Source: Candidatus Melainabacteria bacterium GWF2_37_15
GTDB taxonomy: Bacteria > Cyanobacteriota > Vampirovibrionia > Gastranaerophilales > UBA9971
Assembly: GCA_001784565.1 (NCBI GenBank)
Contig: MFRL01000086.1
Span: 1-62,195 of the forward strand
Direction: 5' to 3'
DNA length: 62,195 bases
Made by a program: the position numbers and the translations under genes. This document shows positions 1-62,195 of this stretch, piece after piece. Positions within the stretch are counted from its first letter, which is position 1, and every line of letters starts with the position of its first letter. Below the pieces are notes generated by a model. It made no database searches. It was given only the letters and a program-made list of their open reading frames with translations, and was not told the DNA's origin.

Positions 1-923
1 TGTTCAAACAACGCCGTACTTAGATACCTTTCCCCGGAATCAGGCAGGATTACCACAATTAGTTTTCCTTTATTTTCCTCTCTTGCTGCTATTTTCAAGG
101 CTGCCCACATCGCTGCACCGCTGGAAATCCCTGACAAAATTCCTTCTTTTACGGCCAAATCCCTTGCAGTCTGCATTGCATCCCCATCGCTTACCTGGAT
201 TATTTCATCTATAATGCCGGTATTGAGTATATCAGGCACAAACCCCGCACCAATGCCCTGGATTTTATGAGGGGCAGGCTTACCCCCGGATAATACAGGA
301 CTGCCTGCCGGTTCTACAGCAATCATTTTCAATTCAGGCTTTCTTTCTTTTAGCACTTCCCCAATTCCTGTCAGGGTTCCACCTGTGCCGACTCCAGACA
401 CAACAATATCCACCTGACGGTCTGTATTTCTCCAAATTTCTTCGGCTGTGGTTTTCCTGTGTATTTCAGGGTTTGCGGGGTTGGAGAACTGCATGGGCAT
501 ATATGAATCTTCAATTTCACTTAAAAGCTGCCTGGCTTTATCAATCGCGCCTTTCATGCCCAATGACCCCTGACTAAGCACCAATTCGGCGCCGTATGCC
601 TTCAAGAGCATTCTTCTTTCTATACTCATTGTTTCAGGCATTGTCAAAATAAGCCTGTAACCCTTTACCGCACAAACAAATGCCAGTCCTATGCCGGTAT
701 TTCCGCTGGTAGGCTCAATAATAGTTGTCTTGCCGGGAGTTATTTTCTTCTCTGCCTCTGCTGTTTCTATCATGCTCAGGGCGATCCTGTCTTTTACTGA
801 GCCTGCCGGGTTAAAATTTTCCAGTTTTGCAGCTATTGTTGCATAACAACCCTGCGATAGTCTGTTTATGTAAACCAGCGGCGTGTTACCTATTAATTCA
901 GTTATGTCTTTTGCTATTTTCAT
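1..923 (-). CDS. cysK: Cysteine synthase A (O-acetylserine sulfhydrylase), C-terminus runs off the window start
   Basis: The reverse-strand translation from the ATG at 921-923 reads [17 protein letters not shown]...NPAGSVKDR...[12 protein letters not shown]...[10 protein letters not shown]. These are classic PLP-dependent CysK motifs. The ATG overlaps the TGA of the upstream gene (ATGA). Confidence 0.9.
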
Positions 924-3892
924 TTTTTTTCATTGCCCCCCTTGATTTCCTCTTCCAGCTCTGGTTTCAGCAGAACCGCTTTCTTAAAATACTTCTCCGC
1001 CTCTGCGGGCCTGTTATTTTTATTATATATAACACCCATAAAGTAATAATAATAAGGATTATTCTCATCTATGTATTTTACATTCTGGAGATACTTTGCT
1101 GATTCAAGGTAATCATGCTTTGCAATCCTCACTTTAGCTAAATCCAGCCAGATTAAAGACTGCATTGGATTAGAGGAGAGCGCTTTTTTGAGTAATTTTT
1201 CCGCTTCCTCAAATTTCCCTTTATTTGCCAGAATAATACCAAGGTTGTAAATTACATCACTATTATTTTTATCCAGAGTAAGTATTTTTTGGAAATATTC
1301 GTATGATTTTTTAGTATTACCCAGATACCCGTGCAATTTAGCCAGTGAGGTTAAGGCATCAACATTTTGGGGAAACTTATCCACGGCCTGCTGATAATAA
1401 TTTTCAGCTAATTTGTTATTTCCACTAATAAAATAAATATTTCCCAACCCAATAAGTGCCTTTACCCTGTTTTGGTCAAGCAACAATGCCTTATCATAAC
1501 ACTTTCTTGCTGATTCGAACTGGTCAACTTCATAGTATACTTCCCCCAACAGTTCACTCAAATAAGCTTCATTATTTGTATACACCAGTTTACTTAATAT
1601 ATCAGAAGCAATATCCAACTCTCCTTTAATTACATAATACTGTGCTTCGTAATACTTGCTCATCACGGGATCTTCCCGGAATTCCTTGACCTTTAGCCAG
1701 TAATCATAAGATTTAAACTTTTTCCAGAAGTCCTTATTTTTTATATTAAATTTTTTCGCCTGTAAATTTACACTGTTTAAAGTTAATTGAGCAGGGCGAA
1801 TTTTATTTTCAGCAGAAAATATATTTACTGCTTCAAGCCTGTAGGTAAGGTTTTCCTGATTTATGCTCATTGCTATACTTATTTCATTTTCGGCCTCTTG
1901 ATATTTTTTAAGTTCCTTATATGCTTTTGCTCTTAAATAATGAATATAATCGTATCCCCTCAGGTTGTTTGTTACTTCAATAACCATTTCAGGCTGATCT
2001 TTGTAGGTCAGCAGGTAAAAAGCTGTAACCTGGACATTTTCCAGCTTATCCGGCACAGAATTTCTGGGGAAATACAGTCTGTTAAGCTCATAAATCATTG
2101 TGCCCCAGATTTCTTCACTTTTTATTTCATTTAAAACCTCTGAAGCAAAATTTAAATAACTCATATTTATTAATTTAAGCGCCAGCTTCATTTTTGCGAA
2201 ATCGTCATTATTATCTATAGTTTTATGAAATTCTTTTAAATCCTTAAGAGCATCTTCTGTATTTCCCCGCGTGAAATTATAAAACGCAGCCTTTACTTCG
2301 TCCCGCGTCTCCTCGTTATTAGGCAGTTCAATCATATGAATGTCACTATCAACAGGGCTTGGCCTGTTTATAACTACATTTATTAAGTTATCATCACCAT
2401 AAGACTTTTCCTGATTCAAACTAATCTTAACTTCAGGCCTGTTCTTCATCTCAGTAACAACCGGGCTTGAGGCATTGAGGATTTCAATATCAATTTGTGA
2501 AAACCCGGGAACAATATTTAAAGCCATTTCTGTTTTTGCGGAAATATCATTCATGGAACTTTCTGTTATAGCAAGGTGCAGTGGAGTAAAATTCTTGTAA
2601 GGGAAGCTGGGATCAAGGTTTTCCCATCTACCAACAAAAGCCTTAACCCACATATGATACACAAAGGCGTTTTCGGGAGTATTGGTATAAACAAGCCCGA
2701 CCACTACTTTTGCAGGAATGCCTGCTGCTCTTAATATAGAAGCAAGCAATACAGAATGCTCTGTGCAGTCCCCGCTCCCTGTTTCCAGTACCTGCACGGC
2801 ATTTGCAAAGTCAACACCAAGATTTTTATTGGTTATATTATCATAAACCCACCTTTCGGCTTTTAGAGCAAGCTTAAGGGCATCTGTTTCACCCTCGCTT
2901 AGTTTCTGGGCTACCTCCTTAACTTTTGGGCTGTCTGTAATGATATAGGGGCCTGATTTCAGGTACTCTTCATATTCCCTAGTGTCAAAAGGATAGGGGA
3001 ATTCATTGCTGTAATGCTTCTGGGCTTTTACTTTTATGTAAGCTGTATTGTCCTGCACCTGAAAAACATTTTGCGTTTCATCACTAATAAAAATAGTTTC
3101 CACAGGCACATCATAGGAAGTAATCTTGTAAATAGCCTGCTCAACTGTTTCCGGCGAATTTATAACCCTGTCGACCTTAATTACACTTTGCGGGAATACG
3201 TTATAATCGCTCCTTATGTTCAGCACGTCTTTTTCATCTGCTGCAACCTGTTCTATATCCATTATTGATGAGGTTGACTTCATTTCCCTGCCGTTACTAT
3301 CTCGCCATTCGTACATTTCAGCATTAGGGAATATATTCACATCAAGCTTGTATTTTTTATGTTCACCTTTTTCATTTTTAATTTCATTTGCCTTAATTTT
3401 GAGGAATACAGTGCTCATGCCAGGCTCTATTGTGTTATACTGTATAATTCCGTCTTTTGATTCCTTATAAAGCTTATCTATAGCGTATGGAAACAAAATA
3501 TTTTCCTGAATATCAATGGTTTTTACGTCTTTAACAGAATTTATATTGGAATTTATAACAATTTCCTTATTTGCCCAGTCGAATTTGCCTTTAACACTAA
3601 CATCCTCGCCCGGATTTTTGGATTCAAACGAGAACTCCAGGGGCTTTCCGGTTTCATCTTCAACAAAAGCCTGATCCTGTATGATTTCTATATTGTCATT
3701 TTCACGTTTAAATCGCTGTTCAATGTGTATTTCAGTAATAATGTTTGAATTATTCTTTCTCTGTCGCTCATTAATAAAGCCAATATCCACGCCTTTAGAC
3801 TTAAGAAGGTAGTATTGCTCGTGTAATATTTCAGAATCTTCGGCAAAAACAGCATAATTTACAATGCAGGAAAGGAAAAGAACAAACGTCAT
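920..3892 (-). CDS. Transglutaminase-like domain protein with N-terminal signal/anchor and C-terminal TPR repeats
   Basis: The Cys-His-Asp core is [22 protein letters not shown]...YHMWVKAF...NLDPS. The C-terminal ~350 aa are TPR-like (YYxxG.. repeats). The ORF stays open to 3982, but codons upstream of M31 (3892) are encoded by a repeat element, so the start is ambiguous. Confidence 0.75.
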
Positions 3893-3957
3893 TGCGAGGA
3901 GGGCTGAAAGCCCGACGTGGCAATCTGTCCATCTTGGGATTTTAACACCCACCCTAT
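3888..3957. repeat. Copy of the palindromic repeat family (gtcattgcgaggagg / gggctgaaagccc / gacgtggcaatctg / cacccaccctat)
   Basis: It is the reverse-complement homologue of 36311-36350 (cagattgccacgttggag...cctcctcgcaatgac), and it ends like the B module (cccaccctat). Confidence 0.5.
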
Positions 3958-4088
3958 TAAATTGATCGTATATTGATTGCATTCCAGTATTATTAAGATT
4001 ATTTAAATTTAATATTTAATAATAACAATTTTTAAACTTTATTCATTTTATATTATATAGGTTAATAAGTCAGGAAAGGAAGATAAAA

Positions 4089-4493
4089 ATGAATATTCTT
4101 AAATTTTTTAGATCGCCAACTATGAGAAAACTTGATAAACAAGTTGAACAGGAAGTTAAAAGAGATTTGCCTGGAATTTTGAACAAACAAGCAGTAACAA
4201 AACAAGCAAATTTACAGCAAAAATTTGATGAATTAGGACAAAATTTAACATCTGATGAAAGAGATGTATTAAATAATGAAATCTCTGAAATTATGAAATT
4301 TCATTTAAATAATCCTGAAGTCCATGGGCTGGCGAAAAAGCAACTCCAGAAACCGGAAGATCTTGCAAGACAATTTGCATACGAAGATATAATACAAAAT
4401 CATCGACAAATACTAAAAGACCATGCAGAACAACAAGGCAGAGATAACATCAAGGAACTTATGAAAAAAGCCGGAATATGGAAAGGTAATTGA
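4089..4493 (+). CDS. Hypothetical protein (134 aa, charged, helical-looking)
   Basis: Clean ORF with an AGGAAAGGAAG purine-rich stretch upstream of the ATG. I recognise no family motif. Confidence 0.5.
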   Translation: MNILKFFRSPTMRKLDKQVEQEVKRDLPGILNKQAVTKQANLQQKFDELGQNLTSDERDVLNNEISEIMKFHLNNPEVHGLAKKQLQKPEDLARQFAYEDIIQNHRQILKDHAEQQGRDNIKELMKKAGIWKGN

Positions 4494-4508
4494 TAACGTA
4501 TTATGTGC

Positions 4509-7058
4509 TTAATCCATCCTTTGAGGATTGTATAAATTCTCGAAAATCTCAACTACCTGCTTTTCCTCCTTGTTTCTTTTAGCTTCTTCCTTTAAAAGAA
4601 CAGTATGGAAATCATTCAGGGTATATTTTTTGAATAATTCCTGCATGCTTTCTGTTAATGTGTAGTCTTCCTTAAATAAAAGTATGCTTAAAATTTTAAA
4701 AATGCTCAAGTTAAAGAAATTGTCGATAACATTTACGTCAAAATGAACCCCTGCATCCTTTTTCAGGATGTTTAGCACGTTAACAAACGGCATACGGTCA
4801 CGATAATGACGTTTTGACGTAATTGCGTCAAACACATCAGAAACAGCAAGTATTCTTCCGCCCAGATATATCTCTTCCCCTTTAAGTTTCCTAAAATAAC
4901 CGCTTCCATCAACTTTTTCATGGTGCGAGGCCGCTATTTCAGGCACATCCTTAAGTTTTTCCTCGAAAAACATGTTGTTTAGTATTTCATACGTAATGCT
5001 GGCATGCTGCTGAATATGGCTGTATTCTTCTTCAGTAAGTTTTCCCTGCTTACAAAGCACACTATCCCTGATTCCTATTTTCCCTATATCGTGAAGAAGC
5101 GCCGCATGCTCCAGAGATTCAAGATCTTCGCCTGCTATTCCCATATTTTCGGCTATTGCAATACTGTATAACGTCACTCTTTTTGAATGACCGGCCGTAA
5201 TCTTGTCCCTTGCGTCGATAGAGGCTGCAAGAGTGTTTATAAAACTTACATACGAGCGTTTTTGCTCTTCATACATAATTTTTTGCTTTTTAAACAACCT
5301 GGCATTCTCAAGCGCAATCCCTGTACTTGAACCGATTGCAATAAGCAAGTCTTCGTCTTCTGCGCTAAAATAATCATTCCCGAATTTATTTAAAACCTGA
5401 AATACACCTGTTATTTCGTGATTCAGGTTCCTCATAGGCATACACAAGATGGTGCTTGTTTTATAGCCTGTTTTTTTGTCTATTTCCTTGTTAAACCTGT
5501 CATCATTGTATGCGTCTCTGATGTTTATTGTTTCCCCGGTCATCGCAACATGTCCCGCAAGGCCCATGTTTGCCGGAAATCTTATTTCCTGGCTTCCCAT
5601 ACCAAGAGCAATCTTTGACCACAGCTCATTTGTTTCCTTGTCATACAGGAAAACCGTACACCTGTCTGCTGATAAGGCGCTCTGGGTCTCTTTTGCTATT
5701 ATGGTAAGCAGTTTATCAAGGTCTGTTTCCGCAGCAATAGAGCGGCCTATCCTTAACAGGGCAAGGAACGGGTCTTTATTCCCGCCTGTCCTGGAAGACA
5801 TATCCCCAAACATAGCAACAGAATCCATGATTAGCTTTATATCTTCAAACGGGGTCTCTTTTTTAGCGGTTTTATCAATTACATGTGACCATTCCTGCTC
5901 ATCAACATCAAAAAGCAGGTCTTCTATCTTCTTGCTCAGTATAAAAAGGTTGTTTGTTTGGGAAATTACCAGCGCTTCCTTAAGACTTCCGGAAGCTTTA
6001 GGAAAATCCGAGCTGTTTTTATAAAGCAATCCAAGGTTATAGTAACTCTTAGCCACCTCAGCAGAGCTATGTGCTTCTATAAATAGCTCTATTGCTTCAC
6101 CAAGGCAGTCTATGGCTTCATTTATCTGGCCCTGCTGTTCAAGAATCAATGATCTGATCTGTTTTGCAAATCCCTGGCCCCTATGTGATGAAAAATTTGC
6201 AAAAACAGGCTCCACTTCTGTTTCCAGTACTTTTACAGCGTTTTTGGAATCCTTGTTTTTAATATGGATATTTGCCAAAATACAGTGCGCGAAAGCTGAA
6301 ACCAGGGGTAGATCCATCTTTTGAGCAAGTTCAACTGACTTTATGGCGTATTCTTCAGCATTTTTACTATCACCCAGCTCAAAATGCACTTTTGCCAGCT
6401 CTCCCCATATTCTTGAGCTGGTAAAATAATCCTTAAGTTTCTCAGTTGTTGTAATCGCATTTAACAGGTGGGTTTTAGCTTCTTCATACTGTTCCCTGCT
6501 TGAAAAATACCTTCCCAGAAGAAACTCTGTTATTGAAGATTCACGCGCATTCCCAATATTTTTCTTTATCTCAAGGGACTGTTTCATACAATCCACGGAT
6601 ATCTGATAGTTATTTGTCCTTAAATAAAACACTGCCAAGTCATCAAGGATTTTTGCATATTCAAGATCATTCTCACTGAGCAGGTTTTGGGCTTGTTTAT
6701 AGTACTTAAGGGCGTCACTGTATCGTTTTTCAAGATAATAAATTATGCCGTAATGATGGAGGATTTTGGCCTCAATTTCATTTTTATCGCCCTGATCGAG
6801 GTTTTCCAGAAGGTATTTTGCATCATTCAATAAAGTAAGGGACCTTATTAAGCGGTCATTACAGTTTTTATAATGAATAATTGCAAGCTCTGCAAGGCAT
6901 ACAGCTATTTTTTTTATATTTTTGCGCTCATTATAGATTCTTTGAGCTTCTTCTATGAATGTTATTGCCTTATCATAGTCTTTTCGAAAAGCCTCAATAT
7001 AGCCTGCTTCAAGAAGCTGTTGAGCCTTATCCTCAATATTTTCAAGTTTGTTAGACAT
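4509..7058 (-). CDS. TPR - GAF - HD-GYP domain protein (putative cyclic-di-GMP phosphodiesterase/sensor)
   Basis: The N-terminal ~400 aa are TPR-like and the centre looks like a GAF domain (DRCTVFLYD...MGLAGHVAMTGETINIRDAYND). The HD-GYP core is HSKRV...LLHDIGKIGI...HHEKVDGSGYF, with GYF in place of GYP. Confidence 0.85.
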   Translation of the reverse strand: MSNKLENIEDKAQQLLEAGYIEAFRKDYDKAITFIEEAQRIYNERKNIKKIAVCLAELAIIHYKNCNDRLIRSLTLLNDAKYLLENLDQGDKNEIEAKILHHYGIIYYLEKRYSDALKYYKQAQNLLSENDLEYAKILDDLAVFYLRTNNYQISVDCMKQSLEIKKNIGNARESSITEFLLGRYFSSREQYEEAKTHLLNAITTTEKLKDYFTSSRIWGELAKVHFELGDSKNAEEYAIKSVELAQKMDLPLVSAFAHCILANIHIKNKDSKNAVKVLETEVEPVFANFSSHRGQGFAKQIRSLILEQQGQINEAIDCLGEAIELFIEAHSSAEVAKSYYNLGLLYKNSSDFPKASGSLKEALVISQTNNLFILSKKIEDLLFDVDEQEWSHVIDKTAKKETPFEDIKLIMDSVAMFGDMSSRTGGNKDPFLALLRIGRSIAAETDLDKLLTIIAKETQSALSADRCTVFLYDKETNELWSKIALGMGSQEIRFPANMGLAGHVAMTGETINIRDAYNDDRFNKEIDKKTGYKTSTILCMPMRNLNHEITGVFQVLNKFGNDYFSAEDEDLLIAIGSSTGIALENARLFKKQKIMYEEQKRSYVSFINTLAASIDARDKITAGHSKRVTLYSIAIAENMGIAGEDLESLEHAALLHDIGKIGIRDSVLCKQGKLTEEEYSHIQQHASITYEILNNMFFEEKLKDVPEIAASHHEKVDGSGYFRKLKGEEIYLGGRILAVSDVFDAITSKRHYRDRMPFVNVLNILKKDAGVHFDVNVIDNFFNLSIFKILSILLFKEDYTLTESMQELFKKYTLNDFHTVLLKEEAKRNKEEKQVVEIFENLYNPQRMD

Positions 7059-7078
7059 AATTTTTATTATATCTTAAC

Positions 7079-7708
7079 TTACGATCCTTGTGAATTATAT
7101 TCAGGCTTGTTTATAACTCCCACCCTATAGATAGGCCAAAACCTAAAAACAGCCTTACCAACAATGCGTTTTTCAGGCAGCACACCCCAGAACCTGCTAT
7201 CTGTGCTGTCGTTTCTGTTATCCCCCATCATATAATAACTGTGTTCAGGAACTACATACGGGCCGCAGTACATATCCTCTGTGCATAGGCCAGTGTAAAC
7301 CTCTTTTTGGTAAGGTTCGTCCAGCAGCTCGCCGTTAATATAAACCCCTTCATTCGGTACAACTTTTACTTCTTCGCCCGGCAAAGCAATAATTCTTTTT
7401 ATATAAGCCTCATCCTTGCTGAAAAATCCTATCATTCGGGCAAATTTTCCCCACATCGAGGGATCAAGCTCGTGATGAGGAGGGTAAAACACTATTATAT
7501 CTCCTCTTTGAGGCTCACCAAAGCGGTAGGATACTTTTTCAATTATCAAATTATCGCCTATTTGAAGGTTAGGCTCCATTGAACTCGAAGGAATCCACCG
7601 GGGCTCGCCCAGAACAGACCTTATCAATATAACCAGTATAAGGACAGTAACTATTGTTTCTACGGTTTCTTTAAGCAGAAATTTTATTTTTTCTTTATCA
7701 ATTTTCAT
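7079..7708 (-). CDS. lepB: Signal peptidase I
   Basis: It has an N-terminal TM segment, the catalytic-Ser box IPSSSMEP, KRIIALPGE, and GDNRNDSTDSRFWG. Confidence 0.9.
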   Translation of the reverse strand: MKIDKEKIKFLLKETVETIVTVLILVILIRSVLGEPRWIPSSSMEPNLQIGDNLIIEKVSYRFGEPQRGDIIVFYPPHHELDPSMWGKFARMIGFFSKDEAYIKRIIALPGEEVKVVPNEGVYINGELLDEPYQKEVYTGLCTEDMYCGPYVVPEHSYYMMGDNRNDSTDSRFWGVLPEKRIVGKAVFRFWPIYRVGVINKPEYNSQGS

Positions 7709-8706
7709 AAAACCCTTTCTGCTGTGTAATTAGCAAGATCAATTAAAATGTGCCTATAAAGGTTATCTGGAACCACATCAAGAGAACTTATAGCTCTTTG
7801 AGCATATTCATCCGCCAAATCCCTTGCTTTTTCCATACCCCGGGAAGCTAATACCAGCTTAATTGCGTGTTTAAAGTCTTTATCACTTTTTAAACCATTC
7901 TCAACAAGATTTTTAAGAGTAAAATCCCCTTTTTGGGCATATTCCTCAACTGCAAATATAACAGGCGCTGTTACAATCCCATCTTTCAGGTCACTAGCTT
8001 TTGAATTTTTGAAATTAAGAATATCATCTATTATCTGGAAAGCAGTCCCAAAATTCAGCGAATATCCTCTTGCTGCCTTTATAATCAGATTATTAGTATT
8101 CGGCATGATAGAAGCTGCGCACTCAACGCCTACCATAAAAAGCTGTGCGGTTTTTCTCTCGGACTTGTTAATATATTCATCCACGGTAATTACTTTGAAT
8201 TTCTGGTTTTCCTGGAGAATTTCCCCTATGCATAATTCATTGAGTACTGAAGAAAACATCTCTACAGCTATACTTCCCACCTTAACGAGCTTATTAAGAG
8301 CCCGTGAGAGTATATAATCCCCTGTTATTATGGCAGATTTTGTTCCCCATTTTTTCCATACAGTCATTACCCCGCGACGGGTTTCAGCTTCATCAATAAC
8401 ATCATCATGAAGCAGTGTGGCTGTATGTATCATTTCTACGGCCTGAGCAATACTGAATTGCTCCTCAGATACATACTTACCCTGATTAAGCGCCTTAATA
8501 AAGACAATAATAATCGCCGGTCTTAACCGTTTTCCGCCGGATTTAAACACATAACTTGTAATTTTATCAAGATCAGCGTTACCGCTGGCTAAACTTTCGT
8601 TTAAAAATGATTCCAGTGAACACAGGTCTGTTTTTATCGGCTGAAATAGTTGATCCAGTTTTTCAGAGTAATTATTAGATTGTTTTTTGTTTAATAAATC
8701 GAACAT
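7705..8706 (-). CDS. Long-chain trans-polyprenyl diphosphate synthase
   Basis: The first Asp-rich motif is LLHDDVIDEAETRRG and the second is QIIDDILNF. A 4-nt overlap couples it to lepB. Confidence 0.85.
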   Translation of the reverse strand: MFDLLNKKQSNNYSEKLDQLFQPIKTDLCSLESFLNESLASGNADLDKITSYVFKSGGKRLRPAIIIVFIKALNQGKYVSEEQFSIAQAVEMIHTATLLHDDVIDEAETRRGVMTVWKKWGTKSAIITGDYILSRALNKLVKVGSIAVEMFSSVLNELCIGEILQENQKFKVITVDEYINKSERKTAQLFMVGVECAASIMPNTNNLIIKAARGYSLNFGTAFQIIDDILNFKNSKASDLKDGIVTAPVIFAVEEYAQKGDFTLKNLVENGLKSDKDFKHAIKLVLASRGMEKARDLADEYAQRAISSLDVVPDNLYRHILIDLANYTAERVL

Positions 8707-8722
8707 TTTGCCTTTTAAAGAT

Positions 8723-8804
8723 TGGGCGAGGAGAGATTCGAACTCTCACAGGGGTTGCCTACTAGTTCCTAAGACTAGCGCGTCTACCATTTCGCCACTC
8801 GCCC
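8723..8804 (-). tRNA. tRNA-Leu (anticodon UAG)
   Basis: The reverse complement GGGCGAGTGGCGAAATGGTAGACGCGCTAGTCTTAGGAACTAGTAGGCAACCCCTGTGAGAGTTCGAATCTCTCCTCGCCCA folds as a cloverleaf. It has a 7-bp acceptor stem, anticodon loop CTTAGGA, a long variable arm and a GTTCGAATC T-loop. Confidence 0.85.
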
Positions 8805-8851
8805 AAATGTTATTACAATAAAAATTTAGCACCTATTTAGTAGTATAGTCA

Positions 8852-9547
8852 ATGTTAAAAAAATCACAGTACTTTATAATTTCTTGCATGTCAGAAATTC
8901 AAAAATATGCTTCAAGAGAAGCCGCCGGTGAACTACTAGCAGATAAAATACAGGAATTACACCTGGAAAAACCTTATTTGCTCGCTATCCCAAGAGGAGG
9001 GATACAGGTAGCAAAAGCCGTTGCTGATCGGCTTAAAATACCCATAAACCCGCTCGTAGTCAAAAAACTGCCTGCTCCAGGCAATCCCGAATATGGATTT
9101 GGTGCAATTACCGAAGATGGCACAAAAATCCTTAACGAAGATGCAGTTGATTACCTGCATCTCAGTCCTAAAATCATAGAAGATATTTCCCAGAAAGTTA
9201 TTTCGGAGATTCAACACAGAAAAGAATATTATGGCGGGCTTCATGACGAAAAAATACACACAAGTGACGTGATTATAGTGGATGATGGAGTAGCGACAGG
9301 CTATTCATTAATAGCAGGAATAATGACAGTTCAAAAAAGAGACCCCAAATCCCTGTGGGTCGCTGTTCCTGTAAGTTCAGAAAACGCATATTTAAAGATT
9401 AAACAAATAGTTAAAAATGTTATTTGCCCTATAGTCAATGGTGAGTATTTTTTTGCCGTAGCAAGCTATTATAAAGAGTGGTATGACTTACAGGAAGAGG
9501 AAATTAAGAGGATTTTAGAAGATTACAGGGCTAAGTACTCAGACTAA
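8852..9547 (+). CDS. Phosphoribosyltransferase-family protein
   Basis: The PRPP-binding motif is VIIVDDGVATGYS. The start could instead be the ATG at 8888 (MSEIQKY). Confidence 0.75.
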   Translation: MLKKSQYFIISCMSEIQKYASREAAGELLADKIQELHLEKPYLLAIPRGGIQVAKAVADRLKIPINPLVVKKLPAPGNPEYGFGAITEDGTKILNEDAVDYLHLSPKIIEDISQKVISEIQHRKEYYGGLHDEKIHTSDVIIVDDGVATGYSLIAGIMTVQKRDPKSLWVAVPVSSENAYLKIKQIVKNVICPIVNGEYFFAVASYYKEWYDLQEEEIKRILEDYRAKYSD

Positions 9548-9590
9548 ATTTTTATTTTTCAAAAAACAATTAACAATCAAATTTATTCAT

Positions 9591-9734
9591 TTACCAGCCG
9601 TTTTTTTCTCTATTTTTAAATTCCTTTAAGTCCTGCTTAAAATCACCGGATGATTTTATATATCGTCCTGCAGAAGCATCTTTATACCCTTCAAGCAATT
9701 TTTCTTTAGACTGATAAAATTCGATTTTTTTCAT
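9591..9734 (-). CDS. Small ORF (47 aa) MKKIEFYQSKEKLLEGYKDASAGRYIKSSGDFKQDLKEFKNREKNGW
   Basis: It is absent from the supplied track because it is under 60 aa, and it fills an otherwise empty 235-nt gap. I made no family call. Confidence 0.3.
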   Translation of the reverse strand: MKKIEFYQSKEKLLEGYKDASAGRYIKSSGDFKQDLKEFKNREKNGW

Positions 9735-9782
9735 ATCCTATCGCAATAAATGTCAATTCTGTAACCATTAAAATTAGATGGT

Positions 9783-10535
9783 TTAAACTAAAATTTGCTT
9801 TACACTTATAGATTCTACATTTTCAAGACTTGAGAGCTTACCGTATATGACATTAACCGGGTCTTTCCCTACACATTCCAGAACAAAAGCCAATTTCACA
9901 TTAGCTTTTTCATCATGCATCCTGCTGGCGCTTATTTCCTGGATATTTTTAAATTCTCTATAAAACCATTCCTGCACCGTAGCCTGGGCTTCCTTTGCGC
10001 AGGAAACTGAGACTTTAACCCTTCCCCCTTTACTTATGCCCCTTGGAAGAAACCTGTTCTCAATTTGCCTTATAACTACCAGAACAAGGAAAGTAAAAGC
10101 CGTAGCAAGAATAGCCAGGGGATACGACCCTGCGCCGACAGCCATACCTATACTTGCGGTAATCCATAGTGTAGCCGCTGTAGTAAGGCCGAAAATATTC
10201 ATGCCATAGTGCAAAACAGCACCGCCGCCTATGAACCCGATCCCTGTCACTATTTGAGCGGCAATACGTGATGGGTCATGCACAATTCTTATTGCATCGC
10301 CGTCACTAAAGCCTGAATTTACACAGTTAAAACCATATATAGACAGAATAGTAAATACTGTAGAACCAAGACAAACCAGGATATGCGTCCTTAGTCCGGC
10401 GCTTTTGTTAGTCATCTCCCTTTCCAGGCCTATTAATAAGCCAAGTAATAAGGAAACAATCAGTCTTACTACTATATCGGCATCAAAAACCGGAAAACAT
10501 CCAGCTAAAACATTAGCAATAAATTCATAATTCAT
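9783..10535 (-). CDS. MgtC/SapB family membrane protein
   Basis: It carries LLGLLIGLEREMTNKSAGLRTHILVCLGS plus four or five TM segments and a soluble C-terminal domain. Confidence 0.8.
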   Translation of the reverse strand: MNYEFIANVLAGCFPVFDADIVVRLIVSLLLGLLIGLEREMTNKSAGLRTHILVCLGSTVFTILSIYGFNCVNSGFSDGDAIRIVHDPSRIAAQIVTGIGFIGGGAVLHYGMNIFGLTTAATLWITASIGMAVGAGSYPLAILATAFTFLVLVVIRQIENRFLPRGISKGGRVKVSVSCAKEAQATVQEWFYREFKNIQEISASRMHDEKANVKLAFVLECVGKDPVNVIYGKLSSLENVESISVKQILV

Positions 10536-10566
10536 ATATAAACAGCAGTAATTTTAGTAAATAAAG

Positions 10567-10651
10567 TGCCCTGGGCCAGACTCGAACTGGCACGGGGGAT
10601 AAACCCCACCGGATTTTAAGTCCGACGCGTCTACCATTCCGCCACCAAGGC
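10567..10651 (-). tRNA. tRNA-Leu (anticodon UAA)
   Basis: The reverse complement is GCCTTGGTGGCGGAATGGTAGACGCGTCGGACTTAAAATCCGGTGGGGTTTATCCCCCGTGCCAGTTCGAGTCTGGCCCAGGGCA. It has anticodon loop CTTAAAA, a long variable arm, and a T-loop GTTCGAGTC. Confidence 0.85.
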
Positions 10652-10713
10652 CTATTTAATCTGCAATTAATAATATAATAAAAACTCTTTTTCGTCTATT
10701 CTTTGTTTTAAAT

Positions 10714-11658
10714 TTACAGCTTTGCCCCTGATGTATCCGGTTTTATTATTGAAACAGTTTTTGCTTCTTTTACATCAATACGACAGTCCCGTAACCTGTA
10801 CCTTAGCTCTTCCTCCACGTTCGGGTCATGTATAAGCCTTTCCACATAGTTTAAATTTGGCTTAAATGCCTTTGCATGCAGGCTTTCCTGCATAATTATT
10901 TCTGCCAGTTTATCTGCATCATAATTGTAATTCGGCCTTGTGGTGCAACTCAGGATTTCCCCGGTAGTTGATGTAATTTCAGGATAATTTTCTTCAAAAT
11001 ACAGCTTGAAAACTGACTTTAAATCAGCCATTTCTGACTGCATTATCTGGATAGTACTCTGAATTCTTAAATATCTTTCAAACAAGTACTCAATATTGTC
11101 TAATTGTGAAAATTGCCAGCTAAGCTTTTTTTCATAAAAAAGTCTTAAATGAGGATAAACATAAGCCAGTTCTTTTGCATCAGACATAGCACGGTGTATA
11201 ACAGGAAGATTAATGTTAAACCTTCTTAACAGCGCTTCCAGTCCGTGTGAGGGCTCATCCGGAAAAACTTCCTTAAACATATGGAAAGTATCAATTTTAG
11301 AGTTTTTAAGCCTTTCTCCATAGAGAGTCCTGTGAGCCTGATTGAGGAAGCTGTAATCAAATATCGCATTATGCGCAACAATGGGGTAATCTTTGATAAA
11401 ATCAAGGATTTTGGGCATTGCTTCTTCAATAGTGGGCGCATTCTCTACCATTTCAGGTGTTATATGATGGATTTCAATACTGGAGCGTCGTATTTCCTGT
11501 TGGGGGTTAATTAATGTTTCAAACTCTTCGGTTATCTGGTTATTTACCAGCTTAACTCCTGCAAACTCAATAATTTTTTCTCTTTTATAGTCCAGCCCGG
11601 TTGTTTCCAGGTCAAGGACAATTTTTATATCCTGCTCTTCCACCTTATTTTCCACCAC
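10714..11658 (-). CDS. DnaQ-like 3'-5' exonuclease domain protein with an uncharacterised C-terminal half
   Basis: The ExoI motif is VLDLETTGLD, ExoII is VAHNAIFDYSFL, and ExoIII is HRAMSDA. It has a GTG start. Confidence 0.75.
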   Translation of the reverse strand: MVENKVEEQDIKIVLDLETTGLDYKREKIIEFAGVKLVNNQITEEFETLINPQQEIRRSSIEIHHITPEMVENAPTIEEAMPKILDFIKDYPIVAHNAIFDYSFLNQAHRTLYGERLKNSKIDTFHMFKEVFPDEPSHGLEALLRRFNINLPVIHRAMSDAKELAYVYPHLRLFYEKKLSWQFSQLDNIEYLFERYLRIQSTIQIMQSEMADLKSVFKLYFEENYPEITSTTGEILSCTTRPNYNYDADKLAEIIMQESLHAKAFKPNLNYVERLIHDPNVEEELRYRLRDCRIDVKEAKTVSIIKPDTSGAKL

Positions 11659-11709
11659 GAATTTCCTTTAATTAAATAATAACATATCCAGATATTGTTT
11701 TAACGATTT

Positions 11710-12039
11710 CTAGGTAGCATATCTTTTTTTCTTGGGTACAAAAGAAAATTCAAAACCTAAGTTATCAATAATTTTAATTATTAATGAAAATTCAGGTTTT
11801 ACTTTGTTATTAAATATTTTATAAAGATAAGTTCTATTCACTCCCACTTTTTCAGCAAAATGCGAAACCGGGCCCTGCGCCTGCACAAGTGGCTTTAAGC
11901 AATGGAGAAACACTTCGGTATTGTTATCTTTAAGATATTCTTTAATATTTTCTTCAAGATAACTTTTAGCTATTTCTGGATTTTTTAATTCTTTTATTAA
12001 AAATTCATCAAAATTAGTATATATATTTTTTTTATTCAT
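11710..12039 (-). CDS. HigA-type addiction-module antidote protein (HTH)
   Basis: The protein reads MNKKNIYTNFDEFLIKELKNPE...VSHFAEKVGVNRTYLYKIF. Its ATG overlaps the toxin stop by 8 nt, and I chose the internal Met at 12039 instead of the track start. Confidence 0.7.
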   Translation of the reverse strand: MNKKNIYTNFDEFLIKELKNPEIAKSYLEENIKEYLKDNNTEVFLHCLKPLVQAQGPVSHFAEKVGVNRTYLYKIFNNKVKPEFSLIIKIIDNLGFEFSFVPKKKRYAT

Positions 12040-12360
12040 AGTCTTGATTCCTCTGTTTATAATCCTGTAAATAGTCCTGAGCTTTTTTAATATCATCTGA
12101 TTGCCTTGATTTATTTCCTCCTGTAAGCAACAAAATCATAATATTTGATAACTCAGCAAAATAAATTCTTAATCCGCCTTTAAATTTTAATTCGTTTACT
12201 TCTTTGGGCAGTATTTTATATTCTCCGTAATTACCGGCTGACATTCTTTTTAAGCGGGTGTTTATAATACCTTTTAGAGAATTATCTAAATTTTTGTATC
12301 ATTCCCAAAAAGGGGATTTTCCATTTAGTTTTTTGTAAATCTCAATTTTTTTCTCTTGCA
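12032..12360 (-). pseudogene. Addiction-module killer protein (HigB/RelE superfamily) interrupted by an in-frame TGA
   Basis: The frame reads MQEKKIEIYKKLNGKSPFWE*YKNLDNSLKGIINTRLKRMSAGNYGEYK...GGLRIYFAEL..ILLLTGGNKSRQSDDIKKA. The stop at 12298-12300 falls where family members have a conserved Trp (F.xWLxxLD). Confidence 0.7.
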
Positions 12361-12373
12361 TGTCAATAGTGTA

Positions 12374-13207
12374 TCATATTAGATACACTATATCAAGATA
12401 TTGTTTTAACGATTTTTCCCAATTCTGGCATAAACCGCTATTATCCATAACTGAATAAGCAGGCCTTTTGGCCGGACGAAGAAATTCAGCAGTTGTGCAG
12501 GGATTAACCTTTGTTTTTATGTTTGCAATTTCAAATATTTTTTTTGTAAACCCGTACCACGTGGTATTTCCAGACCCGCACACATGGTATATTCCATAAG
12601 GCATGCTTTGATTAATAATTTTTAAAATCCCGCCCCCCAGGTCATAAGTCCAGGTCGGACAGCCTGTTTGATCGTTCACAACCCTTAATTCCGGCATTTT
12701 TTCAGCTAATGTAATCATGGTGTTCACAAAGTTTTTCCCGTTTTTACCGTACAGCCAGCTTGTCCTGGTTATATAATGCCTGGAGTTATATTTTTGAACA
12801 GCCATTTCGCCTGCTAATTTAGATGCGCCGTAGACAGACTGTGGATTTGTCTTATCTAATGGGACATAAGGAGTATTTTTTGTCCCGTCAAATACATAGT
12901 CAGTGCTTATATAAACAATTGGGATGTTAAACTCAGCGGTTATTTTCGCTAAATTTTCCGTACCTGTGCCGTTTATTTTAAAAGCAAGTTCTTTGTTTTC
13001 TTCGGCTCCGTCCACGTTCGTATAAGCTGCGGCATGAACCACGATGTCACAATTATTTTTGCAAAAAAAGTCTTTCACAGCCTCAAAATCAGTTATATTC
13101 AGATTATGAATATCTGTGGAAATGATTTCATAATCCTGCTCTATGGCAATGTGCTGGAAATCCTGCCCGAACATACCATTTGCACCCGTCAGGAGGATTT
13201 TTTTCAT
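12374..13207 (-). CDS. rfbD: dTDP-4-dehydrorhamnose reductase
   Basis: It starts MKKILLTGANGMFG (Rossmann fold), contains ISTDYVFDG and YGASKLAGE, and sits in rml context. Confidence 0.9.
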   Translation of the reverse strand: MKKILLTGANGMFGQDFQHIAIEQDYEIISTDIHNLNITDFEAVKDFFCKNNCDIVVHAAAYTNVDGAEENKELAFKINGTGTENLAKITAEFNIPIVYISTDYVFDGTKNTPYVPLDKTNPQSVYGASKLAGEMAVQKYNSRHYITRTSWLYGKNGKNFVNTMITLAEKMPELRVVNDQTGCPTWTYDLGGGILKIINQSMPYGIYHVCGSGNTTWYGFTKKIFEIANIKTKVNPCTTAEFLRPAKRPAYSVMDNSGLCQNWEKSLKQYLDIVYLI

Positions 13208-14181
13208 TGAGCCAGCGCCTTTTGCTTAATATTATTGAGCCATTCCTGATTGTTTAAATACCAGTCTATGGTTAATTTTATGCCTTCTTCAAAACATACG
13301 GACGGGCTCCAGCCAAGTTCCCGCTGAATTTTTGAGCTGTCTATTGCGTATCTTCTGTCGTGGCCCAGCCTGTCCTCAACGTATTTAATTAAAGATTCCG
13401 GCTTATTCATTTCTTTTAAAAGGATTTTGGTGATTTCCATGTTGGTTTTTTCGTTATTTCCGCCAATATTATAGACTTCACCTTCTTTTCCCTTGTGTAA
13501 AACAGCATCAATTGCGCTGCAATGGTCATATACATACAACCAGTCCCTTACATTCAGCCCGTCACCATAGACCGGAACCTGCTTATTTTCAAGAAGATTG
13601 CTTATAAAAAACGGAATAAGCTTTTCCGGGTACTGGTACGGCCCGTAATTGTTGGAACAACGTGTTATTAAAACAGGCGTTTTATATGTTTCATAATAAG
13701 ATCTTACGAGCATATCAGCCCCTGCCTTACTTGCAGAATACGGGCTGTTCGGCGAAACAGGAGTTTCTTCAGTGAAGTAACCTGTTTTGCCGAGTGTTCC
13801 ATACACTTCATCTGTGGAAATCTGAACATACCTGTGAACTTTTAATTTTTTTGCAGCTTCAAGCAGGTTAAGCGTGCCTTTAACATTTGTTTCAACAAAA
13901 ATTTCCGGTCCGGTTATACTTCTATCAACATGCGTTTCCGCTGCGAAATTAAGGCAGGCGTCAATTCCTTCCATCAATTCTGCAACCAGAGCTTTGTCAC
14001 ATATATCCCCTTTTACAAAAGTATAATTAGGATTATTTTCAATATCCTTGAGGTTTTTAAGGTTTCCGGCATAACCCAGTTTATCCAGGTTTATGACTTT
14101 ATAGTCAGGATATTTATTTAAAATATGCCTGATAAAGCAATTGCCGATAAACCCGGCTCCACCTGTGACAAGTAATTTCAT
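13204..14181 (-). CDS. rfbB: dTDP-glucose 4,6-dehydratase
   Basis: Motifs are MKLLVTGGAGFIG, HVDRSI, STDEVYG, YSASKAGAD and RCSNNYGPYQ.PEKLIP. Confidence 0.93.
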   Translation of the reverse strand: MKLLVTGGAGFIGNCFIRHILNKYPDYKVINLDKLGYAGNLKNLKDIENNPNYTFVKGDICDKALVAELMEGIDACLNFAAETHVDRSITGPEIFVETNVKGTLNLLEAAKKLKVHRYVQISTDEVYGTLGKTGYFTEETPVSPNSPYSASKAGADMLVRSYYETYKTPVLITRCSNNYGPYQYPEKLIPFFISNLLENKQVPVYGDGLNVRDWLYVYDHCSAIDAVLHKGKEGEVYNIGGNNEKTNMEITKILLKEMNKPESLIKYVEDRLGHDRRYAIDSSKIQRELGWSPSVCFEEGIKLTIDWYLNNQEWLNNIKQKALAQ

Positions 14182-14183
14182 TT

Positions 14184-14798
14184 TTAAATTATATCATCAA
14201 GATTTATTTTACCCAATTTAAATTCAGCCTCGATTTCTTTTATAGCCCTGTCTTTGCCTTTACCTTTTAAGTAATAAATAGTTTCCCCTTCGGAATCAAT
14301 ACGGTTGTGCATTTTTAAGCGTTCTTCATAGAATTTCTTACTGTCATCTACCCCATCCAAAGAAATCTCATCTAATCCAAGTTTTTTTGTAATCTTTGTG
14401 AGCATCCCCATCATTACTCTTCCGCAGCCCTCAAGCCCTCTTCTTTTGCCAAACTGGTATTCAGGTTTAGTTATCAAGGCTTCAACAAAAATATTCGACT
14501 TTTCCTCATCTTTACTGATACCGGCAAGAGTTACTATTCTATCAGCAAGTGGTTTTCTATTATCCGGTAATTCTATTGCATATATTTTTTGAGAAAATAA
14601 TTTCAATGGTATAGAAATATCATCAGGGAATTTCCATTTTTTCTTTAAAGTTGACAATATATTCTTGTCTTCCTTGGATTTTTTCTCAAGTTCTGTAAAA
14701 AATGCTTTAACAGGAGTTCCATCCTGTTTTCTCAGAAAAACTTCCGCCAGCCTTCTGCTGGAAAAGGTTATAGAATTATTACTGATTCCATTAATCAT
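14184..14798 (-). CDS. Hypothetical protein, possibly GNAT-like acyltransferase
   Basis: RRGLEGCGRVMMGMLTKITKKLGLDEISLDGVDDSKKFYEERLKM weakly resembles GNAT motif A plus its C-terminal helix. It is wedged between rmlB and rmlC. Confidence 0.35.
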   Translation of the reverse strand: MINGISNNSITFSSRRLAEVFLRKQDGTPVKAFFTELEKKSKEDKNILSTLKKKWKFPDDISIPLKLFSQKIYAIELPDNRKPLADRIVTLAGISKDEEKSNIFVEALITKPEYQFGKRRGLEGCGRVMMGMLTKITKKLGLDEISLDGVDDSKKFYEERLKMHNRIDSEGETIYYLKGKGKDRAIKEIEAEFKLGKINLDDII

Positions 14799-14803
14799 AG
14801 TAT

Positions 14804-15334
14804 CTAATTTATAAACGGTAATTTTTTATCTTTTTCTGAAACAATAGTATTTTGTATTGGCCAATCGATCCCTATTTCCGGGTCATCCCAGCGTATCCCT
14901 GCATCATGCGCTGCTGAATACTCGTTTGACGCTTTATAAATCACCTCAGCCACATCTGAAAGCACCACAAAACCATGCGCAAATCCCTCAGGGATATACA
15001 GCATTGTTTTATTTTCTTCAGATAATTCAATTCCAAACCATTTTTTGTAATAAGACGAATCCGGCCTTACATCAACCGCCACATCAAAAATTTTGCCACG
15101 ATTACAGCGGACAAGTTTTGCCTGCCCGCATGGCGATTTCTGGAAATGCAGGCCTCGCAAAACGCCTTTTGTTGATTTGGAGTGATTATCCTGTGAAAAA
15201 TCAACATTTATACCATTTGCTTTAAACTCGGAAAGCTTATAGGTTTCAAGAAAAAATCCCCTTTCATCCTCAAAAACCTTTGGCTCTATAATAACTACGC
15301 CGGGGAGTTGTGTTTCAGTAAATTTAAAAGGCAT
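14804..15334 (-). CDS. rfbC: dTDP-4-dehydrorhamnose 3,5-epimerase
   Basis: The sequence runs F.ETQLPGVVIIEPKVFEDERGFF.E...NHSKSTKGVLRGLHFQ...QAKLVRC..G.IFDVAVD.R..S..Y. Confidence 0.92.
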   Translation of the reverse strand: MPFKFTETQLPGVVIIEPKVFEDERGFFLETYKLSEFKANGINVDFSQDNHSKSTKGVLRGLHFQKSPCGQAKLVRCNRGKIFDVAVDVRPDSSYYKKWFGIELSEENKTMLYIPEGFAHGFVVLSDVAEVIYKASNEYSAAHDAGIRWDDPEIGIDWPIQNTIVSEKDKKLPFIN

Positions 15335-15338
15335 ATTA

Positions 15339-17036
15339 TTATTTTCCTTTTTTCTGAAATATTAATACAGTCCACGGAGCCTCTTTTCGGACTTCCTTTA
15401 GCTCTAAATGTTTGTTTGCAACTCTTAACAGATCTATTGTTATTTTTGAATATAGCATAAACTGTAAGGGATTTTTTTTAAATAAAGCATCATTACTTGC
15501 AATTCCCTTTAGTGTTACCGAATTATAATAACAAATATCTTTGTTATGAGTAATAATAAAATAATCTGAGTCCTGTAGTGTGTCGAAAAACTTTTCTTTT
15601 ACGTATTCTTCGAATTCAGGCAAATATCCATCCATTAAAAGATACTTCCTTAATATCTCGCTTGAGTTGCTCATTGAGATATTTTTTGCTGATTCTTTGC
15701 CAATAAGTGCAGAAATATTATCTTTTTTTAAGAACGTTTGAGGCAGGGTGTATTTTCTAAACTCTGCTTTATTGTACTTATCAATTTTGTTTTTAATACG
15801 TGGGAAAAAGACTATATCATTTTTTTTTAAAGATATAGTTTCAAATAATCCGGCAATGACTTTCTGTTTGTCAGGCCTGTCTATCTTTGGTGCGCTGGTC
15901 GGGCTAAAAAGTATGTAAAGTAAGCTAACAACAATTAAAAATGAAAATACTGAGCGTGATAGTACCCTATATTTAAATGAAGTTATTCCCTTTGCCGCAA
16001 CCAGCATAAAAAAGGGCATACAAATTAAGGTATAGCGTGAAATTATGACGTATGTCTGTAAATATGATAATGTAAGTACAATTGCCAAAAAGCATACAGG
16101 AGGAAGCAACAGTGCATACACTGGATTAAGACGGTTTTTGTCGCTGATAACAGCCTTAATCATAAACCAGATGCCAATAATAATGGGTATAATAATGTAG
16201 ACTACCACGTTTAAATTCAAGTGGGACAGCACTTTTGAAAGGTAATATGGGGGATTATTATATATTCCTGTAACTACAGGTGAAAAATAATTCTGGAGAA
16301 GAACAAAAATAACCTGTGGGTCAAAATAATGAATTTCAGAATAACTAAGTACTTTCCAGCTGGAAGTTACAGACCCGTTTATAAATGTTTGTATAAGCGA
16401 AATAAGTACAAACACACAGGGGATGGAGAAAACAGCAAGAGTTTTTAAAAATCCAGAGAACTTTTCCTTATTATTAAGGAATAAATAAACGCATAAAAAT
16501 ATAATTTCAGGAATTACAATTAGCACACTTATATAATGAGTAGCCAAAAATACCCCGTTAATAATAAAAAACAGGAGATAATTTAGCGTATTAGGCTTAT
16601 TTATTATCCTTACAGTGAACCATGCTGATAGCGTTGATATTAAAGCCAGGAAAGAATATTGCCTGACTTCCTGGGAATAATAAATTAGAAATGAATTTAC
16701 TGCGACAAGTAACGCTGCAACATTACCAGCTGATTTATCCAGTTCCCGCCCCGCAAAATACATAACAAGCACGCTAATAACTCCGAATATTACCGATAAA
16801 AGCCTGAGCGTTATGTCGGTATCGCCAAATAACATCATCCAATAGTGAAGAATTATAAAATAAAAAGGCCTTGGTAAACTTGCATTGAAAACATTTACTA
16901 TAGAATCATTGGATGCAATATTATATGTGACTATTTCGTCGTACCAGAGACCGCCGGATTTATCTATCCCGATCAACCGTACGACCAGGGCTAAAACAGT
17001 AATTAATCCCAAAATCCAGTATTTTTTTAAACACAT
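15339..17036 (-). CDS. Polytopic membrane glycosyltransferase (ArnT/PMT, GT39/GT83-like)
   Basis: It has more than 10 TM segments, and its first loop GGLWYDEIVTY resembles the DE motif of PMT_2/ArnT enzymes. I moved the start to the Met at 17036 because the track start overlaps the divergent gene. Confidence 0.7.
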   Translation of the reverse strand: MCLKKYWILGLITVLALVVRLIGIDKSGGLWYDEIVTYNIASNDSIVNVFNASLPRPFYFIILHYWMMLFGDTDITLRLLSVIFGVISVLVMYFAGRELDKSAGNVAALLVAVNSFLIYYSQEVRQYSFLALISTLSAWFTVRIINKPNTLNYLLFFIINGVFLATHYISVLIVIPEIIFLCVYLFLNNKEKFSGFLKTLAVFSIPCVFVLISLIQTFINGSVTSSWKVLSYSEIHYFDPQVIFVLLQNYFSPVVTGIYNNPPYYLSKVLSHLNLNVVVYIIIPIIIGIWFMIKAVISDKNRLNPVYALLLPPVCFLAIVLTLSYLQTYVIISRYTLICMPFFMLVAAKGITSFKYRVLSRSVFSFLIVVSLLYILFSPTSAPKIDRPDKQKVIAGLFETISLKKNDIVFFPRIKNKIDKYNKAEFRKYTLPQTFLKKDNISALIGKESAKNISMSNSSEILRKYLLMDGYLPEFEEYVKEKFFDTLQDSDYFIITHNKDICYYNSVTLKGIASNDALFKKNPLQFMLYSKITIDLLRVANKHLELKEVRKEAPWTVLIFQKKGK

Positions 17037-17059
17037 GATTAGTGTATTATAGAATAAGA

Positions 17060-18526
17060 ATGTCAAAAGCACAAAGGACAATTTTAATTGGAGCTGGAGA
17101 GGCTGGACAGCAGGTATTGAGGGAAATTCAAGCGAATCCCGGGTTAAATATCTGCGCTGTAGGCTTTCTTGATGATGACAGTACAATACAGGGGAAAATT
17201 ATCCAAAATATTCCTGTACTTGGCAAAGTTGACGATATTCCGGAAATTACAAAAAAGCACAAAATTGAATTAATAATTATATGTATCCCTTCTGCTAAAA
17301 GCGAGCAGCTAAACAAAATAACCTCCTTGTGCGCAAAAACATTTGTTAAAACAAGAATAGTGCCTGGACTACAGGAAATCATTAACGGCCAGGTTAAAAT
17401 CAACCACATACGGGAAATAAAAATTTCTGATTTACTGTTAAGAACAGAAGTTAATTTTGATTTAGAATCCGGAAAATACGTTAAAGGAAAAAAAGTCCTG
17501 ATTACCGGAGCCGGCGGATCAATCGGCTCAGAGCTATGCAGACAGCTGGCCGAACTTGAACCAAAAGAACTAATTCTTCTTGGAAAAGGAGAAAACAGCA
17601 TTTACCTTATCCACGAAGAATTAAAACAACAATATCCCAAATTAAGTATTTTGCCTGTTATTGCTGATATAAAAGACAAATCCCGGATGGAATATGTTTT
17701 TGACAGATACAAACCAAGCATTATATTCCACGCCGCAGCTCATAAACACGTGCCCCTGATGGAAGACCACGCCTCAGAAGCAGTAATCAACAACATATTT
17801 GGGACTCTTATTGTTGCGAAACTTGCAAGTCAATACAATGTAGAGATTTTTGTCCAGATTTCCACTGATAAAGCAGTGAATTCAACTAATATAATGGGCG
17901 CAACAAAAAGAGTAGCCGAGCTCATCATCCAGAACCTTTCCAGGCAAAAAACTTTCACAAAATATATAACAGTAAGGTTTGGGAATGTTCTTGGAAGCAC
18001 TGGCAGTGTAATTCCTAAATTTTACAAACAAATTGAGCAGGGCGGCCCAATAACCATCACCCATCCCGAGATGACAAGGTATTTTATGACAATACCTGAG
18101 GCCTCGCAGCTCGTTATCCAGGCAGGAAACCTTGGGGCTGAAGGTGAAGTATTTGTTCTTGATATGGGTAAACCGGTAAAAATAGTTGATTTGGCCTGCC
18201 AGCTTATTGTTTTATCAGGCAAAATTCCGGACGTTGACGTAAAAATAGAATACACAGGCCTGCGGCCTGGCGAGAAAATTCACGAAGAACTCTTTATAAA
18301 AGGCGAAAATGTCAATGCTACCTGCTATGAGAAAATATTTGCAGCTAAAATGCCTGATATAAACTCTGATAAACTAATGTTAAACGTAGAAAACTTAAGA
18401 AAAAACGCTGTTTTAAACAATAATATTGAAATAAGACGAATTCTTCAGGAAGATTTGCAAGTTTTAAACTGTTCTGCAACACAGCCTGCAACATATTTAA
18501 CATCCTCTTCCGTCATTAACGGGTAG
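17060..18526 (+). CDS. CapD/PglF-type NDP-sugar (UDP-HexNAc) 4,6-dehydratase, lacking the usual N-terminal TM region
   Basis: Motifs are ILIGAGEAG, VLITGAGGSIGSEL, FHAAAHKHVPLME, STDKAVNSTNIMGATKR and VRFGNVLGS.GSVIP. Confidence 0.85.
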   Translation: MSKAQRTILIGAGEAGQQVLREIQANPGLNICAVGFLDDDSTIQGKIIQNIPVLGKVDDIPEITKKHKIELIIICIPSAKSEQLNKITSLCAKTFVKTRIVPGLQEIINGQVKINHIREIKISDLLLRTEVNFDLESGKYVKGKKVLITGAGGSIGSELCRQLAELEPKELILLGKGENSIYLIHEELKQQYPKLSILPVIADIKDKSRMEYVFDRYKPSIIFHAAAHKHVPLMEDHASEAVINNIFGTLIVAKLASQYNVEIFVQISTDKAVNSTNIMGATKRVAELIIQNLSRQKTFTKYITVRFGNVLGSTGSVIPKFYKQIEQGGPITITHPEMTRYFMTIPEASQLVIQAGNLGAEGEVFVLDMGKPVKIVDLACQLIVLSGKIPDVDVKIEYTGLRPGEKIHEELFIKGENVNATCYEKIFAAKMPDINSDKLMLNVENLRKNAVLNNNIEIRRILQEDLQVLNCSATQPATYLTSSSVING

Positions 18527-19602
18527 AGAGGAAGCGATACAAGCCCTTCAAAAACCTTATCGGTCACAGGGAAATCGCCTGTTTTATAGCCGTATTTATC
18601 TCTATAATAGGGGTGTTTATGTATTGGTATAAAGTGAACGCTTGTGCCGATATTTTTTTGCTTTAATTTTTCGATAAATTCGTTTCTACAAGCTTCTTTT
18701 AACCTTATACAATAAAGATGCCACACCATTTTACCAGGCATACACTCTTTAGGTAAAATGATTCCCGAGATCTCACCCAGTATTTCATCATACATACGAG
18801 CATATTTCGCTCTTGTATCATTAAATCTATCAAGTTTTTTAAGCTGACACAGCCCTAATGCTGCTTGAATATCTGTCATATTGTATTTAAACCCCGGGTA
18901 AATCACCTCATAATGCCAGTTACCCTCAGAAGTGTATCTTTTCCATGCGTCTTTGCTTATGCCGTGCAGGCTTAGGATTCTCAATTTTTCTGCCAGCTCA
19001 TCATTATTTGTTACGACCATTCCTCCTTCTGCGGTGGTTAAATTCTTGGTCGCATAAAAACTGTATGAACATGAATAGCTGTCCTGTCCTGTTTTTCTGC
19101 CTTTATATTCCGCCCCGATTGTGTGCGCTGCGTCTTCTATAACAAGCAAATTGTGCTTTTTGGCTATTTCGTTGATTTTATCCATTTCACAGGACTGCCC
19201 CGCAAAGTGGACAGGCATTATCGCCTTTGTTTTTTCGGTAATAGCAGCTTCAATTTTATTAACATCAATATTAAAAGTTTTTTCGTCAATATCTACCAGC
19301 ACAGGGGTTGCGCCAACATGCTCAATCACGTTCACTGTTGCGCAAAAAGTAAAAGGAGTTGTTATTACTTCATCTCCAGCTTTAATATTACTCGCCACCA
19401 GTGACAAATGCAGGCCTGCCGTGCAGGAATTCAGCGCAATAGCGTGTTTTGCTCCGATGTACTCCTTAAATTTTTCCTCAAACAGCTTTGTTTTAGGCCC
19501 TGTTGTTATCCAGCAGGACTTTAGAGTATCTATTACTTCGTTTATTTCGTCCTCCTCGATTAAAGGGAGGGCGTATGGTAAGAATTTATTCCTAATATCC
19601 AT
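18445..19602 (-). CDS. DegT/DnrJ/EryC1/StrS aminotransferase (PglE-like)
   Basis: Motifs are LNSCTAGLHL, the VIEDAAH.IGA PLP region, and SFYATKNLTTAEGG containing the Lys. It overlaps the convergent dehydratase tail by 82 nt. Confidence 0.88.
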   Translation of the reverse strand: MDIRNKFLPYALPLIEEDEINEVIDTLKSCWITTGPKTKLFEEKFKEYIGAKHAIALNSCTAGLHLSLVASNIKAGDEVITTPFTFCATVNVIEHVGATPVLVDIDEKTFNIDVNKIEAAITEKTKAIMPVHFAGQSCEMDKINEIAKKHNLLVIEDAAHTIGAEYKGRKTGQDSYSCSYSFYATKNLTTAEGGMVVTNNDELAEKLRILSLHGISKDAWKRYTSEGNWHYEVIYPGFKYNMTDIQAALGLCQLKKLDRFNDTRAKYARMYDEILGEISGIILPKECMPGKMVWHLYCIRLKEACRNEFIEKLKQKNIGTSVHFIPIHKHPYYRDKYGYKTGDFPVTDKVFEGLVSLPLYPLMTEEDVKYVAGCVAEQFKTCKSS

Positions 19603-20225
19603 ATAACAATACCTGTCAATCCGGCAAAGCCAGCTATAATCCAGTACAATATCTTCCTATATTTTAACAGAATAGTTAAAAACAAATAAACATCAAGCTC
19701 AATTGATTGATTTTTTATGTACTCGCCTTCAAAAAGGAAAATTTTCTCAGGGATAAATTCTTCCCTGTATTTCAGCATAGTAAGGGAAATTATTCCCGGC
19801 TTCACGCTGGTGATACCTTTTTCTATCCATTCTATGTAACTTTCAGGCTGTGGCCGCGGCCCGACAAAACTCATTTCCCCTTTTAAAATATTTATAAACT
19901 GCGGTAATTCATCAAGAGAAAACGGCCTTATTATTTTTCCGACTTTAGTGACCTGCGGGGCGTTGTTGCCGAGTTCCAGCCCAAGCTGATCCGCTCCCAG
20001 CGTCATTGTCCGCAATTTATACATATCAAACAGCTTGCCGTCTTTTCCGATTCTTCTTTGTTTGTAAAGAACAGGCCCGGGAGAATCAAGTTTTATCCAT
20101 ATAGCAGCCAGAACAAGAATCGGAAAAACAAAAGGTGTAAAGAACAGCACGAAAAATATATCGCCAAGTCTTTTTATAGTTTCATAATGGCGGTTTATTA
20201 CAGGGTTTTTCTTTATTTTCAGCAT
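19560..20225 (-). CDS. Small bacterial sugar transferase (PglC/WbaP C-terminal type, initiating phosphoglycosyl transferase)
   Basis: It has a re-entrant helix followed by PGPVLYKQRRIGKDGKLF.MYKLRTM, DELPQFINILKGEMSFVGPRP. Confidence 0.85.
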   Translation of the reverse strand: MLKIKKNPVINRHYETIKRLGDIFFVLFFTPFVFPILVLAAIWIKLDSPGPVLYKQRRIGKDGKLFDMYKLRTMTLGADQLGLELGNNAPQVTKVGKIIRPFSLDELPQFINILKGEMSFVGPRPQPESYIEWIEKGITSVKPGIISLTMLKYREEFIPEKIFLFEGEYIKNQSIELDVYLFLTILLKYRKILYWIIAGFAGLTGIVIWILGINSYHTPSL

Positions 20226-20227
20226 AC

Positions 20228-20596
20228 CTAGCTATATTCCTCAAAAATGTAGTCATTAAGGTCAAAATATTCTGACGCTAACACCTGAAGAATACAATCC
20301 TGTGTAAAATTGTACATTTTATGCCAGTCTTCCGGCATTAAAACAAGGCATTTGTTAGGTTTATCAAGAATAAAAGTTTCTTCTTTCTCTCCATCATTGT
20401 TATAAACCTCACAGCTTCCCTTTAAACAGTATAAAGCCTGGATAGTCTTCTTATGGCGATGCCTTCCCCTGACAGAATCATCAACCCCATAAATGTAAAA
20501 AACTCTTTTAATGCTAAATGGAATTTCCTTATCTTCAATAACAGTAAGGTTTCCTCTTATATCAGCAAATGTTTTCAAGTCAATCAGGTAAGCCAT
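20228..20596 (-). CDS. FdtA/WxcM-like cupin (dTDP-4-keto-6-deoxyhexose 3,4-isomerase)
   Basis: The sequence reads F.D.RGNLTVIE...IPFSIKRVFYIYGV...RG.HRHK...Q...CLKGSC.V. Confidence 0.8.
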   Translation of the reverse strand: MAYLIDLKTFADIRGNLTVIEDKEIPFSIKRVFYIYGVDDSVRGRHRHKKTIQALYCLKGSCEVYNNDGEKEETFILDKPNKCLVLMPEDWHKMYNFTQDCILQVLASEYFDLNDYIFEEYS

Positions 20597-21518
20597 TCAG
20601 AAAAATCCTAATATACATTATTTTCAACTTAGCATATACCTTCTTAATATTCCAACCTGTTTCTATTTTAACGATTGGCTGTATAGATGAGTCTATCTGT
20701 TTTAAATTTTTGCTGATCTCAACCAGTTGTGTAAGATATGGAATATATAACCTGTTTATTACTTCACGGGACAATCTATAACAAACACCTATAGGGCGCA
20801 ATTCCTTCTTCTGGTTGAATTTAACATCATGGAAGTGATAAAAAACCAGCTTAAAATCATTATCAAACAGCTCATATTGCTGGACGTTCCAGGGAGCAAC
20901 TCCTCCTCCTAAGTGTTTCAAAACATGAACGCCTTCAAACCTTTGCGTCCAGTCATCAAGATATTTCTGATCACCAAATCTTCCATTTTCACGTTTTGCA
21001 AAACACCAGTCAATGCAGGCATTCACCCACCATTTTAATGCCTTTACGCCATTATAATCATTTTTAAAGGTAATGAACTGGACGCAATACTTTCCGCTGG
21101 ATTGAGTTCTGTCATATTTTGAAGTGTACCTGTGTTCAGTCAAAAGAACAGAGGCGTCGCCCATTTCCTCGATTAAAACAGCGGGATCAGAGTAAAAATA
21201 AATGTCCGCGTCAAGGTATGTGCATTCCGGCAAATTATATTTTTCAATACAGTGAAGTATTGTGGAAGAACCGCATGTCCAGCAGTATTCTTGCCGGGTG
21301 CGGGTGGGTTTTATTCTTAGTAAATCCTCATTTTCGAACTCTTTTAACGAAATAATCGTTGTGTTTTCCAGCTTTAACTTATTTAAAACTTCAAAACATT
21401 TATCATCAAAGGCAAATATGAATAAGTGAAAGTCCTTACAGTGGGCTTTCAGGGACTCGTACATAGCAAGCCCGTAGTTTATGAAATTTGAGTCAAAAAG
21501 TGTACAAAAATTATGCAT
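20580..21518 (-). CDS. Putative nucleotide-diphospho-sugar glycosyltransferase
   Basis: MHNFCTLFDSNFINYGLAMYESL... and YLDADIYFYSDP (DxD-like) suggest this. I used the internal Met at 21518. Confidence 0.5.
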   Translation of the reverse strand: MHNFCTLFDSNFINYGLAMYESLKAHCKDFHLFIFAFDDKCFEVLNKLKLENTTIISLKEFENEDLLRIKPTRTRQEYCWTCGSSTILHCIEKYNLPECTYLDADIYFYSDPAVLIEEMGDASVLLTEHRYTSKYDRTQSSGKYCVQFITFKNDYNGVKALKWWVNACIDWCFAKRENGRFGDQKYLDDWTQRFEGVHVLKHLGGGVAPWNVQQYELFDNDFKLVFYHFHDVKFNQKKELRPIGVCYRLSREVINRLYIPYLTQLVEISKNLKQIDSSIQPIVKIETGWNIKKVYAKLKIMYIRIFLNGLPD

Positions 21519-22467
21519 TTTTACGTTTTCGCCAATTTTTAATGAATGAGTAAATTTTATATGGAAGTTCCATTTTTTTATTTGCCTTAATGATTTTTTC
21601 TGCGCAGTAATGTTCGATTTCCCTGAATATAACGTCATTATACCGCTCATAAGCCTTCAGGGACAGCTCAATTACATAACCGTACTGTTTTTCCAGGAGT
21701 CCGAACACGCAGCCAAGCAAAAAATCGCGTTTTGTGAATTCATTATCTTTTTCAAAAGAGTTTAAAAACATTACATTTGCCCAGCCAGGAGATTTTTTTA
21801 AGCTTGTCCTGTAGAGTTTATTTATGGACAGTTTTTCCAGGTATTCCCTGTTAATCCGCTGCGCCCCGCAAATTTTGAGGTTACTTACCCAGAAAGGTTT
21901 TTTATCCATAAAAGTAAGTAAATTATACAGTTTATCTTCGCCTTTATAAGCATCAATAATTCCGGGTTCGAATTCTGCAGCCAGCACTTTTTCAATGACA
22001 TTATCCCCAAGACTTTTGAATAAGCGCAGATCTGTGCCTTGCGAGTCAGTTTTAAACCAGTCGATTTGATTTATTTGTAAATTTTCCAGAACGGAAGGCA
22101 GGTTTACTGCTGGAATTTTTACTGTTTCTTTTATTTTAAAAAGGTCGAAGAAAGCCCATTTTTGCAGTTTTTCATTATCTGGCGGCAACAAACTTGAACA
22201 AAATGGGGATTCTGTAAGGTAAAAAATTGCCTCCTGTTCATTAGAGTCTGTCAAAATTTTATTGAACACGTATAGTTTTTTAAAATTTTTATTTTCCTTT
22301 TCAGTAGGTTCCAATTCCCTTTTATCCGCATCAAAAGCAATACAAATTGAATATTTTGCTATTTTCACCCATTTTTTATGTATAAACCCTGATGCGCCGA
22401 TATCAAGTAGAATGGGAGGATTATTTATAAGATATTCATTATTCAAAATTTTATCTATAAGGTTCAT
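21511..22467 (-). CDS. FkbM-like methyltransferase (tentative)
   Basis: The LLDIGASG SAM motif and FKTDSQGTDLRLF resemble the FkbM family pattern iDvEG.E..vl. Confidence 0.5.
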   Translation of the reverse strand: MNLIDKILNNEYLINNPPILLDIGASGFIHKKWVKIAKYSICIAFDADKRELEPTEKENKNFKKLYVFNKILTDSNEQEAIFYLTESPFCSSLLPPDNEKLQKWAFFDLFKIKETVKIPAVNLPSVLENLQINQIDWFKTDSQGTDLRLFKSLGDNVIEKVLAAEFEPGIIDAYKGEDKLYNLLTFMDKKPFWVSNLKICGAQRINREYLEKLSINKLYRTSLKKSPGWANVMFLNSFEKDNEFTKRDFLLGCVFGLLEKQYGYVIELSLKAYERYNDVIFREIEHYCAEKIIKANKKMELPYKIYSFIKNWRKRKNA

Positions 22468-22471
22468 TTAC

Positions 22472-23074
22472 TTAATCCAAATTTCTTATAACTTTAGCAG
22501 GAACTCCTCCTGCAATTACATTATCGGGTATAGATTTTACTACAACAGACCCAGTACCAATTACACTATTCTTTCCTATTTTTACCCCTTTTAATATTTT
22601 TACATTAGAGCCAATAAAAACATTCTTATCTATGATTACTTTAGCTGTTTTAGGGGAGCCGGTTATTCTTGCTTGTGGCATAAGATTATGAAAATCACTG
22701 TCATATATTTCTACATTTGTACCGATTAACGTATTTTCTCCAATAAATATTCCTTCTCCCTCACTGATGAAGCAGCATTTATTATTTATCTGGACATTAT
22801 TGTCTATTTTAATAAAAGAATTTTTATTTCTGGCTTCCACATACGTATAGCTATCATAAAAATATGGTGAATTTTTAACTCCAATAATTACCTTTTGTCC
22901 CATAATTATTTTGCCGAATCCCGCAAAAAGAGCAGGTTGTCGTAAGACAGGTTTGCCTTCAAAAAAAGATATATTTGATAAAAGTCTGTATTTCAAAATT
23001 CTCGGTTTTTGAAAAAGCAAATTAATTAAAAAGTCTTTAATGTATTTTAAAATAATCTTACTCTTATTTTTCAT
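22472..23074 (-). CDS. Left-handed beta-helix (hexapeptide) acetyltransferase
   Basis: Hexapeptide repeats include [47 protein letters not shown] and [11 protein letters not shown]. Confidence 0.75.
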
Positions 23075-24542
23075 CTGAAATTTCTCTTATAATCCTGGCG
23101 GGATTTCCTGCTACCATTGTATATGGAGGCACATCCTTAGTAACTACGGTACCTGCCGCTACAATTGCGCCTTTTCCTATTGTAACCCCCCTTAAAATAA
23201 TAGACATACAGCAAATCCACGCATCATCTTCAATAATCACAGGCTTTTCTGACAGATTATTCATTTTTTTAGGAAATCCTTTAGTAATTATCGCTTTATG
23301 ATGTAAATGCCTTTCATAGGGATCTACGGGATGTGTTAAATTGTCGAAAATATTGACATTATGGGAAATAAGAACTCTGTTTCCAATTTTTATACTTTTG
23401 GCAGACCAGATTTTAGAATTTTCTCCTACATAAGAATAATCTCCAATGGATATTTTACCGCCATGGCCATATACAAATAAATGTCCCAGTATATGAGAAT
23501 AGGCGCCGATTTTTATGGCTTCTTTATTATCCTGGGCATTGGATATACAGGATGAATTCAAAATAAAGGATGACTTTTCACATATACATCTTTTTTTTAG
23601 GCATATTTTTTCCCATAATCCTGGAAATAAAGATTTAATAATTAATTTTACAGGTCTTGAACGCTCTTTCATAATTAGCGATAAACGCCTTTTTCTTATT
23701 GATCTATAATATTTTTCCATTTGTTTTACTGCATATTTGCTTTCTTCAATTGGAATTTTATTATTGATTACAACAGGTGAGCCATATAACTGTACGTCAT
23801 AAACGTCTGTGCATCCACAGTGAGTGGCTTCCTCATTAAAACCAACATTCCTGACAAGGGATTTTCCTGGCCATAAGGTTAACTTATCATTTATAAATAT
23901 ACTGGCATGCCACCTCACAGCCCAAGAATCATTTTTGCCTGCGATCTGATCTTCCAGCATTTTAGTAAAGGAAATAGAACCGTTCATATTAAAATCCTTA
24001 GTTAATTTCCTTTTCTTAATTTCTTTAAGCAGTTTTTTTCCATCAGGCTCAAATAAATCCCATCCTCTTTTCCACGTTGCCCAGCCCCAGGCACATCCAC
24101 CTCTTAAAAAAAATGTTTCCGGCAGCTCTTTTTCAATAGGGTAACAATATCCGATAATGCTTGTTATATTTTCTTCGTTTTCATAAATATTCAGGGCATC
24201 ATTCATGTATTTTAAAAAATACCTTGAAGTTACCATATCATCTTCCAGAACAATTACTTTACCGTATTTATTAACTATTTCAGTAATTCCGGTGATAATT
24301 GATTCTGAAAGACCAAGGTTTTGCTCTCTTTCAATTATTTCAATGCTTTTAAACCCTTTTATAGTCTTAATATAATCTCTAACTTCTTTTACTTTTTCTT
24401 CTGAATCTTGATTTTTAGCAGCATCAGAGTGTATTATAAGCCTGCTTTCCTGCGCAAGTTCATTATTCTGTAGCGCTTTTATAGTCTGTTGGACAAGCAT
24501 CAGTCTGTTATAAACAAATAAAACTATAGGCGATAGTTGCAT
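23064..24542 (-). CDS. Fusion protein: N-terminal glycosyltransferase-like domain plus C-terminal hexapeptide acetyltransferase
   Basis: The N-terminus reads IVLFVYNR...[10 protein letters not shown]...VIVLEDDMV. The C-terminus reads [16 protein letters not shown]...[49 protein letters not shown]. Confidence 0.7.
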
Positions 24543-24546
24543 TAAT

Positions 24547-25188
24547 TTATTCCTTATCTTTATGAATAGGTTTTATAGCATCAATTATAATGGAAGTATA
24601 TTCTAAACAGTTTTGGTTTCTTGGATCAAAGCGTTTTGAACGTTTAATCATACCATCTACAGGATACCATTCTTTAAAGTGAAAATTTCCCTTTTCATCA
24701 AAGTATTCAAGTAAATCTACCTGAAATCCAGCTTCTTCAAAAATATTTGTAAATGTTTTATATGTGTACAATACTTTGTGATCATCTACTCCCGTCATAA
24801 CTCTTTGGATATACTGTTCATCAGGAAACAATCCGTCAGGGACTGCTAACCTGATATATCCACCTTCATTTAAATATTTGAAGCATAATTTAGCTGCAAG
24901 TTTCCCTTCCTCTAAAGTTAAATGTTCCCAAACGTGCTCAGCCAACAGGGCATCAATTAACCTCTTGGAAAAAAACTTATGCCAGTCTTTTTCTAAGATT
25001 ATGTTAAAAAAATATTTTTCAGCAGAAATCCAGTCTTTATAATGTTTTTCGGCAGCGCCAATAATAATTTTTAATTTTTCAGAATTATTAAATTTTCTTT
25101 TAAAAGTACTTTTATTTAATAATCTTTTTAAGTTTATTATAAATTTTTTATAAACGTTAAAGAGTACATTAAACAATTTTTTATACAA
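24547..25188 (-). CDS. Class I SAM-dependent methyltransferase
   Basis: The sequence [14 protein letters not shown]...[17 protein letters not shown] is Methyltransf_11-like. Confidence 0.7.
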
Positions 25189-26084
25189 AAAGGATCTCCT
25201 TTATTTGATAAGAGTTTTTCGCGTAGTTCCTTGTATTTTTCATTTTCCCATATTGATAAAACATCATCATTAAATATATTTCCAAAGATTATGTCTTCAT
25301 TACAGTCATAACAACATCTTACAACTGAGCCATCAAGTAAAATAGTCATCATATTTTTCACAGCCGTACACTTACTCATTGCTCTTTTAACATCTTTAAT
25401 ATTTAAATATTTTTTTCTGATGTATTTTTTAATATTTGAATTTTTCAATTCAGAATTTTCTCTTATATAAGGAGCTTTAAAATTAGGTTTTAGGCCTAAG
25501 TACTTGCATATTTTGCTAAATTCTTTCATCTGATGCTGGTTATGCTCAAATACAATAAACTGTGGGGTTATGTTAACTCTATTTCCGTTTTCGGTATTTA
25601 ACTTTTGCAATAGGGTAAGATTTTCAAGTACTTTATTAAGATCTCCTCCTCGTCTATATTTTTCATAAACCTCCTGAGAAGTAGCATCTACAGAAACAAT
25701 TATAGAATTGATCCCGGATAAAATTAATTTTTCTGCTAAATTATAATTTAAACTAATACAATTTGTGCTGATTACTGTCTTGGAAAATTTTGACGCATAT
25801 TGGATTATCTCTATTATATCGGGATTGAGCATAGGCTCGCCCCAAATAATAAGGCCAATATTTTCTGCATAAGGCCTGATTTTATCCGCAATTATTTTAA
25901 ATTTTTCAATACTCATATATCCTTTTTTACGTTTAATTAATCCCGAGCCAGTAGCACATTCGGGACATTTTAATTCACAAACAAGTGATGTCTCAATATA
26001 AAAAATTTTTGGAGAATACTTTTTCAAAATATTAAGATTTATAAAATAACTGAGCTTTTTTAAAATATTTTTCAATTTCCTCAT
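25137..26084 (-). CDS. Radical SAM protein with Cys-rich (SPASM-like) C-terminus
   Basis: It has CELKCPEC (CX3CX2C) near the N-terminus and CTAV...VRCCYDCNED near the C-terminus. The start is set at the Met at 26084. Confidence 0.8.
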   Translation of the reverse strand: MRKLKNILKKLSYFINLNILKKYSPKIFYIETSLVCELKCPECATGSGLIKRKKGYMSIEKFKIIADKIRPYAENIGLIIWGEPMLNPDIIEIIQYASKFSKTVISTNCISLNYNLAEKLILSGINSIIVSVDATSQEVYEKYRRGGDLNKVLENLTLLQKLNTENGNRVNITPQFIVFEHNQHQMKEFSKICKYLGLKPNFKAPYIRENSELKNSNIKKYIRKKYLNIKDVKRAMSKCTAVKNMMTILLDGSVVRCCYDCNEDIIFGNIFNDDVLSIWENEKYKELREKLLSNKGDPFCIKNCLMYSLTFIKNL

Positions 26085-26097
26085 TTTTAATACCTTT

Positions 26098-26790
26098 TTA
26101 AGAATCGTACCGGAAAAAAACAGTATTTTGTGTTTTAGCAAAAAATACATAATTTTTTTCAGTCAAATATTTATGTATATCAGAATTTAAAATTTTTGGA
26201 ATGTTGCTTCGTAGGATTTCAATCAATATGAATTCCGGTTTGTATTTTTCCCAGTTATTTGAGGTTAAAACCTCATAATCCAGACCTTCTACATCAATTG
26301 ACATAAAATCAATGTTTTTATTTAAAGGCAAATATTTATCCAGTATTTCAGCTAAAGGATAAGTTTGTATTTCCTTTTCTGCTATAACTTTATACACATT
26401 TTTACTATTCTGATAAGAATCATCATTGGAAAATCTTTTTTGGTTTAGAGCTTCAGAAAATCCATTTAAAGCAGGCTCATTGAACATAAAATAGTTTAAT
26501 TTTTCTGTTTTATTAGAAATTCCTACTTCCAAATTAATATCTTCTGGTCTTAGTTTATTAAATAGCTTCATGCTTCCAGGCATTGCATCTATATTTATGC
26601 CTCTCCACCCTTTCTTATAAAAATAATATGTATTGGAAAACCTCATAGGATGATACGCGCCAACATCAATATAAAATCCCTTATAGCCCCTGGGTTTTTG
26701 TTTGAATATACAACTTAATAGTATATCTTCTCCCTCAAAAGAGAATGATTGTTTAGATTCTTTATTTTCCAAATAATATTTGAAGATCAT
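26098..26790 (-). CDS. FkbM family methyltransferase
   Basis: Family motifs FYIDVGAYHP and FMSIDVEGLDYEVL are present. Confidence 0.75.
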   Translation of the reverse strand: MIFKYYLENKESKQSFSFEGEDILLSCIFKQKPRGYKGFYIDVGAYHPMRFSNTYYFYKKGWRGINIDAMPGSMKLFNKLRPEDINLEVGISNKTEKLNYFMFNEPALNGFSEALNQKRFSNDDSYQNSKNVYKVIAEKEIQTYPLAEILDKYLPLNKNIDFMSIDVEGLDYEVLTSNNWEKYKPEFILIEILRSNIPKILNSDIHKYLTEKNYVFFAKTQNTVFFRYDS

Positions 26791-26792
26791 TT

Positions 26793-27719
26793 TTAATAAT
26801 ACCCGTATTGTTTAAGATCAATGCCAATAAGTTCTTCAAGCTTTTGATTGGATTCTTTATGTAAATCCATTATTTCCCTTTTTATTTTCTCGTTTATTAT
26901 TTCCCAATTCAAGCAAATACAATTATCAAGGCTTTTTAAAAACTTATTAAATATAATTCTTAATTTCCTTTGCAAAAAGAAATTTGTATAATAACTAATA
27001 AAAAGTGATGTGTTTGATAATCCTTTATTTACAATAACATTATCTGCTGGATAAAAAGGCTGAATATCAGCAAATTTATAAAATCTAGTTAAAAATTCAT
27101 TTTGATTTTTTTTGAACATTTCATAGGGTAGAACCAGAACTCGATCTTTGCCAAAAAGTTTTACATAATTATCAACAAAATTTGCCCAGTTAAATGCTTT
27201 AACATCTATAACATTGTGGTCTATACCGAAATATAAATCCTTAAATTCTCCTTTGTAATAGTTTAAAAATTTATTTACTGATATGGATTTTCCTCTGGAA
27301 ATCAAATGTCGATATGCTGATTCAAGCCAGGTATCCTGCTTTCTTACTACTAAAAATATTTTGGCGTTAGGGAAAATTTTCTTTAATGCATCAGATAAAA
27401 AAATATTATCTCTGTAACTCTGGTTCATATACCCGAATAGTCCCTCGCAGGAATATATTATTTTGTTTTCGGGTATTGTTTGAATAAAATTCTCTATTCT
27501 TTGTTTTTCTTGATCAAAGTCAATGGATAAAGGATTTTCAAGCATTAGCTTTTTAGGTAGATCCATTTCTAATGGATCATCGTCTATAAGGTTCTTATTT
27601 TTTATGTGCCACCCCGTATAGTAAATATCAGATAACCGATTAAAAATTTTTTCTTGTAAAAATGTTGAAGCTGTTTTGTGAGCGCCAACATGAATTATTA
27701 TTTCTTTTTTTCCTGCCAT
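26793..27719 (-). CDS. Sulfotransferase-like protein (tentative)
   Basis: The N-terminal IIIHVGAHKTASTFLQ looks like a P-loop-like PAPS 5'-phosphosulfate binding loop. Confidence 0.5.
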   Translation of the reverse strand: MAGKKEIIIHVGAHKTASTFLQEKIFNRLSDIYYTGWHIKNKNLIDDDPLEMDLPKKLMLENPLSIDFDQEKQRIENFIQTIPENKIIYSCEGLFGYMNQSYRDNIFLSDALKKIFPNAKIFLVVRKQDTWLESAYRHLISRGKSISVNKFLNYYKGEFKDLYFGIDHNVIDVKAFNWANFVDNYVKLFGKDRVLVLPYEMFKKNQNEFLTRFYKFADIQPFYPADNVIVNKGLSNTSLFISYYTNFFLQRKLRIIFNKFLKSLDNCICLNWEIINEKIKREIMDLHKESNQKLEELIGIDLKQYGYY

Positions 27720-29095
27720 TATAACGACCCTGCTTCTATATTATAATTATCCCTGAATTCCCTATATTTGTAATAGATATATCCATTTACAATTGAAATA
27801 TTAACTAAAAACATAAGATAGTATGAGATTACAACGCCCCATATTTTAAATAAAGGAATTAAAATAATTACTGAACCCGTAAAAATAACAAGCCTCAAAC
27901 AAGTTCTAAGCGGGGAATACTTTGAAAATCCCAAATTAAAGGAAAGGGCGTTGGATGGATGGGATAATATTAATAAACAGTGGAAAAAACATAGGGCAAT
28001 CCCAATTAGTACAGATTCCTTAAATTTTATACCAAATAAGAAGGGAATTAACTGAGGCACAATTAAACTATATGCAAATAAAGGTATTAGAACTATAAAT
28101 AAAATATTATGGGTTCTCCAAAATAGCTTAATACTTTGTTGAATTGAGTTTAAAGAAGAAAACCTTGAGTTTATAACCATAAAAGTTGCATTATAAACAA
28201 GTCCAATCGGTAAAAGTACTTTTTGCGCAACATTATAAATACCAATATAATAAGGACTTAACAAGGCACCTAAAAGCCAAATATCAATTTTAGTTATGAT
28301 ACTGTTTAAAATGCCTTCAAAAATTCTGGAAAGGGCGAAATCGTTAATTTTATCATTAAATAAAATTCCAGCTTCTGCATATTTATCAGGTAAAAGTAAT
28401 ACTTTTCTAAAACCGTTTTTTGCTAGTTGTATAAATTCACTGAATTCAAACAAACTTGATCTCGGCACCAGGAAAATAGAGATAATGACAAATAAAACTG
28501 AAGATAAAATATTAGAAATTATTATAAATTTTAAAGAAAAAATTTGTAAAACAGCAACTATAATTATTCCCAGAATATACAAAAAATTTTTGCCCAGACG
28601 AAATAATCCTGATACAAAAAACTTTTTTTGAGCTTGATAATAAAGTTCAGGTATTACAGCAATAGAACTAAATATTCCGTAGAAAATGCTTAATCTTGCT
28701 AATTCAGTTAAATAATCAATTTTCCAAAAGTTTTTCATAATTATAGGAATAAAGAAATAAAATATTAGAGAAACCGTAAGAGTAATAATGAAAATTATTC
28801 TTATAGCCCATCTAAAAATAGCGTTTAATCCTTCAATATCTTTCTTTGCGTATGTATTAGTTCCAAATCTTACAGCAGTTTGACCAATTCCCTGTTGCGA
28901 AAAATTAGAAACCAGTCCTGTTAAACTAATAATTAATGCATACTTGCCGAGATCTTCTACACCAAGCCCTCTGGCTATAATAACAGAGCTCAATATACCT
29001 GATATGATTTCCCACATATTTGCTGATAAAGAGCTTAAAGTATCTTTAATAGCTTTATTAGAATTTTTTAGCTGTTGAATTTTTTTGTAAAGCAT
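27719..29095 (-). CDS. wzx: Wzx-type polysaccharide flippase (MOP superfamily)
   Basis: The call rests on roughly 12-14 TM helices, a size of 458 aa, and the genomic context. Confidence 0.7.
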   Translation of the reverse strand: MLYKKIQQLKNSNKAIKDTLSSLSANMWEIISGILSSVIIARGLGVEDLGKYALIISLTGLVSNFSQQGIGQTAVRFGTNTYAKKDIEGLNAIFRWAIRIIFIITLTVSLIFYFFIPIIMKNFWKIDYLTELARLSIFYGIFSSIAVIPELYYQAQKKFFVSGLFRLGKNFLYILGIIIVAVLQIFSLKFIIISNILSSVLFVIISIFLVPRSSLFEFSEFIQLAKNGFRKVLLLPDKYAEAGILFNDKINDFALSRIFEGILNSIITKIDIWLLGALLSPYYIGIYNVAQKVLLPIGLVYNATFMVINSRFSSLNSIQQSIKLFWRTHNILFIVLIPLFAYSLIVPQLIPFLFGIKFKESVLIGIALCFFHCLLILSHPSNALSFNLGFSKYSPLRTCLRLVIFTGSVIILIPLFKIWGVVISYYLMFLVNISIVNGYIYYKYREFRDNYNIEAGSL

Positions 29096-29117
29096 ACTTA
29101 GATGATAATATTAAAAT

Positions 29118-30209
29118 ATGCTAAATTTCTCAGATTTAAAAAAACTTAACGTTAAATACCAGTCAGAAATAAATGAAGCAATAAAAAAAGTGGCTGAATC
29201 AGGCTGGTACATATTAGGCAGGGAAGTCGAAGCTTTTGAGGAAGAATTCGCTGAATACTGCGGGGTTAAGCATTGCATTGGGGTAGGGAATGGACTGGAA
29301 GCTTTATCCCTCATAATAAAAGGCTATGAATTTAAGGAAAGTGATGAGGTAATTGTCCCGGCAAATACATATATTGCCTCGATCCTCGCTGTTTCAACAA
29401 GCGGCCTTACGCCTGTATTTGTAGAGCCGGATATAAACACTTATAACATTGACCCTGAAAAAATTGAGGAAAAAATTACTGAAAAAACCAAAATAATTAT
29501 GGCAGTTCATCTTTACGGCCAGGCTGCTAAAATGGACAAAATAAACGAAATAGCTAAAAAGCATAATTTAAAAGTTATTGAAGATACAGCACAGGCACAT
29601 GGGGCTGTTTTTGAAGGGAAACGAGCCGGTAATCTTTCTGATGCGGCGGGGTTTAGTTTTTATCCTACGAAAAACCTTGGGGCATTGGGTGATGGTGGGG
29701 CAATAACCACCAATGATGATGAATTAGCCCGGAAAGTCCGAATTTTAAGGAATTATGGCTCTAAAATCAAGTACGTTAATCTTCTTAAAGGCACAAATTC
29801 AAGATTGGACGAGGTTCAAGCCGCAATTCTCAGAGTAAAACTCAAATACCTTGACGAGGATAACCAAAGAAGAAGGAAAATTGCCAGGTATTATCTGGAA
29901 AATATAACAAATGAAAAAATTATCCTTCCTCAAATAAAGGATGAAAGCCCTCATGTCTGGCATTTATTTGTAATTAGAACCGAGAAAAGAGATGAACTTC
30001 AGGAATATTTGAAAAATAATGGCATTCAAACGCTTGTGCATTATCCAATCCCGCCACATAAGCAGGAAGCATACAAAGAATACAACCATTTAACACTACC
30101 AATAACGGAGAAAATCCACAGGGAAGTTCTAAGTATTCCTATAAGTCCGGTAATGGAGGACTGGCAAGTCAAAAAAGTAGTGGAAATCATTAACAGTTAT
30201 GACAGATAA
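29118..30209 (+). CDS. DegT/DnrJ/EryC1 aminotransferase (FdtB/WecE-like sugar 3- or 4-aminotransferase)
   Basis: Motifs are [25 protein letters not shown], and [17 protein letters not shown]. Confidence 0.88.
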
Positions 30210-31020
30210 GCCGCTAATAACCGTTGTCACAGTAACATATAACGCAGAAAAGTGTCTTGAAGATACCATAAAAAGCGTTATTAGCCAGACTTACCCGAAT
30301 ATTGAATATATTATAATTGATGGCAGCTCTACAGACAAAACTGTTGCTATTATTAAAAAATATCAGGATAAAGTTTCTCACTGGATTAGCGAACCTGATA
30401 AAGGGATATTTTATGCAATGAATAAGGGTATAGACCTGGCTAATGGGGAATGGATTAGTTTTATGAACGCCGGGGATTGCTTTTATGATAATGAAGTAAT
30501 CAGTAAAGTATTTAAGGATAACCCAACGGAGGATTTTATTTATGGGAATACAAAAGTAGTATATCAAATAGGCAAATATAAGCTTAATAAGTTCATTTCC
30601 CCGCCAGATTTGAAGGACTTATGGAAGCGCACAATCAACCACCAAAGTATATTTACAAAAACTAGCATAATGAAATCCAATAAATTTATACCAAATAGCC
30701 CTTCTCCAGACTCAGAGCTATTACTAAAGGCTTATTATAAAAACAATTGCACATTTAAAAAAGTTAATATAACAATTGCTCGGTACTTAGGCGGGGGGTT
30801 CTCATCGATAAATCCTTATGAAAAGCCATTGTTTATCAAGTATTTTAAACGCCGTTATAATCGCTGGAAATTAGTAAAAAGCTATTTAAACGAATTTAAA
30901 GTTGATGCCCATTATTCTTTTATAATCACCAGGGATTTATTGCAGATTTTAATTCTGAAATTCTTGCCTGATTATATAAGATATAAGCTATTTTATCTGA
31001 TAAACAGGGGTGTTAAATGA
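30199..31020 (+). CDS. Family 2 glycosyltransferase
   Basis: Motifs are [41 protein letters not shown] and the NAGD segment. Confidence 0.85.
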
Positions 31021-31943
31021 ATTTTGTGAATTTTGAAAAGCCCATAATCATAATGGGAGCAGCAAGATCAGGCACTCATATAGTCGCAGAATCCATCAAG
31101 GAAAACCTTGATGTGCTGTATCTTGGCGAGTGTTACGATATTTGGAAAAAGCACTTACCTTCCTCAAAATATGATGATATACCTGAAAAAGCCCTAACAC
31201 CAAATGTCATCGAGAAAATAAAAAAAGATTTTTATAAAATGGTTCACAACAGTAAAAATAAATACTGGATGGAAAAAACTGCTGCGAATTCCTTAAGGGT
31301 CAACCTTGTGGCGTCTGTTTTTCCTGAAGCAAAATTTGTACATATTATTAGAGATGGCAGGGATGTTGCCATATCGCTTGAAAAAAAATACAAAGGAGAT
31401 GTCCAAAAGATTTCCAGAGGCGGAAAATATAATAAAAAATCTCCTCTTGCGAATTATATATATCTCTTTAATCAGGTATTACCGCATAAAATAAAGCGGG
31501 GCCTGGATTTAGGTTATTTTTTGAAATATCCTGACAGGTATATGGATGTTTTACTCAGAACTATGGGAATTCCAAGAATGTGGGGGCCACGATTTATAGG
31601 ATATGAACACTATTTCAGGAATTATTCACTACTTGAAACCGGGGCTGTACAGTGGCGTAAGTCAGTTCTTTCCACTAAAAACTTTTTTAATTCCAGACGG
31701 GATTTAGATGTATGCGAAATAAAGTATGAAGATTTACTGGCTAATCCTGAACAAACTATTGCGTCAGTATTGGGCTTTATAGAAAATGATGGTCACAAAA
31801 CTGAAGAGATAAAGCATAATATTAACTCTGAATTAAGTAAAATAAACTGGAGATGTACTCTTTCCAAAGAAGAAACAGCCAAAATATCCGGGCACATTGA
31901 ATATATTTTGATGAGCTTAGGCTATCCGTCTTCACTTATTTAG
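31017..31943 (+). CDS. Sulfotransferase
   Basis: IIIMGAARSGTHIVA matches the 5'-PSB loop and HIIRDGRDVAIS matches the 3'-PB motif. An ATGA overlap couples it to the GT2 gene. Confidence 0.7.
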   Translation: MNFVNFEKPIIIMGAARSGTHIVAESIKENLDVLYLGECYDIWKKHLPSSKYDDIPEKALTPNVIEKIKKDFYKMVHNSKNKYWMEKTAANSLRVNLVASVFPEAKFVHIIRDGRDVAISLEKKYKGDVQKISRGGKYNKKSPLANYIYLFNQVLPHKIKRGLDLGYFLKYPDRYMDVLLRTMGIPRMWGPRFIGYEHYFRNYSLLETGAVQWRKSVLSTKNFFNSRRDLDVCEIKYEDLLANPEQTIASVLGFIENDGHKTEEIKHNINSELSKINWRCTLSKEETAKISGHIEYILMSLGYPSSLI

Positions 31944-32787
31944 TTAATACAAATTCCGCAAACTTAATCCCTAAATCTTCACTAATATTTAAACTTTTAA
32001 GTGTTTCCATGTCTTCTTTTGTAGATGGGGTATTTATTTCTTCAAGAATTGTGAATTTTGTGGCCTTGAGCAGTTCAACAAATTCCTTATGCCTGATTCG
32101 ATTTTGATAATGAATTGGCGGATTTAACCATGCCCATTCCTTTTCAGAATATTTTAGAAAGTTATAATGAGATATCGACTTATCAAAATATGACCAGTGA
32201 TCCTGATAATCAATATTTAAGGAAAAAATACCGCCGGGTTTTAGAATTCTGTAACACTCATCTAAAACAGCAGGGATGTCTTTTGTCGGAATATGCTCAA
32301 AGGTAACGTTTGAGGCAATAAAATCCATTGAATCATCATCAAAACCAGTTTGTTTTGCGTTTTTGGGGGCTTCGTAGTGAATGCTAAATTTATCCCTGAG
32401 AACGCTGATTAAATTATCTGGGCGTAATTCTATATCATTTTTATAAGCGTAGACCTTTTCTATTGTGTCAGAAACCAATTCGGGTTTTATTAGCCTTTTA
32501 ATATCAATGATATTTAACCTATTAACGCCTAAAGAGTGCAATACCAATGGTGAAATCAAATCCCAGCCAGCCCCGAATTCGTAATAATTGACATAACCAG
32601 CAGGGCTAGCTGAAAACTTTTTGAAATTTTCATAATGTTTTCTTGCCATTTCTGCTTTTTCCAGGAATTTTTTCTTGCTTACAGGTAAGCTTTTTGTAAA
32701 ATGCCTTTGCAGCATATAATTAAGTTCCTGCCCGCCTGGAATACAGGAGCAAAACCATTGAAAACAGCATTTAGCAATAAAATTCAT
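31936..32787 (-). CDS. SAM-dependent methyltransferase
   Basis: YYEFGAGWD (motif I-like) and RILKPGGIFSLNID are present. Confidence 0.65.
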   Translation of the reverse strand: MNFIAKCCFQWFCSCIPGGQELNYMLQRHFTKSLPVSKKKFLEKAEMARKHYENFKKFSASPAGYVNYYEFGAGWDLISPLVLHSLGVNRLNIIDIKRLIKPELVSDTIEKVYAYKNDIELRPDNLISVLRDKFSIHYEAPKNAKQTGFDDDSMDFIASNVTFEHIPTKDIPAVLDECYRILKPGGIFSLNIDYQDHWSYFDKSISHYNFLKYSEKEWAWLNPPIHYQNRIRHKEFVELLKATKFTILEEINTPSTKEDMETLKSLNISEDLGIKFAEFVLTK

Positions 32788-33893
32788 AAGTTTTTATTGT
32801 CCTTAACAAATGTACAAAGCTTATTAATAAGATTTTCATTAATCCTACTGTGTGTGGGCAGGTTAACGATATGCGCCGCAGTGTATTCGGCGTTTGGGTA
32901 TTCGCCATAGTTGTAGTTCCATAGTTCATAGTTTGATGTCACAGGATGCAAGGGGGACAAAAACCAGTCCCCGATTTCCATTTGATGCTTTTGCGCTTTT
33001 TTAAGAAAAGCTGTCTTATTTTTCACCAGCACAGGAAATCTTAAGTAATTATGCTCAGGATAAAACGGCATATTAAGCTTTTTGGCGTACAATTCAGCAA
33101 TTTTTCTTCTGTCTGGTAAGTTTTTGAGCTCTTTTATGCCTCTTTTTGCCTGAAGGTTTGAAAATCCTTTTAAGAAATCATGGGGCATTACCGGCTTCTC
33201 AATTTCTTCTCCCTGAGACGAGCCAAGAATCAGGTTATATTTACTTAAAAACCTGTAAATATTTGTTATGAGCCAGTAGGTGCAGGAACTCATAAAAATA
33301 TCCCTGAATAAAAGCAAAAAGCCAAGGCTCCATACATCTTTAATTGCGGGAGGAATGGCCTGTGTCTCTATTTTCCTTAATTTTTCAGCTATTTTATCGT
33401 TTTTCGTAACAGCAATACCTCCCAAACCGGTGGAAAAAGGCTTGTTCCACTGGGTGGAATAAAACGCCGCATCTGCTACACTGCCGTTGGGTCTGCCTTT
33501 ATAATACCCACCGAAACCATGCGCGCAGTCCTCTATTACATAAAGATTATGTTTTTCAGCTATTTGCATTATAGAATCAAGGTCACTAGACATGCCAAAG
33601 ATATTTTGAGCAAGGATGGCTCTGGTTTTTGATGTTATTTTTTCTTCAATTTTATTAACATCAATATTATATGTTTCAAGGTCTATATCTACGTACACAG
33701 GCTTTGCATCCAGGTAAATTATTGCATTGGGCACAACTACACAGGTGAATGCAGGGACAATAACCTCATCGCCTTCCTGTATACCGATTGCCTTTAAAAT
33801 TGCATACAAGGCAACCCGCCCCTTCCAGAAAAACGTTATATTTTCCGTTGGTATTGAGGTTATTTCTTGAATTTTACGTTTAAATTCCTTCAT
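32784..33893 (-). CDS. DegT/DnrJ/EryC1-family aminotransferase (third copy)
   Basis: Motifs are GDEVIVPAFTCVVVPNAI, VIEDCAHGFGG, and YSTQWNKPFSTGLGG. The start is set at MKEFKRK. Confidence 0.8.
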   Translation of the reverse strand: MKEFKRKIQEITSIPTENITFFWKGRVALYAILKAIGIQEGDEVIVPAFTCVVVPNAIIYLDAKPVYVDIDLETYNIDVNKIEEKITSKTRAILAQNIFGMSSDLDSIMQIAEKHNLYVIEDCAHGFGGYYKGRPNGSVADAAFYSTQWNKPFSTGLGGIAVTKNDKIAEKLRKIETQAIPPAIKDVWSLGFLLLFRDIFMSSCTYWLITNIYRFLSKYNLILGSSQGEEIEKPVMPHDFLKGFSNLQAKRGIKELKNLPDRRKIAELYAKKLNMPFYPEHNYLRFPVLVKNKTAFLKKAQKHQMEIGDWFLSPLHPVTSNYELWNYNYGEYPNAEYTAAHIVNLPTHSRINENLINKLCTFVKDNKNL

Positions 33894-35052
33894 TGAACAG
33901 ATCCATATATTTTTGCGCCAGAACATCGTAGCCGTGATGTTTAATCACAAATTCCCTGCCGTTTTCACCCAGTTGATTTCTTTCTTCCACAGGCATATTG
34001 TATAATTCAAGGATTCCATCAACAATTGCACTTGGGGATTCCGGCTCTACAATTATACCGCAGTTTGCTAGTTCCACGGGATTGCAGGAAGTTTTTACAG
34101 AATACAAAATGGGCTTGCCGGAGTACATATAATCCGAAATTTTGTTCGCATAAACTCCGCCTTCATAGTATTTTTTCTTTTTCCAGCCGATATAGCACAC
34201 GTCAAACAGGTTTAGCATACTTTGAATTTGGGTCTTGTTAATTACATCAATAAAAGTTATGTTTTCCAGACCCTCAGCCTGTTTTAATAAATTATCCTTG
34301 TTTCCGCCCTTGCCTACAATCACGAAATGGATATCCTTTTTGTCTTTAATCATCTTAGCAGCGACTATTAGGTATTCCAGAGCGTTAGCAACTCCAAGCG
34401 TGCCTGTGTATCCGATTATAAACTTGTTTTTAGGGATCTGGTCGGCTGTGTGTTCTTCCAACGGTTCAATTTGTTTCATTTCATCAAGATCTATACCGTT
34501 TGGAATATATTTAAACTGATTATTAGGGTGCAGTGAAATGATGTTTTTAGATTTTTTATATCCCAACTCAATAAACCCCCTCATAAACAGAATAAAAGGA
34601 TGGTATTTAGGCATATTATTCAATTCAATCAAGACATCCGGCCAGGGGTCGCGGATTTCGAAAAACAACTGCGCTTTGTATTTTTTTGCCCATAAATACC
34701 CGTTCAAAATCGGGAAAGGGGAAGGCGAGGAAACAATGATGGTGTCGGGTTTTTCCAGTTTATTTGTATTCAGGGCGAACAGCTTCAGCATAAAAACCAG
34801 CATGTTTATTACCCTGCCTGCACTTACCGGATTTTTGTATTTGGGGATTTTTACCCAGGTGTAGTTAATGCCGTCAATCTCTTCAGATGTGGTTTCAGGA
34901 AGGTTTTTGTAAAGATGGGAATACGAACCGCTTATTATGTGGACTTTGTGGCCATTTTCAACGAATTTTTTTGCAAGGTAGTAATGCCTGAATTCCATAC
35001 CGTGATATGGGGAACCAGCGTATTGGTTAATGATCCAGATAGTTTTTGGCAT
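33880..35052 (-). CDS. Family 4 glycosyltransferase (WbuB-like)
   Basis: The N-terminus reads IWIINQYAGSPYHGMEFRHYYLAK.....GH.V.II. The C-terminal region is E..G-type. Confidence 0.85.
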   Translation of the reverse strand: MPKTIWIINQYAGSPYHGMEFRHYYLAKKFVENGHKVHIISGSYSHLYKNLPETTSEEIDGINYTWVKIPKYKNPVSAGRVINMLVFMLKLFALNTNKLEKPDTIIVSSPSPFPILNGYLWAKKYKAQLFFEIRDPWPDVLIELNNMPKYHPFILFMRGFIELGYKKSKNIISLHPNNQFKYIPNGIDLDEMKQIEPLEEHTADQIPKNKFIIGYTGTLGVANALEYLIVAAKMIKDKKDIHFVIVGKGGNKDNLLKQAEGLENITFIDVINKTQIQSMLNLFDVCYIGWKKKKYYEGGVYANKISDYMYSGKPILYSVKTSCNPVELANCGIIVEPESPSAIVDGILELYNMPVEERNQLGENGREFVIKHHGYDVLAQKYMDLFNEGI

Positions 35053-35072
35053 TAATAATATGATACTCTACC

Positions 35073-35495
35073 CTATGATTCCAGCAAGAATTTTTTTACT
35101 GCATTTTCATCTGACTTAAGCTTTTTCAAGAGTAAAATAGTTATTTCTTTATTTGCTATCAAACATTCAGCTACAAGATCAAATTCAGCATCAGTGATAT
35201 TATGAAATAACTTATCTATAATTTTCTCCGCCCTTTCCAAATGCTCTTTTTCTTCAGGGGAAAGTATCTGATTAAGGGAGGGATTGCCTTCTCCGGTTGT
35301 TATCCACTTAAAATTATAATTTTCATCCTTTAATTTATTAAGGATTTTTTCCGCTATATCATACGGAAATTTTGCTTGCTTTCCGGATTCAATACTATTA
35401 ATTCTGGAAAGTTTTTCTTCCAGCAAAGCGGCGAATTCTTTCTGGCTTAAACCAGTCCTGCTTCTTATATATTTTAGTCTTTTTGCTGTATTCAT
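35073..35495 (-). CDS. XRE-family HTH transcriptional regulator
   Basis: The protein starts RLKYIRSRTGLSQKEFAALLEEKLSRINSIESGK and contains the WITTGEG motif typical of cI/Cro-type regulators. It lies 20 nt upstream of the last glycan gene on the same strand. Confidence 0.8.
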   Translation of the reverse strand: MNTAKRLKYIRSRTGLSQKEFAALLEEKLSRINSIESGKQAKFPYDIAEKILNKLKDENYNFKWITTGEGNPSLNQILSPEEKEHLERAEKIIDKLFHNITDAEFDLVAECLIANKEITILLLKKLKSDENAVKKFLLES

Positions 35496-35524
35496 ATAAA
35501 AAATTAATCCTCAAGGAAAAACAC

Positions 35525-35553
35525 TTGACAAAACGGAAAATATACTTTAAAAT
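35525..35553 (+). promoter_or_regulatory. Near-consensus sigma70-type promoter
   Basis: TTGACA (35525-35530), a 17-nt spacer and TAAAAT (35548-35553) point toward the ORF at 35742. An imperfect inverted repeat taagttt...aaaactta lies just downstream. Confidence 0.45.
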
Positions 35554-35741
35554 AGAATAAAAGTTTTAAAAAGTCAAGGGGATGTAAGTTTAATTTCTCT
35601 GCGATATAAAATTTAAAACTTACAAAGAAGTTACTTAATGTAATTTAGCTTGTTCTAGTGCTTAGCGGAATGGCTCGGCGGTATCTTTTATCCTGAAAAG
35701 AAGAGAGAGTTAAGGAAGAGATCAACAAGGGGAGTTTTGGT

Positions 35742-36131
35742 ATGCTGAAGTGTTGTGGGGGCCTTATCAGGCCTAAGCGGTTTACTTTTACGGATGATGA
35801 CGGGCTTAAAGTCGTTAAAATCGGGTTTTGTGCAAATCCTAAGTGCGGGATTCCTGTCCTGGAAGTCGAGAGTGTCAGTCTTTTCGGCAGGGTAAAAAAG
35901 GAAGAGTACAAAGGAAAAAGAGCTAAGAAGTTTCTTGAAGCTAATAAGGTTAAATTCCTTGAAGAAAAACAGTATCGTCAATATAGACAAAATACGGCAA
36001 AGGGTTTTCATTATTCGAACAGTTATTGGGATTTAAAAGACAATAAAATCAAGGTTGAGTACCGTGAGCTTGCTACTGACCGGCTTGTTAAGCGGGAAAC
36101 GCTGGAGTTGAATGAATTGAAGGCAGGGTAG
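35742..36131 (+). CDS. Hypothetical protein with N-terminal Cys4 zinc-ribbon-like motif
   Basis: GGGGAG lies 7 nt upstream of the ATG. The motif is MLKCCGG...FCANPKCG. Confidence 0.5.
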   Translation: MLKCCGGLIRPKRFTFTDDDGLKVVKIGFCANPKCGIPVLEVESVSLFGRVKKEEYKGKRAKKFLEANKVKFLEEKQYRQYRQNTAKGFHYSNSYWDLKDNKIKVEYRELATDRLVKRETLELNELKAG

Positions 36132-36142
36132 CCGTAATATCA

Positions 36143-36601
36143 GGGTAGACACACGGGTCTGCCCCTACAGTTAAAAGGTGCAAAATGTACCTGTAATATT
36201 TAAATCCTGGCCGAGCGAGGCGGCGCAGCCGCCGTAGCGAGGCAAAAAAACAAATTCCCCTCCCTGGGGAGGGGCAGGGGTGGGGTTAAATGTTGTTATT
36301 CCAAGCTGTACAGATTGCCACGTTGGAGCATTGCCCCTCCTCGCAATGACAATGCAGCGTTATGATGCAAAAAGGGCAGACACAGTGCTAACGCACATCC
36401 TCCTGTCTGCCCCTACAAAATTGTTCATTAATAGCCGCGTGGGCTGAAGCCCACCCTATGCCCTACAAAACTCAGAATGATGACTATTGTTGTTTGCTGG
36501 AAAGATCCCGAAACAAGTTCGGGATGACGTAAAAAGGGCAGACACATGGGTCTGCCCCTACATATTATCGTTAATTGCCGGTGGGCTAAAGCCCACCCTA
36601 T
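36143..36601. repeat. Mosaic array of palindromic repeat modules (A x3, B x2, C, E/F, H)
   Basis: A (gggcagacaca.gggtctgcccctac) is at 36143-36168, 36374-36416 (expanded loop) and 36536-36561. B (gccgcgtgggctgaagcccaccctat) is at 36434-36459 and 36577-36601, and C (gatcccgaaacaagttcgggatgac) is at 36504-36528. The 80-nt E/F unit is at 36209-36288 and H is at 36311-36355. Confidence 0.75.
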
Positions 36602-36611
36602 TTAACTATTC

Positions 36612-37340
36612 TCAAGCTATTTGAGTTTTTGCATCTTCTCTTTTTGCATTTATGCTGGCATATTTTTCCGGAGTAAAATTATTTAAATTACACTTTCCAG
36701 TTGTATATTGTGGATCTTTTTGCATCTTTTGTATCTCATTTTGAATAGTATGGCTCCTGACTTGATCTTCTTTATCTAAATGACCGTCTGGGGCCATATC
36801 ATCATAAATCATATTGTAATACATTTTAGACTTTGCATTTTTTATATTGTCACACTTTTTTTCCTTACCATTATTTAAATCATACATAACTTCTTTAAGC
36901 GCTTCGATATAAGCTTCATCGCTTTCTCCTGCGCTAACTTCTCCTTCTGCGGCAGGAGCTTCCCCTGCTGCAGGAGCTGCTTCTTCTCCTGCGGCTGCTT
37001 CAGGAGCAGCTGCAGGAGCATCTTCAGCTTTATTAATTTTATCTAATTCATCAGGTGTCAATTTGCCGTCTTCTAAGGGTTCATATAACGCAGAAATATC
37101 TTTTTTTCCGAACATATCAGCGAAAAGTTTACCTACGCCAGTTTTATGCTCTTCTGTAGGATTTTCGCCCGCAAATCTACTAACAAAACTATCTGTTTCT
37201 TTTTTGTCAAGCTTACCATCCTTGCGCGCTTCTGCAAAAATACTATCTACTTCTTCTTTTTTAACTTCAGCTTTTTTAGTTTCCTTACTCTTTATGTCAA
37301 CTTCATTTGCCTGTTTTACACCCTTTACTCCATCTACCAT
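36612..37340 (-). CDS. Acidic hypothetical protein with an Ala/Glu/Pro low-complexity linker and three degenerate EF-hand-like loops
   Basis: The linker is APAAAPEAAAGEEAAPAAGEAPAAEGE. The loops are KDGKLDKKE, EDGKLTPDE and PDGHLDKED. Confidence 0.6.
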   Translation of the reverse strand: MVDGVKGVKQANEVDIKSKETKKAEVKKEEVDSIFAEARKDGKLDKKETDSFVSRFAGENPTEEHKTGVGKLFADMFGKKDISALYEPLEDGKLTPDELDKINKAEDAPAAAPEAAAGEEAAPAAGEAPAAEGEVSAGESDEAYIEALKEVMYDLNNGKEKKCDNIKNAKSKMYYNMIYDDMAPDGHLDKEDQVRSHTIQNEIQKMQKDPQYTTGKCNLNNFTPEKYASINAKREDAKTQIA

Positions 37341-37570
37341 AAATACCTCCTCTTAAAATATATACCTATACTCTCCAAATAAAAATAAATTACCTTATTA
37401 GTATAAAAACAAATTGAAGCTGGTAATTGCGAAAAGTATTATAGAGAGTACACGGAAAAATTTTGTAAAATAACTAAAATCTCTCGTATTAAGAGAAAAC
37501 CCGATTTGATATTTCTTAACATTTACATTAAAACGTAAATACTCAGCACCCTGCTGTCTGGATATAAACT

Positions 37571-37907
37571 GTGGGTCGGAGCCTGCACTGAGCGTAGCGT
37601 GAGTGACCCACTTAGATAGATTCTCACGTCGGGCGAAAACAAGATATACTGTTTTTATTCTTAGCTTTTCGTTCGCCCTCCTCAGAATGACAATACGGCG
37701 AGTAGTTCGGTGGGTTGACAACCCACCCAAAACTAAAGGCGGGGTAAGGTATTAGTTAATTGCCGCGTGGGCTTTAGCCTCCTCGCAATAACAATGCAAA
37801 GGGAATGGGCTTACATTCCACGTTGGATAGGCCCCGAATCAAGTCCGGGGCGACAGTGTTGGTGCGGGATGACATTAAATAGGGCAGACACATAGGTCTG
37901 CCCCTAC
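37571..37907. repeat. Second mosaic of palindromic modules
   Basis: It holds a gtgggtc...gacccac hairpin (37571-37611), a B variant ggtgggttgacaacccaccc (37709-37727), and a truncated B fused to cctcctcgcaataacaatgca (37762-37798). It also holds ttccacgttggataggccccgaatcaagtccggggcgac (37816-37854) and module A (37882-37907). Confidence 0.65.
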
Positions 37908-37956
37908 GATATTTATAAATCCGGCCAGGTAGGGTGTTTATGTTAATATAATTCTT

Positions 37957-38394
37957 ATGAATGAACTTGATATAATCGCTCCCTGCGGTTTAAACTGCTT
38001 AAAATGTATTAACAATAAAAACGGCAAAATAAAACTGCATGCGGATGAATTAAGCAGGCAACTTAATGGTTTTAGTAAATATGCTGAAAGATTTGCCGGG
38101 TTTGATGAAATTTTTACCAATTACCCGCAATTCGAAGCATTTTTACAGTTTTTAACACGAGTGGATTGCGAAGGGTGCAGGAAAAACGGGTGCAGGTTTG
38201 CCTTATGCAAGGTAAATGAGTGCTGTAAAGGAAAAGATATTGATTTTTGCTATGAATGTGAGGAGTTTCCTTGTGATAAGTCAGGATTTCCTGATGAACT
38301 GAAAAAAAGATGGGTAGGGTTCAATAGTAGAATAAAAGAGATTGGGCTGAAAGCGTTTATAGAAGAGACTAAAGACGCTCCAAGGTATAATTAA
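37957..38394 (+). CDS. DUF3795-like cysteine-rich protein
   Basis: The pattern is APCGLNCLKC...CEGCRKNGCRFALCKVNECCKGKDIDFCYECEEFPC. Confidence 0.7.
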   Translation: MNELDIIAPCGLNCLKCINNKNGKIKLHADELSRQLNGFSKYAERFAGFDEIFTNYPQFEAFLQFLTRVDCEGCRKNGCRFALCKVNECCKGKDIDFCYECEEFPCDKSGFPDELKKRWVGFNSRIKEIGLKAFIEETKDAPRYN

Positions 38395-38492
38395 ATGTAA
38401 ATTTTAGTAAACAAATCCGCAAAAAAAGGTTAACTTTTCTTTTCAGGAGTGTTTAGTAATCATCGAATAGCATTTAATTTAAAGGTTAAGTT

Positions 38493-38966
38493 ATGATTAC
38501 TTCTTTTACTCGCACTGTAACTCCGTATTTTGGCGTAATTATTGATGGTGAAGCGCAGGGGGCAATTAATGAGCAGAAAAAGACTCTTCAAAAGAACCCA
38601 TGGGCGTTAGAAAAATTAGAGCAAAGAGAAAATGATATAAGAAATTACAGGGCCGGCGATAAAAACGAGCCTAAGTTGGGTATTACCAGGCATTATCACG
38701 ATAAAGCTCTTACTAAATTTTGCTTAAAAGGCCCTGATTATGAACACTATGTGACCTTTGAAAACAAAGATGGCAAATTAACAGTGCCAACCGGAAAAGA
38801 AGTCGTAAGAAAAGATGAAAAGGCGCCTAGAAAAAAGGTAACTGCCAGCAAAGGCAGTACCCATGTTGATAGAAGCAGTGTTAAAGATAATAACGGTGAA
38901 AGCTGTTATAGTTATAGCAGCGGAAGGCCGATCTCAAGTCTTTTTATTCCAAAATCTGGTAAATAA
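38493..38966 (+). CDS. Hypothetical protein (157 aa)
   Basis: Clean ORF with a purine-rich aaagg segment upstream and no recognisable motif. Confidence 0.45.
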   Translation: MITSFTRTVTPYFGVIIDGEAQGAINEQKKTLQKNPWALEKLEQRENDIRNYRAGDKNEPKLGITRHYHDKALTKFCLKGPDYEHYVTFENKDGKLTVPTGKEVVRKDEKAPRKKVTASKGSTHVDRSSVKDNNGESCYSYSSGRPISSLFIPKSGK

Positions 38967-38984
38967 ACTTTTTTAGACGATTTT

Positions 38985-39148
38985 GGTGCGTGGTGCGCAC
39001 CATACAATATTTTAAATCTCGGCCGAGCGAGGCGGCGCAGCCGCCGTAGCGAGGCAAAAAAACAAATTCCCCTCCCTAGGGAGGGGCAGGGGTGGGGTTA
39101 TAGTTTGGATTCCACATTGGATAGATCCTGAAACAAGTTCAGGATGAC
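38985..39148. repeat. Third mosaic: D hairpin, 80-nt E/F unit, C module
   Basis: It holds ggtgcgcacc (38992-39001) and ttccacattggatagatcctgaaacaagttcaggatgac (39110-39148). The unit at 39021-39100 matches 36209-36288 at 79 of 80 positions by my alignment. Confidence 0.75.
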
Positions 39149-39265
39149 GTTTTGATGTGCGGGGTGACAATGGAGTTTACTCATTTTGGATTCTAATTTA
39201 TATGTGTTTTGCAAGCAGTTTGTCATGCAATGACCTGTTCCTGCTTTGGATGTTGGTTTTTGCTG

Positions 39266-40072
39266 TTATTTTTTATTTTCTGGTGTTTGAACTTTAATCT
39301 TCACCAGGGCAACATACTTAACTTCAGAAATAATATCTTCTTTATCTGCATCTTTTTTGCCGGGAGGCATATACACCGCTAGAACATAAGGCTTTTGCGG
39401 CGAGTTGATTTTAATTTCTTGCTGGACTACTGATATAGTGCTATTTTCTTCTTTTGTTGTTGATTTTGCATTATTTTTTTTCTTTGAAATTGAATCGAAG
39501 TTTCCTATTTTTGCATTTTTTATAAGTCTAAAATCAAGCTGTTCATTGTCAGGATTTTCATAAATTAAAGTTGTTTCTGCTACCAGCTTTTGTTTTGAGT
39601 TCGCAAGCTCAGCAGGGATTTCTATGTGATGAAGGTGTAGGGCATTATTCTTAATATTATTGCCTGGAAACAGAAAAATTTCTTCCTCTGCATTCGGTGC
39701 GGCCTGGACGGAGCGAACCAGGACAGTACTGGAATAAAGTATGCCACCAAGATTTGGGCTTGAAGCAATGGTTTGCAGCTCTTCAATTCCAATAGCTTTT
39801 TGTGGCGCAAATTCATATATTTGGTTCCAATTATCCATTATCAGGAGGCCGCCATTGCGGCTGCCACTATCAGCAAGTCCAGCATAAAATAGTGAACCAA
39901 CCACTGCGCATCCGTAGGGTATTAATGCCCATAGAGAAGTGCCGCTACTTCCTCCACCGGTTGGCGCTTCCAGAATATAATTTTGTCCTATACTCGCAAA
40001 TGCTTTTAACTGCGGCATTAAAAGCGCCTGGAAAATTAAAAATACAATAATAATTTTTTTAATTTTTTTCAT
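39266..40072 (-). CDS. Secreted hypothetical protein (signal peptide MKKIKKIIIVFLIFQALLMPQLKAFA)
   Basis: It has a typical Sec signal with an AFA-S cleavage-like site. I made no family call. Confidence 0.6.
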   Translation of the reverse strand: MKKIKKIIIVFLIFQALLMPQLKAFASIGQNYILEAPTGGGSSGTSLWALIPYGCAVVGSLFYAGLADSGSRNGGLLIMDNWNQIYEFAPQKAIGIEELQTIASSPNLGGILYSSTVLVRSVQAAPNAEEEIFLFPGNNIKNNALHLHHIEIPAELANSKQKLVAETTLIYENPDNEQLDFRLIKNAKIGNFDSISKKKNNAKSTTKEENSTISVVQQEIKINSPQKPYVLAVYMPPGKKDADKEDIISEVKYVALVKIKVQTPENKK

Positions 40073-40123
40073 ACGTTTCCCCTCTTCTAAATTAAATTTA
40101 TTGTAAATTTAATTTGCTCAAAG

Positions 40124-40146
40124 TAAATAAGCCGGTGCGCAATAGC
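40124..40146. repeat. D module hairpin ggtgcgcaatagcgcaccctac
   Basis: It is related to 48995-49016 (cgtgcgtaatagcgcaccttac) and 38985-39001. Confidence 0.55.
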
Positions 40147-40201
40147 GCACCCTACGATTGAACTAGCCGGAGGGGGTAAGGATTTTTGCTATCGAAAAAA
40201 T

Positions 40202-40274
40202 AGCCGGCAACGGGATTCGAACCCACGACCTGCGGTTTACGAAACCGCTGCTCTACCTGCTGAGCTATGCCGGC
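40202..40274 (-). tRNA. tRNA-Thr (anticodon CGU)
   Basis: The reverse complement is GCCGGCATAGCTCAGCAGGTAGAGCAGCGGTTTCGTAAACCGCAGGTCGTGGGTTCGAATCCCGTTGCCGGCT. It has anticodon loop TTCGTAA and a 7-bp acceptor stem. Confidence 0.88.
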
Positions 40275-40321
40275 ATAATTTTCTAATTTAATCATATACA
40301 AAAAATATTTAAGGTTAAACT

Positions 40322-40738
40322 ATGCCAAGAGAACTAACCGAAAAGCAAAAGAAATTTTGCGAATGTTATGTTGAAACAAACAGTGTTAAAAAATCCGGGG
40401 AAAAGGCTGGCTACGCAAAGTCAACAATTAAAGGCAGCCTATATAGATATTTGAAAAAGCCTTTAATAATTGAGTATATAAAAATTCTTAAAGTTAACAA
40501 AATATACAGTATTGAACAGCTTGTTAAAGACCTTAACACAGCAATGGAAGTGGCAGTAGAGGCCAAAAAACCTGACCAGATTATTAAAATTATTGAATTC
40601 AGAATGAAATTATCCGGTCTTGAAGAGCTTATAAAGCCAGAAAATAAAACTATTGTAGAAGACAAACCTGAAAAAGATTTTTTTAAAGAAATTGAAGAGC
40701 TGACAAATGAACTTGAACGAAAAGGTTACACTGATTAA
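40322..40738 (+). CDS. Terminase small subunit
   Basis: LTEKQKKFCECYVETNSVKKSGEKAGYAKST is the HTH motif of the Terminase_2 type. The gene sits immediately upstream of the large subunit. Confidence 0.75.
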   Translation: MPRELTEKQKKFCECYVETNSVKKSGEKAGYAKSTIKGSLYRYLKKPLIIEYIKILKVNKIYSIEQLVKDLNTAMEVAVEAKKPDQIIKIIEFRMKLSGLEELIKPENKTIVEDKPEKDFFKEIEELTNELERKGYTD

Positions 40739-42014
40739 GACAATTTATAACAATAAATATATACCTGAAAAATTTAGGCCAACAAATAAACAAATAAAAT
40801 TTCTTCTTAATGAAAAAAGAGAAGTGCTTTATGGCGGGGCAGCAGGGGGAGGCAAATCAGTAGCGCTATTAATGGCGGCGTTGATGTATGTGGATGTGCC
40901 AAATTACAAAGCATTATTGCTTAGAAGAACTTACTCTCAGCTCGCATTACCGTGCGCATTAATGGATATGGCGCATGCCTGGCTGGATGATAAAAAAGAC
41001 GCTACATGGTGCGCACAACAAAAACAGTGGACTTTCAAATCCGGTGCAACTCTAACCTTCGGTTATCTTGATACGGAAAGGGACAAGTATAGATACCAGG
41101 GTGCAGCCTTCCATTTTGTGGGATTTGATGAGTTAACCCAGTTTACAGAAGCACAATATATTTACTTGTTTTCAAGAATAAGAAAATCCATAACAACTGA
41201 AATTCCTTTAAGGTTTAGAGCAGCATCTAATCCTGGCGGGGTAGGACATGACTGGGTAAAAAAAAGGTTTTTTCAAGAAAAAACACCTGACAGGGTTTTT
41301 ATTTCGGCAGGTTTGAGTGATAACCCTTATCTTGACAGGGAAGAATATGAAAAAAACCTGAATGAGCTCGACCCGGTAACAAGAAAGCAGCTCAGGGACG
41401 GGGATTGGGATATATTGCCGGGGGGTAACTTTTTCCATCGCGAAAAATTTGAAATTGTGGATGATTATCCAAAAAATGCCAGAACTGTCAGGTACTGGGA
41501 TATGGCGGCATCGGAAAGGTTCGGGGCTGACTTTACTGCAGGGGTTAAGATTTGTGCCTATAACGGGCAGTATTGGATTGTGGATGTTATCAGGGAAAAG
41601 AGTTCCCCGGCAGGAATTGAGAATTTAATAAAACAGACTGCTGAACTGGACGGTATAGGCGTGGAAATCTTTATGGAGCAGGAGCCGGGTAGCTCAGGGA
41701 TTAACACAATTAGCCATTATGCCCGGAATATACTTAACGGGTTTGCATTTAAAGGTATCAGGAGTACCGGAAGCAAGATCACACGAGTGCAGCCTTTTGC
41801 GGCGGCAGTGGAAAACAATAATGTTAAGGTTGTCCGGGGGTTATGGAACCGGGCATTTATTGATGAATGCGTGATATTCCCGCAGCCAAATTACCATGAT
41901 GACCAGGTGGACGCGGCTGGTGGGGCGTTCGAGCAGTTGAACTGGGCATCAAGCGTGGCACAGATTACTACTGCAAAGATTGACAGGGCGTCGAGGGTGT
42001 GCGAGGGGTATTAG
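40707..42014 (+). CDS. Terminase large subunit
   Basis: The Walker A motif is YGGAAGGGKS, the Walker B-like motif is FVGFDELTQF, and the C-terminal nuclease region reads YWDMAAS...DDQVDA. Confidence 0.88.
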   Translation: MNLNEKVTLIKTIYNNKYIPEKFRPTNKQIKFLLNEKREVLYGGAAGGGKSVALLMAALMYVDVPNYKALLLRRTYSQLALPCALMDMAHAWLDDKKDATWCAQQKQWTFKSGATLTFGYLDTERDKYRYQGAAFHFVGFDELTQFTEAQYIYLFSRIRKSITTEIPLRFRAASNPGGVGHDWVKKRFFQEKTPDRVFISAGLSDNPYLDREEYEKNLNELDPVTRKQLRDGDWDILPGGNFFHREKFEIVDDYPKNARTVRYWDMAASERFGADFTAGVKICAYNGQYWIVDVIREKSSPAGIENLIKQTAELDGIGVEIFMEQEPGSSGINTISHYARNILNGFAFKGIRSTGSKITRVQPFAAAVENNNVKVVRGLWNRAFIDECVIFPQPNYHDDQVDAAGGAFEQLNWASSVAQITTAKIDRASRVCEGY

Positions 42015-42020
42015 AGAAGC

Positions 42021-42317
42021 TTAGGAATCGTAGTTAGGAGTGGTATTTACTTTTATTTCTCCAACTACTTTGTAGTAAGGGCTTCCTTTTGGAATAACTA
42101 CAAGTTTTTCTGGAACAATGGGATGGCCATAACAGTCGCCATTACCATTATCATGTGTAACTAATATTTGTTCTCGAGTTTCTCTGCTTTTAACTATATG
42201 TCCTGGTACTACTTCATCGGATTTAGAGGGATGAAAGCCTAAATCTCTTATCTTTGCGTCAATTTTAGTCATTCCTGTAATTTGTGGTGAACTGCCAAAA
42301 CCTAATTTTGAAATCAT
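42021..42317 (-). CDS. Hypothetical protein, reverse-strand cargo between terminase and portal
   Basis: Clean 98-aa ORF with GGTAAT..ATG context and no recognised motif. Confidence 0.45.
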   Translation of the reverse strand: MISKLGFGSSPQITGMTKIDAKIRDLGFHPSKSDEVVPGHIVKSRETREQILVTHDNGNGDCYGHPIVPEKLVVIPKGSPYYKVVGEIKVNTTPNYDS

Positions 42318-42426
42318 AATATTACCTCTATTTGAAATTTTTAACTTACATATGTTCTAAAAACCCTAAAAAAAAGAATTAACACTTTTAGACAAAAATT
42401 TTTAAAAAAAATATTAAGGAGAAAAC

Positions 42427-43638
42427 ATGAAGTTTTTTGACTTTTTCAAAAACCAGAAATCAAAGCCCGCAAAGCGTTATTACAAAGAAGCTCCTAAAAC
42501 ATTAGGGCAGGAGCTGGCAAAACGCGAAAACCTTGACCTTAACCTCATTATGGGATATCTTCCCGACCCGGACGAAATACTTACTAATTCTGGCAGGGAT
42601 ATTGGGACTTATCGGGAATTAATGATAGATTCCCAGGTGCGGGCGTGTGTGAATTCAAGAAAAGCCGGCACATTGAGTCTCTTGTGGGAAATTGACAGGG
42701 GAAAGGTTAAGTCAAGACAGGCTAAACTTATACAAGACCTATACAGTGACCTTGATATTGATGCTTTGAACTCGGCGATATTAAATGCGCCGATGTTCGG
42801 ATTCCAGCCAATTGAAATTATCTGGGAAAAAGTAGGGAAATATATCCTCCCTGTTGATCTTTTACCTAAAAATCAGGAGTGGTTTTTGTTTGACAAAGAC
42901 GGAAAACTCAGGCTTTCAACCCTTAATAACTGCATAAGCGGTGAAGAATTACCGGAGAGGAAGTTTTTAACACCTACATACAACGACATACACAATAAAA
43001 ACTACAACCCATACGGCGACAGGGTATTGAGTTCGTGTTTCTGGCCGGTGACATTCAAGAAATCCGGTTTTAAATGGTGGGTTACATTTACTGAGAAGTA
43101 TGGAATGCCTTATATAATCGGAAAACTGCCGCGGCACACCATGGATTCCGAGCGGGAAAGTATGAAAGACCAGCTTGAAGCAATGGTAAAGGATGCGGTT
43201 GCTGTTATTTCCGATGATGCGAAGCTGGAATTTATTGAGCCGGGTGAAAAAAGCTCGAGGTCGGATTTATATGAAAATTTAATAAATGCGTGTGATCATG
43301 CGATATCTAAGGCTGTATTGGGTCAAACACTCACCACTGACGGCAACCAGGGCGGAGCTGGCTCTTATGCGTTAGGGAAAGTTCACGCAGGAGTAAGGGA
43401 AGATATTGTTTATTCAGACAAAAAGATAGTTGAGAGAGCGCATAACCAGTTAATCAGGTGGATATGGGAGATTAATTTTAATTATGGCGAGATACCCAAG
43501 TTTTCTATGTTTGCAGAGGAAGAGGTTAACAAGGCTCTTGCTGAGCGGGATGAGATACTTGTTAAGCAAGGTATTAAGTTTTCTAAATCTTATTACATTA
43601 CGAATTATGGATTGTCAGATAGGGATTTTGAAATATGA
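42427..43638 (+). CDS. Portal protein (Mu gp29 / DUF935-like)
   Basis: GGAG lies upstream of the ATG. The call rests on FKKSGFKWWVTFTEKYGMPYIIGK and position after the terminase. Confidence 0.8.
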   Translation: MKFFDFFKNQKSKPAKRYYKEAPKTLGQELAKRENLDLNLIMGYLPDPDEILTNSGRDIGTYRELMIDSQVRACVNSRKAGTLSLLWEIDRGKVKSRQAKLIQDLYSDLDIDALNSAILNAPMFGFQPIEIIWEKVGKYILPVDLLPKNQEWFLFDKDGKLRLSTLNNCISGEELPERKFLTPTYNDIHNKNYNPYGDRVLSSCFWPVTFKKSGFKWWVTFTEKYGMPYIIGKLPRHTMDSERESMKDQLEAMVKDAVAVISDDAKLEFIEPGEKSSRSDLYENLINACDHAISKAVLGQTLTTDGNQGGAGSYALGKVHAGVREDIVYSDKKIVERAHNQLIRWIWEINFNYGEIPKFSMFAEEEVNKALAERDEILVKQGIKFSKSYYITNYGLSDRDFEI

Positions 43639-43775
43639 AAGATTTTAACATTAAGCTTGTGAATGCATACAACAATTATGTTGTTATTTATAAGTACAAA
43701 CCTAAAAAAACCAAAACCCCTACCCTGCGGTTTTTATCGCTGACGGGGAGGGGTTTTGGTTAATAAATATGTTAT

Positions 43776-44351
43776 TTATGCTTTTGGGGTTTTTGAATCT
43801 TTTATTGCCTGATAACCTAATAATCCGGCAAGTGCCACGCCTGTACCAATTATGGCGAACTTTGTCTGCTTAAGTACACCATTTATAACAGCTTTTCCAA
43901 ACCCTTTTTTATTTAGAACATCAAGGTTATCTGTAGCGTTTTCACCTATTTTAGCTAGTTTTGAAACCTGCTTTTCCACTTCTTTAGGCAAGCCTTTTAC
44001 CTTGGTTAATGGAGTTAATGCTGCTTCTGCATCATCTCTTATTGCAGTACCCATAATTTTAGGTAGAAGATCGTATTTTTGACCAACAATTTTCGATAAA
44101 GAATCCTTAGCCTGTCCTAATGCTTCTTTTAACTGTTCAGCACCTTGTTTTGGCAATTCTTTTATAATTTTCTCTATTTTTTTTAAATAACTCTTGGGGA
44201 CAGCCTTTGAAGAGTTTAAATAGATATCGGCTGCGAATCCAACTGTACCACCTGTCGCCATAGCCGTATTAAAATTAGTGCCAAAGCTTTTTTTGCTTTC
44301 CTGTTGTGGTGTTGGCTGTGTGACAGATGGAATTGAATTAATTGTTGTCAT
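43776..44351 (-). CDS. Hypothetical tail-anchored membrane protein (reverse-strand cargo)
   Basis: The protein has a helical body and a single C-terminal TM segment (FAIIGTGVALAGLLGY). Confidence 0.5.
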   Translation of the reverse strand: MTTINSIPSVTQPTPQQESKKSFGTNFNTAMATGGTVGFAADIYLNSSKAVPKSYLKKIEKIIKELPKQGAEQLKEALGQAKDSLSKIVGQKYDLLPKIMGTAIRDDAEAALTPLTKVKGLPKEVEKQVSKLAKIGENATDNLDVLNKKGFGKAVINGVLKQTKFAIIGTGVALAGLLGYQAIKDSKTPKA

Positions 44352-44441
44352 TTTTCCTTCCCCTTACTTTTATCTTCCTATAATTATAAGTCTCGTGAAT
44401 ATGAAAAATTGACATATTTTTGAAAATTAGTTTACAAAAGT

Positions 44442-44855
44442 TTACCAGTCATCATTGTGATAGGCGTCTATTGCAGAATGAATATGGTGAACAGGGCCGG
44501 CAACCCACATTATAACGGATGAAAGCAGTGGAATTTTTGAGGCTTTCCTATAGATTGATTTAAAATATTCCTGCCTAAAACCATTTTCCGCAATATCTTT
44601 AACAATATCTTTTAAATTAACTTTAATATCTTTGGAAATTTTCTTTCCGAGGGCAAGATGAACCGCCAATAAACCGCCCCAGGTTCCTATATCAATTAAT
44701 GCTTTTTCATTTTCACCTTTTATAAATTGTCCTGATCCCGGAATAATAAGCGAAGCAATAGCAGCCTCGGGGTATGTTTCAGGTTTTTTATCTGTGGCTT
44801 TAAAAGCAACTATATGTGGTTGTATTGCTGAGGAAACAGCACTAACGGTTAACAT
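44442..44855 (-). CDS. Hypothetical membrane protein (reverse-strand cargo)
   Basis: It has the IIPGSGQFIKGE motif followed by a TM helix, and a second hydrophobic segment near the C-terminus. Confidence 0.5.
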   Translation of the reverse strand: MLTVSAVSSAIQPHIVAFKATDKKPETYPEAAIASLIIPGSGQFIKGENEKALIDIGTWGGLLAVHLALGKKISKDIKVNLKDIVKDIAENGFRQEYFKSIYRKASKIPLLSSVIMWVAGPVHHIHSAIDAYHNDDW

Positions 44856-44936
44856 TTTCTTTTCCTTGTTTACCTTTTCATAACTTTAAAGCAAATTTCA
44901 GCATTTTGCTATTAAAAAAAGATTAAAAATAAACCA

Positions 44937-45003
44937 GGGCAGACACACGAGTCTGCCCCTACAAAATTACATTAATTGCCGCGTGGGCTGAAGCCCACCC
45001 TAT
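44937..45003. repeat. A-B composite repeat unit
   Basis: The unit is gggcagacacacgagtctgcccctac, then aaaattacattaatt, then gccgcgtgggctgaagcccaccctat. The same A-spacer-B arrangement occurs at 36374-36459 and 36536-36601. Confidence 0.75.
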
Positions 45004-45054
45004 GGCAACGTTGTATTGCAATAGCAGTCAAGCTTATCAAATGGAGATTAAATT

Positions 45055-45921
45055 ATGAATTATTTCGAAAATCAGTGGGTTGAAATCTTTAGGGCTGGAG
45101 AACAGACCGATTCAGTCGGAAATACCAGGGATTGGACTGAGAGTGACCTTGAAAAAATAGTAAACCAGTACAATGCAAAAAAACATGAAGCGCCTGTAGT
45201 TATTGGCCATCCTAAGGAAAATGCTCCTGCTTTTGGCTGGGTGGAGGATCTTAAGACAGATGGCAGGGTATTGTTTGCAAAGTTTAAGCAGCTTGTGCCG
45301 GAATTTATTGACGCAGTTAAAAATGGGATGTATAAAAAACGCTCCATTAGCCTTTATCCTGATTTTACACTAAGGCATGTGGGATTTTTGGGAGCGATTC
45401 CACCTGCTGTTAAAGGATTAGCAGATATTCAATTTAATGAAACAGACAATATAACTATAGAATTTAGTACGCCGACAAGGGGAGCAGATCAAATGATTGA
45501 AAAAGACAGAAAAATTAACGAATTAAGAGCTCAGCTCAGGGCTGAGCAGAAGAAAAACAGAGTGGCAGAATTTAAAGAGTTTGCGGGGAAGCTGCATTCA
45601 GAAGGACGAATCGTGTCAGAGCTTCAAAATAATGTAGTGGAATTAATGGAAGCATTGTATGAAACAGGGGAATATAACTTTTCTGATGGCAGGACTAATA
45701 CCCTGGTTAAATTTAAGGAATATTTAAAAAAACAGCCGAAAATTGTGGAATTTGGCGAAAAGGTCAAAGAAGAGAAAATTTCAGGCAGTAAAGCTTCTGA
45801 GCAATTGAATATTCTTGCTGTAGAAAAGGCAAAAGAAAAACAAATAAGGTTCAGTGATGCGTTGAGCCTGGTACAAGTTGAATATCCTGACCTGGCGACC
45901 AAGGCAGCGCAGGAAATATAG
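45055..45921 (+). CDS. Prohead protease/scaffold protein (Mu gpI-like)
   Basis: The sequence reads WVEIFRAGEQTD..G......VIGHPKENAPAFGWVEDLKTDGRVLFAKF...YKKRSISL, followed by a coiled-coil C-terminal half. It lies between the portal and capsid genes. Confidence 0.65.
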   Translation: MNYFENQWVEIFRAGEQTDSVGNTRDWTESDLEKIVNQYNAKKHEAPVVIGHPKENAPAFGWVEDLKTDGRVLFAKFKQLVPEFIDAVKNGMYKKRSISLYPDFTLRHVGFLGAIPPAVKGLADIQFNETDNITIEFSTPTRGADQMIEKDRKINELRAQLRAEQKKNRVAEFKEFAGKLHSEGRIVSELQNNVVELMEALYETGEYNFSDGRTNTLVKFKEYLKKQPKIVEFGEKVKEEKISGSKASEQLNILAVEKAKEKQIRFSDALSLVQVEYPDLATKAAQEI

Positions 45922-45948
45922 TAATTAATCAAAAAAGGAGATTTTAAA

Positions 45949-46353
45949 ATGGCATTTCAAAGTTCACCAGTATTAGATTTCAGCTTTAAAGCAGCTGAGG
46001 ATCTCAGCAATTATCAGTATCATTTCATAATAATCGACTCAAACGGTAAAGTTGCACTTATGAACGCAATAGGGGATTATCCTATAGGCGTCCTGCAAAA
46101 TGCGCCAGGAGCAGACGAAGAAGCAACCGTAAGAATTCTAGGGATTTCCAAGGTTGTAGCAAATGCAGCCATCGACGAAGGATCACTTGTTAACGCTGAA
46201 TTTGTCAGCACATCAGACTGTGGAAAAGCTCAGGCTACTACTACAGATAACGTAACATGCTGTGGAATAGTATTAGGTGCATCAGGAGCAGAAGATGACC
46301 TGGCCAGCGTGTTATTAACTCCTCTTGGCAGTAAGCCAGTGGCAAAAGCATAA
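45949..46353 (+). CDS. Head decoration / DUF2190-like protein
   Basis: It is small, sits immediately upstream of the capsid gene, and has a GVLQNAPGADEEATV beta-rich pattern. Confidence 0.5.
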   Translation: MAFQSSPVLDFSFKAAEDLSNYQYHFIIIDSNGKVALMNAIGDYPIGVLQNAPGADEEATVRILGISKVVANAAIDEGSLVNAEFVSTSDCGKAQATTTDNVTCCGIVLGASGAEDDLASVLLTPLGSKPVAKA

Positions 46354-46383
46354 ACAATAGATAAAAATTAAAGGAGAATTAAT

Positions 46384-47385
46384 ATGGTCATAGGAAAAAA
46401 TATCGTTACAGCAAGCGCATTAAGAAACGCTTCAATATTTTATCAAACCCCGGAATTTATCGCAGATCAGGTATTCCCTGTTCTCCCGGCAAATGCGCCG
46501 ACAATGAAAATCACAAAATATCTCGCTTCCGACTATTTCAGAAATGATGCCGATGTACGTGGAGAAGGCGGGGAAGCAAAAAGAGGCGGCTTTAAAACTA
46601 CAGAAGTTACTTTCAGCACAGTAGAAACAGCTTTTGCAGTGCCTATAACAGACGAATTAAGAAGAAATGCAAAAAAACAATCTGCACAGCCGCTTCAGCC
46701 TGATATTGAAGCAGTTGAGCTGGCAAAAAGAAAAGTAATGCTTAAAAGGGAATCAGAAGTTGCTTCCCTTATTACAGCGGCAACCTGGGCGGACGGAGTG
46801 GCAGGAGGAGAAGATGCAGAGGGAGCCTGGGCTTCTACTGCAGGAACAAACACTTTTAAGGCAGATCTAAAAAAAGCTTTAAAAACCTTAAGAGAAAAAG
46901 GCATAGCATCTGGCGCCAATATGGAAATCAGACTGTTAATGGATGATTTAACCTTTGATGAAGTTGTTGAAATTTCTGATATTAAAGACCAGATAAAATA
47001 CACTTCTGCTGAATCAATCACTCCTGACCTATTAGCCAGGATTTTAAAAATTGACAAAGTTATTGTTCCTTCAGTAATAGAAAATATTGCCAAAGAAACC
47101 AAAGCAGGGACGGAATTTACCGCATCAAGAGTATGGCAAATCAACGCAAATAAAGGTATGGCAATATTATACGCATATCCAAAACGTCTTGGATTACGGG
47201 TAATGTCAGCAGGTCTTATTGTTAACGATAGATTCGATGATGAAGAAGGCGGCGAGCATGAAAGAATAATGAAATGGAGAGAGGCATCAAACCACCAGGA
47301 TGTTTATGAAGTCGGCGAACTTCGTGACCAGTTACAGGTTTGTGCTGAGGCTGCATATATGTTCAAGGATACTATATTGACATAA
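46384..47385 (+). CDS. Major capsid protein (HK97-fold, capsid-protein-E-like)
   Basis: The call rests on size (333 aa), position, a strong AAAGGAG RBS, and the N-terminal FYQTPEFIADQVFPV pattern. Confidence 0.75.
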   Translation: MVIGKNIVTASALRNASIFYQTPEFIADQVFPVLPANAPTMKITKYLASDYFRNDADVRGEGGEAKRGGFKTTEVTFSTVETAFAVPITDELRRNAKKQSAQPLQPDIEAVELAKRKVMLKRESEVASLITAATWADGVAGGEDAEGAWASTAGTNTFKADLKKALKTLREKGIASGANMEIRLLMDDLTFDEVVEISDIKDQIKYTSAESITPDLLARILKIDKVIVPSVIENIAKETKAGTEFTASRVWQINANKGMAILYAYPKRLGLRVMSAGLIVNDRFDDEEGGEHERIMKWREASNHQDVYEVGELRDQLQVCAEAAYMFKDTILT

Positions 47386-47410
47386 ATAGTTATTATTTGC
47401 GGCGTTTATT

Positions 47411-47566
47411 GCCGCGTGGGCTAAAGCCCACCCTATAAATTATAAAATGGAATTAGGTGTAAGGGCGAAGCCCTTACCCAAACCTAAACCCCCTCCCTTA
47501 AGGGAGGGGGTAGGGGGAGGGTGTTACAGCCACACTGGAAAGATCCTGAAACAAGTTCAGGATGAC
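47411..47566. repeat. Mosaic of modules B, G, E, C directly after the capsid gene
   Basis: B is at 47411-47436, G (gtaagggcgaagcccttac) at 47459-47477, E (cccctcccttaagggagggggtagggggagggtg) at 47489-47523, and C at 47542-47566. Confidence 0.75.
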
Positions 47567-47583
47567 GGTTTAAAGGAGTTAAT

Positions 47584-48042
47584 ATGAGCTACTGTTCAAC
47601 AAGTGATATACAGGCAGTTATTGCTAATGATGATTTGGTGCAGTTAACCAATGATTCCGGCGGCGATACTGTCGATACAACAAAAATAACAGACGCTATC
47701 AGCTATGTTGATAATATAATAGACGGCTATTTACGGGGGAGGTATGACCTCCCTCTCGCGTCAATTCCTGATGAACTGAAGTATATAGCTGTGGATTTTG
47801 TTGTATACAGGCTATACAGCCGCAGGTTATATACGGAAGTACCTGATAGCATACTAAAAAAATATTACGAAGTAATAAAAACCCTTCAGGATATACAAAA
47901 GGGGGCATTTAACCTTGGGGTGGAAAATACCAGCGCATTTAATAATCCTGCGCTTAAAACAAACAAGGACACCACCTCATCTTCTGTTAATAAATATTTT
48001 AATAAAGAAAAATGGGATGAATATGACGCATGGCTATCTTAA
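47584..48042 (+). CDS. Head-tail connector protein (Mu gp36 / DUF1320-like)
   Basis: The protein starts MSYCSTSDIQAVI..DDLVQLTND......D...I.DAI.....IDGYLRGRYDLPL. Confidence 0.7.
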   Translation: MSYCSTSDIQAVIANDDLVQLTNDSGGDTVDTTKITDAISYVDNIIDGYLRGRYDLPLASIPDELKYIAVDFVVYRLYSRRLYTEVPDSILKKYYEVIKTLQDIQKGAFNLGVENTSAFNNPALKTNKDTTSSSVNKYFNKEKWDEYDAWLS

Positions 48043-48422
48043 CGATTGAAAACGACATTATAAGCCAACTGCAAAGCAGTATAACAGAACTCAAGGTCGA
48101 GGGATTCCCGGAAAATCCCTCTGAATATAAACTGCTTCATCCAAAAGGCGCTGTGCTGGTTCGCTTTCAGGGAGCCAGCTACAGCTCACCAAATGAAGCA
48201 GGATTTATACAGCAAACAGCAAATCTGGAATTTAACTTAACTCTTATGATAAAAGGGTTGAGGGACAAAAACGGGGCTTATAACTATATAGAGGCTATAA
48301 TTTCAGCTTTGACAGGATTTCAGGGGATGTATCCGGCAAAAGTCAGTTTTTTAACTGAGGATGCTGGAATTTGGCGGTATTCGCTAGTTTTTGTTGTTCC
48401 GGGCGAGAATTATTCATTATAA
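48030..48422 (+). CDS. Head-tail joining protein (Mu gp37 / DUF1834-like, tentative)
   Basis: The call rests on position and the N-terminal pattern IENDIISQL...V.GFPENP....LLHPKGAVLVRFQG. Confidence 0.5.
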   Translation: MAILTIENDIISQLQSSITELKVEGFPENPSEYKLLHPKGAVLVRFQGASYSSPNEAGFIQQTANLEFNLTLMIKGLRDKNGAYNYIEAIISALTGFQGMYPAKVSFLTEDAGIWRYSLVFVVPGENYSL

Positions 48423-48434
48423 AAGGAGAAAAAA

Positions 48435-48989
48435 ATGGCAATAAGTAAAACAGCCGCTTTTCGCGGCATTTCCGACTGCAAAATTGCCGCAGTTACTGCT
48501 GACACCGCAGTCTCATTAACTTACGGAACACTGTATGATGTTCCGATTAAAGACCTTAGCATTACGGAAAACAGGGAAAACTATGAACTCAAACACGATG
48601 ACCAGGTTCAGGCACTGGAATCCGTCCTACAGTCAGCTGACGTGAGTGGAACAATTGCGCGTGTACCTATGGATGTCCTGAACATATTTACAGGCGGAGG
48701 GGTAACAGCTTCAGGAACCACGCCTAACCAGGCACAGACCTATGATTTGGATTATAACGATTTGCCCGGCTATTTTAAGCTGGAAATAGTTTCGGCAAAA
48801 GCACACTCAGACGCTGGTGATGTGGCCGATATTCATATCCAGTTCAAAAAATGCAAGATACAGAGTCTGGATTACAGCATTGAGGATGGCTTCGCATCCA
48901 TAAAATTTGCAGCAAAAGCCATCAGAACAATTAACGACGGCCAGATCAAGTCAATTGTATTTAACGAAACCTCCTCCCAAATTAGCTAG
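48435..48989 (+). CDS. Major tail tube protein (non-contractile tail), by position
   Basis: It has an AAAGGAG RBS, is 184 aa, and lies between the connector genes and the tail-chaperone pair. No sheath gene is present. Confidence 0.55.
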   Translation: MAISKTAAFRGISDCKIAAVTADTAVSLTYGTLYDVPIKDLSITENRENYELKHDDQVQALESVLQSADVSGTIARVPMDVLNIFTGGGVTASGTTPNQAQTYDLDYNDLPGYFKLEIVSAKAHSDAGDVADIHIQFKKCKIQSLDYSIEDGFASIKFAAKAIRTINDGQIKSIVFNETSSQIS

Positions 48990-49080
48990 TTCCCGTGCGT
49001 AATAGCGCACCTTACTATGACGCAGGGAGCGATAAATCCCTGTGTCTTTTCCTTTATATAAATAACAGGAGGACAAAGAC

Positions 49081-49536
49081 ATTCCTGAATCTATTATAAT
49101 TTTTGGGTGTTCAGAAAGGATTTTGCAAATAGAAAAGCAGGTTCCTGAGCTTTTGGAAAGACATAATACCCTAGGGCTTAATGCGTTCCCTCTCTATTAT
49201 AAGACCGACTACTGGCTATGGATAAACAATGCTAAATTCGGTAACTGTGTTTATAAAAGGGAAAATACGATTTATAAGCCATATTTTCCCTTAGAATCTA
49301 ATGTAGGGTTAACAAAAACATCTATGAGCGCATCTTTTGCATTAGATTTTGCAGTAAAAATGGGTTATGAAAAGGCAATATTATATGGCATTCTGGATGG
49401 GGAACCTAATTCATACAAGCATTTTTATGATCAAGTAGATAAACCTTCTAATATAAAAAATTTACAGCAGCTTAAGGCAAGAATTGATAGCCACAGAGAT
49501 AAAATTGAGATTGAGATTCCGTTTGGGGCAATATAG
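49081..49536 (+). CDS. Hypothetical protein, weakly MptE/DUF115-like; probable non-ATG start
   Basis: The track ORF starts at TTG 49123, but the frame is open from 49066. A perfect AGGAGG (49067-49072) lies 8 nt before an in-frame ATT (49081). TSMSASFALDFAVKMGYEKAILYGILDGE resembles the C-terminal core of DUF115-type proteins. Confidence 0.35.
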   Translation: MPESIIIFGCSERILQIEKQVPELLERHNTLGLNAFPLYYKTDYWLWINNAKFGNCVYKRENTIYKPYFPLESNVGLTKTSMSASFALDFAVKMGYEKAILYGILDGEPNSYKHFYDQVDKPSNIKNLQQLKARIDSHRDKIEIEIPFGAI

Positions 49537-49560
49537 GAGTTGCAATATAGGAGTTAAATT

Positions 49561-49872
49561 ATGAGTAATTTATCCGACATCAGGCAGAAAAAAATACCAA
49601 TAACATTAGGTGAGAAAACATATCACCTACACTATGACCTTAATGCCTTTGCAGAGCTTGAGGAAATTTACGGCTCCGTGGAAGCAGCAATGAATGCATT
49701 ATGTGAAGGCAGCGTAAAAGCAATTATTAATGTATTGAGAGCAGGGCTTCTTCATGAAAATGAAGCATTAACGCAAAAAGATATTGGAAAAATGTTTGAC
49801 TTGTCGAATATAAAGGCAGTTGGCGAGTTAATTAATCAGGCTATTACCGAGGCAATGCCGAAAAGTGAATAA
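49561..49872 (+). CDS. Tail assembly chaperone (gpG-like)
   Basis: It is small and acidic and sits directly before the tape-measure gene. Confidence 0.6.
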   Translation: MSNLSDIRQKKIPITLGEKTYHLHYDLNAFAELEEIYGSVEAAMNALCEGSVKAIINVLRAGLLHENEALTQKDIGKMFDLSNIKAVGELINQAITEAMPKSE

Positions 49873-50044
49873 ACAGGGTTGGGACTGGGTGTGGATGTAT
49901 TATTGCGCCACGGTACTGCTGGGGATAGAAGAGAGGGAATTTTGGCGACTGACACCGAGAAAGCTGAATGCATTAATGTCTAAATATTTTGGAAACACTG
50001 AGCAGTCAAATGCTGAGGCGTTTGAACAGTTGATGGAGCCGTAA
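49865..50044 (+). CDS. Tail-chaperone extension / RcGTA g10.1-like small ORF (TIGR02216-like)
   Basis: The +1-frame ORF VNKQGWDWVWMYYCATVLLGIEEREFWRLTPRKLNALMSKYF carries the DW...lG....eFW.lTP.el motif. It overlaps the end of the gpG-like ORF and is absent from the track because it is under 60 aa. Confidence 0.5.
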   Translation: MNKQGWDWVWMYYCATVLLGIEEREFWRLTPRKLNALMSKYFGNTEQSNAEAFEQLMEP

Positions 50045-50058
50045 AAGGAGGTAAAAAA

Positions 50059-50667
50059 ATGTTTGAAAATTTTGAAATGGATTCTTTGAAAAATTTATCA
50101 AGGAATTTTGTTGAACTTGAAGATAGTATGAAACGAATCAGGTCTGTAACTTCGGAAACAGGTTATGAGTTCAAAAAAACCTTTGACAATAACCTTATAA
50201 ATAATGTAACAAAGCTCGTAAAAGGTACCACTACTTTAAAAGACATTTTAAAAGAAACAGCCCGCACAATTGCCACTGACTTTGTGCAAACCCAAATTTC
50301 TACATACACCGGAAAAAGCGGAGGGGGCAGTACTTTTGGCAAAATACTCGGAGGAATCGGGGGATTATTCTTCGACCAGGGTGGAGTAGTGCCGGGGTCA
50401 TTTTCCCAGCCTGTTCCGGTAATAGCGCACGGCTCTGAGATGATTCTTAACCCTGGTCAGCAAGCAAACTTGTTTAAAATGCTCAATGGTCAGGCGCAAG
50501 GCGGAGGAGGACAATCAAATTATGTTTATGCCCCGCAGGTCACGACCGGGGCTTCTGCCCAGGAAGTGTTTGATGTATTGAACAGGCACAGCAGGCAATT
50601 CTTTTCTATGGTTGCTGAAGGCGTGCAGACTAATAATTCACTCAGGAACGCGGTAAGGGGTGCGTAA
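50059..50667 (+). CDS. Tape measure protein, unusually short (202 aa)
   Basis: It has an AAAGGAGG RBS and a helical N-terminal half. The Gly-rich C-terminal half (GGGSTFGKILGGIGGLFFDQGGVVPG...VIAHGSEMILNP) is typical of TMP C-termini. Confidence 0.65.
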   Translation: MFENFEMDSLKNLSRNFVELEDSMKRIRSVTSETGYEFKKTFDNNLINNVTKLVKGTTTLKDILKETARTIATDFVQTQISTYTGKSGGGSTFGKILGGIGGLFFDQGGVVPGSFSQPVPVIAHGSEMILNPGQQANLFKMLNGQAQGGGGQSNYVYAPQVTTGASAQEVFDVLNRHSRQFFSMVAEGVQTNNSLRNAVRGA

Positions 50668-51042
50668 ATGACAGCTACATTTAATTATCAATACAAAAGA
50701 GCCTATCAGATCAGCTCGTGCTGGAATACCATCATTGATGAAGTGTATTCAGGAGGCGAGCAGCGCCGCAATATGTGGACAAATGCCAAAAAAAAGTGGG
50801 TGCTGGAATTTGATAAAAACCAAACTGACTCCAACGCCATAATGGCGTTTTTTAATGCAAGAAAAGGCCGCTATGAGGCATTCTATTGGACGTGGCAGGC
50901 AACGCATTCAATAACAGGAGAAAACATGGGTGGAGATAACCAGCAATACACGGTCAGATTTGACCATGATGAGCTGAATTTTGAACATCTTGCACTTGGA
51001 TATAACAAGTTTCAGGTGACGCTTGTGGAGGTGAATGGGTGA
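50668..51042 (+). CDS. Distal tail protein (lambda gpM / RcGTA g12, DUF2460-like)
   Basis: The call rests on SGGEQRRNMW....KKW.L.F.......I..FFNARKGRYEAFYWT and position after the TMP (ATG directly follows the TMP stop). Confidence 0.6.
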   Translation: MTATFNYQYKRAYQISSCWNTIIDEVYSGGEQRRNMWTNAKKKWVLEFDKNQTDSNAIMAFFNARKGRYEAFYWTWQATHSITGENMGGDNQQYTVRFDHDELNFEHLALGYNKFQVTLVEVNG

Positions 51043-51458
51043 TGAGTTATATCCGTGAAGAAGTTGTGGGAATGGGACGAGATGAGTATCAAAAAATTCA
51101 AGAGGTTACAAAATTTTTTAAAAAACATGTGGCAAAAGTTGGCGAAAAACAAGCCATCAAAGACTTACAAAAAGCAATAAATATGTTAAACAAAGGGAGG
51201 AAGGATTCTTTGATTGAAGAAAAGCGTCCTTTAAAAGAAGACGGCATATTAGGAGAAAAAACCTATGCTTCTTTCGGCTATATATGTAAAAATTACACTG
51301 CAAGGCTCATAAATAAATTTATCAGAAGAGCAGCGATTAATAATACCATTTTTGAAACTAAAAATGATAAGACTATAAACACCGAGAAAAACATAAATAA
51401 AATCTATAACAATTTAAGAACCCAACAAGAGGAAATGGCATTATGGATGAAAAAATAA
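51042..51458 (+). CDS. Hypothetical protein with putative peptidoglycan-binding-like segment
   Basis: LQKAIN...LKEDGILGEKTYASF resembles the DG-i-G-x-T signature of PG_binding domains. Its ATG overlaps the preceding TGA (TGATG). Confidence 0.4.
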   Translation: MSYIREEVVGMGRDEYQKIQEVTKFFKKHVAKVGEKQAIKDLQKAINMLNKGRKDSLIEEKRPLKEDGILGEKTYASFGYICKNYTARLINKFIRRAAINNTIFETKNDKTINTEKNINKIYNNLRTQQEEMALWMKK

Positions 51459-52150
51459 TTGAAAAATATATTTGGGGGTCAAGCGACAATGCCTGTGCTG
51501 CTTGCGGTGAATTAGATGAAAAAGAATTTAAGACAATTGAGGAAATTCCTGATAAGCCACACCCGAATTGTAAATGTATTTTAAGGGAAGTAGAGGGGGA
51601 GGTGTGCGACTACTGCATAGAGTGTTTAGATAAAATGGAAGAGATGATCGGCGATGCGGAAAGCCTGAAATTTGAAGTTGAAATTGAAATTAACGATATA
51701 GAAAGGATAGAGGAAGAGTATTCGGGGATTGATTTAGATGATGTAGTGAGGTTGTTAAATGATATACGCAGTTTAATTAATCCTTTTTATACACTTTCAA
51801 GGACTATAGGAATTTTTATTTCTAATTATTTTGCTCTTCTTGAAGCACAAGAGCAAGGGCTTGGAGGAACTGATAAATATTATCATGCAAAGGCTAATTG
51901 CGAAGCAGCGCAAAAAGGAATTTTAGGTTCTAAAATAGCAGAAGGGTTGAGTAATTTAAAAGAACTTGCTGATTATTATGATAATCTTTATGTAGAGAAA
52001 AAGACATTAGAAGAAACTTTAAAAGACTCAGATGAAGATCAAGAAGCAAATAGGGAAGGAAGAGATCTAGGGAGAAAATATCCGACGAAAAGCCCTGGTG
52101 AACTGTTAAAACATAGAAGACCAGATAAATTAAAGGAGAAATATTGGTAG
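51443..52150 (+). CDS. MuF/SPP1-gp7 terminal zinc-ribbon motif fused to a serum amyloid A-like domain
   Basis: The N-terminus reads SSDNACAACGELDEKEF..IPDKPHPNCKC. The C-terminus reads GTDKYYHAKANCEAAQKG...DSDEDQEANREGRDLG...HRRPDKLKEKYW, which aligns by eye with vertebrate SAA (GSDKYFHARGNYDAAKRG...DSLADQAANEWGRSG...HFRPAGLPEKY). Confidence 0.7.
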   Translation: MDEKIIEKYIWGSSDNACAACGELDEKEFKTIEEIPDKPHPNCKCILREVEGEVCDYCIECLDKMEEMIGDAESLKFEVEIEINDIERIEEEYSGIDLDDVVRLLNDIRSLINPFYTLSRTIGIFISNYFALLEAQEQGLGGTDKYYHAKANCEAAQKGILGSKIAEGLSNLKELADYYDNLYVEKKTLEETLKDSDEDQEANREGRDLGRKYPTKSPGELLKHRRPDKLKEKYW

Positions 52151-52171
52151 TTGGCATGCTATGATTGCGTT

Positions 52172-52546
52172 ATGAAAAATTTTTTTATAGCATTTTTTAT
52201 AATTTTAAAAACTTGCTTGTGCTTGTTTTTTACTTTCTTTGCAGGATATTTTAGTTCAATAATAGCAGTTAGTTTAATAGTAAGACCTGAAAAGTTTGAT
52301 TGGCAGGTATTTCTATACTTAATAGTATCTGTATCTTTGATAACTGGCATTTGGGCGATATTATTTACTAAGACAAAAATTTATATCAAAATAATATATT
52401 TAATATTATTTACTTTGTATTTTCAGTTACACTTTTATCGTCCTGATTTTTTACCATCTGTAATAAAACAATTTGATTTTGTGGATTGTGCAGAAATGGG
52501 TGGGGTTTGGGACTACACAGAAGATAAATGTATAATAAAAGACTAA
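52172..52546 (+). CDS. Small polytopic membrane protein (3-4 TM) with C-terminal Cys pair
   Basis: The protein starts MKNFFIAFFIILKTCLCLFF and ends CAEMGGVWDYTEDKC. I preferred the ATG at 52172 over the TTG at 52151. Confidence 0.5.
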   Translation: MKNFFIAFFIILKTCLCLFFTFFAGYFSSIIAVSLIVRPEKFDWQVFLYLIVSVSLITGIWAILFTKTKIYIKIIYLILFTLYFQLHFYRPDFLPSVIKQFDFVDCAEMGGVWDYTEDKCIIKD

Positions 52547-52548
52547 AA

Positions 52549-52662
52549 GATCAGGAAGCTAATTGAGAAGGACGGGATTTGGGGAGAAAATATCCGACTG
52601 GAAGTTGCGGGGATATACTCAAGCATAGAAGACCCGACAAATTAAAAAAGAAATATTGGTAA
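52549..52662 (+). pseudogene. Decayed duplicate of the last 37 codons of the SAA-like gene
   Basis: DQEAN*EGRDLGRKYPTGSCGDILKHRRPDKLKKKYW* compares with DQEANREGRDLGRKYPTKSPGELLKHRRPDKLKEKYW* at 52037-52150. About three quarters of the nucleotides are identical by my count, and TGA replaces AGG. Confidence 0.7.
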
Positions 52663-52694
52663 AATGAATCTAAAATTATAATATAATTACATAT

Positions 52695-52928
52695 ATGAAA
52701 ATATTTTTAATCCTATTATGTTTAATTTTAGCACTGTTAACAGTTATTGTGATTTTCTTAGAATCTTACTGGTTTAATGATAAAGATTATTGTCTTGATA
52801 CCGGGAGATGTACTGAAGGCCTAGAAATAAATACAGAGCACGGAAGAATAATAATCAACAAGGAAAATTGCTTGAAATATAAATGGAAATGGGACGAAAA
52901 AAGAAGAGATTGTAATATAAGGCATTAA
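52695..52928 (+). CDS. Small single-pass membrane protein (77 aa) with Cys-rich ectodomain
   Basis: It has the TM segment MKIFLILLCLILALLTVIVIFL and ends CLKYKWKWDEKRRDC, echoing the C-terminus of the 52172 protein. No clear RBS is present. Confidence 0.45.
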   Translation: MKIFLILLCLILALLTVIVIFLESYWFNDKDYCLDTGRCTEGLEINTEHGRIIINKENCLKYKWKWDEKRRDCNIRH

Positions 52929-52962
52929 AATCAGTATTTAAAGTTAAATAAGGAAATTTTTT

Positions 52963-53592
52963 ATGTCAAAAGGTTTAGACAGCAATCAAAAAATTGAGAT
53001 TGCTGCAAGTGAAGTTAAAACGCGTATATTGTTGACTATAACTATTAACAATGCTACCCGGGATGTAATAAAAATAATAGAAAACGATACACTTTCCAGC
53101 TTTGAGTATGGCGAGAATACCTACATCGCCGCTATGGTAAAAAGGGGTCAGATCGAAAGCAGGATGGAGGGCGGCCCACAAAAGGTTAATATAAAAATCA
53201 GCAACATTAACCAGGCTTATAGCAGCATTATTGCTAATGAAGGAGACGTTCTTACAAATTCAATATGTGTTATTGAGGAAGTTATATTTGATAATCTAAA
53301 TAACATTGTTGGCGATTCTGTCAATATTTTTGAAGGTTTTGTTAATAATATCCAACTCACAGAAACGGAGTTCTCTTTTGATGTGGAAAGGATATTAGGC
53401 GGGTATTCAACTCAGAGCCCTAATACAACCTATGATGTCAACTGTCAGTGGGTTTTCAAGGATTCAAGATGTCAGTATTCAGGCGGAGAAACTACGTGTG
53501 ATAAAACTTTTACTTCATGCCAGGCAAGAAGTAATGAAATAAGGTTTGGCGGGTATCCAAGTATCCCTCAGGAGCTTGTGATTAAGGGATGA
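52963..53592 (+). CDS. Tail tip protein (lambda gpL / RcGTA g13, DUF2163-like) with C-terminal four-Cys cluster
   Basis: The C-terminus reads CQWVFKDSRCQYSGGETTCDKTFTSCQARSNEIRFGGYPSIP, matching the family's Cys4 plus FGG-P ending. Confidence 0.7.
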   Translation: MSKGLDSNQKIEIAASEVKTRILLTITINNATRDVIKIIENDTLSSFEYGENTYIAAMVKRGQIESRMEGGPQKVNIKISNINQAYSSIIANEGDVLTNSICVIEEVIFDNLNNIVGDSVNIFEGFVNNIQLTETEFSFDVERILGGYSTQSPNTTYDVNCQWVFKDSRCQYSGGETTCDKTFTSCQARSNEIRFGGYPSIPQELVIKG

Positions 53593-53921
53593 ACATAAAC
53601 ATTTTATTCCAAAATATAGGCAGTATTGACGAAAAACTTGACTGCCTGTATCCGGTTTATTTGCTTTATCCTGAAATCCCAAAGTATGAATTTATTTATG
53701 ATGAAGAATATTTTACTCCACTGATTAAAAGGCATTTTAGGGAAATAGAAGAATTTAATGCCGGGGATTTATTGGTTTTTAAACTGTTAAACAGTTTTCA
53801 TTTCGGCATATATGCAGGAAATGGAAACTTTTTCCATTGCTGTAAAAAGCATAAACTAAGAATATCAAGACTTTCAGGTTACAAAAAATACTTAAAGGGT
53901 TGTTATAAATGGCACAATTAA
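53589..53921 (+). CDS. NlpC/P60-like tail tip protein (lambda gpK / RcGTA g14-like), short
   Basis: It has LDCLYPV (candidate catalytic Cys) and AGDLLVFK....FHFGIYAGNGNFFHC. An ATGA overlap couples it to the gpL-like gene. Confidence 0.55.
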   Translation: MNINILFQNIGSIDEKLDCLYPVYLLYPEIPKYEFIYDEEYFTPLIKRHFREIEEFNAGDLLVFKLLNSFHFGIYAGNGNFFHCCKKHKLRISRLSGYKKYLKGCYKWHN

Positions 53922-56900
53922 TAATTGGAGCAATAGCAACAATAGGCAGCGCTATAGCAGGAGCATCAGCAACTGTAGCTACTTTTGCCGCTGCTGCAGG
54001 AGCTGTTCGAGTTGTAGCTCTTGTGTACACAGTTATCGACGCACTTACTAACAAGCAAACTAGCCCTATAGATGGCGGAGAGGCTAGCCCTACCTATACA
54101 TTCGGGAAATTACAGACCCAGGTGTCAAACCTGCTACCCCGTCCAATAATTTATGGACAAGTAAAAGCTGCAGGAAATAAAATATGGCAAACAGGCGAAA
54201 ACACATCTAGTATCAGGCAAATTGTGTGTTTTTGTGACGGTGAAATAAGCAGCATAAGTTCTGTAAAACTTAATGATGAAGATATATCAAGTCTTTCAGG
54301 GTGTTCTTATACTGCTTATTATGGAAATGGAACACAAAGCATAGATTCGAGTATTCCGGGAGCAACGCAGGAAAATAAAGCAGCAGTAGTTGGCGGGCTA
54401 AAGTATGATGCTTATCTTGCTATAACTGCTCAGGCCTCTAAAACTCTCTCCAATTCAGGTTTTAATGTAACCTGTATTATTGAAGGCAGGAAAATCAGGA
54501 TTTACAGCAATATATCAACCTACGGCGTGCAATACAGCAATAATCCGGCCTGGTGCATACTGGACTTTTTAACCTGTTATAACGGAGTAGGGCTTTCTCA
54601 CGGTGAAATAGATATACAAAGTTTTATTGATGCTGCTATATACTGCGATACTCTCGTGGACGGACAAAAAAGATTTACTCTTAATCTTGTTCTTGATGCT
54701 AAGCAGTCACGTCTTGACTGGCTAAATGCCATGTTGCTTGTTTGCAGGGGTTACATACTGTATCAGGACGGGAAAATACATCTTAAAATAGACCAGTCCG
54801 GCACTAGTGTTCAGAGTTTTGACGGTTCAAATATTATAGCCGGTTCTGAAAAATTCTGGACAACTCCGAGGGAAAATAAGTATGACATAATTAAAGTCCA
54901 GTTCATTGACCCTGAAAATGAATATGCACGTGTTTATGCGGTTGCTGAATTACCTGCCTATGGCAATGAACAGCCCCTTGTTAAAACAGTTGAAGCTTTT
55001 GGAATCACTAATTTTAAACAAGCGTCCAGGCTGGCCTGGTTTTACCTCAATGAATCCGCTACTACAAATAAATTTATATCTTTTAGCACTACAAAAGAAG
55101 GGCTTGACAGAACTGTCGGGGATATTATTGATGTAAGTTCAACCATAATGGGCTATTCTGCAAAGCTTTTTCGTATTATTGCAATGAATGAATTGCAAGA
55201 AGGCCAGATTGAAGTTACTTGCAAAGAATATAATGAAAACTTATACAATGATACTCAGGGCAGTGTTGCTCCTAGTATTGATGTAATAGCCGGTACAAAC
55301 ACTTTTGATACTGCTGTTACTGATATTACATTACAGGGAAATACTGACAACGACCAAACCAGGGTCTTACAAAAATTAATTGATAATCTTGCTGCACAGG
55401 CAGGAGGAACTCTTAATGTTGACGCAAAGGAAAGCGGGGTTTATATTAATGCTTCCCTTAACGTTAAATCTAATGTGCATGTTAACTTTAAATGCCCTGT
55501 TTTTCTCGGGCAATATGGACAAATAAGAATATATGGCGGATTTGCAGAAACTCCTTCTGAGAATTTGCCTCAAATTCGCGCTGATTTAACAATAGGCACA
55601 AAAACCATATACTGCGGAACAGGCGCTGAATCCCTTGCAAGTAGTTATTCTGTAGGGGACAGAATAATCATAAGAGGATTGTCCGATGGGAACGGTGAAG
55701 CTGTAGAATATCAGGAGGCAATTGTAGCCAGCGTTGATGTTGGCAATAATAACATTACAATTGAGGAAGACCTTGAATACAATTTTAAAGCAGAATATCC
55801 GACGGGGGATTATGAAGAGAATTTCAGCGTTGTTGACAGGACATATATAACTTTTCAAACCTTCACAACTCTTTCCGCCAATGCCAACCGCGGCAATACT
55901 TCAATCACGGTAGCTAACGCTACTAATTTCACAATCGGAGATTATATCTTTTTTGGAGATGATAAAACTCCGTCTGACATTACTGGAACTTCAACAAATA
56001 CTTTTCGGCATGAAGTCAATAAAATTATTAATATCACTGACACTACTATAAATCTTGAAAATGCCCTGTGTCATGATTATGAAACGTCTTATAAAGCTTA
56101 CATTGTCAAAATGAATATGGTGGAAAATGCCAGTATTAGAGGTGCTAAAGTCAATTATACTGCTGAACCTTATACTTTTACAATAAATGCATTTGTCATA
56201 GCTTATGCAAAAGATTGCTGGATTCAGGATTGCGTTGTTGAAAACGAAGGGGCTTATACAAGCAAAGGCCATGGTTTTAGAATAGATAGAGCCATTAATT
56301 GCCATACATATAACTGTGCTATTTATCCTCCGGGATACACTGGTGCAGCGGAAGGATACGGATTTACCTTTTATAGAAGCAATCATTGTTCTCATAACAA
56401 TGCTTATGCAAGAGGCTGCAGGCATTCATTCCTGGCATTCAGAGGTGCAAGCCATAACAGGTTTAATAATGTTATTTCAGTAAACTGCCGTAAGTCTGAT
56501 ATTGATTTCCATGGCGGCGATGAATACGGCAATGTTGTGGATGGTTTCACTATTGTTGGCGGGGATCAAATAATTGATTCACACATAGAGGCCATAAAAT
56601 TTGGTAATGAATCACATGTAACAGGTTCTTGCAATAATGTTGTAAGAAATGGTATAATTACAAATTATAAAGGTTATGGTGTTAGTTTTGTTCCTATTTC
56701 CAACAATAATGTTGTTGAGAACGTTACTTTTAAAAATATTAATCAACTAATAAGATGTGTGGACTTAAGCGCTGATGGAACTCTTTCTGCTTGTAATAAT
56801 ATCGTTCGGAATTGTATTATTGATACAGTTACAGCCGACCTTGGATATATTGATTCTACTGCTAATGGTGGTTCTTCCCAGATTATTGATGGGCTGATAA

Positions 56901-62195: not shown

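Follow-up and report, generated by a model that had tools for sequence, protein, structure and literature searches.

Related toxin and phage systems

The closest described systems were catalogued computationally by Burroughs, Nicastro and Aravind (eLife 2025, PMC12419801), who presented prok-SAA among the tips of polymorphic toxins, with MuF as one of the delivery modules, and listed 'TM+[TM+TM+]Imm-SAA' as the prok-SAA immunity protein (immunity class iii). The sequence-only reading of the DNA studied here had called bacterial SAA-like domains uncharacterised, a statement that this catalogue has put out of date. The main text of that paper includes neither Melainabacteria nor a tail-operon location, and no match to 'Melainabacteria' or 'Gastranaerophil' was found in the accessible part of its supplementary text. 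By definition, the MuF toxin genes of temperate phages come immediately after the portal gene within the packaging module, and 96% of them are in prophages (PMC5576092). The only characterised Lipocone toxin, according to the summary in PMC12419801, is TelC of the TelC-TipC pair from Streptococcus intermedius.

The locus analysed here is located on a window of 62,195 nucleotides (contig MFRL01000086.1) from Candidatus Melainabacteria bacterium GWF2_37_15. Tailed phages are known to carry morons in their late operons, such as lom and bor in lambda; these are gene blocks of distinct composition between conserved structural genes. The cassette described below is likely to be a prok-SAA (Lipocone) polymorphic toxin-immunity module that entered a phage-like element as a moron and now separates its Dit gene from its hub gene.

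Insertion of the cassette between two tail genes

The host element is phage-like, encodes a head of the Mu type and a tail tip of the RcGTA type, and belongs to a Gastranaerophilales (Melainabacteria) genome. Its cluster of structural and lysis genes (~18 kb) follows a tRNA-Thr gene and includes a tape measure gene (202 aa); no integrase or replication gene was found in this cluster. The gene content is suggestive of a gene transfer agent (GTA), a kind of particle that packages random host DNA and is unable to pass on its own genome in full. The tail-tip genes show the RcGTA-type order g12 to g15, including DUF2460 Dit (PF09343), hub (PF09931/PF09356), NlpC/P60 peptidase (PF00877) and Phage-tail_3 host-specificity protein (PF13550), and the cassette lies between the first two of these genes.

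The 1.9 kb cassette contains four ORFs on the forward strand (g1 to g4, 51039-52928), and almost all the features first described were found at the positions given for them. The left flank is the Dit-like DUF2460 gene (50668..51042, + strand, 124 aa, RcGTA g12-like; PF09343 E=3.7e-14). The right flank is the gpL/BR0599-like hub gene (52963..53592, + strand, 209 aa, RcGTA g13-like) with Gp84_N and BR0599 domains, which matches PF09931 (E=4.8e-5), PF05100 (E=2.2e-4), PF09356 (E=2.3e-4) and PHROG 778 (E=2.5e-11). The hub protein shares 68% and 60% identity with its homologues on the IMG/VR contigs L093 and L094, respectively. Because a 124-aa DUF2460 gene overlaps the hub gene stop-to-start in both of these related viral contigs, the cassette is an insertion. 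The sequence-only reading had described the Dit/gpM-like and gpL-like genes as normally adjacent in lambda-type and RcGTA-type tails; checked in these relatives, the adjacency proved correct. The Dit-like gene shares 74% DNA identity with L093 as far as position 51032, where the backbone homology ends, to be picked up again at 53014. Homology to a cassette on a non-phage island (L013) covers 51045-52178, 52547-52665 and 52777-52930. The GC content of the cassette is 27-33%, compared with 39-47% in the flanking tail genes.

The junctions are also informative. The TGATG stop/start overlap at 51040-51044 is used by g1 here and belongs to the hub gene in the related elements; the cassette now has the translational coupling that the hub gene, displaced downstream, once had. 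Both this overlap and the 16-nt overlap of g1 and g2 were found as first described. On the right, the hub ATG is preceded by a short new spacer (52929..52962, + strand) that contains a Shine-Dalgarno-like AAGGAAA; L093 and L094 have no such spacer, and there the Dit stop overlaps the hub ATG. No terminator-like site was found on the + strand inside the cassette, and promoter-like sites are no more frequent there than expected by chance. The four genes would be co-transcribed with the late tail operon, with translational coupling of g1 to Dit and of g2 to g1. With immunity genes in a late operon, protection of kin would need their expression in uninduced cells, which counts against the toxin-immunity explanation.

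The SAA (Lipocone) domain of g2

The g2 gene (51443-52150, + strand) encodes 235 aa, and residues 136-235 (51848..52150), the predicted toxin domain, belong to the prok-SAA (Lipocone) family according to Pfam, PDB and Foldseek comparisons. Residues 136-234 match PF00277 (E=7.8e-12; 45.9 bits against a gathering cutoff of 30.8 bits), and all 46 homologues also match this profile (best 4.8e-25). The family profile in turn matches the SAA chains of the PDB (E=1.5e-17). The AF2 model of g2 has a pLDDT of 87.6, and its seven best Foldseek matches are all SAA (TM 0.72-0.79 on the target), with 4ip8_A as the best match and 6py0 also among the fold matches. The sequence identity to vertebrate SAA is 24-29% over ~120 aligned columns. 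The peptides of g2 originally quoted (SSDNACAACGELDEKEF..IPDKPHPNCKC, DKYYHAKANCEAAQKG, DSDEDQEANREGRDLG and HRRPDKLKEKYW) are present, and the SAA-like C-terminal domain first recognised by eye was confirmed by these profile and structure comparisons.

Residues 56-137 (51608..51853, + strand) are predicted to form a long helical linker followed by the Lipocone core helix H1 (AF2 helices 56-93, 99-109 and 112-137), and this region is the length-variable part of the family alignment. In the SAA domain, the AF2 helices 144-156, 160-184 and 189-212 correspond to H2 to H4, followed by a short fifth helix at 218-221 (as defined in PMC12419801); together with helix 112-137, the complete four-helix core is present in the model. 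The predicted active site includes His148 (51884-51886), Glu174 (51962-51964) and Asp199 (52037-52039), which are invariant, as is G206, across the 46 homologues. These residues, on H2, H3 and H4, and the A-N-R-E-G-R motif at residues 202-207 agree with the active site described for Lipocones and with sNxxGR, the motif of the SAW clade (PMC12419801). Profile searches and the predicted model identify the C-terminus of g2 as a true SAA domain, with the predicted Lipocone catalytic residues intact. The suggestion that g2 is a membrane- or lipid-active factor agrees, as to a lipid-active role, with the published Lipocone analysis, which predicts action on phosphate-linked lipid head groups (PMC12419801).

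The domain might instead be a helical bundle, neither enzyme nor toxin, that binds lipids or retinoids in a structural or carrier role, with the small membrane proteins as its receptors. Vertebrate SAA binds lipids and retinol (as in 6py0), and catalysis in the SAA family is predicted only. However, 46 divergent homologues show little or no variation in the predicted catalytic His, Glu and Asp or in the ANxxGR motif, a toxin tip has been displaced at this locus, and hydrolase tips are carried by the same carrier in other genomes. A non-enzymatic role is therefore highly improbable.

The MuF zinc-ribbon and the toxin carrier

Residues 1-56 of g2 (51443..51610, + strand) form a Cys/His zinc-ribbon that corresponds to the C-terminal end of the Phage_Mu_F domain (PF04233, PHROG 115). 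The candidate ligands are C18, C21, H40, C43 and C45, accompanied by a conserved C55; C18, H40, C43, C45 and C55 are invariant across the 46 homologues. In the AF2 model, a short helix is enclosed by strands 5-13 and 45-52. For g2 by itself the evidence is weak, with a PF04233 match (E=0.33) limited to profile positions 69-111 of 112 and a match to PHROG 115 ('minor head protein', E=7e-5). The longer homologues carry the complete MuF domain; for example, P0040 covers PF04233 positions 3-111 (33.4 bits, cutoff 29.6), and 19 of the 46 homologues match PF04233 at E<=0.01. The family thus supports the MuF motif proposed earlier; g2 retains only the last third of the domain. Taken with its homologues, the N-terminus of g2 appears to be a MuF-derived zinc-ribbon. 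In the Pfam search, the PF04233 match of g2 did not reach significance, a point that counts against the toxin-immunity explanation.

The g1 gene (51039..51458, + strand) encodes a soluble helical protein of 139 aa with no TM segment; the gene callers start it at the ATG at 51042, giving 138 aa. Homologues of g1 are located upstream of short-form toxins in ~20 loci. In P0115 and P0123, the g1-like region is fused to the zinc-ribbon and SAA domain in one chain, and in P0097 and P0137 it is fused to other tips. Such fusions identify g1 as a detached segment of the toxin carrier that is now an ORF of its own. The first annotation of g1 as PG-binding-like is weak, and g1 is no PG-binding protein in its own right: the DGILGEKT segment is present, but PG_binding_1 was matched by no more than 2 of the 20 homologues of g1 (best E=0.011). 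PG_binding_3 matches overlap the g1-like region in two longer relatives. The role of g1 may be envelope binding. The carrier is modular, as other tips are found on it in other genomes, including Peptidase_M15_3 (P0054), an endolysin-like tip (P0137) and an uncharacterised tip (P0097).

Membrane partners and a displaced toxin tip

The g3 gene (52151-52546, + strand, TTG start) begins at the first base after the g2 stop and encodes 131 aa with ~3 hydrophobic TM segments and a C-terminal 2-Cys hairpin (C-AEMGGV-WD-YTEDK-C). The g4 gene (52695-52928, + strand) encodes 77 aa with a single N-terminal TM anchor and a 4-Cys domain of the Imm-SAA type (C33, C39, C59 and C73; 4-Cys HMM E=1.2e-25). The multi-pass and single-pass topologies originally proposed were borne out. 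The proposed common motif Cys-x(4-5)-[GK]-x-W-D-x(5)-Cys fits g3 but has no exact fit in g4, and C-x6-W-[DN]-x5-C is a better form for both. All 7 homologues of g4 that were compared keep its four Cys, which the locus-derived set conserves as well; in g3 only the last two are present, so that it lacks the four-Cys feature of Imm-SAA. The AF2 model of g4 (pLDDT 84.7) consists of a TM helix and a small beta-rich domain (strands 38-40, 44-47 and 50-53, helix 56-61, strands 65-67 and 72-74), similar in content to the helix and four beta-strands of Imm-SAA; no PDB fold match was found for this model. The 3' half of g4 shares 75-81% DNA identity with immunity genes of L013, L014 and L025.

The gap between g3 and g4, formerly read as intergenic DNA, holds a dead 3'-end remnant of another toxin (52547..52661, + strand), which was detected by the family HMM (E=2.5e-10 on a 31-aa stretch) and as a 115-nt direct repeat of 52035-52149 with 77% identity. 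An in-frame TGA lies inside its ANxEGR motif (..KDQEAN*EGRDLGRKYPTGSCGDILKHRRPDKLKKKYW*). The remnant shares 76% identity with the 3' end of the L013 toxin, and similar fragments are found in L014, L068 and L079; L014 contains arrays of toxin remnants and immunity genes. The alignments identify the remnant as the 3' end of a displaced toxin tip. Since this remnant lies ahead of g4, g4 looks like the orphan immunity gene of the displaced tip; whereas g3, directly behind g2, is probably its cognate immunity partner. The two genes are accordingly not the equal protection genes that they were first taken for.

The linkage between the toxins and such membrane ORFs was also examined across genomes. 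A Cys-domain TM ORF is located downstream in 62 of 85 distinct toxin loci (within 100 nt in 60 of these), and 90 of 91 immunity-like ORFs in 1.03 Mb are downstream of a toxin gene or fragment. Homologues of g4 are found 0-60 nt downstream of the toxins in most loci. The class with three TM segments and two Cys follows toxins in L014, L046, L051, L068 and L081, and 24 further g3-like ORFs are downstream of SAA genes. A Cys-domain partner was not detected for about a quarter of the family, mainly the ~375-aa subfamily, which counts against a toxin-immunity reading. On the whole, the very strong gene linkage supports the proposed role of the small membrane proteins as dedicated, immunity-type partners of the toxin.

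By analogy with known Lipocone toxins, we infer the substrate and toxicity of g2 and the function of its immunity proteins as follows. No signal peptide and no TM or hydrophobic segment were detected in g2, so that it would leave the producer by element-driven cell lysis, or possibly inside or on a particle. In a non-immune neighbour, it would work at the periplasmic face of the membrane, where, by analogy with TelC, it might cut phosphate-linked head groups off lipid carriers, e.g., lipid II. The g3 protein would neutralise g2 at the outer face of the membrane; whereas g4 may have been retained against an older L013-type toxin tip, the 3' end of which would have been displaced by recombination. 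The g1 protein would be a carrier piece turned into a separate ORF.

A role in phage-phage or phage-host conflict was considered as well, in which g2 would act late in, or at the membrane of, the producer itself, e.g., as a superinfection block or as a lysis aid through lipid II depletion, with its action tuned or delayed by g3 and g4. Some tailed phages do encode intracellular Min-Wnt Lipocones, for which a role in limiting superinfection was suggested (PMC12419801). The absence of a signal peptide and the presumed late expression of g2 near NlpC/P60 and M15 lysis or penetration enzymes would fit such a role. The Cys domains of the partners, however, are of the disulfide type on TM anchors, which indicates that the toxin is met outside the cytoplasm (PMC12419801). 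Moreover, displaced tips with orphan immunity genes are a signature of inter-strain competition and not of a lysis aid, and most family members are found outside phages. Action within the producer is thus very unlikely.

Family distribution and the question of a particle component

The sequence-only reading had suggested an ejected effector on a virion-associated carrier. As a particle component, g2 (with or without g1) would dock to the portal or tail tip by its MuF zinc-ribbon and be ejected into the periplasm of the recipient, where it would aid penetration or condition the envelope during DNA delivery; g3 and g4 would then protect the producer or lysogen. Consistent with this, the cassette lies inside the tail-tip operon with translational coupling to Dit, and the MuF family is known as a portal-associated, capsid-packaged protein (Jamet 2017, PMC5576092). 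The Mu-type portal gene (42427-43638) is followed by two reverse-strand ORFs, and no MuF gene after the portal was found in the element, so that its only MuF-like sequence is the one in g2. Where the carrier bears alternative tips (M15 peptidase, endolysin-like), these are all cell-wall enzymes.

The comparison with relatives points in the other direction. The cassette is missing from the close tail-module relatives L093 and L094, and 7 of 9 distinct family contexts examined contain no phage structural genes within 6-8 kb. Homologues of the tail genes of the window were found in none of 80 genome loci (within 6 kb). This evidence leans against a tail-structural role. Cassettes with g1, g2 and an immunity gene are also located on islands with resolvase, integrase and primase genes (L013, L097 and L098), which speaks for a mobile cassette, and the one on the non-phage island L013 is the same cassette with 73% identity. 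Only the last third of the MuF domain remains in g2, and a penetration enzyme would have no need of polymorphic tips with orphan immunity genes. The proposal of an ejected effector is therefore not supported, and a particle component is rather unlikely.

A wider version of this idea, which is unlikely, is that the element serves as a delivery particle for MuF-tagged envelope toxins. The zinc-ribbon would load g2 into a GTA-like particle for injection into the periplasm of neighbours; the many MuF-SAA toxins encoded on Gastranaerophilales chromosomes, which lack a signal peptide and have no phage nearby, might perhaps be loaded as well. If true, the element would be a head-bearing, protein-delivering counterpart of the tailocin.

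Comparison with known systems

The preferred explanation, a toxin-immunity moron, can be compared with each of the known systems. The MuF/prok-SAA systems (PMC12419801) share the C-terminal prok-SAA Lipocone domain with its His/Glu/Asp site and sNxxGR motif, the MuF-type N-terminal module, a toxin without signal peptide, a downstream TM-anchored 4-Cys protein (1-TM or 3-TM), and toxin fragments near immunity genes. Both TM arrangements are found downstream of the toxin here, although g4 follows the toxin remnant and not an intact toxin. In contrast to those systems, MuF is reduced to the zinc-ribbon, g1 encodes the carrier segment ahead of it as an ORF of its own, the gene right after the toxin encodes a 2-Cys half-domain and not a 4-Cys one, and the cassette lies within a tail-tip operon.

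The MuF toxins of temperate phages (Jamet et al., BMC Biol 2017, PMC5576092) similarly combine an N-terminal MuF-family sequence (a probable one in g2), a variable C-terminal toxin and a small downstream ORF in a phage-like element. Small ORFs of less than 150 aa are also found behind the toxin here (g3 131 aa, g4 77 aa), and alternative tips occur on the carrier. However, g2 is flanked by Dit and hub, and ~7.4 kb separate it from the end of the portal gene upstream; g2 alone is below the Pfam MuF threshold; and most of its family is outside phages, though the copy in the window is in a phage-like element.

TelC-TipC, according to PMC12419801, likewise consists of a soluble Lipocone toxin that is active only outside the cytoplasm and a membrane-associated immunity protein at the outer face, and it provides the template for lipid II head-group cleavage. 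According to the same paper, TelC belongs to the ClaspCone-CapCone-TelC clade, not to SAA-Wnt, and is exported by a type VII system via its LXG domain, and TipC has an unrelated fold. No sequence-level match between g2 and TelC was seen. Vertebrate SAA (4ip8, 6py0) shares the fold and the DKY[FY]HA and DQxANxxGR motifs with g2; whereas these secreted, stand-alone acute-phase proteins have no carrier or immunity partner, and g2 has an extra N-terminal zinc-ribbon and long helical linker. Like the morons of tailed phages, the cassette is a self-contained, compositionally distinct block that leaves the structural genes undisrupted; unlike the lambda-type morons, it shows neither a promoter nor a terminator that could be detected as its own.

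In general terms, the locus agrees with the polymorphic toxin systems of MuF, prok-SAA and Imm-SAA described computationally in 2025 (PMC12419801), and its tail-operon position and trimmed carrier are unusual among them. The new features include the insertion into a tail operon, the split and shortened carrier, the 2-Cys immunity variant, and the finding that the family has expanded in Gastranaerophilales, for the most part outside phages.

Insertion of the cassette into the tail-tip operon

The cassette lies on the forward strand between the Dit-type DUF2460 gene (50668-51042, 124 aa; PF09343, E=3.7e-14) and the gene of the hub protein (52963-53592, 209 aa; Gp84_N/gpL/BR0599). It is composed of four ORFs, namely g1 (51039-51458, 139 aa), g2 (51443-52150, 235 aa), g3 (52151-52546, 131 aa, with a TTG start) and g4 (52695-52928, 77 aa). 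The hub gene is followed by an NlpC/P60 peptidase gene and then by the gene of a 1299-aa Phage-tail_3 protein, and the tail-tip gene order is that of g12 to g15 in RcGTA. The tail genes have a GC content of 39-47%, which drops to 27-33% across the cassette. Both features from which a sequence-only reading had argued for translational coupling, the TGATG at 51040-51044 and the 16-nt overlap of g1 with g2, are present.

Two IMG/VR viral contigs, L093 and L094, contain relatives of the tail module, and their hub proteins share 68% and 60% identity with that of the window. In both contigs the stop codon of the 124-aa DUF2460 gene overlaps the start codon of the hub gene, which directly follows it. 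DNA homology of the window to L093 ends at 51032 and restarts at 53014; the intervening segment aligns to the non-phage locus L013 at 51045-52178 (77.6%), 52547-52665 and 52777-52930. In the relatives the hub gene begins at a stop/start overlap (TAATGAG.., TCATGAG..); in the window this overlap is where g1 begins (TGATGAG..), and the N-terminal codons of g1 specify MS-YIREE, compared with MTSQESYTREE in L013. The hub gene of the window has a new 34-nt leader with a Shine-Dalgarno-like AAGGAAA. These comparisons show that the cassette is an insertion between the Dit and hub genes. By taking over the stop-start coupling of the gene that it displaces, a polymorphic toxin module can insert where a tail operon is most conserved and leave it intact.

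Since no terminator-like site was found on the forward strand inside the cassette, and promoter or terminator counts there were not above those of shuffled sequence, co-transcription with the tail operon would be the simplest reading. The hub protein itself is shorter in the window than in the relatives (209 aa at 52963-53592 versus 234 aa, as in L093 at 6001-6705); a central insert of about 25 aa, acidic and rich in Leu, is present in the relatives and absent from the window hub.

The surrounding phage-like element

The cassette belongs to a phage-like cluster of about 18 kb. The gene order at 40.3-58.5 kb is small and large terminase; Mu-type portal (42427-43638; PF06074, E=3e-94); two reverse-strand ORFs without assigned function; head protease, decoration protein and major capsid protein; Mu Gp36 and Gp37; major tail protein and tail chaperone; a 202-aa tape measure; the tail-tip genes including the cassette; and an M15 endolysin. 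A tRNA-Thr gene (40202-40274) immediately precedes the cluster, and host-like genes follow it. No MuF/gp30 gene was found after the portal gene; its place is taken by the two reverse-strand ORFs (43776-44351, 191 aa; 44442-44855, 137 aa), which gave no Pfam or PHROG match. The cluster contains only structural and lysis genes, with an RcGTA-type tail tip, and neither integrase nor replication genes were found in it. Judged by gene content, the element (40202-59529) may be a defective prophage or may be GTA-like.

In the 1299-aa host-specificity protein (53909-57808) a Phage-tail_3 domain is combined with a 'Rider'-like domain of the K1-capsule-lyase type (PF24149; 26.1 bits, slightly below the cutoff of 27), which suggests that its receptor-binding part might be polysaccharide-degrading. 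An ORF between the major tail protein and tail chaperone genes (49123-49536) had no family match and is kept in L093 (2698-3288). Directly past the endolysin, a HicB-like antitoxin/Arc-like ORF (59155-59529; PHROG 497, E=1e-16) probably marks the right end of the element.

The SAA domain and the MuF Zn-ribbon of g2

The sequence-only reading had likened the C-terminus of g2 to serum amyloid A (SAA), and both the HMM and the structural comparisons bear this out. The C-terminal 100 residues matched PF00277 (E=7.8e-12; 45.9 bits, gathering cutoff 30.8), and a profile of 46 g2 homologues matched the SAA chains of the PDB (E=1.5e-17). The seven best Foldseek matches of the AF2 model (pLDDT 87.6) were human SAA1 and mouse SAA3, with target TM-scores of 0.72-0.79. 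This region is a true SAA domain. The model places helices at 112-137, 144-156, 160-184 and 189-212 and a short one at 218-221; these predicted helices correspond to a four-helix Lipocone core plus the short fifth helix that marks the SAA families within the Lipocone superfamily (Burroughs et al., PMC12419801).

The inferred ancestral active site of the superfamily consists of His (H2), Glu (H3) and Asp (H4), and the SAA-Wnt clade has the motif sNxxGR (PMC12419801). In the 46-sequence alignment H148, E174, D199 and G206 are invariant, and residues 202-207 of g2 read A-N-R-E-G-R; H148, E174 and D199 are candidate catalytic residues. That a protein with an SAA domain and these invariant positions acts merely as a non-enzymatic lipid binder is considered very improbable.

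The N-terminal 56 residues of g2 contain C18, C21, H40, C43, C45 and C55. The MuF motif read there earlier holds for the family, as PF04233 was matched at E<=0.01 by 19 of the 46 members and the long-form P0040 covered profile positions 3-111 with 33.4 bits (cutoff 29.6). For g2 alone, however, the Phage_Mu_F match was non-significant (E=0.33) and covered only positions 69-111 of 112; PHROG 115 'minor head protein' was matched at 7e-5. g2 keeps only the Zn-ribbon end of the MuF domain. The Zn-ribbon region is also matched by PF25310 'VG15 protein' in 11 of the 46 homologues (best E=2.9e-5), P0016 (residues 104-174) among them.

Immunity-type genes and a toxin remnant

HMMs built from the small ORFs 3' of g2 homologues were run on the ORFs, in all six frames, of the window and 92 retrieved loci, a total of 1.03 Mb. 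A membrane-anchored Cys-domain ORF lies downstream on the same strand in 62 of 85 distinct full-length toxin genes, at a distance of <=100 nt in 60, and 90 of the 91 Cys-domain ORFs sit 3' of a toxin gene or toxin fragment; the linkage of SAA-like genes with small membrane proteins is very strong. No hydrophobic segment was found in g2. An intracellular or superinfection role for the cassette is regarded as quite improbable.

g4 has a single TM segment and the full four-Cys domain (C33, C39, C59 and C73 invariant). In its AF2 model (pLDDT 84.7) a TM helix leads into a small, beta-rich domain that includes one short helix and for which no fold match was found in the PDB. g3, with about three TM segments, has just the second half of the Cys domain (C-x6-W-D-x5-C). 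Decay of a 3TM+4Cys gene was considered for g3 and excluded: the 3TM+2Cys form recurs in at least five further loci (L014, L046, L051, L068, L081), and is therefore a class and no one-off decay product.

The 148-nt gap between g3 and g4 is not a plain spacer. Positions 52547-52661 are a 115-nt direct repeat of the 3' end of g2 (77% identity), which translates to ..KDQEAN-stop-EGRDLGRKYPTGSCGDILKHRRPDKLKKKYW-stop and matches the family HMM with E=2.5e-10. By sequence type this remnant is closer to the L013 toxin, and the immunity gene of L013 is similar to g4. The arrangement can be read as tip displacement: the 3' end of g2 and g3 may be a new toxin tip with its immunity gene that replaced an older tip, and g4 may be an orphan immunity gene left beside the remnant of that older tip. 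L014, whose toxin is 71% identical, has the same layout in extended form (1900-4460: toxin, 3TM+2Cys, 45-aa SAA fragment, two 3TM+4Cys genes, 35-aa SAA fragment) and is a fuller displacement record.

In a subfamily of toxins of ~370-380 aa with a full MuF domain (L037, L041, L044-L047, L050-L056, L058-L061, L067), a downstream same-strand Cys-domain ORF was mostly not detected. L046 and L051 are exceptions with a 3TM+2Cys gene after the toxin, and in some divergent members the ORFs after the toxin encode multi-TM proteins that have no Cys domain.

g1 and the modular carrier

Homologues of g1 precede short-form toxins in about 20 loci, and an exhaustive HMMER search of 1.84 billion representatives gave only 76 clusters. 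Because the g1 domain is fused to the Zn-ribbon and tips in other proteins, g1 is taken to be a carrier segment, which forms an ORF of its own in the window. Such fusions include P0115 (PG_binding_1, g1 domain, MuF Zn-ribbon, SAA), P0123 (g1 domain, Zn-ribbon, SAA), P0097 (g1 domain, Zn-ribbon, unknown tip) and P0137 (g1 domain, Zn-ribbon, and a tip that weakly matches an endolysin family, PHROG 7, E=2.8e-4). P0094 joins three LysM, PG_binding_1 and a PG_binding_3 overlapping the g1-like region to a full MuF domain, and P0054 joins a MuF N-terminal part and Zn-ribbon to a Peptidase_M15_3 tip. The carrier bears several alternative tips, and the identifiable ones are cell-wall enzymes.

The earlier description of g1 as peptidoglycan-binding-like fared poorly: only 2 of 20 members matched PG_binding_1 of Pfam (E>=0.011), and a profile search of PDB sequences was empty. 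Indirect support comes from the overlap with PG_binding_3 matches in P0094 and P0137. The fused g1-g2 proteins of other genomes, and a seven-A run (51449-51455) beside the g1 stop, also raised the possibility of a programmed -1 frameshift. In L013 this run is not kept (gataaaata), plain ATGA or adjacent stop-start arrangements occur elsewhere, and a GAGG Shine-Dalgarno precedes the g2 ATG; ordinary g1-g2 coupling is therefore the simpler reading.

Family distribution and genomic contexts

With one genome per GTDB species scanned by pattern, 238 loci were found, of which 80 were kept. Nearly all of these are from Melainabacteria/Gastranaerophilales MAGs of animal guts, often with more than one family copy per genome, and homologues of the window's tail genes were found within 6 kb in none of the 80. 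This almost exclusive distribution suggests a host of the same group for the window. Among nine distinct contexts inspected at gene level, phage structural genes are nearby in the window and L010; the others (L003, L005, L008, L013, L095, L096, L097) are chromosomal or on integrative islands. In L013 and in L097 a resolvase lies next to the cassette (g1, g2 and an immunity gene), and L097 has a primase-helicase and an integrase as well. An identical g2 protein in the same tail context occurs in two further metagenome assemblies, and a tblastn search of 50,697 phage records found no g2 homologue. The family expansion in gut Melainabacteria is large and mostly non-phage. That g2 is a virion-borne, ejected effector is considered unlikely.

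On L010, a phage-like contig from the gut (1-10200; also L011 and L012), DUF6973 and phospholipase-like genes form an array in which every gene is accompanied by a small ORF on the reverse strand. Beside this array, close to capsid and terminase genes, are a gene resembling g1, a toxin of the SAA type and a pair of 3TM+4Cys genes; the region looks like a multi-toxin island.

Proposed function

The cassette is probably a polymorphic toxin-immunity moron. It would be expressed together with the late tail genes; the toxin would leave the cell at lysis and might act on periplasmic lipid-linked head groups in non-immune relatives, with g3 as the probable cognate immunity protein and g4 as an orphan one. 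The main weakness of the moron reading is the placement of the immunity genes in a late operon, where they have no evident promoter of their own. As MuF-tagged toxins are mostly non-phage in this group, the question also arises how a toxin without a signal peptide is released. The locus is a compact and complete test set for the prok-SAA toxin class, with an intact toxin, its candidate catalytic residues, g3 as the probable cognate immunity gene, and the orphan g4 beside a remnant that dates it.

Comparison with known systems

Burroughs, Nicastro and Aravind (eLife 2025, PMC12419801) defined the Lipocone superfamily, listing prok-SAA among polymorphic-toxin tips and MuF among delivery modules. 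Their source data contain the entry 'Prok-SAA: T6SS, MuF, TM+[TM+TM+]Imm-SAA', with 19 cases of MuF with a C-terminal Prok-SAA and 14 of a downstream Imm-SAA. The prok-SAA/MuF/Imm-SAA system is thus already described computationally. The observation of the sequence-only reading was confirmed and its interpretation was largely right, but its view of bacterial SAA-like domains as uncharacterised does not stand, because systems of this kind were published in 2025. Points of remaining interest are the precise tail-tip insertion, a carrier that is both split and truncated, an immunity variant with a 2-Cys domain, the clear tip-displacement record and the large, mostly non-phage expansion in gut Melainabacteria.

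Of the Lipocone toxins, TelC alone has been studied at the bench; it is a lipid II phosphatase that is active only extracytoplasmically (PMC12419801). Vertebrate SAA is proposed to descend from bacterial prok-SAA toxins; activity on lipid II or another lipid head group, if demonstrated, would bear on the function of animal SAA. MuF toxins were defined by a position directly after the portal gene and by restriction to prophages (Jamet et al. 2017, PMC5576092); g2 and its family show neither property, and MuF-tagged toxins that occur mostly outside phages in Gastranaerophilales are a departure from this textbook picture.
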